Origin: an uncultured virus (IMG/VR IMGVR_UViG_3300029305_006210)
Taxonomy: Duplodnaviria; Heunggongvirae; Uroviricota; Caudoviricetes
Length of the DNA: 20,000 nt
IMG/VR virus record: IMGVR_UViG_3300029305_006210
Span: 56,873-76,872 of that record
Reading direction: 5' to 3' (one strand)
In this document: positions 1 to 20,000 of the stretch, in pieces
Position numbering within the stretch: the first letter of the stretch is position 1
Layout of the letters: each line of letters begins with the position of its first letter
Translations under genes and position numbers: made by a program
Notes under the pieces: model-generated
Told to the model about the DNA's origin: nothing
What the model saw: the letters and a program-made list of their open reading frames with translations, nothing else
The model's database searches: none

Positions 1-316
1 ACACTTCTCCATCATCTGCAAAGAGTATATTAGGATAATCTTCTTCATACCATACTATTCCGCCATTAAAAACTTTTGTCTGATATGATGCAATTTCATA
101 AGGTCTTTGTTCGTGATTTCCATGAATACATAATAATGTAATTGGAATATCATCTTGAATCATACTTTTAATTTGTTTATCTTTATAATCCATAAAATAA
201 TTGATACCTGCATCTCCCAAGATAATCATCACATCATCTTTTGTCGTTCCATTTTCATAACAAAATGTTTCGATCTCATGAAAATATCCATGCGTATCAC
301 CAGTTATATAAACCAT
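1..316 (-). CDS. Calcineurin-like metallophosphoesterase (runs off the window edge)
   Basis: Manual translation from ATG at 316: MVYITGDTHG...IILGDAGINY...CIHGNHEQRP, giving the DxH, GD and GNHE motifs. RBS AAGGAG at about 325-330. Not in the ORF track. Confidence 0.9.
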   Translation of the reverse strand, partial: MVYITGDTHGYFHEIETFCYENGTTKDDVMIILGDAGINYFMDYKDKQIKSMIQDDIPITLLCIHGNHEQRPYEIASYQTKVFNGGIVWYEEDYPNILFADDGEV

Positions 317-328
317 TTTTTTTACTCC

Positions 329-622
329 TTATACATCAAGAAATTCTAATAAATCGTCTTGACTAATATTTACCTCACCGTCCGTCCAATCAATTGTATC
401 GTAGCCAAATATAAATCCAGGTTCTTTGCCAATATTATCAGCAGGCACTCCTACAAAACCCATACTATTAGGGCCACCTATTGCTCTAATATAGACATAA
501 GAACCTCTGAGATTATAACATTTATCATCCACTATGTACGTCGAATACATTTCACCAAGTTGTATGTCATCTCTAATACGAATTATATTTCCTTCCTTAA
601 AATCAGGATGTTTAAATTTCAT
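329..622 (-). CDS. Small phage protein, SH3-like family (K.G.xxRxRxDL), with C-terminal LxxFL tag
   Basis: FKEGNIIRIRDDI; ends ISQDDLLEFLDV. Confidence 0.75.
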   Translation of the reverse strand: MKFKHPDFKEGNIIRIRDDIQLGEMYSTYIVDDKCYNLRGSYVYIRAIGGPNSMGFVGVPADNIGKEPGFIFGYDTIDWTDGEVNISQDDLLEFLDV

Positions 623-626
623 ATTA

Positions 627-929
627 TCACACTCCTAAAAAATTGAATAAATCACATATATCTATGGCAAGATCAGGGCTTAAAATGTTATATTCTGATA
701 AATCAAACATCTCTGTGGTCCAAAACCAACCTCCTGCTTCTTTAACATAAAATTTCCCATTTAGACCTATCGCTGTTATAGTTACACGTTTTCCAGCAAA
801 CTTTACCATTTGAGGAGTCGCAAAATCAGCGGCAGTGTTATAATTTTCATATGTTTTTCCTTGCAAATCTGATCTTACTAACACTTTATCGCCCACTTCA
901 GGCACAAGTAGACCTTTAATATATTTCAT
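627..929 (-). CDS. Small phage protein, SH3-like family, with C-terminal LxxFL tag
   Basis: EVGDKVLVRSDL...WFWTTEMF; ends IDICDLFNFLGV. Confidence 0.8.
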   Translation of the reverse strand: MKYIKGLLVPEVGDKVLVRSDLQGKTYENYNTAADFATPQMVKFAGKRVTITAIGLNGKFYVKEAGGWFWTTEMFDLSEYNILSPDLAIDICDLFNFLGV

Positions 930-951
930 TTTTTAATTACCTCTTTTTTTT

Positions 952-1169
952 ATATTCTCTAATCTAAATATTATTTGGATACCGAGAAGGCTGCTTAACG
1001 CGTGACGTCATCCGGAAGATTCCGGTGAGAAAGTTGTGTTATTTCGCATATGCGGATGGGCTCAGTGACCTGGAGACCTGCGTGCTCCTTCCTGGTTATT
1101 TATGAACAATTCGAAAACTCTGATTACACCAAGAGCTGTTTTTTAAAAAAACAATGCATTAGAAAATAT
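952..1169 (-). ncRNA. Retron-like msr/msd element A
   Basis: Terminal inverted repeat ATATTTTCTAAT (1169-1158) / ATTAGAGAATAT (963-952), unpaired G at 1157, a small hairpin, then AGCTCT-TGGTGTAATC-AGAGTT (1137-1116). GC-rich structured interior. Confidence 0.75.
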
Positions 1170-1172
1170 TAA

Positions 1173-1574
1173 TTATATATTTAAAAAATTCATTAAACTG
1201 TTTTGATATATTACCATTTTAGGCACTTTTTCAAATTCAATATCTGTAAATAGATAGTCTGTAATCTCAGTCCCATTGTCTAAACTACTACTTCCATCGC
1301 AGTGAATATGCAGTATTCCATCACAATCTTCTGCACAATAAATAGAAACCCACTCATTAAATTCAAACTCAAATACTTCTCTTTCTTTAACCCTTTTTAA
1401 ATCGTCTAAGAGCGTGGAATTTGAATATACTGTTATATCTAAAAAACTTTCTAAATATAACATTGTTTGCAGAAACTCTTCTCTTGTCTCACATATTATT
1501 CCAATGGCTTCTGGGTTTGTCCAATGTAATAAAAATCTATTAATATCAAATTTAATTTTTTCTCCGACTGCCAT
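1173..1574 (-). CDS. Hypothetical protein with C-terminal LxxFL tag
   Basis: 133 aa, RBS AGGAG; KFDINRF near the N-terminus resembles the MYDIDRF family; ends IYQNSLMNFLNI. Confidence 0.75.
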   Translation of the reverse strand: MAVGEKIKFDINRFLLHWTNPEAIGIICETREEFLQTMLYLESFLDITVYSNSTLLDDLKRVKEREVFEFEFNEWVSIYCAEDCDGILHIHCDGSSSLDNGTEITDYLFTDIEFEKVPKMVIYQNSLMNFLNI

Positions 1575-1601
1575 AACTAAAATCTCCTTATTGTTTAAAT
1601 T

Positions 1602-1934
1602 TTATTGATCTAAGAAAGAAAATAAATCTTGAGAAGAGATATTTATTTCCATTACAGGTTCTAACATTTGATCATTAAACACCCACGTTTTTATACCTTT
1701 TAATCTATAAAATTTCTCATGGCCTTCTAATTGCATTACTTCAGTTTCCATGCCACGGAAACATTCCATTTCTTCGGCAAAATGAAGAGGTGAATCACCT
1801 TGGTATAAATAAAGATGATCATCAAAATCGTAATCATCTTTTCCATTTGGAAATTTTGAATTATAATATAATCCACCTATCAAATCTTGTCTTATTCTAA
1901 CTGTGTCACACACTTTAAAATTCTTACAACTCAT
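1602..1934 (-). CDS. Small phage protein, SH3-like family, with C-terminal LxxFL tag
   Basis: FKVCDTVRIRQDL...WVFNDQML; ends ISSQDLFSFLDQ. Confidence 0.8.
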   Translation of the reverse strand: MSCKNFKVCDTVRIRQDLIGGLYYNSKFPNGKDDYDFDDHLYLYQGDSPLHFAEEMECFRGMETEVMQLEGHEKFYRLKGIKTWVFNDQMLEPVMEINISSQDLFSFLDQ

Positions 1935-1936
1935 AA

Positions 1937-2197
1937 TTACCCCTTTAAAAAATTTTGCAAATCTTCAAGTTTTATTTCTTGAGGCCAATAAATTTGTTCA
2001 CCAAATGCTATTTCATAAGCTTTTAAAATTTCTTCTTTTGTCATATCAAAAGTATCATCATCATAAGATTTTAGAGTTTCAAACGAAGTACCACGTCCGC
2101 ATCTATGATCATTCCACTCTCTATCTATCGGACACTGTGAACAAAAAATTGGCGAACAAAATTCATTTAATTTTTTACGATATTTAATTAGTTCCAT
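1937..2197 (-). CDS. Cys-rich small protein (C..CxxC..CGRGT), possibly metal-binding, with LxxFL tag
   Basis: Paralog of 2199..2450; ends IKLEDLQNFLKG. Confidence 0.8.
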   Translation of the reverse strand: MELIKYRKKLNEFCSPIFCSQCPIDREWNDHRCGRGTSFETLKSYDDDTFDMTKEEILKAYEIAFGEQIYWPQEIKLEDLQNFLKG

Positions 2198-2198
2198 A

Positions 2199-2450
2199 TT
2201 AGTTTCCTAAAAATTCATTTAAGCTTTCTAAAGATATATTATCAATAATTATTGTTATATCTTTATTAAATACAGTTTTATATATCCTGATGATTTCTTC
2301 ATCTGACATATCATATTGATCATTATTTTTTTTAAAAGTAAAATGCGTACCACGCCCACATCTATATTTAGCACCTTCTAAAATACAATTATCACACGTT
2401 CTTTTACTATCGCAGAAGCGCGAGAGTTCTTTCCTATATTTTGTTAACAT
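2199..2450 (-). CDS. Cys-rich small protein (C..CxxC..CGRGT) with LxxFL tag
   Basis: KYRKELSRFC..CDNC..RCGRGTHF..YDMSDEEI aligns with its neighbour; ends ISLESLNEFLGN. Confidence 0.8.
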   Translation of the reverse strand: MLTKYRKELSRFCDSKRTCDNCILEGAKYRCGRGTHFTFKKNNDQYDMSDEEIIRIYKTVFNKDITIIIDNISLESLNEFLGN

Positions 2451-2458
2451 ATCTCCCC

Positions 2459-2779
2459 CTACATTAAAAAATCCATCAATTTTGATTTTGATGGAAAGAT
2501 AGCAGAACTACATTCTGGAGTTAAGTTTAAAATATGTTTAATTTGATAGCCTTTTTGAATACATTCGTATCTAAGTCTTGTTTTCCTTTTCAGCAAATTA
2601 TTATGACAAACTGATCCTAAGTAACATATTTCAGGTTCTATAATAATTACACCACGATTTTTTTGTTGCTTACTAAATGAGATTTCAACATTGTAATTTT
2701 TTACAATCCATTCGCAGGCTATTTTAAATTGTTCATATGTATCAAATAAAATTATTAATTTATTATGCTTTTTCTTCAT
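2459..2779 (-). CDS. Hypothetical protein with LxxFL tag
   Basis: Ends FPSKSKLMDFLM; 4-bp overlap with the upstream gene. Confidence 0.75.
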   Translation of the reverse strand: MKKKHNKLIILFDTYEQFKIACEWIVKNYNVEISFSKQQKNRGVIIIEPEICYLGSVCHNNLLKRKTRLRYECIQKGYQIKHILNLTPECSSAIFPSKSKLMDFLM

Positions 2780-3162
2780 ATTTCTAAAAAATCTTTTAAA
2801 GATATCTCAGATGGGAAAACGCCGTATACTAATTCGCTACAAGTAATCGTTTTATGAGTTATAAATTTTCGTCCTTCATTAAATAAAGGATATGTAATAT
2901 AATCATCTGGTGAATAATTTTGTGTTGCTCGTACATATTCTTTACATCTAATAAACATAGAACTACCTGCCTCGAAAAATAAAGCATACTCATCGTCTTC
3001 GGTCATTGCATATTCCATATGATCAGTCCAATCTGTATAACCTGAGGTATTTTCATTACCTGTACACCATTTTACTTCCGGATGATGGATTTCTAACCAT
3101 TGTAATGCATCAAAAACTTCGCTTTTATTATTACAAACAATAGCAGCATAATTAAAAGCCAT
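2776..3162 (-). CDS. Hypothetical protein, WxxG family, with LxxFL tag
   Basis: LQWLEIHHPEVKWCTG; ends FPSEISLKDFLEI. Confidence 0.8.
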   Translation of the reverse strand: MAFNYAAIVCNNKSEVFDALQWLEIHHPEVKWCTGNENTSGYTDWTDHMEYAMTEDDEYALFFEAGSSMFIRCKEYVRATQNYSPDDYITYPLFNEGRKFITHKTITCSELVYGVFPSEISLKDFLEI

Positions 3163-3166
3163 AACT

Positions 3167-3529
3167 TTACTCCTTTAAAAAATATAGTAAATCATCTTTT
3201 GAAATTGTATTTATAGGTAAAATATCCTTAGCATTAAAAATATGAGTTTTTCTCAGATTATTTACATGACATATATCACTAAAATATGATTGGCCGTGAC
3301 ATTTTTTTGATCTAAAAAATACAAAAGACTTTTTTAATAAATTGCTCTGTTTTATACATAACACTATTTCATCGTCATGTGGTATTTCACAATTAAGTAT
3401 GATTTCATGAAAAGTTGAAACTAATAGTTCATTTGATTTCCAACGTAACTTCGGGTAAACCCTTTCTAGATGACTAAGACATTGAAGAGCTTCATTAATT
3501 CCAAAGCATTTATATATTTCTTTTATCAT
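3167..3529 (-). CDS. Hypothetical protein, WxxG-related family, with LxxFL tag
   Basis: LSHLERVYPKLRWKS; ends ISKDDLLYFLKE. Confidence 0.75.
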   Translation of the reverse strand: MIKEIYKCFGINEALQCLSHLERVYPKLRWKSNELLVSTFHEIILNCEIPHDDEIVLCIKQSNLLKKSFVFFRSKKCHGQSYFSDICHVNNLRKTHIFNAKDILPINTISKDDLLYFLKE

Positions 3530-3541
3530 AATAATGCCTTT

Positions 3542-3844
3542 CTATATTAAAAAATCCATCAAATCGGAATTTGACGGAAATTTCATTGTGGAGTTTATTA
3601 TTTTTTGTATTGTAATTTCTGATTTAGGTGCTATTTTAGATGTTACTAAGTTAAATCGATCACACCAACACAGCTCATTATTATATACCATTAAATACAT
3701 TGGAAATTTTAATACTTTTGGTCGATGTTTTGTAGGTTTTCCTAATCCTAATACCCAATGCAACTCTGGATATTTATATTCAAGATAGTTTAATGCCATA
3801 TTAACTTCAGAATAACTATCACATTTTATAAAATAATTTTTCAT
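3542..3844 (-). CDS. Hypothetical protein, WxxG family, with LxxFL tag
   Basis: LNYLEYKYPELHWVLGLGKPT; ends FPSNSDLMDFLI. Confidence 0.8.
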   Translation of the reverse strand: MKNYFIKCDSYSEVNMALNYLEYKYPELHWVLGLGKPTKHRPKVLKFPMYLMVYNNELCWCDRFNLVTSKIAPKSEITIQKIINSTMKFPSNSDLMDFLI

Positions 3845-4234
3845 TTAATCCTCCAAAAATTCAAGCAAATCCAACTTTGATGGATATTCTATAGGTTGAT
3901 ACTTATAAAATGGATAACGCGTTTCCTTATAATCAATAGAAGATTTTGTATAAAAATTTATATAATATCGCGGAAATTTATATGTGAATTTAATAAATTT
4001 TCTTATTTGAAAAACATTTCTCCTATCATTCCATTCCCAATCCTCACTGGTTAACCAATCGCTAGGTATTCCTTTACGTATTGATAATGCCTTCGCCCCT
4101 TTAATTCTCGGCATCCATTTGATTCTTGTTTGATGCTCTATATCTTTTAAAAGACTTGCAAATTCATTATAATTTTTAACCTCAATGACAAAGGGTGCTG
4201 GAAATTCCAGTTTAATTATTTTTTTAATATTCAT
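3845..4234 (-). CDS. Hypothetical protein, WxxG-related family, with LxxFL tag
   Basis: LKDIEHQTRIKW; ends YPSKLDLLEFLED. Confidence 0.75.
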   Translation of the reverse strand: MNIKKIIKLEFPAPFVIEVKNYNEFASLLKDIEHQTRIKWMPRIKGAKALSIRKGIPSDWLTSEDWEWNDRRNVFQIRKFIKFTYKFPRYYINFYTKSSIDYKETRYPFYKYQPIEYPSKLDLLEFLED

Positions 4235-4566
4235 TATATATCACCTATAAATTTCAATAATTCTTCTTGCGAAGGAAATATACAATTTTCATCTTTACAT
4301 TGATAAAATACAACATCTGACCATGGAATTTCATCATAATATTTGGAACATCCCATACTACCAAAGCTAATACTAATGTATCCAGGGATAAATGCAGGAG
4401 TGTATCCAGTTGGTCTTTCTCCGGCATGCCATCTTATTTCAGTTTCTCTTTCTATAAAAGAAAGCACCTTATTTGCCTCTTGTAATGTTTGATAAAGGAC
4501 TCGAATATCTTCGCGCTCATTTTTTATATATGCGACTAAATCATCAAAACTAATTGTTTCTATCAT
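4234..4566 (-). CDS. Hypothetical protein, WxxG family, with LxxFL tag
   Basis: LSFIERETEIRWHAGERPT; ends FPSQEELLKFIGDI. Confidence 0.8.
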   Translation of the reverse strand: MIETISFDDLVAYIKNEREDIRVLYQTLQEANKVLSFIERETEIRWHAGERPTGYTPAFIPGYISISFGSMGCSKYYDEIPWSDVVFYQCKDENCIFPSQEELLKFIGDI

Positions 4567-4582
4567 TTTATGCTCCTTAATT

Positions 4583-4900
4583 TTAATTTAAAATATCCAT
4601 CAACATAGACTCTGATGGATATTTATATAAAAGGTCTGATGCATTAATAACTTTGAAATCCAAGTATCGTGTAGGAATATTGCCATTTATAAATAAATTA
4701 TATTTTTCACTACTTTCATCTTTGGTAAGACTATTTCCTCTAAGATATAATATACCTTGTCCTTTAAATATAGCGCTAGGTTTATAATCTAATGAATCGC
4801 CAGTACACCATTTTATAAGTGGATAGTTATTAGCCAGCCACTTTAAACATGGCTCACATTCTCCATTATCACACATAATAATAGTTTTATTTTCTATCAT
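4583..4900 (-). CDS. Hypothetical protein, WxxG family, with LxxFL-like tag
   Basis: LKWLANNYPLIKWCTG; ends YPSESMLMDILN. Confidence 0.8.
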   Translation of the reverse strand: MIENKTIIMCDNGECEPCLKWLANNYPLIKWCTGDSLDYKPSAIFKGQGILYLRGNSLTKDESSEKYNLFINGNIPTRYLDFKVINASDLLYKYPSESMLMDILN

Positions 4901-4902
4901 AA

Positions 4903-5211
4903 TTAAGCCTCCAAAAATTTTGTTAACGACGCTTCATCTGGTAGTGGTAATATAACTTCATTAAATACAGATTCAATTTCATCAAAACCTATATATACAT
5001 CTATTATCATTGATAAATCACTCCTTTTTCGCACCCAACTTAATTGATTATTGTTAATGATAAATATTGCATCCCCTTGTATAACTAACGCTTCTGTTGG
5101 ACGTCGTCCAGATGTCTTCCATCTAACCATTGGTAAATTAGCTTCAATAACTTCTAAACACGCTCTTGATTGATTACTATTTTTGCAGCAAATTGCAATA
5201 TTTTTATTCAT
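4903..5211 (-). CDS. Hypothetical protein, WxxG family, with LxxFL tag
   Basis: VRWKTSGRRPT; ends LPDEASLTKFLEA. Confidence 0.8.
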   Translation of the reverse strand: MNKNIAICCKNSNQSRACLEVIEANLPMVRWKTSGRRPTEALVIQGDAIFIINNNQLSWVRKRSDLSMIIDVYIGFDEIESVFNEVILPLPDEASLTKFLEA

Positions 5212-5216
5212 ATTTT

Positions 5217-5555
5217 TTACCTATTCAAAAATTCCACCAAACTACTTTCTGATGGCAAAATATTATAAGAAATATTATATTGTCTTTCTAAATCGCCAAA
5301 TTCAATAATCTTGCAATCAGAATACATATCAGCACAATAAACTTTATCATCAAATAATTTTCCATAAGTTAGGCGAAAATCTTTTATATAAAAGGCTACT
5401 CCTTTTTTAAAAATTTTAGATAAATAACTTGAAACAGGATTTATCGGACTATTCCCTGATCGCCATCTTACAGTAGTTTCATTTTCAAGAAACTGTAGAA
5501 AAACATCTGATTCTTCTTGATTTCTACATACGACTATCATATTGTTTATTATCAT
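5217..5555 (-). CDS. Hypothetical protein, WxxG family, with LxxFL tag
   Basis: FLQFLENETTVRWRSGNSP; ends LPSESSLVEFLNR. Confidence 0.8.
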   Translation of the reverse strand: MIINNMIVVCRNQEESDVFLQFLENETTVRWRSGNSPINPVSSYLSKIFKKGVAFYIKDFRLTYGKLFDDKVYCADMYSDCKIIEFGDLERQYNISYNILPSESSLVEFLNR

Positions 5556-5587
5556 AAAATTTACCTATTTTACACCATATAACTATA

Positions 5588-5905
5588 TTAACTTTCTAAA
5601 AATTCCAATAGACTATTTTGTGAAATGAATTTAAAATTCATTATTTTACAAAATTCATCGAAACTCAAATTAGTTTCAGGGTTAAGAAATTTTGCTACTT
5701 CATCTAAATAATCCCATGATAATCTATCATCTTCTATAAAAAAGACAACCTGATGTGTTATGGGAAATGCTATTTTAAGAGTTGGTATCTTATGCCCTGT
5801 TTGCCATTTTACATCTGTAAATTCGTAAAGCAATTGTAAAAAAGTTTCAACTTCCACCTTTTCCATACATGTTACTGTTATATTATTTAATTTCATAACT
5901 TTCAC
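5588..5905 (-). CDS. Hypothetical protein, WxxG family, with LxxFL tag
   Basis: FLQLLYEFTDVKWQTGHKIPT; ends ISQNSLLEFLES; true start may be the ATG at 5896. Confidence 0.75.
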   Translation of the reverse strand: MKVMKLNNITVTCMEKVEVETFLQLLYEFTDVKWQTGHKIPTLKIAFPITHQVVFFIEDDRLSWDYLDEVAKFLNPETNLSFDEFCKIMNFKFISQNSLLEFLES

Positions 5906-6163
5906 CTATTTTAAGAAGTCCATCAAATTTTCCTTTGATGGAAAAGTAGTATTTCCGAGGTCTAACATCTCAAAAGTATAATACCATGAATAAGTGTTTG
6001 TCTTTAGATATACCGACCTCTTTAAAATTTCAAGCACTTCAAAACCTTGAAATTTCAACGGTTTCATTCCTTCCCAATAAGGCAAACCGTTATATTCTTG
6101 ACCAATTACCAAATCTTGTCTCAAATAGACGATATCTCCCACTTTTATGCCTGGATTTACCAT
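5906..6163 (-). CDS. Small phage protein, SH3-like family, with LxxFL tag
   Basis: IKVGDIVYLRQDL...WYYTFEML; ends FPSKENLMDFLK. Confidence 0.8.
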   Translation of the reverse strand: MVNPGIKVGDIVYLRQDLVIGQEYNGLPYWEGMKPLKFQGFEVLEILKRSVYLKTNTYSWYYTFEMLDLGNTTFPSKENLMDFLK

Positions 6164-6164
6164 T

Positions 6165-6446
6165 TTAGTCCTCCAAGAATTCCATCAAAGACGCATTTGA
6201 TGGAAAAGTATAATTATATGCAAATACATCTTGATATTCAAAAGCTATTCTACGTTCGCTTATAGCTGTTACATACACACCATCATCATATACATAGTAT
6301 GTATTTACATACTCCTCATATAATTCTGTTGGAGCTTGTATAAATAATCCTTGTTCTTTTACTAGACGTAAAAATGTTCTAACATCTTCAACTGTTCTAA
6401 TATACACAGAAGATTTTCCGTCTACCCAAGATTCCCAATCAAACAT
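6165..6446 (-). CDS. Hypothetical protein with LxxFL tag (distant MxDxxxF family)
   Basis: Starts MFDWESW; ends FPSNASLMEFLED. Confidence 0.75.
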   Translation of the reverse strand: MFDWESWVDGKSSVYIRTVEDVRTFLRLVKEQGLFIQAPTELYEEYVNTYYVYDDGVYVTAISERRIAFEYQDVFAYNYTFPSNASLMEFLED

Positions 6447-6448
6447 AA

Positions 6449-6751
6449 TTATTCTCCTAAAAATTGCTTCAAGCTGGACTCAGAAATTTTTGTAATAATA
6501 AGCAGATCTGCTGCTTTAATAGACTCCCAACCATACTGTACATGGAAGTCATCGGGGCCCATTAGTATACGTTTTCTATCCTCCCAGTTATATACAACAG
6601 CATATGGCTGTTTATTTATAACATCTTCCCAAAAGCTTGATTTTTGACCTATTCCTCTTTTTGCGCAACAATCTGCAAAATCTAATATTTCTTGTTCATT
6701 ATCAAAATTTACACTTAATTTTTCATTTATAAATCTGTCAATATCGTACAT
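6449..6751 (-). CDS. Hypothetical protein, MYDIDRF paralog family, with LxxFL tag
   Basis: MYDIDRF...YGW...DL; ends ISESSLKQFLGE. Confidence 0.8.
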   Translation of the reverse strand: MYDIDRFINEKLSVNFDNEQEILDFADCCAKRGIGQKSSFWEDVINKQPYAVVYNWEDRKRILMGPDDFHVQYGWESIKAADLLIITKISESSLKQFLGE

Positions 6752-6766
6752 GATTTTTGAACTCCT

Positions 6767-6986
6767 ATTTTTTCTAATCTAAATTATCATGAAGGCGACG
6801 TATCCGGATGGCATATATTACATTTTTGCAAGCGAAGTATTGATTACGTCTTGCGAGTTTAGCTATTTGTGGTTGTATAAGGTGTTGGAATTCCAACCTG
6901 ATACTCATTTGCCCGAAAGTATCATCACGAGCTGCGAGACCAGATCTTGATGATCCTCCATGTCACTCCTTGACAATATGAAAATT
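6767..6986 (-). ncRNA. Divergent or partial retron-like element B
   Basis: Same 3' end as A and C (GATAATTTAGATTAGAAA), same ~220 nt size, 5' hairpin TGTCA-AGGAG-TGACA and many internal hairpins, but no GGTGTAATC hairpin and only weak terminal pairing. Confidence 0.5.
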
Positions 6987-7277
6987 TTATTCTTTTAAAA
7001 AATCCATCAGATTTTGCTCTGACGGATATTTCTCTTTTATTATTAAATCAGAAAATGGAATTATATCCCATCCATGTTTTAATAAAAAATTATTTTTCGC
7101 ACATGTATCTATATAGTTATGTCCTGACCACCCATATAAATATTTCCAATGTGAATAGTATGGCATTGTTACAGGTATATTGTTATTGCTACATATAACA
7201 CAGAAGGTTATATATTCATCCTCATTTTTAAACTTAAGGGCGATATTATCATGTTTAAATCTATCAATGTCGTACAT
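6987..7277 (-). CDS. Hypothetical protein, MYDIDRF paralog family, with LxxFL tag
   Basis: Close paralog of 7521..7808; ends YPSEQNLMDFLKE. Confidence 0.8.
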   Translation of the reverse strand: MYDIDRFKHDNIALKFKNEDEYITFCVICSNNNIPVTMPYYSHWKYLYGWSGHNYIDTCAKNNFLLKHGWDIIPFSDLIIKEKYPSEQNLMDFLKE

Positions 7278-7291
7278 AATAATCTCCTATA

Positions 7292-7511
7292 AATTTCTCT
7301 CTAATCTAATTATCGTAAGGAGGATCTGCTCTTCCTGGCAAAAAACCGGCGTGATTGGATTGTTAGTTGCCCACTTTCCTATAGAAAATTATTCTATTGC
7401 CAGCTTTGTGTGCGGGCCCTGCAGCTGGGTCGTCCCCCATTCTGCTCTGGCCATGTGAAAACCTTGATAACACCTAAGGCCACCTTTTTAAAGTAATACA
7501 TTAGAGAAATT
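7292..7511 (-). ncRNA. Retron-like msr/msd element C
   Basis: Terminal inverted repeat TCTCTAAT (7507-7500) / ATTAGAGA (7305-7298), G at 7499, hairpin GGCCTT-AGGTGTTATC-AAGGTT (7481-7460), GC-rich hairpin interior. Confidence 0.75.
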
Positions 7512-7520
7512 ATTGTAATT

Positions 7521-7808
7521 TTATTCTTTTAAAAAATCCATCAAATCTTGTTTTAACGGAAAATTTGGTATTATTAGTTCAGAAAAATTGTATATTATCC
7601 ATCCTTTAACTGTTAAAAAATTATCTGATGAACATGTTTGTATTTTTCTCACTCCATTAAATCCATATAAATAAGTTTTTTTTAAACTGTAGTTACAAGT
7701 ATTAATGATTTGATTTTTTTTGCAAATACCTTCAAATATCATATATTCATCTTTATTTGCAAACCGAATAGCAATTTTTTCATATTTAAATCTATCAATA
7801 TCAAACAT
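7521..7808 (-). CDS. Hypothetical protein, MYDIDRF paralog family, with LxxFL tag
   Basis: MFDIDRFKYEKIAIRF; ends FPLKQDLMDFLKE. Confidence 0.8.
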   Translation of the reverse strand: MFDIDRFKYEKIAIRFANKDEYMIFEGICKKNQIINTCNYSLKKTYLYGFNGVRKIQTCSSDNFLTVKGWIIYNFSELIIPNFPLKQDLMDFLKE

Positions 7809-8130
7809 TATCTTCCTCCAAAAAGTTTAATAGAGTATCCTTCGATATTTGTTTGCTCACCATTAAATCCTTAACAAATATAAATGGTTTATCTCCTCTA
7901 TATGTTGACATTGCACCATATCTTAACTTTAATAAAGAACTCCCTTCATTTGTTCCGTATCTTACATATGGATTTTGTGATGACTTAAACTTGTTACTAA
8001 TTATTCTTTTGAGAAATTTATAATCACCTCTTAAATTATTTTTTTGTGAGATGTCAAGAACATAATCCATTTCTTTTTCATTTATTACTACTATTGGATA
8101 ACCATTCTTCAAATAATATATTAAATCCAT
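7801..8130 (-). CDS. Hypothetical protein with LxxFL tag
   Basis: Ends ISKDTLLNFLEEDNV; overlaps the next gene by 8 bp. Confidence 0.75.
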   Translation of the reverse strand: MDLIYYLKNGYPIVVINEKEMDYVLDISQKNNLRGDYKFLKRIISNKFKSSQNPYVRYGTNEGSSLLKLRYGAMSTYRGDKPFIFVKDLMVSKQISKDTLLNFLEEDNV

Positions 8131-8134
8131 TTTT

Positions 8135-8389
8135 TTACTCCATTATGAATAATAAACTGCTATGATTATGATTTGTAGCATTACTATTATGCTTAGGCAT
8201 TATAGTTATTATCTTTTTCCTAAGCAACTGCGCACTTATATTTTTAATACAAACTGTTTCTTTGGGGTGTTCTTTACCATATATATGAATAAAAATTTCA
8301 TCATCCGGATTAAGTCCAATAATTTTAATAGCTTCTTTTAATGAAATTTTTTTATCTTTTTCTTCTTTAGCTTTTTTAGGCCTTGCCAT
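8135..8389 (-). CDS. Small basic hypothetical protein, first gene after the RT and element D
   Basis: MARPKKAKEEKDKK, strong RBS GAGGAGG; lacks the LxxFL tag. Confidence 0.75.
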   Translation of the reverse strand: MARPKKAKEEKDKKISLKEAIKIIGLNPDDEIFIHIYGKEHPKETVCIKNISAQLLRKKIITIMPKHNSNATNHNHSSLLFIME

Positions 8390-8406
8390 ATTTTCCTCCT
8401 CATAAG

Positions 8407-8600
8407 TTTATAACTTAATACAGAGGAAGCGTCTGCACTTCTTCCTCTGCTTTTTGTATAAGTTATAAAAATTTTCAAGACTTCAGAAGCGCCTAGCGCT
8501 GCTGATCGTCTTGAAAATTATGTGTTACTGTGTTCAATAACCATTTGTTAATTCTGATTACACCTAGAACTACCCGCTTAATGCTGGTAATGTGCAGAAT
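8407..8600 (-). ncRNA. RT-adjacent structured RNA, element D
   Basis: Begins about 10 nt after the RT stop. Hairpin TACC..GGTA (8589-8571), AGTTCT-AGGTGTAATC-AGAATT (8571-8550), then two long hairpins at 8470-8519 (12-bp perfect base) and 8407-8469. Confidence 0.75.
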
Positions 8601-8610
8601 CTTTTTCTAT

Positions 8611-9918
8611 TTATTGACCGTTTTTGATATCGGCCTTAATAGCTCCTCTTATATCTCCAAATTTTCGTGAGTATTCGTCTATAATATGCTCTATAGTTTC
8701 TGGTTCAATAGATTTACAATATGAAATTTCACCTTGTAAATGCTGCACATCTTCTTTACTCCACATGCACCCTTTATTTCTATCTAACATATAATTCGAC
8801 AATATGGCTTTTAATTGCTTTTTCCTTTTATGTCCCACTGTTGGAGTATGACTTTGGTTAAGCATTAAACCTAACATCCAGTTAGATCCAGCATTTGAAC
8901 CATATCTTGTTTTGCTATCATTTAAAGAAAAAGGCGCATCGTAATGCGCCAGTACTTTCTTTATGTAATCTACTATTTCATGATGGTTAAATTTAAACCT
9001 ATTTGATATCATAATGTCATCAGCATATCGAGTATAAACAAATCCACATTCATTTTCCGCGAAAATCTTATTGCTCTTTAAGGCATTTGACAGATGATGG
9101 TCTATAGGAATCATCATTATATTTGTTAATATTGGTGACATTGGTGTACCCTGAGGCAAACCGCCGTTCAAGAAACATAAGTTCAGGCAATTTTTTACTG
9201 CCCGCTTACCCCGTGAACTTCTCATGATTTCTGAAAAAGGATATATGTCAGAAAACATTCTCATTACATATTCTAATGAGGTACTACCAAAAAAGTTTGA
9301 GAAGTCAATTTTTAGAAACCAATTGCTCTTATTATTTGCATGTTTCATAACAGCGTCCTTAGTGCTTCTGTTGTTGATATATGCAAACGCTGCGGTATGA
9401 TAATAACATCCATCCATAAGGATCTCGAAGGCTAATTTCATATGGCTTAAGCAATCTTTTAACTCATCACATGGAGCATCAATACGTCTCCACTTTTTGT
9501 GCCCAGGCTCTGAACTTGCTTTGGGAATGAAAAATGTATCGTACATATGAGAATATTTTAATCCCATTGTCGCCATTTCTTTTGCAGCTTCATGTTTTGC
9601 TGCGTCTTTATCTAGCCCTGCCCTTTTGTATTTCCTTATTAAATCTACTTGAAGTTCGTAGTTATAATCTGGATGTCCATTATTAATATCCAAGTGTTGA
9701 TATTTTTTATACAACTTCTCTAAAATTTCAATCTGTTTTGGAATATTTAATTCTGTCAATTTTTCAAGTGAAATACTATCATAGTAATATGTTCTTGTTC
9801 CGGTAGTCTGATATTTTGTAGGAGGCCGTAACATATCTACAGTTACTAAGTCATTAAGAAAGTCGAGCAAATCAATCTCTTTCTTTCTCGGCTTTAACCT
9901 GGTTGTTACATAAGGCAT
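8611..9918 (-). CDS. Reverse transcriptase, retron-like
   Basis: RT motifs KxxxxGxxKWRRIDAP, KIDFSNFFGS, LPQGTPMSP, YTRYADD, and MLG at the retron VTG position; no maturase or endonuclease domain visible. Confidence 0.93.
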   Translation of the reverse strand: MPYVTTRLKPRKKEIDLLDFLNDLVTVDMLRPPTKYQTTGTRTYYYDSISLEKLTELNIPKQIEILEKLYKKYQHLDINNGHPDYNYELQVDLIRKYKRAGLDKDAAKHEAAKEMATMGLKYSHMYDTFFIPKASSEPGHKKWRRIDAPCDELKDCLSHMKLAFEILMDGCYYHTAAFAYINNRSTKDAVMKHANNKSNWFLKIDFSNFFGSTSLEYVMRMFSDIYPFSEIMRSSRGKRAVKNCLNLCFLNGGLPQGTPMSPILTNIMMIPIDHHLSNALKSNKIFAENECGFVYTRYADDIMISNRFKFNHHEIVDYIKKVLAHYDAPFSLNDSKTRYGSNAGSNWMLGLMLNQSHTPTVGHKRKKQLKAILSNYMLDRNKGCMWSKEDVQHLQGEISYCKSIEPETIEHIIDEYSRKFGDIRGAIKADIKNGQ

Positions 9919-9933
9919 CTTTTCACCTCCTCT

Positions 9934-10632
9934 TTATACTGCTGCCATCATATCATCACGTCCAAATGTATCGATAGCGTGAAACTTTGAATTGTAAAAC
10001 ATGGTTTTCTGTAATGCCTTTTTATCCTTTACAAAATGAACAAAGTTTTGAATTCCACAATTTACGATTCCAGTGATTGTATAGAAGATACTTAATGTTT
10101 CTCTACATGCTGACATCGGTGTTTGTTCTCTAGCTTCTTCGTCAGTGAAATCCATTGATGCATAGAGATCATCCTTCATCTTTACACTGCTCCAATCTGC
10201 AGCATAATGCTGTGCGTCTTCAAGCCTCATTCTGAAATCAAACATTGCTACAACATTTGGATTGTACTTATTTGCTTCTACGATCTTTTTTCTAATTTCA
10301 ATAGAATCAACTGCAATGAATACATACCCATTAAGCTGCTGATTAGTATAGAAACCTTTTGTCTGAATGAAATGTTCGATATCTGGGTTTACCTCGATCA
10401 ACATATCCTTTAATGCTTCAGTCTTTTGACGTCCAATATCAATAGAACGATACATCTGATTTGCTACATTCTTAGATTCAACAACATCTTCATCATATAA
10501 AACAAAGTTTGTTAATCCAAGTTTTGCTAACATATAAGCGAGTGTGGATCCAATAGCTCCACACCCTACAATATGAATCTTCTCAGTAACAGTTTCAGGC
10601 TGAAAAAATTCGTGATGTTTATTTAAATTCAT
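9934..10632 (-). CDS. ThiF/E1-like ubiquitin-activating enzyme
   Basis: IVGCGAIGS nucleotide-binding loop, LYDEDVVESKNVANQ, GRQKTEAL, AVDS; candidate catalytic Cys in MSAC. Confidence 0.9.
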   Translation of the reverse strand: MNLNKHHEFFQPETVTEKIHIVGCGAIGSTLAYMLAKLGLTNFVLYDEDVVESKNVANQMYRSIDIGRQKTEALKDMLIEVNPDIEHFIQTKGFYTNQQLNGYVFIAVDSIEIRKKIVEANKYNPNVVAMFDFRMRLEDAQHYAADWSSVKMKDDLYASMDFTDEEAREQTPMSACRETLSIFYTITGIVNCGIQNFVHFVKDKKALQKTMFYNSKFHAIDTFGRDDMMAAV

Positions 10633-11744
10633 TACTTTTCCTCCTCGGCTTCTACCTCTAATGTTATAAGTAACATTTCCTTCTGTTCTTTGTCTGTTTT
10701 TACTTCCACAGATTTCACGCTTAATCCCATAACAAGTCTAATAGCACTTACACTTGTCATATCTACAAGTACACCCTTTTTATCTACCACCTTGAAATAT
10801 GCATACTTTTTATCGAGGCAATAATCGAAAATTGACATTGCTACTGAATTTGGTGCAGTTAACGGATCATCTGTTTTGGCAGTTGTAAGATCTTTGAAAG
10901 CATATTCATTACCAAAATAATCTTTGCATGTAACATCATAATATTTAGGATAGATCGTATAAATTTCATAGATTGATGAATTAGTCGGTTTAAAAGTAAC
11001 AGCATAACTTTTAGGAATAAACTCATTATCTGTTTTCTTTTCTGCAGACATGTATCCATCAAGCCACTGATCCCAATCATACATGTCACTAGCATAATTA
11101 TTTAATGGATATATGTCTTGTTTCGTCTCTTTTTTCTTCGAATAAAGGTATGACCCTGGTAACGGCTGTTTCTTTTCTCCGCCGCCGAAGAGAAAGTATG
11201 TAGATGATTTAGGGCTAGGAATATCTTTAACAAGCTTCTTGCTTTCTTCATAGTATTCTGAATTAGAAAGACCTTCTTCTACTTCAATAACGATTACAAT
11301 ATCGCTATTCTTATATTCAATACTATCCTCTGCGTCCATGATCCACCATGTCATTTCCATTTTTTTATTCATTATCATAGCAATCGTGAATCGCTTATCA
11401 TTAGCAGCAGCATTTGATGTTGCGAATCTTTTCCATGATTCAGTATCTGTTGATGATGGTGACACACTCATATTTACATGAGAATGACCATGAAAACGTC
11501 TGGAGTTGTATTCTTCATCTGAGAGGCTATCTTTCCATTCGATCATTTCATCTAATGACTCATCAATTGTATCTTCTACATAGGCTGAAGATACTAATTG
11601 TGGATAAATCAGAATATCTTTAATTCTGTATTCGCCAACGGCAATTTTTTCTACTGTACCGAACCAGCCCACTTCTTTATCATGCCCGATGACTAACGCC
11701 TGCATCTTAATCCATGCAGATGGTGAAATTCTAACTTTAGCCAT
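10632..11744 (-). CDS. JAB/MPN+ domain metalloprotease with C-terminal extension
   Basis: N-terminal EVGW glutamate and HSHVNMSVSPSSTD, matching HxHx7Sx2D. Confidence 0.88.
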   Translation of the reverse strand: MAKVRISPSAWIKMQALVIGHDKEVGWFGTVEKIAVGEYRIKDILIYPQLVSSAYVEDTIDESLDEMIEWKDSLSDEEYNSRRFHGHSHVNMSVSPSSTDTESWKRFATSNAAANDKRFTIAMIMNKKMEMTWWIMDAEDSIEYKNSDIVIVIEVEEGLSNSEYYEESKKLVKDIPSPKSSTYFLFGGGEKKQPLPGSYLYSKKKETKQDIYPLNNYASDMYDWDQWLDGYMSAEKKTDNEFIPKSYAVTFKPTNSSIYEIYTIYPKYYDVTCKDYFGNEYAFKDLTTAKTDDPLTAPNSVAMSIFDYCLDKKYAYFKVVDKKGVLVDMTSVSAIRLVMGLSVKSVEVKTDKEQKEMLLITLEVEAEEEK

Positions 11745-11747
11745 AAT

Positions 11748-13142
11748 TTATTCAGCCTCCTTTTCCTTTCTAATATACTCAATTGCTCCTGCAATATCTT
11801 CAAATTCACCATTCGGTAATTCAATACACTTATTTTCACAAACACCCTTTAACAGATACACGCCAGCGGCATCGTCTGATAATGTGATTTGTTTTGCGGC
11901 ATATAAGATCTGATTTAATGCTTCGACAAATCTATTTGCAATTGAGTATTGTGCAATTCTTGTTTCAGAATTTCCAAAACAAGAATAATGTGCTCCAAGA
12001 TGTGGATGTGGCATTGAATTTTTGCTTGCGACTTTTTCTGCATGTACCCTTCCAGATACAATGTTCAGATCAATCTTCATACTTGTCCATAATTTGAATT
12101 CATTAGTCTCTGCAATTCTTCTGTAGAACTCCTTGATTTCTTCTGTTGTAAATGAGCCATAAACCTCCCTTATGAACTCTTTTGGCACATCACCATTGCA
12201 ATGCTCCAGCTTGCCGAACATGTATGAAGTTCCATTATTATCTCTAATGATACTGTAATAATCTTCTTCTTCGGTAAACTGATCCAACATTGCAGTAATT
12301 TCAAAGGTAATAGTTTCATCATTAACGTTTGCAATTGAAATTTTTTCTCTACTTGATTCAATGAATTCTACAATTTCCATAACTGGTGAATGCATTGCGT
12401 CTCTATCCATTCTCATAGATCTTAATGCATTTTGCTGCTGCTTCAGCTCCATATTATAGTTATATATACTTTCAAAACGCTCTCTGATACGCTCTTCGAT
12501 CTCCTTGACTCTTCTTTCCGCTTCAACGACTTTTTTCTCAGTAATTCTATCAGCCATTTTCAGCATTTTATTCATTAATACTTTATCACTAAGGCCAAGT
12601 TCTGTTACCATGGCTTCAAATTCGAGCTGAAATTTTGGAAGTAATTCATTATTAATGAACATTGGTGCAATCTCTTTTGAAATTTTTTCAGTTCCGGCAC
12701 TGAAATACCATGGAAATAACTTAGTTGCGATTGCACAGAATATCTTTTCTGTATAGCTATTGAAGACAGAATAGCCTGTTGAATTATTTCTTGTTACATG
12801 AATAACTCTCATATCAGGATTGATGTAAATTTTATATTTAGGCTGATCATCCTGAATTCCCTGACTTACAAACATACTTATAAGTTCATTGTAACATTCT
12901 TCCATGTAAGGAGAGCCACCAATGATTATGGCATTTTTTGCATTTGTCAGATCGTGTGAAGAATTATCTTCCAGTGTAATAATTTTTAATTTTTCTTCTT
13001 CATAAACATAACTTTCGATAGAAAGTAAGTGCTTATATAATAAGAACATTTTTAACATAGTTGAATATGAAGAGAAACTGTTTACATCAATTTCATTGTC
13101 ATATAACTCAAAAATTGATTTTTCGATATCCGGGTTTAACAT
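11748..13142 (-). CDS. Putative prokaryotic E2-like protein with central coiled coil
   Basis: C-terminal PHPHLGAHYSCFGN resembles the E2 HP(N/H)...C signature; coiled coil at about aa 200-250; lies between Ubl and JAB/E1 genes. Confidence 0.6.
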   Translation of the reverse strand: MLNPDIEKSIFELYDNEIDVNSFSSYSTMLKMFLLYKHLLSIESYVYEEEKLKIITLEDNSSHDLTNAKNAIIIGGSPYMEECYNELISMFVSQGIQDDQPKYKIYINPDMRVIHVTRNNSTGYSVFNSYTEKIFCAIATKLFPWYFSAGTEKISKEIAPMFINNELLPKFQLEFEAMVTELGLSDKVLMNKMLKMADRITEKKVVEAERRVKEIEERIRERFESIYNYNMELKQQQNALRSMRMDRDAMHSPVMEIVEFIESSREKISIANVNDETITFEITAMLDQFTEEEDYYSIIRDNNGTSYMFGKLEHCNGDVPKEFIREVYGSFTTEEIKEFYRRIAETNEFKLWTSMKIDLNIVSGRVHAEKVASKNSMPHPHLGAHYSCFGNSETRIAQYSIANRFVEALNQILYAAKQITLSDDAAGVYLLKGVCENKCIELPNGEFEDIAGAIEYIRKEKEAE

Positions 13143-13174
13143 GCGATTTTCCTTTCTTTTTTTTAATTATTGGG

Positions 13175-13463
13175 TTTATTACAATCTAATAGTGAGAATT
13201 ATAACGCTGCAGATGATCAAAGAAGGTTTTAACCTTTTAAGTTAACTGCGTTATATCAGGTAATCAGTGATATTCTGATTGTGAATTAACCTAGAAGTTA
13301 TGTATTTTTATCCCGAGCGAAGTATTTCGTTGAATAAAGATTTGCGTTTAACTTCTTTATAATGAATTAATTAGCTTCCTGCCTCCAGTCGTTTTCTCTA
13401 GACCATATGAATACTCGGATTACACCGCGAGCAGTTTTATAAAAAACAATACATTGTAATAAA
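13175..13463 (-). ncRNA. Retron-like msr/msd element E
   Basis: Perfect 11-bp terminal inverted repeat TTTATTACAAT (13463-13453) / ATTGTAATAAA (13185-13175), G at 13452, hairpin TGCTCG-CGGTGTAATC-CGAGTA (13433-13412), several internal hairpins (e.g. 13293-13356). Confidence 0.78.
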
Positions 13464-13486
13464 AAAAGCGGGGATTTCTCCCCGCT
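13461..13486 (-). terminator. Rho-independent terminator after the Ubl gene
   Basis: AGCGGGGA-GAAA-TCCCCGCT followed by a T-tract. Confidence 0.8.
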
Positions 13487-13504
13487 ATGTATTAAATAAA
13501 ATGA

Positions 13505-13753
13505 CTAAGCAGCGTTGCTTGTCTTGATTGTTTCGTACAGCATAATTGTAGCGCCGTTGGATGCAAGACCTGCATCAACAATCTGATCAAATGTCATATC
13601 CAGCTGAGTTTCAGTCAGCATTGTTCCACCGATTGAGAACTTTGCTCCCATCATAGCATTCTTATCCTGAAGATAATTTCTAACTGTTGTTGTACCTGAT
13701 ACGATTTCTTCTGCATGTCTCTGTGCGCTTGCGATGAACTTAACTTTTACCAT
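13505..13753 (-). CDS. Ubiquitin-like (beta-grasp) protein
   Basis: 82 aa with beta-grasp pattern (MVKVKFI...TTVRNYL...IGGTML...LDMTF...IML); upstream of E2/JAB/E1; ends KTSNAA with no Gly. Confidence 0.7.
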   Translation of the reverse strand: MVKVKFIASAQRHAEEIVSGTTTVRNYLQDKNAMMGAKFSIGGTMLTETQLDMTFDQIVDAGLASNGATIMLYETIKTSNAA

Positions 13754-13858
13754 TTTATTTCTCCTTTTCTCTTATCAATATTTCTCTTTTAATTTAACTA
13801 CATAGGGCGCATATTTCAGCGCCCCTTATTTAACAACAACTTAAATAGCAGTTTGCTT

Positions 13859-14263
13859 TTACGCAATGTGTTCGAAGCTGTCCTTCACGGACTTAATTTC
13901 AGCTTCAACACCTTCGATAGCCTTCTTGATCTGTTCTTCGATAGTCTTAACCTTGCTCATTGCCAGACCGCAGGATTCGTACAGGTAGTCTGCCTTAGAA
14001 TCCTTATCCTTCAGATTTTCATCTGGAATAGGAATCCAAATCAGAGCTCTTTCACCAGACTTGATGAATTCTGCACCGCAATCATTAATCTTACCCATAT
14101 GAGCAGTGTAAGGGCATTCATTCAGATTTACTCTGAACAGATCGTTACCTTCTTCGTCCTTGATGCAAAGTGCTTCAGGTGCATATCTCTTAACCTTTGC
14201 AAAAATTTCTGCTGCTACTTCCATGCTCAGTACTGCCATGTTTTCAATTGTCTTTACTTTCAT
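13859..14263 (-). CDS. Hypothetical protein with C-terminal coiled coil
   Basis: 134 aa, RBS AAGGAG, followed by a hairpin at about 13804-13824. Confidence 0.8.
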   Translation of the reverse strand: MKVKTIENMAVLSMEVAAEIFAKVKRYAPEALCIKDEEGNDLFRVNLNECPYTAHMGKINDCGAEFIKSGERALIWIPIPDENLKDKDSKADYLYESCGLAMSKVKTIEEQIKKAIEGVEAEIKSVKDSFEHIA

Positions 14264-14418
14264 TCGTTTTTCTCCTTTTCTCTTAAAAAAAATAGTTTAT
14301 GTAGTGTGAAATATTTATGCATAAATACTCGGCACACTTAACCGAATATTACGAACTAATAGAACGTCACCCCTTACCAATGCCAATATCAGCCATATTA
14401 TCACCACCTTTCAAGCAA

Positions 14419-14445
14419 TAAAAAAGCCGCGTCAGCCACGCAGCT
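14419..14445 (-). terminator. Rho-independent terminator
   Basis: AAGCTGCGT-GGCTG-ACGCGGCTT followed by a T-tract. Confidence 0.65.
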
Positions 14446-14666
14446 TAATGTTTTATATCACCTAAGAATTCTTCATTAGGCAACTTTTTTGTATCTATAA
14501 CCCCTTTTTCTATTATTTGTATGAGGATTGTATCCTCATCATATCTAATAACCGTTGTTATTCGGCCGTTGATATCTCTATCGTCAAGTAACACATGGTC
14601 AAACGGATCATTATGATAGTAGTTATACACTGATTCTTTGAACTGTTCCGCTGTCAATCTCGACAT
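14445..14666 (-). CDS. Hypothetical protein
   Basis: Likely start MSRLTAEQ at 14666 behind GGAGG. Confidence 0.7.
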   Translation of the reverse strand: MSRLTAEQFKESVYNYYHNDPFDHVLLDDRDINGRITTVIRYDEDTILIQIIEKGVIDTKKLPNEEFLGDIKH

Positions 14667-15378
14667 GATTAACACCTCCAATAAAATCTTCTAATGCAAT
14701 TGGATTTATTATATATTTACTACGATCAAACTTTGGTTTGTCATATTTAATTTCTTCTATAGGCCATGATAATTCTTTGCAAATTTCTTCAAATGAATAG
14801 TAGTTTAAGTTAGGATCTCCTGGTTCATAACTATATACATATCCACAATCTCCATATGTATAATCATTGGACATGTCTGAGCCATATTCATCCCAGTCAA
14901 CATAATCTTGAAATTCTTCAGGGCATTGATTATATCCTAATGTATATCCTAAACAATATAAATTACTACCATTATCACATTCATAACTATAATAGTATAT
15001 ATTTTCAACATCCAAACAGGCATTAATAAGTTCAAGAGCATTACATATATTTCCTTCTGCACCTTGATATAAATTTACCGCTTCTTCTTCGTGTCTATCC
15101 AAATTATCAAATGCTATTGCTATTAAATTAATCATTATAAGATTTTTTTCATTGCATATTATATCGTCAAAACTACAATCTATTGTAGCATAAACCATAT
15201 CACAATCAGTTAGCATCTCACATGGGATGTCACTAGTATCTTTTCGCCAATTAGGATATTGTTCTATCGGAATTCCGATATCCCTATAAGCGCGCTCAAT
15301 TATCTTCCAAGTAACCGGAAGATTAAGCATTACACTATATTCTGTAATTGGATTTTTCAGATGAACTCTTATATTCAT
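14623..15378 (-). CDS. ardA: ArdA-like antirestriction (acidic DNA-mimic) protein
   Basis: Acidic; PEEFQDYVDWDEYGSDM...GY matches the ArdA C-terminal pattern PE.L..Y.D.E.YG.D. Confidence 0.65.
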   Translation of the reverse strand: MNIRVHLKNPITEYSVMLNLPVTWKIIERAYRDIGIPIEQYPNWRKDTSDIPCEMLTDCDMVYATIDCSFDDIICNEKNLIMINLIAIAFDNLDRHEEEAVNLYQGAEGNICNALELINACLDVENIYYYSYECDNGSNLYCLGYTLGYNQCPEEFQDYVDWDEYGSDMSNDYTYGDCGYVYSYEPGDPNLNYYSFEEICKELSWPIEEIKYDKPKFDRSKYIINPIALEDFIGGVNHVEIDSGTVQRISV

Positions 15379-15402
15379 TGTGTGTTTACCTCTTTATTGC
15401 AA

Positions 15403-15433
15403 TAAAAAATCCGCTTATTATTAAAGCGGATTT
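15403..15433 (-). terminator. Rho-independent terminator
   Basis: AAAATCCGCTT...AAGCGGATTTTTT. Confidence 0.75.
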
Positions 15434-15451
15434 TAAGACTATATTACAGTT

Positions 15452-15811
15452 TTAATTTTTTCTTGTATTAGATTTTACAGTAAATTCAAAAACATTGTTA
15501 ACATCAAATGTCAATCTTATACTGTTTTTTAATGGTGTTATAGCAATAGCATCTGTTAAATTAATTAAACGTCTAAACTTTTGCATCTGAATTGGAATAA
15601 CATCAAACAATGGACATTCTATCGTAATTGATGCATTAAGATATTGATAATTAACACCTACAATCCTACCATCATTTTCATCTGCAAAATCTGATACAAG
15701 TTCAGTAACTTCCTCAAATACTTTAAACTTTTCTACAATTCGTTTTGTTTTATCTAATTGATCTAACCTTTCAAATTCCTTTTTAAGTTTTTGTAGCATT
15801 GATTCCTTCAT
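15452..15811 (-). CDS. Hypothetical protein
   Basis: 119 aa ORF followed by a terminator. Confidence 0.7.
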   Translation of the reverse strand: MKESMLQKLKKEFERLDQLDKTKRIVEKFKVFEEVTELVSDFADENDGRIVGVNYQYLNASITIECPLFDVIPIQMQKFRRLINLTDAIAITPLKNSIRLTFDVNNVFEFTVKSNTRKN

Positions 15812-15914
15812 TTAATTTAATCTCTCTTTCTCTCATATTTACCTCCTTTATTATATCATAATGCATCCCCCGATTGCATTATTTACTTAGTTATACTTAC
15901 GTCAAATCGTCATT

Positions 15915-16064
15915 TTATTGATACTTATACTCTCCTTGAATATCTAAGGAAACAATTTTATATGCATTGTAAATTTCACTATCAATCTTAAACTTCTTTT
16001 GCCTACTTTCTATATATCCTAAGACAAAACACATAACCCAATAGTTTATCTTTTTTCTTATCAT
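15915..16064 (-). CDS. Small hypothetical protein (49 aa)
   Basis: Manual translation MIRKKINYWVMCF...YKYQ; GAGG upstream. Confidence 0.45.
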   Translation of the reverse strand: MIRKKINYWVMCFVLGYIESRQKKFKIDSEIYNAYKIVSLDIQGEYKYQ

Positions 16065-16091
16065 GTTTACGCCTCTATAAAATTGTCTTTT

Positions 16092-16310
16092 TTATCTCCA
16101 TCCGTGTCTACCAGTAAACACGTCACCATCAAACTTAACTGTTTTATAAATCTTTGAAACACACGTTTCACTGTCAATAGACCAAATTAATTTTGTCAGT
16201 TTTTCATTTGCTTCTTCTGCACTATGTGCTATTACGATAGCAACATCCTTTTCATAAGAAGCTCCATTATCTACCTCGAATTCAATTCTGTATAACAACA
16301 TATTTTTCAC
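16092..16310 (-). CDS. Small phage protein (YxIxF...VxAxxxxEA type)
   Basis: LYRIEF...VIAHSAEEA. Confidence 0.7.
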   Translation of the reverse strand: MKNMLLYRIEFEVDNGASYEKDVAIVIAHSAEEANEKLTKLIWSIDSETCVSKIYKTVKFDGDVFTGRHGWR

Positions 16311-16352
16311 TTCATAAAATTACATTTATAACTACAATACTCTTCATTAATT

Positions 16353-16470
16353 TATGAGGGCGATTGGATTCGAACCAATTGTTTGTCTTATTATCGCCAG
16401 CCACCAAGGTATTTAACGCTGGAATCGAACCAGCCACGAACTATCGTCATAGCAGCACCTCGCACCCACA
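16353..16470 (-). ncRNA. tRNA-like RNA with two T-loop hairpins
   Basis: GCTGG-TTCGATT-CCAGC and ATTGG-TTCGAAT-CCAAT enclosed by the terminal stem TGTGGGTGCGA/TCGCCCTCATA. Confidence 0.45.
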
Positions 16471-16482
16471 TTATTTTTTTAT

Positions 16483-16656
16483 TTAGTCTTCTTCTGCATA
16501 TCCTATGATCTCAACATAGTCTAGCTTAAAATCAACTCCACTTTCACGAGCAACTGTTTTTGCTAATTCAATAGCTTCTTTTTCGCAAGTTGCATCTACT
16601 TCTGTTTCATCATTTCCGTTGAAACCTACGTGGTAAACTATTAATTTTTCATCCAT
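16483..16656 (-). CDS. Small phage protein (YxVxF...VxAxxxxEA type)
   Basis: Start MDEKLIVYHVGF behind AGGAG; the longer track ORF overlaps the upstream gene. Confidence 0.7.
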   Translation of the reverse strand: MDEKLIVYHVGFNGNDETEVDATCEKEAIELAKTVARESGVDFKLDYVEIIGYAEED

Positions 16657-16672
16657 AATAGTTCTCCTACTA

Positions 16673-16831
16673 TTATTCATTTTCAAGCACACGAAAACAA
16701 TCTGCGTTAATAACATTTTCAATACCGAGATCTTCAAATACCATGAATGCCATCATACGATTTACTGCCATTACAGTTACTTCACCTTCGAATCCGTCGC
16801 TACATTGATATTCAATTCTATATTCATTCAT
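16673..16831 (-). CDS. Small phage protein (52 aa)
   Basis: Manual translation MNEYRIEYQCSDGFEGEVTVMAVNRMMAF...; GGAG RBS. Confidence 0.7.
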   Translation of the reverse strand: MNEYRIEYQCSDGFEGEVTVMAVNRMMAFMVFEDLGIENVINADCFRVLENE

Positions 16832-16856
16832 AATACTTCTCCATCAAAATTCAATT

Positions 16857-17360
16857 TTATACAATCTGAAAGTCTGGATGTTCTGCCATGAATGGTTCGA
16901 TGATTTCCTTTATTGCGTTTTCTGCGATTTCTCTTGTGTGGAAGTATGGTACTCCTATTGTATGTCTGAAATTTCGAACATGCATGTCAAATGATTCAGT
17001 GTTATGGTTGTAATAGATGCAATATTTATCCGTTTTTGTATCACACCAATCGATTTCATTTCCCTTATGCTCCATAGAATATCTCCAGAGTAACCTATCA
17101 AGAGTTTCATGAAGTGCTCTCTGTTGCATCATTTCCTTATCGGTGCAATAGTTAGCAACTTTATACACATTACTATCTACAGCATCGCTGCTACCACCGT
17201 CGGTTAATGTTTGAACATATCCATATTTGTTGATACAATAATAACTATTACCTTTATCAGTTCTTTCAAACGGATTTCCCTTGATTTCAATACCAAGTGC
17301 CTTGAGCTGCTCTTCGGTAAGATCAGCTCTCTTGCCATCTATCACAATATATGCTTCCAT
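16857..17360 (-). CDS. Hypothetical phage protein
   Basis: 167 aa, AGGAG RBS. Confidence 0.8.
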   Translation of the reverse strand: MEAYIVIDGKRADLTEEQLKALGIEIKGNPFERTDKGNSYYCINKYGYVQTLTDGGSSDAVDSNVYKVANYCTDKEMMQQRALHETLDRLLWRYSMEHKGNEIDWCDTKTDKYCIYYNHNTESFDMHVRNFRHTIGVPYFHTREIAENAIKEIIEPFMAEHPDFQIV

Positions 17361-17369
17361 ATCTTTCTC

Positions 17370-17657
17370 CTACTGCTCTATTGGCTGCGCACAGAACGAC
17401 AGTACGAAAACCCATTTCTTGAATTCCTCAAAATCCATCTCATGTAGTTCTTCATACGGAAATGTCTGAGCTGCATATAAGATTTCCTCACCATCTTCAT
17501 CTTCTTTATATCTTTCAAAATGAATAGTATATTCATCATTTTGATGAGTTACGATAATTCTGTCACCATCTTCATCGTAATCATCAACTGCTTCTTGCCC
17601 TTCAAAAAGCAGATATTCCATATTAGCTTTCATTGTTTTAAAAATTGATTCTAACAT
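17370..17657 (-). CDS. Acidic hypothetical protein
   Basis: 95 aa, D/E-rich, GAGG RBS. Confidence 0.75.
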   Translation of the reverse strand: MLESIFKTMKANMEYLLFEGQEAVDDYDEDGDRIIVTHQNDEYTIHFERYKEDEDGEEILYAAQTFPYEELHEMDFEEFKKWVFVLSFCAQPIEQ

Positions 17658-17678
17658 AATATTACCCTCTTAAATAAA

Positions 17679-17810
17679 TGGTCGCGGGGGCAAGATTCGA
17701 ACTTGCAACTGAAACTTATGATGTTTCATATTTCCCATGCTTCATAATACCGCTAATCTAGAATTACATTATTAATTCACACCTCTCTTTAGCTAAAAGA
17801 ATTCCCCGCT
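17679..17810 (-). ncRNA. Atypical tRNA(CAT)-like element with expanded D region
   Basis: 3' CCA, T-arm GCAAG-TTCGAAT-CTTGC, anticodon arm TGAAAC-ATCATAA-GTTTCA; best acceptor partner is AGCGGGG at 17810-17804. Confidence 0.5.
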
Positions 17811-17817
17811 ATAATAT

Positions 17818-17891
17818 TGGCTACCCCACCGGGAGTCGAACCCAGATCTGCAGAGTCAAAGTCTGTTGTGCTACCATTACACCATGAGGCA
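17818..17891 (-). tRNA. tRNA-Gln(TTG)
   Basis: Full cloverleaf, anticodon loop CTTTGAC, T-loop TTCGACT, encoded CCA. Confidence 0.93.
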
Positions 17892-17924
17892 ATGAAGGCG
17901 CCGTGCTCTCGACGCCAAAGATCA

Positions 17925-19046
17925 TTACTTTATCTTTTTTAAATTATAGTGATAATTTCTTACACCTTTTGATTTAAGAACCATATATTTCAGCTTATTA
18001 TCCTGATATTTCTGCAAAAGTCCTTCTTCAGCATACTTAAAATCAGATTCATCCCATTTAAGATCCACCTTTTCACCAGGAATCATAAACATATCTGTTT
18101 CAACATCATATGTGCAATCTTCAGGATTAAAATTGATATTGAATTCGTAATTCTTGTCAAAACCATATGTTCCAATAGATTCATTACAGAATAAATCAAA
18201 GCTAGCCGTAGTATCAATGATTTTGCCGTCTTCAAAGATATACTTTATTTCATATGTTGGAGTACTCATACTTAAGATGTTGAGATCTGTAATTGCCTCA
18301 TCAAATGAAATTCCGGATGATAATTCAAAGGCAATTGAACGCAGGCAATCGTAATTAAGATTTACTTTCTGTGCAAATTCAATAACTCTTTCAATTTCAC
18401 CATAAGCACTTTCCGGAATATTATCCTGCAGATATTCTCTGATGCCTCTTGCATCTGGATAATCAAATCTGAAATGATAGTGGAATCTGCCTGGTCTGTT
18501 AATCATGTAATCATTTAAACCATATACATCGTTACATGTGATAACGAAAAGTTTCTTGCCAGTATTAAGTCCATCGAAAAGCGTAAGCATTTCAGTCTGC
18601 GGATCAGAAAGTGTATTGCCAGATTTACTTCCCGCATTGAAAGTCTTATCAAATTCATCAAACAGTACAATTACTGGCTGCTGAATTGATGCTAAGTATC
18701 CCGCGATACCTGGAACATAGTTGTTTACGATAATTAACGGATATCCTTTAGCAATACCGATACCACCGATCAGTTTAGCAAAAAGTGACTTGCCTATGCC
18801 TTTGTCACCACTAAGAATAACACCAAGGTTACGCTCAACTCTTTCAAATGAAGACAGCACCTTTTTAACTTTATCCATATGTACGCCGTAGACTTTTTCA
18901 TTAACTGCTACATCATCTCTCCCTGTGAGGAAGAAGCCTGAATTCATATCGAAACATACTTCATATGCTCTCACTGGCATTTGATCAAAAGTTTTTAAAG
19001 TGTCATCGTAGATGCGATAAGTGTTTCCTGTGTTAATTACTTTCAT
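17925..19046 (-). CDS. AAA+ ATPase
   Basis: Walker A GDKGIGKS, Walker B VLFDEFDK, second region of homology INRPGRF. Confidence 0.92.
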   Translation of the reverse strand: MKVINTGNTYRIYDDTLKTFDQMPVRAYEVCFDMNSGFFLTGRDDVAVNEKVYGVHMDKVKKVLSSFERVERNLGVILSGDKGIGKSLFAKLIGGIGIAKGYPLIIVNNYVPGIAGYLASIQQPVIVLFDEFDKTFNAGSKSGNTLSDPQTEMLTLFDGLNTGKKLFVITCNDVYGLNDYMINRPGRFHYHFRFDYPDARGIREYLQDNIPESAYGEIERVIEFAQKVNLNYDCLRSIAFELSSGISFDEAITDLNILSMSTPTYEIKYIFEDGKIIDTTASFDLFCNESIGTYGFDKNYEFNINFNPEDCTYDVETDMFMIPGEKVDLKWDESDFKYAEEGLLQKYQDNKLKYMVLKSKGVRNYHYNLKKIK

Positions 19047-19077
19047 AATGTTTGTCCTTTCTTATAAAATGTATTTA

Positions 19078-19338
19078 TTAAAATTTAAAAGGCACGATCT
19101 TAATATTGTGATCTTCATGCTCATTTTTACTTATTCCAGTAACTTTAAACCATTCGCCTTTTTCATTAAGAACTACTGGATAATGATCCGCATCAAATTC
19201 GGGACGAATAATAAAATTTTTTCTGTAAGCATTTATTAATTCTTCTAAAGTTTTATATCTAGATGGCATATTAGCAAGCTCATCTAAATCTGATTGGCTA
19301 ACCCACCCTTTCCACCTATACGCAATGTAATATTTCAT
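19078..19338 (-). CDS. Hypothetical protein
   Basis: Probable start MKYYIAYRWKG at 19338; the longer track ORF begins inside a tRNA-like gene. Confidence 0.65.
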   Translation of the reverse strand: MKYYIAYRWKGWVSQSDLDELANMPSRYKTLEELINAYRKNFIIRPEFDADHYPVVLNEKGEWFKVTGISKNEHEDHNIKIVPFKF

Positions 19339-19472
19339 AATATTTACCCTTTCTTCTATAAAATTTGCCTTACAAACAAGTCCTGCTACGGTCATCAACA
19401 GGGTCATTGCTTTATTTACAATTGGAACAATTATATTACCGTTTCCCATTCCATCTTGCAGTAAGGTCTTAT

Positions 19473-19559
19473 TAGTGCACAAGACGGGATTCGAACCCGC
19501 AACATTTCACTGTACAGCACTCGTCAGTGCTCTGCCTTGCTCATTTCAGCCACTTGTGC
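19473..19559 (-). tRNA. Type II (Leu-like) tRNA with aberrant anticodon loop, possible pseudo-tRNA
   Basis: Acceptor GCACAAG/CTTGTGC, long variable arm, T-loop TTCGAAT; anticodon arm AGCAC-TGACGA-GTGCT has a 6-nt loop; ends CTA rather than CCA. Confidence 0.6.
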
Positions 19560-19563
19560 ATGT

Positions 19564-19654
19564 TGGCGGAGGAAGAGGGATTTGAACCCTCGCGACCCTT
19601 GCGAATCCTAACGCTTTAGCAGAGCGTCCTCTTCAGCCACTTGAGTATTCCTCC
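19564..19654 (-). tRNA. tRNA-Ser(GCT)
   Basis: GGAGGAA acceptor, ACGCT-CTGCTAA-AGCGT, long variable arm, G discriminator, CCA. Confidence 0.93.
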
Positions 19655-19720
19655 AGATTTGGGAGCACGCTGGTAATGCTCCCTTCTCTCTTATAGTGTT
19701 TTTACTTAGGAAGTAATAAA

Positions 19721-19786
19721 GTTCAGAACAGGAATCGAACCTGCTACCATGCGTAAATGAATCACATGATGTTTCCATACCTGAAC
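19721..19786 (-). pseudogene. Degenerate tRNA-like element
   Basis: Acceptor GTTCAGG/TCTGAAC, T-arm GCAGG-TTCGATT-CCTGT, reduced D-arm, irregular anticodon loop, no CCA. Confidence 0.5.
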
Positions 19787-19790
19787 ATAT

Positions 19791-19867
19791 TGGTGCACCC
19801 ACAGGGACTTGAACCCCGAACCTGCCGGTTATGAGCCGGATGCTCTGACCAATTGAGCTATGAGTGC
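19791..19867 (-). tRNA. tRNA with CAT anticodon (Met elongator or Ile2)
   Basis: Canonical cloverleaf, loop CTCATAA, CCA. Confidence 0.93.
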
Positions 19868-20000
19868 AAAATAGCCCTGTTATTTACAGGACTGGTGATA
19901 TGATACGTTGTTAATTATAATTTTTAAAATAACTTATATGTAAAAACTCGCTACATAGCAGCTCTGCGGACTACTGACGGCCATTTATAATCAAACCGTA

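Follow-up and report, generated by a model that had tools for sequence, protein, structure and literature searches.

Twenty-two consecutive small genes of an uncultured gut phage encode proteins of several unrelated kinds with a common short acidic C-terminal tag predicted to be helical

In an uncultured gut phage, 22 small minus-strand genes of several unrelated kinds lie in a row and encode proteins that end in a common short acidic tag, which is predicted to form a helix. We regard this tag as a modular docking helix that would join many different small proteins to one common partner, with a probability of about 0.6. The genes lie at positions 329-8130 of the window, i.e. of the whole stretch of 20,000 nt that was analysed (Table 1). 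All 22 consecutive ORFs (83-133 aa) carry the tag at the C-terminus, as the preliminary description had claimed and as is confirmed here. The consensus is [FY]-[PI]-S-x-x-[DS]-L-[ML]-[DEN]-F-L, followed by 1-5 residues. When the array tags are aligned at the Leu of LxxFL, Leu0 is present in 22/22, Phe+3 and Leu+4 each in 21/22 and Ser-4 in 17/22 cases, while position -5 is Pro or Ile throughout (22/22). Within the whole 76,872-bp record two further tagged ORFs are located outside the array (genome positions 47884-48126 and 55532-55915), giving a total of 24 tags.

The C-terminal PSSM scores of these 24 tags range from 18 to 32 bits, compared to a best value of 8.5 bits among 2636 non-overlapping control ORFs from other phage loci. 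In the phage's own record, an HMM of the tag with 15 columns matched 22 times, namely at 21 of the 22 array tags and at ORF 55532-55915. Applied to 50 related records it yielded four weak single matches, one of which, in G029, was located in the interior of a roughly 353-aa ORF, away from the C-terminus; no match was obtained in four closer relatives. Nothing like the tag was thus found at comparable strength in the 2636 control ORFs or in the 54 related phage records. Of 7985 ORFs from related loci, 121 show the much looser pattern L..F[LI] among their 11 C-terminal residues. The tag is real, modular and specific to this phage lineage.

Table 1 Tagged ORFs of the array and the neighbouring reverse transcriptase gene (window positions; hairpin energies in kcal/mol)
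ORF (strand)	aa	Group	Tag	Hairpin	Remarks
329..622 (-)	97	SH3-like	338-382	none	tag ..NISQDDLLEFL+DV
627..929 (-)	100	SH3-like (phrog_7488, E 2.6e-11)	636-680	none	
1173..1574 (-)	133	aligned with W..G	1182-1226		then 243-nt gap
1602..1934 (-)	110	SH3-like	1611-1655		
1937..2197 (-)	86	Cys-rich CGRGT	1946-1990		
2199..2450 (-)	83	Cys-rich CGRGT	2208-2252		
2459..2779 (-)	106	W..G	2465-2509	inverted repeat 2473-2494, -9.4, then U6	
2776..3162 (-)	128	W..G	2785-2829	none	
3167..3529 (-)	120	W..G	3176-3220		tail KE = AAGGAG = Shine-Dalgarno of next gene
3542..3844 (-)	100	W..G	3548-3592	3556-3577, -11.3, then U6	
3845..4234 (-)	129	aligned with W..G	3854-3898	weak (-4.1)	
4234..4566 (-)	110	W..G	4246-4290		end FIGDI
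4583..4900 (-)	105	W..G	4589-4633	4597-4618, 13-bp stem, -13.7	LMDIL
4903..5211 (-)	102	W..G	4912-4956		LPDEASLTKFL; sole array tag missed by HMM
5217..5555 (-)	112	W..G	5226-5270	5234-5255, -8.5	G-U pairs keep stem
5588..5905 (-)	105	W..G	5597-5641	none	
5906..6163 (-)	85	SH3-like	5912-5956	5920-5941, -11.2	
6165..6446 (-)	93	aligned with MYDIDRF	6174-6218	6182-6203, -11.3	
6449..6751 (-)	100	MYDIDRF	6458-6502	none	
6987..7277 (-)	96	MYDIDRF	6996-7040	7004-7025, -14.4 (strongest), then U6	then 235-nt non-coding gap
7521..7808 (-)	95	MYDIDRF	7530-7574	7538-7559, -7.8, then U6	FPLKQDLMDFL; then 243-nt gap
7801..8130 (-)	109	without relatives in array	7819-7863		long tail EEDNV contains Shine-Dalgarno and start codon of overlapping next gene
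8611..9918 (-)	435	reverse transcriptase			just upstream of array

BLAST clustering of the tag-stripped proteins reproduced the four N-terminal groups proposed earlier (SH3-like, CGRGT Cys-rich, W..G and MYDIDRF). Comparison of tag-stripped profiles by hhalign gave probabilities of 0.1% for W..G versus SH3-like, 0.1-0.2% for SH3-like versus the other families and 12% for W..G versus MYDIDRF; because of the last value these two groups may be distantly related. At least three unrelated types of domain carry the tag. AF2 modelling of ORF 3542..3844 predicts an alpha/beta domain (pLDDT 87) with the tag as helix 92-99, and for ORF 5906..6163 (pLDDT 73) an all-beta core and a tag helix at 77-84, preceded by a linker that falls below pLDDT 50. 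The tag helix of the W..G family model reaches a pLDDT of about 85 and may therefore be packed against the domain that carries it instead of being free.

When the W..G family was used in an exhaustive HMMER search, 36 homologues from outside this phage were retrieved, tandem and fused forms among them. Thirteen end in the canonical PSKxxLM[DE]FL and six in a variant of it, while 17, including single-domain proteins, are without a tag. The tagged homologues, which stem from other uncultured phages, share a mutual identity of just 19-33%. Several homologues are found on contigs of matching size (118,542, 19,910, 4,286 and 3,097 bp), which suggests that arrays exist in other phages as well. These data bear on the view that the helix has no external partner and is a structural or self-association element of one fast-diverging superfamily, kept for folding or solubility. 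The tag helix of the W..G model, as confidently predicted as the domain itself, and the possible distant relationship of W..G and MYDIDRF are consistent with it. Nevertheless, we consider it unlikely, since 17 homologues manage without the tag, the SH3-like and Cys-rich groups are tagged yet unrelated to the others, and the helix is detached in the SH3-like model.

The preliminary description had suggested that the motif is conserved at the protein level, and this was borne out by a comparison of substitutions. At the conserved tag columns pS is 0.75-0.77 and pN 0.22 (pN/pS 0.29), compared to a pN/pS of about 0.8 at the variable columns. Conservation is therefore not stronger in the DNA than in the protein; the opposite was found, with synonymous sites near saturation, and pN/pS at the conserved columns is also low in the 16 tags that lack the hairpin described below. 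The tag is under purifying selection at the protein level. The codons do vary, as stated before: Leu0 is encoded by TTG (10), TTA (9), CTA (2) and CTG (1) in the 22 array tags and by five different codons across all 24, and Ser-4 by TCA, TCT, TCG and AGT, i.e. by both the TCN and AGT families. This statement does not hold without restriction, however, since the maintenance of an RNA hairpin limits the choice of codons in 8 of the 24 tags.

Two nucleotide effects that are absent from the preliminary description were observed in the tag region. The Shine-Dalgarno sequence of the next gene overlaps the tail behind FL in 9 of 22 cases, and the 1-5 residues following FL largely reflect this sequence. 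The second effect is a hairpin inside eight tags, all of the form PS...L[MV][DE]FL, whose coding sequence also folds into a stem of 8-13 bp with a loop of 6-8 nt, followed by a U-tract, much like an intrinsic terminator. The folding energies of these eight tags range from -7.8 to -14.4 kcal/mol, and six of them do not exceed the 2nd percentile of 300 synonymous recodings; Leu0 is NTG in 8/8, compared to a usage of 19%. The sense strand of the record contains eight copies of the inverted repeat, every one of them in a tag. Within 10 kb, 13 terminator-like sites were counted versus 2.9 +/- 1.8 in shuffled sequences, and 4 of the 13 lie in tags. Most likely the tag hairpins are selected intrinsic terminators or attenuators, although they differ from typical intrinsic terminators in their position within the coding sequence just 5' of the stop codon, in their AU-rich stems and in their absence from 16 of 24 tags.

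It is conceivable on these grounds that the tag functions mainly at the RNA or DNA level, i.e. as a terminator, an attenuator, an mRNA-stabilising hairpin with U-tract or a cassette recombination boundary at the gene 3' ends, and that the amino acid motif is merely its by-product. Besides the eight hairpins, their biased codons and the U-tracts, this would fit the gaps of about 240 nt that separate two of the hairpins from the next paralogue, the spelling of F-L as TTTTTA in most tags, and families of direct repeats of 34-45 nt that cover tag ends. Furthermore, the canonical tag of other phages is exactly the form able to encode the hairpin, so that its conservation there may partly be due to the RNA. 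Nevertheless, the 16 hairpin-free tags, whose folding energies (-0.1 to -4.1 kcal/mol) do not differ from those of recodings, still keep Leu0, Phe+3, Leu+4 and Ser-4 at near-saturated synonymous sites. When all 22 array tags are taken together, 59% of cells show the hairpin pairs, compared to 55% in shuffles, the Phe and Leu+4 codons are no more T-rich than the background, and Leu0 and Ser-4 are drawn from unrelated codon families. That the motif is mainly a nucleotide-level element is thus improbable.

The docking helix is the best-supported reading, based on protein-level selection, unrelated folds and the presence or absence of the tag among homologues. The tag would form a short acidic amphipathic C-terminal helix with Pro/Ile-Ser as N-cap and L-[ML]-[DE]-F-L thereafter, and a short linker would connect it to the small domains, of which there are at least three unrelated kinds. 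We infer both that the tag binds a partner and which partner this may be. The idea of a docking or sorting peptide was raised before in combination with a link to the Ubl/E1/JAB/RT genes next to the array, and co-occurrence gives no support to this second part, though it does not refute it. Docked on this machinery, the small proteins would be substrates or substrate adaptors. Indeed, the array begins 480 nt downstream of the reverse transcriptase gene on the same strand, and the neighbouring cluster contains an E1 gene (ThiF, E 1.1e-18), a 464-aa ORF with a weak lead to Prok-E2_D (Atlas score 0.76-0.79, to be taken as a lead only) and a 370-aa ORF whose HxH motif we take to be JAB-like. Residues 13-23 of the reverse transcriptase read KEIDLLDFLND, and this tag-like stretch is a conserved feature of the enzyme family, with Q[IMY][ST][LF]DDIL at this position in relatives; it may be unrelated to the tag. 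However, two other phage loci (L084, L085) have the same cluster with the reverse transcriptase and no tag array. The enzyme is absent from five closer relatives and so are the tags, and co-occurrence therefore comes down to a single genome. In addition, E1 active sites accept small C-terminal residues. We regard this partner as very unlikely.

A phage-encoded protease was considered as well. The phage has an HslV/proteasome-like Ntn peptidase (phrog_1040, E 2.3e-24; PDB 1m4y, E 0.006; 5ovu, E 0.0013) with an invariant Met-Ser N-terminus and a conserved Lys in 34 aligned homologues, and no HslU is evident in the phage, which makes the peptidase an orphan. If the tag acted as an HslU tail, the small proteins would serve this protease as activators, substrates or substrate adaptors. 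Protease adaptors such as SspB consist of a variable domain and a C-terminal tether, an architecture which the tag design matches. HslU tails need their terminal carboxylate for binding. The octapeptides EDLSRFIL of Escherichia coli HslU and IDLAKYIL of Trypanosoma brucei HslU2 activate HslV (PMC4106860); they share the D-L-x-x-F/Y-I/L spacing with the tag, but they form the extreme end of the protein, Phe being followed by two residues, whereas the tags vary from 2 to 6. As furthermore the peptidase is 81-87% identical in four tag-free phages, one of them 100% complete, a role of the tag in its activation is doubtful.

Alternatively, the tag might be a capsid-loading signal and the small proteins might be loaded into the head and reach the cell together with the injected DNA as a first wave of anti-defence proteins, in the manner of the T4 internal proteins. 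Encapsulins use C-terminal cargo peptides and their shells share the phage capsid fold, which provides a precedent. The array region is also rich in likely counter-defence genes, namely a weak ArdA-like match (below the Pfam cut-off), NAD salvage genes and the E1/JAB genes. The internal proteins of phage T4 are similar in being a diverse, fast-changing set of small proteins with just a short terminal peptide in common (PMC3012670). However, the T4 capsid targeting sequence is unrelated, N-terminal and removed by the prohead protease, while the tag is C-terminal and its genes lie among early-type genes. The strand and block of the array are those of early or replication-type genes; the 47-kb structural module is on the opposite strand and contains no tagged gene. 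Virion cargo thus has a small chance of being the correct explanation.

As to the partner of the docking helix, a sliding-clamp-type hub of DNA replication, or a reader of the acidic tail of the phage SSB-like protein, is our tentative proposal by analogy. It is based on the closest sequence analogue, the [ST]LDFL[FYL] epitope by which T4 gp43, gp55 and gp33 bind gp45 (tails in NC_000866: ..KASLDFLFG, ..SPSLDFLYEAND and ..TNTLDFLL). These tails are interchangeable, and that of gp55 is on a flexible linker (PMC2988020). Tag and epitope alike are short, hydrophobic and acidic, and both terminate phage proteins that are not related to each other; they have 0-5 trailing residues, a variable linker and a core of Leu/Met-Asp/Glu-Phe-Leu (T4: SLDFLFG, SLDFLYEAND, TLDFLL). 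The register differs, however: L-[ML]-[DE]-F-L plus a polar residue stands against [ST]-L-D-F-L-[FYL], so that, in the tag, either one residue more separates Leu from Asp or the final aromatic residue is missing. PIP-box and beta-clamp motifs contain a Gln that the tag does not have; Gln occurs at -3 in 4 of 22 array tags. No clamp match (PF02768, PF02916, PF00712) was found in about 124 kb searched, the genome being 44-64% complete by CheckV estimate. The epitope has three carriers in T4, a polymerase and transcription factors, compared to 24 small proteins here, and a clamp offers no explanation for more than 24 tethered small proteins.

Similar endings occur on other proteins of the phage. 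The PD-(D/E)XK exonuclease adjoining the DnaE-like polymerase ends in ..RSLEDFL, and the SSB-like protein next to a Sak4-like gene in ..ALEDLLG; in this clade the latter ends in ..[ST]LEDLLG and in distant relatives in ..DDDLF. The pattern L.[DENQSK]F[LI] was counted in about five real non-tag genes, including the reverse transcriptase and the exonuclease, which could be coincidence, since chance alone would give about seven in a proteome as large as this one (estimated with assumed residue frequencies). Sak4 binding depends on the last six residues of the HK620 SSB, and the tail of E. coli SSB is DDDIPF (PMC5928155). SSB tails are likewise acidic with a hydrophobic end and recruit partners, but the tag, a predicted helix, is found on many non-SSB proteins and not necessarily at their very end. 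By docking diverse proteins of the early region onto one partner, the tag would bring interchangeable domains to the same place.

The shared C-terminal motif proposed for all array ORFs in the preliminary description was confirmed and lies far beyond chance. It terminates 22 of 22 consecutive minus-strand ORFs, and two more tagged ORFs are present elsewhere in the record (see table). Aligned on the invariant Leu (position 0, Leu0), the consensus reads [FY]-[PI]-S-x-x-[DS]-L-[ML]-[DEN]-F-L, followed by 1-5 residues (one in 4, two in 16, three in 1 and five in 1 of the 22 window tags). The window tags together contain 54 acidic versus 18 basic residues. Position-specific scores of all 24 tags were 18-32 bits, compared to 8.5 bits for the best C-terminus among 2636 ORFs of other phage loci. 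A 15-column tag HMM detected 22 sites in the phage's own record, four weak single matches in 50 related records and none in the four closest relatives. The weak matches included the related phage records G022 and G029; the match in G029 was rejected as a real tag, as it falls in the interior of a roughly 353-aa ORF and not at a C-terminus.

After removal of the tag the array proteins clustered into an SH3-like group (4, with w627 added via phrog_7488), a Cys-rich CGRGT group (2), a MYDIDRF group (3, perhaps 4) and an alpha/beta W..G family with 8 members by BLAST and 11 by alignment and HMM, besides singletons. Profile comparison without tags gave 0.1-0.2% probability for the SH3-like group versus the others and 12% for W..G versus MYDIDRF, and none of the 22 array proteins matched a Pfam family above the curated cut-off. 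The AF2 model of w3542 is an alpha/beta domain (pLDDT 87), for which no PDB fold was matched (Foldseek best E 1.8; VIA-align best Z 3.6). The model of w5906 is an all-beta small barrel (pLDDT 73), whose SH3/PWWP-like matches are weak (best E 0.12). In both models the tag forms a terminal 8-residue helix, which in w5906 follows a low-confidence linker. The tag is thus real and restricted to the lineage, a C-terminal helix under strong selection on unrelated small phage proteins.

Conservation at the protein level, as the preliminary description had supposed, held overall. In the five conserved tag columns the synonymous difference was 0.75-0.77 and the non-synonymous 0.22 (ratio 0.29), compared to a ratio of about 0.8 in the variable columns. 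In the 24 tags, five different codons encode Leu0, and both TCN and AGT encode Ser-4. Since the 16 tags without RNA structure show the same selection pattern, and since hairpin pairing is not conserved over all tags (pairs in 59% of cells versus 55% in shuffles for the 22 window tags), the tag is a protein-level feature.

Nevertheless, the PS...LM[DE]FL form of the tag is also a selected terminator-like RNA element. Folding revealed stems of 8-13 bp (-7.8 to -14.4 kcal/mol) in 8 of the 24 tags, and scanning 10 kb for terminators detected 13 sites with a hairpin plus T-run, where 2.9 +/- 1.8 were expected; four of them are inside tags. By their sequence these tags would be putative intrinsic terminators (stable hairpin, then U-tract). 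Each of the eight hairpin tags has Pro in position -5 and L-[MV] in positions 0/+1, CCR-TCA (Pro-Ser) pairing with (T/C)TG-ATG/GTG-G (Leu-Met/Val-Asp/Glu), while w7521 uses CCG-TTA (Pro-Leu). Their Leu codon is NTG in 8/8 cases versus 19% usage, and, ranked against 300 synonymous recodings, six of the eight fall no higher than the 2nd percentile. The inverted repeat of the tag has no other occurrence in the record. The two strongest or most canonical hairpins end genes before gaps of about 240 nt; each gap together with its MYDIDRF gene forms a tandemly duplicated leader-plus-gene unit of 534-538 nt. Both gaps probably represent terminator-promoter junctions. Furthermore, the genes are tightly packed, and the residues after FL (GE, ED, KE, KG, GV etc.) coincide with the Shine-Dalgarno sequence of the next gene in 9 of 22 cases; G-E endings likewise occur in a tagless relative. 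A repeat search of window positions 1-10000 found no DGR template repeat. With regard to an integron-like cassette system, the sole integrase is about 40 kb away, and the inverted repeats are located within ORFs.

Searched exhaustively with HMMER, the W..G family yielded 47 proteins, 36 of them not from this phage; a word-indexed protein search with this family gave nothing beyond the phage's own proteins and one near-identical variant. By tag score, 13 of the 36 foreign homologues carry the canonical PSKxxLM[DE]FL, six a variant (e.g. MPTxxxL[IM]xFLNG) and 17 none; among the untagged proteins are single-domain forms, tandemly repeated ones and others fused to DUF3310 or to a dNTP diphosphohydrolase domain. 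The 19 tagged homologues are rare, come solely from Logan and ENA assemblies and share 19-33% pairwise identity. As the tag is found on such distant homologues and is absent from 17 others, it is old, conserved and modular. The longest contigs of several tagged homologues are identically sized, which points to the presence of tag arrays in other uncultured phages, at least in a few; the longest of these contigs measure 118,542, 151,524 and 19,910 bp. Searches for related loci with the tagged homologues gave no conserved stretch in one case and 37 pattern matches, none confirmed, in another, and tblastn with one of them against GenBank phages gave nothing. Degenerate DNA patterns (FPSxxxLMDFL, PSKxxLMDFL) searched in viral, genome and metagenome contigs had multiple matches solely in the phage's own IMG/VR contig; the single matches in other contigs were about as frequent as chance would give, and hardly any was C-terminal. 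Blastn of the array against GenBank phages found no DNA relatives, and megablast of the remaining window just a tRNA-like 57-nt match. The literature search found no paper on the tag pentapeptides, or on C-terminal motifs that small phage proteins share in connection with sliding clamps.

Coordinates of features in the window (or in the whole record, where "genome" is stated)
Feature	Coordinates	Strand	Remarks
Array of 22 tagged ORFs	329-8130	-	
w627	627-929	-	SH3-like
w3542	3542-3844	-	W..G domain
w5906	5906-6163	-	
w7521	7521-7808	-	
Gap	6752-6986		non-coding, ~240 nt; after a tag hairpin, before a MYDIDRF paralogue
Gap	7278-7520		as preceding
Reverse transcriptase (RT)	8611-9918	-	
Block of four ORFs upstream of RT	9934-13753	-	block and RT also in phage loci L084, L085
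ThiF/E1-like protein	in 9934-13753	-	232 aa; PF00899, E 1.1e-18
Protein with HGHSH..S..D stretch	in 9934-13753	-	370 aa; presumably JAB-like by this motif
464-aa protein	in 9934-13753	-	weak Atlas lead to Prok-E2_D only
Candidate Ubl	in 9934-13753	-	82 aa; ends ..TSNAA, not Gly-Gly
tRNA-Met-like stretch in 3' part of 464-aa ORF	11806-11862		57 nt, 88% identical to tRNA-Met of two Streptomyces phages (megablast); no tRNA called here by ARAGORN
Weak ArdA-like match	14623-15378		Pfam E 0.0011, 20.1 bits (below 27-bit cut-off)
tRNA-like gene (ARAGORN)	19475-19559		two-base anticodon undetermined; adjoins tRNA-Ser, tRNA-Met and tRNA-Gln genes
SSB/YorF-like replication protein	genome 37444-38535 (L002:18444-19535)		
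Tagged ORF	genome 47884-48126		
HslV-like peptidase	genome 49136-49636 (L003:11136-11636)		invariant Met-Ser-Val N-terminus
NAD-salvage set	genome 50133-54136		nicotinamide phosphoribosyltransferase, ribose-phosphate pyrophosphokinase, NAD synthetase
Tagged ORF	genome 55532-55915		

Taken together, docking to one partner is the preferred reading of the tag, which overlaps a terminator-like hairpin and the ribosome-binding site of the next gene. By analogy with phage T4 this partner could be a sliding clamp or replisome hub. The T4 record (NC_000866) gives the C-termini ..KASLDFLFG for gp43, ..SPSLDFLYEAND for gp55 and ..TNTLDFLL for gp33; these tails are described as highly similar, hydrophobic-acidic, interchangeable and clamp-binding, that of gp55 being attached through a flexible linker (PMC2988020). 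The tag, too, is short, hydrophobic and acidic, sits at the C-terminus of otherwise unrelated proteins and shares the core [ML]-[DE]-F-L. Its register nevertheless differs, being [DS]-L-[ML]-[DEN]-F-L followed by E/K/G/D where T4 has [ST]-L-D-F-L-[FYL], and either alignment breaks one invariant position. Similar motifs on other proteins of the phage would fit a clamp hub: the exonuclease beside the polymerase ends ..RSLEDFL, the RT begins ..EIDLLDFL with Q[IMY][ST][LF]DDIL at the same place in RT relatives, and the SSB-like protein of the clade ends ..[ST]LEDLLG, its distant relatives having ..DDDLF. By our own estimate, however, motif occurrences outside the tags are at about the chance number. 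The PIP box and the bacterial beta-clamp-binding motif have a conserved Gln at the first motif position. RT relatives do carry this Gln, unlike the tags, in which position -3 is K (6), E (6), Q (4), L (2) or N (2) and position 0 is Leu in 22/22. Moreover, no clamp gene was recognisable with PF02916, PF00712 and PF02768 in the phage's record (G000) and the overlapping IMG/VR contig (G001); the CheckV completeness estimates of 44% and 64% for these two records indicate that at least 50 kb of the genome are missing.

Distant relatives of the SSB/YorF-like replication protein have the acidic tail ..DDDLF, which in the phage's clade has been replaced by ..[ST]LEDLLG. SSB tails are described as recruitment peptides, including for Sak4 (PMC5928155). 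A 363-aa ORF beside the Sak4-like gene, suggested as a beta clamp by its apparent N-terminus, was rejected, because the database gene call and hence the aligned family begin 11 residues downstream, and also because of the acidic ..DDDLF tails of its relatives and the Atlas YorF/SSB-like clusters.

Alternatively, the docking tag might address the orphan HslV-like peptidase of the phage. The octapeptide of HslU that activates HslV is given as EDLSRFIL (PMC4106860) and shares the D-L-x-x-F/Y-I/L spacing of the tag, but the HslU tail lies exactly at the C-terminus, whereas the tags end at no fixed distance after FL. The peptidase is well conserved, with 57-87% identity in most of 94 homologous cluster representatives from uncultured phages, and no HslU-like partner gene was seen in the phage. 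Against this partner speaks that the peptidase is present, 81-87% identical, in the four close relatives without tags; it was found in one of 50 other relatives.

Capsid cargo would be a third, rather improbable possibility, with the T4 internal proteins as a conceptual precedent (PMC3012670). The capsid targeting sequence of T4 is N-terminal and cut off by the prohead protease, its carriers being found in virions, whereas the tag is C-terminal. Finally, the tagged proteins could dock to the Ubl/E2-like/JAB/E1/RT cluster, which adjoins the array and whose RT bears the tag-like motif. The expected co-occurrence of tag and cluster was not borne out: the cluster with its RT is found without tags in L084 and L085, and the RT is absent from closer relatives.

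The 76,872-bp single-contig record (32% G+C), whose final 20 kb are the window, encodes tail proteins, an integrase, a DnaE-type polymerase, helicase, primase, exonuclease and Sak4-like and SSB-like proteins, as well as ribonucleotide reductase, NAD-salvage enzymes and the HslV-like peptidase. A 110,740-bp IMG/VR contig, 99.99% identical over 14.6 kb, contributes a 47-kb structural module on the opposite strand. Gut Clostridia (Lachnospiraceae, Oscillospiraceae, Ruminococcus, Blautia) carry relatives of the conserved AAA ATPase in their genomes and MAGs, and array DNA is present in animal faecal and gut metagenome runs; no RNA run containing the array stretch was listed among public runs. Four faecal DNA runs have contigs that cover the array in fragments identical to it, besides many short partial matches, and recombination at the tags was not called from their joints, whose sides of 21-24 letters are too weak. 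Next to the NAD-salvage set lies a 201-aa ORF that looks isochorismatase-/nicotinamidase-like by eye and belongs to a PHROG family without assigned function. A tag-like INPIALEDFIGG lies 17 residues from the C-terminus of the protein with the weak ArdA-like match, whose ORF and the next one overlap by 40-60 nt; this may reflect a frameshift or a decayed tag. The NAD-salvage set and the ArdA-like match suggest a counter-defence region around the array.

A bolder reading, which we consider improbable, is a plug-in targeting system in which at least 24 fast-diversifying small binding domains would share one adaptor helix. This helix would tether each domain, together with a captured host protein, to a single phage machine, for which the orphan HslV-like peptidase and the adjacent Ubl-conjugation/RT genes would be candidates. 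The array would then be a virus-encoded library for targeted degradation or targeted modification, and the same 33 nt coding for the adaptor would act as a terminator hairpin metering expression along the array.

To our knowledge, few phage systems route many proteins to one place by terminal peptides, examples being the clamp-binding tails and the capsid targeting sequence of T4. Here a phage devotes about 8 kb and 22 consecutive genes of unrelated small domains to one strongly selected C-terminal helix, which is also present in further uncultured gut phages. Within about 45 nt, the tag region combines a protein motif and an RNA hairpin, both under selection, with a ribosome-binding site, a compact example of multi-layer coding. 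The partner, if found, would be a hub worth wiring to dozens of accessory proteins and would help to explain what a large block of phage 'dark matter' does, while the tag itself would serve as a ready-made portable docking peptide.

Follow-up and report, generated by a model that had tools for sequence, protein, structure and literature searches.

The window analysed here is a stretch of 20,000 nt, positions 56,873-76,872 of IMGVR_UViG_3300029305_006210, a 76.9-kb IMG/VR record of an uncultured Caudoviricetes virus. Its minus strand carries a conserved module of four genes, which encode in order a protein with an RWD/E2-like fold, a JAB protease, a ThiF/E1 enzyme and a reverse transcriptase (RT), together with five copies, A to E, of a structured element. 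The RT (8611-9918, minus strand, 435 aa) has a YADD motif and is extended by about 120 aa at its N-terminus. It matches Pfam RVT_1 at 5.6e-22. PADLOC ranks RT_II-A first (5.9e-48), and of its 72 matches the top 25 are without exception retron RT models, while all 13 PDB matches are retron RTs with Ec83 first at 1.3e-17, so the retron-like RT of the original prediction is borne out. How much of the retron hallmarks does it keep? According to the available part of Mestre et al. (2020, PMC7736814), retron RTs have NAXXH in region X, with H the most conserved, and VTG in region Y, with G the most conserved. In region X of the phage RT, KDAVMKH is aligned to DNAKIH of Ec83 and the H is aligned and conserved; in region Y, WMLGLML is aligned to HVTGVTL, and G350 is invariant in 25 relatives. 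The N and A of NAXXH and the V and T of VTG are not retained, only the H and the G being kept. On the strength of its sequence, the RT is a member of the retron clade, and a protein search returned 4207 relatives of it at E<=1e-10.

The three other genes lie directly upstream on the same strand. The ThiF/E1-like adenylating enzyme (9934-10632, minus strand, 232 aa) is matched by Pfam ThiF at 1.1e-18 and by PADLOC E1-E2 models at 6e-18, and of 144 related loci, 134 have a ThiF/E1 upstream of the RT. The JAB/JAMM-like metalloprotease (10632-11744, minus strand, 370 aa; PADLOC JAB 4e-06) shows the HxH-x7-S-xx-D metal site in its translation as HSHVNMSVSPSSTD, and the protein is present in 125 of the 144 loci. 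The first gene (11748-13142, minus strand) encodes a 464-aa protein of no known family, with no Pfam match and no Foldseek match, for which a C-terminal RWD/UBC-like fold is predicted. Its AF2 model (pLDDT 78.9) is aligned by VIA-align to the RWD domain of Knl1 at Z 8.3 (rmsd 2.8, 91 aa) and to that of RNF25 at Z 6.9; ESM Atlas gave a Prok-E2_D lead at 0.76-0.79, and His381 and Cys388 are invariant in an alignment of relatives. RWD is a member of the UBC-like superfamily. From its model, the protein is possibly an E2-like partner, the E2 assignment being weak. Note that E1, E2 and JAB also stand beside a nucleotidyltransferase or a Ubl in type II CBASS, with Cap2/Cap3, and in Bil/Bub operons. 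The phage module resembles them in that E1 and JAB adjoin a nucleotide polymerase-type enzyme and that an E2-like protein is possibly present, but its E1 is short (232 aa) without E2 fusion, and the partner is an RT with candidate template RNAs. No Ubl was identified in the phage module.

What are the RNA elements that accompany this module? The motif GGTGTWATC is found four times in the window, each time on the minus strand and within an intergenic element (1122-1130, 7466-7474, 8556-8564 and 13418-13426), compared with 0.14 expected from dinucleotide shuffles of the window, and none of 200 shuffles reaches four. As had been predicted, all four copies are flanked by 6-bp stems (AGCTCT/AGAGTT, GGCCTT/AAGGTT, AGTTCT/AGAATT and TGCTCG/CGAGTA) to give a hairpin, hp2, and a short hairpin, hp1, lies immediately 5' of each. 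The "10-nt loop" described for hp2 is really one unpaired base, a 3-bp helix and a triloop. Only these four hairpins in the 76.9-kb record have this loop (with at most one mismatch) and all six stem pairs, and a covariance model (CM) gave only four strong matches in the record.

Three elements, A, C and E, are complete. They are bounded by a terminal inverted repeat, a1/a2; an invariant G comes right behind a1, followed by a pair of covarying hairpins and a variable interior, and a2 is preceded by UUAG. The element-specific inverted repeats that close these three were missed in the original prediction and are graded as the strongest feature. Element A (952-1169, minus strand) has a1 at 1158-1169, the G at 1157, hp1 at about 1137-1153, hp2 at 1116-1137 with its top motif at 1122-1131, the interior at 964-1115 and a2 at 952-963. 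Its MFE fold closes a1/a2, its CM R1 score is 67 bits (E 5e-10), and it is 24 nt upstream of the ORF at 627-929. Element C (7292-7511, minus strand; CM R1 61 bits) has a1 at 7500-7509, extendable to 7511, and a2 at 7296-7305, extendable to 7292, with the G at 7499 and hp2 at 7460-7481; it is 18 nt upstream of the ORF at 6987-7277. Element E (13175-13463, minus strand; CM R1 58.8 bits) has a1 at 13453-13463, the G at 13452, hp2 at 13412-13433 and a2 at 13175-13185. It heads the four-gene operon, 33 nt before the ORF at 11748-13142, and has a positional counterpart in L004, the closest IMG/VR relative, at 2921-3260. A terminator-like hairpin with a T-run (13467-13486, minus strand) abuts a1 of E, the T-run being the 5' part of a1, and this layout recurs in L005 and L004.

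The other two elements are incomplete. Element D (8390-8610, minus strand; CM R1 58.7 bits) directly follows the RT stop codon and has a 5' core only, with hp1 at about 8572-8590 and hp2 at 8550-8571. It has no a1/a2 and a C at the G position, and the core is followed by three strong hairpins, one of them terminator-like. Element B (6767-6986, minus strand), compared by eye with C, is a decayed copy that gave no covariance-model match at E<=1. It does share the 3' end attributed to it, an a2-like end (UUUAG plus AUUAGAAAAAAU, 6767-6778), but otherwise only the hp2 3' arm and the ACAUGG junction are kept, while hp1, both the 5' arm and the top of hp2, and a proper a1 are absent. D and B are probably not templates, though D may still be bound by the RT. 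Relative to the RT, the complete elements are 3.5 kb upstream (E), 1.1 kb downstream (C) and 7.5 kb away on the downstream side (A). The only element contiguous with the RT in the window is thus the incomplete D, and the locus departs from the retron pattern of one contiguous element per RT.

Is this anatomy a property of the whole family? In a 23-sequence seed, all 12 pairs show changes on both sides, and the covariation of hp1 and hp2, which the original prediction had put forward as a check, is 0.756, against 0.275 in shuffles (none of 500 as high) and 0.10-0.20 with slid partners, where part of the covariation count comes from sequences picked, or aligned, by the structure itself. The 3-bp top helix of hp2, which is not in the search model, is 99.7% paired with covariation in 126 distinct members. 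This helix is phage-specific, with a mean Hamming distance of 1.96 within a locus and 4.65 between loci (0 of 2000 permutations as low). The shared hp1/hp2, with hp2 tops alike within a phage, are read as a candidate RT-recognition part of msr type. A G follows a1 in 115 of 125 distinct cores and precedes a2 in 100 of 110 elements. There are many different a1 sequences in the family, and a1 and a2, which are separated by 124-443 nt, are complementary over at least 8 contiguous nt in 76% of cores, compared with 15% for shifted anchors. Judged from these sequences, the layout of the complete elements is the msr-msd architecture of retrons.

Inverted repeats of 10-12 bp around about 200-300 bp are also what MITE-like mobile cassettes, moving at the DNA level, would have, and L005 has its RT between two 396-bp copies that are 100% identical. 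However, the repeats vary between elements yet stay complementary, which points to selection for pairing and not to a transposase site. Furthermore, the interiors are unrelated, the copies all lie on one strand near the RT, and the covariation in hp1 and hp2 is that of RNA helices. Neither target-site duplications nor copies scattered in unrelated genomes were seen, and we find such cassettes scarcely credible.

The scan of relatives with the covariance model, as had been proposed, gave 221 matches in 1.6 Mb of related loci searched on both strands, and all 221 are on the RT strand. In five whole phage records of 83-124 kb, every one of the 25 matches is at most about 10 kb from the RT. An exact match to the hp2 motif was located in 4 IMG/VR contigs, each of which carries the RT. 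The 55 non-redundant loci include 45 with at least two elements and 30 with at least three, and 2-8 are present in relatives. Relatives often have an element immediately upstream of the RT (e.g. L001); L002 has three in tandem before the RT, and L011 also has a tandem array. The claim of one RT with several templates is supported as far as multi-element loci are the rule across a large related phage clade. In the window only A, C and E are full candidate templates, D and B lacking the priming features.

Could each phage have a single working template, with the other copies being duplicated relics, or decoys or regulators that bind the RT? The decay of B, the lack of a1/a2 and G in D, and a recurring "no-G" subtype in relatives, with A at that site in 8 of 125 cores, would fit this explanation. 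Against it, A, C and E all retain 10-12 bp of a1/a2 and the G despite unrelated interiors. Moreover, a1/a2 is closed in the MFE fold of 105 of 110 elements, which argues for selection on each copy, and between close relatives the element cores have diverged less than the RT gene (conservation 0.980 vs 0.961). A single template is therefore considered improbable.

Another explanation is that the elements are cis-acting leader RNAs of local genes that are never reverse-transcribed, acting in put/nut-type antitermination, processing or translational control, with hp1/hp2 bound by a phage protein or RNA polymerase. Of the 110 complete elements, 70 are followed, at a distance of under 80 nt, by an ORF of at least 50 aa with a Shine-Dalgarno sequence. 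All elements are on the coding strand, and D retains the core without a1/a2. In addition, the conserved end of a1, TGYAAT, resembles a -10 box, and a terminator-like hairpin directly precedes some elements, at times abutting a1; both observations make the 5' end of the transcript uncertain. But a leader role leaves unexplained the element-specific complementarity of a1 and a2 over such distances, the two conserved junction G's and the confinement near a retron-clade RT. It also does not suit the 18 of 110 elements that precede another element rather than a gene, nor the tandem arrays. We regard leader RNAs as an unlikely explanation. A related comparison is with Type VI retrons, in which cDNA derepresses translation of the downstream effector, according to the part of the preprint available (bioRxiv 10.1101/2025.10.22.683967). 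On that partial account, the phage elements are similar in having an ncRNA in the leader of a downstream gene, but they differ in that a2 ends 18-33 nt before start codons with the Shine-Dalgarno sequence outside the a1/a2 stem, and in that many have no gene behind them.

The interiors range from 130 to 380 nt across the family. They are unrelated within one phage, as had been claimed, except that a purine-rich start is common to them, so they are not wholly unrelated. No second copy of an interior exists elsewhere in the 76.9-kb record, and in a comparison with 2.9 Mb of related loci only orthologues and their own hairpins were matched. Between near-identical phages, the interiors diverge faster than the RT gene. 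The interiors had also been described as GC-richer than the genes, which is borne out for A (0.46), C (0.49) and B (0.40) and fails for E (0.32) and D (0.35), the record being at 0.32. They were said to be full of hairpins, which is partly true: the folding z is -1.9 for A, -2.3 for C, -3.1 for E, -7.8 for D and -1.5 for B. On average 56% of an interior is paired, mostly in branched MFE folds, unlike the long hairpin, single or double, typical of msd, and some interiors have near-perfect hairpins of 27-29 bp or an imperfect one of 84 nt.

Might the interiors encode something that is expressed only after reverse transcription, as in DRT2, so that peptides or genes are made from the cDNA? A stop-free frame on the sense strand is found in 37 of 110 interiors, compared with 18.3 expected from shuffles, in a set that is redundant. 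The excess, however, is limited to the RNA-sense strand (antisense 18 vs 18.2 expected), the frames from a conserved AUG/UUG after hp2 run only 2 to 21 codons in A, C, D and E, and the relatives of the RT are retrons and not UG2. We hold such coding to be very improbable. Phage diversity-generating retroelements likewise combine a phage-borne RT with fast-varying sequence. This candidate was rejected: no template/variable repeat pair was found in the 76.9-kb record and 2.9 Mb of related loci, and the RT is of retron type.

We thus think it fairly probable that the system is a phage-borne retron variant, in which one retron-clade RT serves several cognate RNAs of msr-msd type. The observations behind this reading are the RT family, the RNA anatomy with its covariation, the multiplicity of elements, their linkage to the RT and the fast turnover of cargo. 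Priming, cDNA synthesis and the end points of the cDNA we infer as follows. In the complete elements A, C and E, a1 would pair with a2, so that the invariant G that follows a1 comes to face the conserved G that precedes a2. The shared phage-specific hp1 and hp2 would be recognised by the RT, which would use the 2'-OH of the G next to a1 for priming and copy the interior, beginning at the a2 side. A separate branched RNA-DNA (msDNA), differing in its cargo of 130-380 nt, would then arise from each element.

There is a further question, what would a phage do with such a repertoire? Known retrons pair one RT with one template RNA and are kept by bacteria for defence. For the phage system, we lean towards a role in phage-host or phage-phage conflict, perhaps as counter-defence, perhaps in excluding rival phages, for which the E1/JAB module would be the effector. 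A more elaborate scenario, which we put forward only tentatively and think rather doubtful as a whole, is a multiplexed DNA factory in a widespread clade of gut phages. Here a cassette array with constant handle and free cargo would yield a repertoire of structured ssDNAs. The cargos would turn over at least as fast as silent sites, each engaging a different fast-evolving factor of the host or a rival phage, for example as decoy or sensor for DNA-binding immune proteins, and the output would be coupled to the E1/E2/JAB conjugation module. Whatever the role, retron chemistry appears to be arrayed in these phages, where an unvarying handle for RT recognition is combined with many cargos unrelated to one another, all inherited as a phage module. 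Reverse transcription of the elements, if it occurs, would show that retron handles in nature accept long cargo of any sequence and that many templates can be served by one RT, which would bear directly on multiplexed retron editing. In that case E1, JAB and the possible E2 would make a new accessory module among retron types, and the question would be raised of how phages use an ssDNA library. Cargo turns over fast between phages that are otherwise nearly identical, and this marks out an interface of conflict that is open to testing.

The available part of Mestre et al. (2020, PMC7736814) describes bacterial retrons as an msr-msd ncRNA with RT and effector, in 13 types, and the term 'ThiF' has 0 occurrences in that part. 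The phage system is similar to them in its RT clade, in an ncRNA closed by a1/a2 with a G right after a1, in msr-like stem-loops followed by a variable structured msd-like part, and, in relatives, in an element just upstream of the RT and accessory genes in the RT operon. It differs in having at least two ncRNAs per RT in 45 of 55 loci, up to 8, in elements that are dispersed or tandem and interleaved with tRNA genes, in its ThiF/E1, JAB and RWD/E2-like-fold accessory proteins, in the 120-aa N-terminal extension of the RT, in the long, mostly branched interior, and in its carriage by phages. No description of a multi-template phage retron arrangement was found in literature searches, in agreement with the original view that this is not a described system. 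The module is syntenic in about 100-kb phages of gut Clostridia. The system sits in an early accessory region among tRNA genes: four of them form a cluster at 17818-19867, on the minus strand like the elements, and in relatives tRNA arrays are interleaved with elements.

The window covers the final 20 kb of a virus record that is 76,872 bp long (GC 32%, classed linear, CheckV completeness estimate 44%), and every gene in this region is on the minus strand. What kind of reverse transcriptase (RT) is encoded at 8611-9918 (minus strand; 435 aa, YADD; Pfam RVT_1, 5.6e-22)? In PADLOC its top match is retron RT_II-A (5.9e-48), and the best 25 of 72 matches are all retron RT models. Among solved structures, 13 of 13 matches are retron RTs, Ec83 first (1.3e-17), then Ec78, Ec86, Ec67 and Kva2. 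The alignments to these conserve the H of NAXXH and the G of VTG, two retron RT motifs defined in the excerpted text of PMC7736814. The N-terminus has about 120 extra aa, and metagenomes hold 4207 relatives of the protein at E<=1e-10. Taken with the RNA elements around it, the simplest account is a retron whose one RT serves several cognate candidate templates.

These elements were first proposed from the sequence alone, as a short hairpin (hp1) followed by a 6-bp stem (hp2) at the 5' side of a variable msd-like interior. The hp2 motif GGTGTWATC has four copies in the window, all on the minus strand, while 0.14 are expected from shuffles and 0 of 200 shuffles reach four. The 6-bp stems are present around each copy, with a short hairpin before each. 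What was described as the 10-nt loop of hp2 consists of one bulged base followed by a 3-bp helix and a triloop. For elements A (952-1169), C (7292-7511) and E (13175-13463), the predicted coordinates coincide exactly with the outer ends of closing inverted repeats (a1 and a2), a feature absent from the original prediction: AUAUUUUCUAAU pairs with AUUAGAGAAUAU in A, UUUCUCUAAU with AUUAGAGAGA in C, and UUUAUUACAAU with AUUGUAAUAAA in E. All three pairings are recovered in the MFE fold, and in all three a G directly follows a1 and UUAG directly precedes a2. Element D (8390-8610) has hp1 and hp2 without the closing repeat and without the G; its predicted fold is very strong (z -7.8) and includes a terminator-like hairpin after the RT gene. 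Element B (6767-6986) does share the 3' end, as had been claimed, and also the 3' arm of hp2 and the junction, but keeps nothing else of the element and is matched by neither covariance model described below. Rfam, searched on the window at gathering scores and at E<=1, returned tRNAs only. Of 17 DNA sequencing runs, all in the form of contigs, the four compared (X1-X4) gave low-depth pieces identical to the window, which carry no information on ends, depth or msDNA. The ORF that directly precedes element E and its terminator-like hairpin (13505-13753, minus strand; 82 aa) matches no family, and no related protein is encoded in the fetched loci.

Is this arrangement peculiar to one phage? Related RT loci were fetched, 82 from IMG/VR and GenBank and 80 from genome bins, the latter mostly of gut Clostridia (contigs 10-430 kb). 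In one locus (L001) an element lies between the ThiF gene and the RT, the canonical retron position, with its own a1/a2 (CACUUAGCAAU with AUUGCAAGUAA), G, hp1, hp2 and GC-rich interior; in another (L002) three such units stand in tandem before the RT. In a seed alignment of 23 sequences 12 of 12 pairs vary on both sides, with a covariation of 0.756 compared with 0.275 in shuffles (0/500 as high) and 0.10-0.20 with slid partners. The percentage paired of hp2 in the seed is circular because its members were chosen for five inner pairs, while hp1, which was not used in the selection, is 73.5% paired.

The covariance-model scan that had been suggested for phages with homologous RTs (model R1; 1.6 Mb, both strands, E<=1) gave 221 matches, all on the RT strand, and 149 at E<=0.005. 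At the latter threshold, among 80 loci whose RT ORF could be recognised, 12 have no match, 24 have one, 24 two, 11 three, 8 four and 1 eight. A reduced set of 55 loci, one per near-identical group (28 of 83 dropped), was scanned with a second model (R2), which found 145 matches at E<=0.01, with at least one element in 52/55 loci, at least two in 45/55 and at least three in 30/55. These counts are lower bounds, since both models miss divergent members. For example, the closest IMG/VR relative (L004, RT 56% identical) has no score at E<=0.01, yet two elements are seen by eye, one of which corresponds to E in position and has the same GGUGUUAUC top. A permissive scan for a1/a2 pairs returned 299 matches, mostly chance, and as it stood was too noisy to serve as an element finder. 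Elements usually sit about 300 nt ahead of the RT; behind it, the usual distances are 20-50 nt and about 310 nt, with further sites downstream. L005 and L083 are one phage, on a contig of a Clostridiales Family XIII isolate. On either side of its RT gene is a copy of a direct repeat of about 396 bp (L005 9600-9996 and 11350-11746); the two copies are 100% identical, and each contains a whole element plus an upstream hairpin and T-run. A 5' core subtype with no G (GAUACAUAAUU...) recurs at L041 12684, L066 13649, L074 15992 and L079 12769. The subtype has its own closing motif (..CUACGCUC...GAGCGACGCU..) and very long hairpins, and perhaps represents a second RNA class using the same hairpins.

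Several retron-like features recur in the family. Of 125 distinct cores, 115 have a G directly after a1 and 8 have an A; C and T stand there once each. A complement of a1 of at least 8 contiguous nt lies 90-520 nt downstream in 76% of cores, against 15% for anchors shifted by 23-53 nt, and the full 10-nt complement is found in 55/125 cores against 19/625 shifted anchors. The a1 sequences themselves are highly varied (TGTAAT, TGCAAT, TACAAT, TCTAAT and others), and a2 changes to match. Of the 110 distinct complete elements, 105 have a1 paired with a2 in the MFE fold and 100 have a G directly before a2, mostly within UAG; from the G after a1 to a2 they span 124-443 nt (median 278). The top helix of hp2 covaries as well, from GGU/AUC in the window to GCU/AGC, GGU/ACC, GCC/GGC and ACU/AGU in relatives, and is 99.7% paired though it lies outside model R1. 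The mean Hamming distance between hp2 tops is 1.96 within a phage and 4.65 between phages (0/2000 permutations as low). This likeness is compatible with recognition by the phage's own RT, but concerted evolution of the copies would equally produce it.

Might the elements instead be leader or antitermination RNAs? This is the main rival explanation, and it accounts for their position and strand: an ORF with a Shine-Dalgarno sequence begins less than 80 nt downstream of 70/110 elements. In 18/110, the next feature is a further element. The rival leaves unexplained the element-specific long-range pairing, the junction G's and the tie to a retron RT. That tie is seen in five whole records (83-124 kb), where 25/25 element matches are confined to some 10 kb around the RT. 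Of the matches in the window's own record, four are strong; the other two are weak and inside genes (E 0.18 and 0.66). The exact 22-nt hp2 motif occurs in four contigs of IMG/VR, a small number, 4/4 of them with the RT. In relatives, tRNA arrays and one tmRNA (L006 2543-2921) are interleaved with elements, the arrays lying directly downstream of the RT at L001 11198-13105, L006 2446-4340 and L066 11767-13039; Rfam on 7 related loci gave only tRNAs and this one tmRNA. Because a1 starts at most 5 nt from a tRNA 3' end in L001 and L006, tRNA processing could define the RNA 5' end. In the window, a tRNA-like gene at 19475-19559 (minus strand) has an odd anticodon loop in ARAGORN ('ac', type unknown) and scores 37.7 bits in Rfam.

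There is a further question, what the interiors carry. They had been described as unrelated, and indeed two interiors of one locus never fall in the same blastn cluster, the 110 elements giving 72 clusters. The description as GC-rich fits A (0.46), C (0.49) and B (0.40) but not E (0.32) or D (0.35). Interiors usually start with a purine-rich stretch that pairs with a pyrimidine-rich one farther along. Where RT identity is below 80%, interior identity equals the shuffled baseline of 0.55 while that of the 5' core is 0.63-0.75. In 81 orthologous element pairs, which are not independent (RT genes mean 96.1% DNA identity), identity is 98.0% for the core, 93.7% for the last 20 nt plus a2 and 85.5% for the interior, which is below that of the RT gene in 80/81. 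One group has invariant ends, of ~105 nt at the start and ~30 nt at the close, between which ~190 nt are scrambled, with indels. Since the interior mean of about 85% is near that expected for silent sites, low constraint would explain it; pairs with interiors at 0.65-0.70 and RTs at 0.90-0.96 suggest replacement or diversifying change. Interiors have no match elsewhere in the window's record, and a search of 2.9 Mb of related loci brought up orthologues and hairpins internal to the interiors themselves, and nothing more. In this set, therefore, neither a DGR-like target nor a guide-like match turned up, and a role as DGR template or guide was rejected within these searches. Coding was also rejected, open sense frames being in only weak excess.

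The RT travels with an accessory module. ThiF lies upstream of it in 134/144 related loci (43-56% identity) and JAB in 125/144; in the window's JAB protein the HxH-x7-S-xx-D site is intact. Immediately before JAB, 109 distinct loci have a 375-575-aa ORF, here a 464-aa protein with one invariant His and one invariant Cys. This protein has no match in Pfam or PHROGs, nor by Foldseek in PDB at E<=0.001. RWD domains are the best VIA-align match for the C-terminal domain of its AF2 model (pLDDT 78.9; Z 8.3, rmsd 2.8 over 91 residues), a borderline prediction of an RWD-like fold whose sole backing is an ESM Atlas lead to Prok-E2_D (0.76-0.79). The module keeps its synteny and has diverged together with the phage: at RT identities of 40-50%, ThiF identity is about 50%. 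Around it lie small early-type genes, a weak ArdA-like match and tRNA genes. Synteny, co-divergence and neighbourhood lean to some part in the phage's conflict with its host or with rival phages, counter-defence and exclusion both being possible. In the main text of open-access papers, searched in full, no description was found of a phage retron with several ncRNAs or of a retron with ThiF/JAB partners, and no paper combined retron, ThiF, JAB and reverse transcriptase; the excerpted texts of PMC7736814, PMC13712802, PMC10849725 and PMC1779556 mention neither.

Several minor observations concern the neighbouring genes. A 251-aa protein at 14623-15378 (minus strand) weakly matches ArdA (antirestriction; E 0.0011, under the Pfam cut-off). 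About 23 small ORFs (80-133 aa) at 329-8130 (minus strand), and also at record positions 55915 and 48126, have in common only a C-terminal peptide, (F)PSxxxL(M/L)(D/E)FLxx; the family makes up 23 of the 83 minus-strand ORFs of the record and is at background level in most related loci, L102 with 5 and L004 with 3 being exceptions. The peptide is encoded by a hairpin and T-run called by a terminator scan (e.g. 7002-7027, 3555-3578, 2472-2495, 5234-5255), so the tail may be a dual-use RNA/DNA signal. RT residues 14-26 (at the 9918 end of the RT gene) include IDLLDFLNDLV, with the consensus IxLxDFLxGxV in 25 relatives. The likeness to the LxDFL tail of the small paralogous ORFs could reflect a common short docking motif.

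Follow-up and report, generated by a model that had tools for sequence, protein, structure and literature searches.

A retron-clade reverse transcriptase of a tailed gut phage and its several candidate msr-msd-type template RNAs

Known retrons are bacterial anti-phage systems in which each reverse transcriptase (RT) has one template RNA; they also serve as tools for genome editing. The stretch of DNA analysed here (20,000 nucleotides, hereafter the window) belongs to a phage. It is the final 20 kb of a linear IMG/VR virus record (IMGVR_UViG_3300029305_006210; 76,872 bases, estimated to be 44% complete), and three of its non-coding regions had been read as retron-like RNAs from their sequence. 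We wondered if these regions are templates of an RT encoded by the phage itself and, if so, from which nucleotide DNA synthesis would start. Nearly all genes of the window lie on the minus strand, and the window also carries four tRNA genes and 23 small ORFs between positions 329 and 8389. The rest of the record encodes tape-measure and tail proteins, integrase, DNA polymerase, primase, helicase and ribonucleotide reductase, together with a Sak4-like annealing protein and NAD-salvage enzymes. An ArdA-like protein is one accessory gene of the phage genome.

The three regions, designated A, C and E, share one organization, which is supported by closing stems, hairpins and folds. Element A (948..1172, minus strand) appears as a full retron-like ncRNA. 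It consists of the 5' arm of the closing stem (a1, 1169-1158), the candidate priming G (1157), hairpin 1 (1153-1137), hairpin 2 (1136-1117, loop GGUGUAAUC), a template region (approximately 1116-965), a facing G (964) and the 3' arm (a2, 963-952), and is followed by the SD and ATG of gene 627..929. Element C (7292..7516, minus strand) has the same parts, namely a1 (7509-7500), G (7499), hairpin 1 (approximately 7495-7481), hairpin 2 (7480-7461, loop GGUGUUAUC), template region (approximately 7460-7307), facing G (7306) and a2 (7305-7296), and precedes the SD and ATG of gene 6987..7277. Element E (13172..13468, minus strand), likewise a full ncRNA, heads a block of genes that ends with the RT. 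Its a1 (13463-13453) is followed by G (13452), hairpin 1 (approximately 13447-13434), hairpin 2 (13433-13412), a template region (approximately 13411-13187), facing G (13186) and a2 (13185-13175).

The stem of element A comprises 12 bp with one G-U pair, its arms lying on the minus strand exactly where the original prediction had placed them, and it extends to 14 pairs with one mismatch. For element C, the 8-bp core proposed originally proved to lie within a 10-bp stem that includes one G-U pair. The stem of element E has 11 bp, and both its arms differ from those of A and C, as had been claimed. A repeat finder recovered the same arms in all three elements. The G said to follow the 5' arm at 1157, 7499 and 13452 was confirmed there, opposite the G that precedes the 3' arm (plus-strand C at 964, 7306 and 13186). 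The proposed distance of 24-26 nt from this G to a conserved loop also holds; this is the loop of hairpin 2, GGUGUWAUC, located at 1130, 7474 and 13426. When each element was folded alone, the closing stem, an A/U-rich hairpin and the loop hairpin were obtained, with z-scores of -2.8 (A), -3.2 (C) and -2.2 (E). In the whole 76.9-kb genome the 5' module with its loop in a hairpin occurs at four sites, all of them inside the window.

Comparison with all 4227 Rfam models gave no match at A-E at the gathering threshold. The sole overlap at E <= 10, with U4 snRNA (21 bits against a gathering threshold of 46, E 0.48), was taken as chance. A and C are situated 7.4 and 1.1 kb downstream of the RT, in a polycistronic gene array and directly after a stop codon, and a1 of element E overlaps the U-tract of a terminator-like hairpin. 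We count both this distance and this overlap against a retron reading. One variant DNA contig (depth 3.4) covers positions 7320-7617 with 11 substitutions and two indels. Ten of its changes fall within element C, at 7340-7489, and none affects G7499, a1 or hairpin 2.

Two further regions resemble these elements in part. Element D (8395..8612, minus strand), directly 3' of the RT gene, possesses the 5' module with hairpins 1 and 2 and the loop GGUGUAAUC. It has A at the position of the G, another A before its closing repeat, and that repeat is an imperfect one of 17 nt (8608-8592 with 8438-8422, 76% complementary). D further contains two long perfect hairpins (z -8.0), and in relatives its place is occupied by full elements. 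Judged by these features, D is probably a copy unable to prime. Element B (6752..6986, minus strand) has its last ~25 nt and its flanks in common with C; the similarity comprises the 3' end UUUAG-AUUAGA, the SD context and the flanks only. It lacks a1, the G, hairpin 1, hairpin 2 and a terminal inverted repeat, and on this comparison is likely to be a remnant or an unrelated spacer.

The RT (8611..9918, minus strand) consists of 435 aa with an N-terminal extension of ~110 aa. It matches Pfam RVT_1 (E 5.6e-22), and the best 25 PADLOC models listed for it are all retron RT models, with RT_II-A on top (5.9e-48). Its 13 PDB matches include eight annotated by name as retron RTs, and no other RT class appears among the names. 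The match to NCBIfam retron_St85_RT is strong in terms of E-value (2e-55), but its 188 bits stay below the curated cut-off of 235. Judged by these sequence comparisons, the protein is within the retron clade yet is no member of the named St85 family. Solved retron examples are Ec86, Ec78, Ec83 and Ec67. According to Mestre et al. 2020 (PMC7736814), two motifs, NAXXH and VTG, are conserved among retron RTs. The window RT has AVMKH where Ec83 has NAKIH, the family consensus being AVKRH, so that only H is retained. In place of the VTG of Ec83 it has MLG (NLG in relatives), with only G retained. Both missing motifs, together with the St85 score below cut-off, are counted against the retron reading. 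When the RT block was compared with 50,697 phage records, megablast gave no match, and tblastn against the same records retrieved distant RTs only, the best with 34% identity.

Relatives were collected by scanning IMG/VR with an alignment of three RTs, which gave 219 relatives; 80 loci were kept. GTDB genomes supplied 30 further loci, mostly on MAG contigs binned with gut Clostridia. RNA elements were then identified by an iterative nhmmer search, for which 11 5' parts located by hand in the window and in two relatives served as seed. It yielded 162 hits at E <= 0.01 in 1.13 Mb of RT-fetched loci, and 162 of 162 are on the RT strand. The late model (it4) drifted to the larger subgroup and scores window copies at E 3.3 and 8.6, whereas with the earlier models (it0-it2) these copies had E-values from 1e-10 to 8e-4. 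Merging of iterations resulted in 169 elements in 60 of 81 loci, again all on the RT strand.

Multiple elements per locus are the rule. One element is present in 4 loci, two in 12, three in 35 and four in 9, which means two to four in 56 of the 81 loci, and a tandem pair was found in 35 of 81. Usually one element lies between the E1 gene and the RT start and one or two directly 3' of the RT, sometimes with another several kb farther; one copy immediately upstream of the RT start is present in most loci. The 5' consensus begins with a variable stretch and UGYAAU, then has the G and NAU, and continues through hairpin 1 (variable) and hairpin 2 (well conserved) into a conserved block. Loci without any element (21 of 81) belong mostly to the group with ~43% RT identity. 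One of the element-less loci contains a different region of 155 nt, with 13-bp inverted repeats at its ends, between tRNA genes.

The 30 MAG loci stayed outside model building and can be regarded as an independent set. They gave 20 hits, all on the RT strand. Among the 17 distinct elements, the G is present in 17 of 17, a stem of at least 8 bp at 150-420 nt in 16 of 17, and the G before a2 in 16 of 16. Retrieval from the RNA side led to the same association: 22 of 90 loci fetched by RNA motif hold a real element and all 22 have a same-strand RT, while the other 68 have none, the independence of the 22 being weak because many of their contigs were already known. A strict RNA-motif scan returned ten contigs, nine of them known before, and a 15-mer scan gave mostly chance matches. 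In a phage relative with 34% RT identity, inspection by eye located a 13-bp a1/a2 stem with one G-U pair directly upstream of the RT, with G after a1 and UUUAG before a2.

The original prediction made its candidate priming site depend on conservation of the G in homologs, and this check turned out in its favour. Besides the 17 MAG elements and the distant relative, the G is found in 109 of 114 distinct 5' parts. The remaining five have A and constitute a subgroup that is also devoid of hairpin 1. All 83 elements with a clear stem have the G, which is partly an effect of filtering, as the five A-bearing copies were removed. The same applies to the structure alignment of 70 sequences (three window copies and 67 of 86 dereplicated family 5' parts), where the G is invariant partly by selection: the 19 parts left out comprise near-duplicates, two odd copies and the five that carry A. 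The honest figure is thus 109 of 114. The A in these five copies and in D is counted against the retron reading.

Closing stems were searched for 60-900 nt downstream, with the base before the G as the first pair and with G-U pairs and one mismatch allowed. This procedure takes the best complement as a2 and is therefore partly circular; sliding of the anchor and the motif around the facing G serve as checks. Mean helix length is 10.2 when anchored before the G, 9.3, 8.8 and 8.3 with the anchor slid 1-3 bases upstream, and 7.8 with the anchor on the G itself, approximately what the shuffled control gives. Helices of at least 10 pairs are formed by 80 of 117 family elements, as opposed to 12 of 117 with the downstream sequence shuffled. 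Stems of at least 8 bp were detected in 83 of 97 distinct elements, at 154-353 nt (median 267). The other 14 include some stems of 6-7 bp in the right context, some elements cut by the end of the locus, and the five A-bearing copies.

Several pair types occur at every position of the stem, for example UA (52) and CG (30) at position 4, and CG (40), UA (22), AU (8) and GC (6) at position 7. The compensatory changes noticed in the window copies are thereby extended to covariation across relatives, in a stem that ends just before the G. The base preceding a2 is G in 80 of 83 elements, within (A)UGUAG or AUUAG, a motif that was not used in the search. As G faces G in these 80 of 83, the helix cannot extend over the candidate G. 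Covariation is also evident in both hairpins. All eight pairs of hairpin 2 show compensatory changes, with 96.4% of cells paired, and so do all six pairs of hairpin 1, where 68% of cells are paired in an alignment by MAFFT, which handles the variable loop poorly. The hairpin covariation score is 0.60, compared with 0.24 after shuffling (reached in 0 of 500 cases) and 0.11-0.25 with slid partners. Given this geometry, the strongest candidate for a priming nucleotide is the G adjoining the stem.

We then compared the regions enclosed by the stems. Classical msd regions are stable hairpins. Template regions of the phage family are 130-240 nt long. Against mononucleotide shuffles their median z is -0.97, with 14 of 83 regions lower than -2. 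Long templates without clear structure differ from classical msd hairpins and are counted against the retron reading. The 83 interiors form 71 BLAST clusters. Across 133 orthologous pairs with RT genes at least 95% identical, pairs that are phylogenetically non-independent, the interior is less conserved (median identity 89.4%) than the 5' module (97.9%) or the RT gene (98.4%). Identity of the interior drops below 80% in 26 pairs and below 60% in nine; that of the 5' module never falls below 80%. An alignment of five near-identical phages reveals the same pattern of conserved ends and replaced interior. Differences between templates involve A in 54%, C in 53% and T in 51%, i.e. there is no adenine bias. 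Beyond orthologous elements, no interior matches elsewhere in the 76.9-kb genome or in the fetched loci. Replacement is concentrated in the interior, an indication that the sequence of the predicted DNA product is under selection.

The RT belongs to a block of minus-strand genes in the order 82-aa protein, element E, p464, JAB-like protein, ThiF/E1-like protein, RT and element D. The ThiF/E1-like adenylating enzyme (9934..10632, minus strand, 232 aa) matches ThiF with E 1.1e-18. The JAB/MPN-like protein (10632..11744, minus strand, 370 aa) is assigned through weak HMM matches (PADLOC 4.1e-6). The 82-aa protein (13505..13753, minus strand) is modelled as a ubiquitin-like beta-grasp protein (pLDDT 83), with SUMO, ubiquitin and NEDD8 as best PDB matches (TM ~0.54). 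A 75-aa Ubl homologue with C-terminal ...KADNA precedes p464 in most loci inspected. Bacterial ubiquitin-like conjugation operons are represented by the Bil/Bub type and by CBASS Cap2/Cap3. The phage neighbours resemble them in the beta-grasp Ubl, the ThiF/E1 and the JAB-like protein. They are unlike them in that the Ubl ends in ...KADNA, without GG, that the E2 is a lead only, and that these Ubl-type genes are phage-encoded and always beside a retron RT.

The lead concerns p464 (11748..13142, minus strand), a protein of 464 aa that belongs to no known family and contains a long coiled coil. Its residues His381, Cys388 and Gly390 are invariant, and the family motif reads PNPHIxxYxCxGNY. No Pfam match was obtained even at E <= 1, and no Foldseek match in PDB at E <= 0.001. 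An all-against-all aligner aligned residues 251-422 to Ubc9 with Z 6.8, tied with many coiled-coil rows, and the ESM atlas gave a sub-threshold score of 0.79 with Prok-E2_D. Residues 251-442 may possibly adopt a UBC/RWD-like (E2-like) fold; a role as E2 is a lead and no finding.

The order p464-JAB-E1-RT is kept in relatives. By tblastn, JAB accompanies the RT in 75 of 81 loci, E1 in 76 of 81 and p464 in 43 of 81, with loci cut by contig ends among the misses. Even at 34% RT identity the neighbour genes are beside the RT, in the order JAB-E1-RT. All relative loci represent one phage lineage, and the synteny of p464-JAB-E1 with the RT is not independent.

The architecture of the RNAs, covariation, the strict strand association and the type of the RT together make retron-type template RNAs the best explanation. 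We put at about 0.7 the probability that the elements A, C and E are templates of the msr-msd type belonging to a retron encoded by the phage, with their Gs as the likely priming sites. The retron-style reading of the original prediction accordingly stands at the level of sequence, where a same-strand RT of the retron clade, a covarying stem and a conserved G with its facing G coincide. Retrons prime from the 2'-OH of an unpaired G just past the a1/a2 stem. In the phage RNAs, pairing of the ends (a1/a2) would set an unpaired G 3' of a1 opposite the G 5' of a2. The RT (8611-9918) is likely to recognize the RNA by the two small hairpins after the G, of which the second has the conserved loop. 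The RT would use the 2'-OH of the G, and copying would start at the base before the facing G, that is at approximately 965, 7307 and 13187 on the plus strand, and run toward the hairpins. Expected products are branched single-stranded DNAs of ~135-210 nt, different for each element.

The nearest competitor keeps the RNAs with the RT and changes what happens between them: priming could use another nucleotide, the RNA 3' end or a protein, or the copies could only bind or titrate the RT. Such deviation would fit an RT without NAXXH and VTG and templates that are atypically long and weakly structured, and D and 5 of 114 copies keep hairpin 2 with A at the position of the G. According to the abstract of a recent preprint, type VI retrons depart from constitutive msDNA production (10.1101/2025.10.22.683967). 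However, 2'-OH priming would call for just such a geometry, in which a covarying stem ends at a near-invariant G with a conserved G opposite, and conservation of this degree is seen at no other nucleotide around the stem. We regard non-classical priming or titration as rather improbable, although it deserves more weight than the readings that detach the RNAs from the RT. One of these takes the elements as cis-acting leaders (5' UTR regulators or processing sites) whose linkage to the RT reflects shared ancestry of syntenic phages. Many a2 arms are indeed followed within ~5-30 nt by SD and a start codon, a gene comes directly after each of A, C and E, and loci of a single lineage make co-occurrence non-independent. 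But many copies are followed by another copy and no gene, as in the tandem pairs of 35 loci, and the genes downstream are unrelated (RT, phosphoesterase, small ORFs). Moreover, no element was seen without the RT, which is present in all 22 motif-fetched element loci, and the a1-G/G-a2 geometry has no role in a simple leader. A leader function is thus unlikely.

Terminal inverted repeats, and the dispersal of window copies at sites that are empty in relatives, would also be in line with non-autonomous mobile elements of the MITE type, whose arms are read as DNA. Such elements are hardly compatible with 169 of 169 copies on one strand relative to the RT. The arms covary so as to preserve pairing, with no fixed sequence and with G-U pairs tolerated; the interiors differ, so these are no copies of one element, and no transposase is found beside them. 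We consider this origin very improbable. Still less credible is a diversity-generating retroelement (DGR), which the elements recall by a phage-encoded RT adjoining a non-coding template. Outside the elements, no variable repeat of any template region is present in the 76.9-kb genome or in related loci, the differences are free of adenine bias, and the RT matches retron models and no DGR models. What remains best supported are msr-msd-type templates of a retron.

How does this candidate retron compare with those described so far? Retron types I-XIII were classified by Mestre et al. 2020 (PMC7736814). The phage system is similar to bacterial retrons in its retron-clade RT, an ncRNA closed by a1/a2, the unpaired G after a1 and the covarying msr hairpins, and the ncRNA shares the strand of the RT gene, which it usually adjoins directly. 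In contrast to bacterial retrons, the family has two to four ncRNAs per RT (56 of 81 loci), arranged partly in tandem and partly at distances of up to ~7 kb. The templates, 130-240 nt, lack a dominant stable hairpin, and their interiors are replaced between phages with RT genes at least 95% identical. The RT, without NAXXH and VTG, is encoded by a tailed phage of at least 76.9 kb. Its neighbours (Ubl, possible E2, JAB-like and E1) are a further difference, as ThiF, ubiquitin and JAB are absent from the main text of PMC7736814.

The arrays are closer to engineered 'multitrons' (10.1101/2023.07.17.549397), in which tandem msr-msd units with their own internal priming sites are served by one RT. 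Multitrons are man-made, whereas the tandem and dispersed arrays of the phages are natural, with tandem arrangement in 35 of 81 loci. Viral clades of retron-like RTs, enriched in digestive-tract samples, have been reported (PMC13681634). The available text of that report presents these clades, including clusters RTC3 and RTC5, as proteins only, with no template RNA described. In the literature outside subscription journals we found no description of several ncRNAs, or of ThiF/JAB neighbours, for a phage retron, nor of the pairing of a retron RT with a ubiquitin-like conjugation gene set.

Turnover of the template interiors far outpaces that of their flanks, and the module sits among accessory or anti-defence-type genes (ArdA-like, NAD salvage); for both reasons its role is probably in phage-versus-host or phage-versus-phage conflict. 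A more extended and tentative picture, possible but still doubtful, is that of a natural multi-template retron of gut phages, in which one RT serves two to four RNAs and exchangeable template cassettes would produce a small, quickly evolving repertoire of ssDNAs that works with the Ubl module in counter-defence or phage warfare. A single RT seems to work with several distinct templates, which are long and weakly structured, in natural tandem arrays like those of multitrons. An RT that tolerates several unstructured templates of 130-240 nt at once would be worth testing in biotechnology. These findings suggest that phages themselves carry retron-type systems, which would be widespread in a gut-phage lineage if the multi-template reading is true. 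Retrons would then be used by viruses rather than against them.

At element E (13172-13468, minus strand), one of the putative retron-type template RNAs of the window, a strong terminator-like hairpin (13467-13486, minus strand) is located directly after the gene for the 82-aa ubiquitin-like protein (13505-13753, minus strand). The first half of the 5' arm of element E is at the same time the U-tract of this hairpin, so that termination and pairing of the a1/a2 closing stem may compete here. Structures resembling terminators also occur in the row of 23 small ORFs found at 329-8389 on the minus strand. Most of these ORFs (about 20) have in common the C-terminal peptide (P)Sxxx(S/D)L(L/M)xFLxx. 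Of these, about eight have PS and LMD codons that form a perfect hairpin of 8-10 bp; a T-run comes next, giving the appearance of a terminator. The codon hairpin is less general than the peptide motif.

Element D (8395-8612, minus strand), the copy directly 3' of the RT gene, possesses retron-like 5' hairpins, with A replacing the candidate priming G. Two long perfect hairpins lie inside it, and its fold is by far the most stable among the five elements of the window (z = -8.0). An A-bearing subgroup was also detected in related loci. It comprises five of 114 family copies, which keep hairpin 2, are devoid of hairpin 1 and carry AAUACA instead of AAUG; a clear closing stem is absent from all five. 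These copies are situated 3-6 kb downstream of the RT, at about 9685 in L031, 12380 in L033, 10033 in L035, 10018 in L040 and 12993 in L055.

A tRNA-like gene is present in the window at 19475-19559 on the minus strand (ARAGORN call with undetermined anticodon; 37.7 bits in Rfam), and a weak ArdA-like match was observed at 14623-15378. On the contig of the same phage (G000), consecutive genes (L116, 10133-13526) code for NAD synthetase, nicotinamide phosphoribosyltransferase and PRPP synthetase, a set that rebuilds NAD. In the related locus L002, an array of tRNA genes is interspersed with retron-like elements (6900-9330).

No family element was found in the RT subgroup that includes locus L069. 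In this locus, a 13-bp inverted repeat with no G after it closes a 155-nt region between tRNA genes (8101-8256); this region may represent a divergent template RNA. Finally, comparison of L008 with L009 and L012 (about 8500-8700) revealed that template interiors are replaced from one phage to another amid flanks of 96-100% identity, much as exchangeable cassettes would be.
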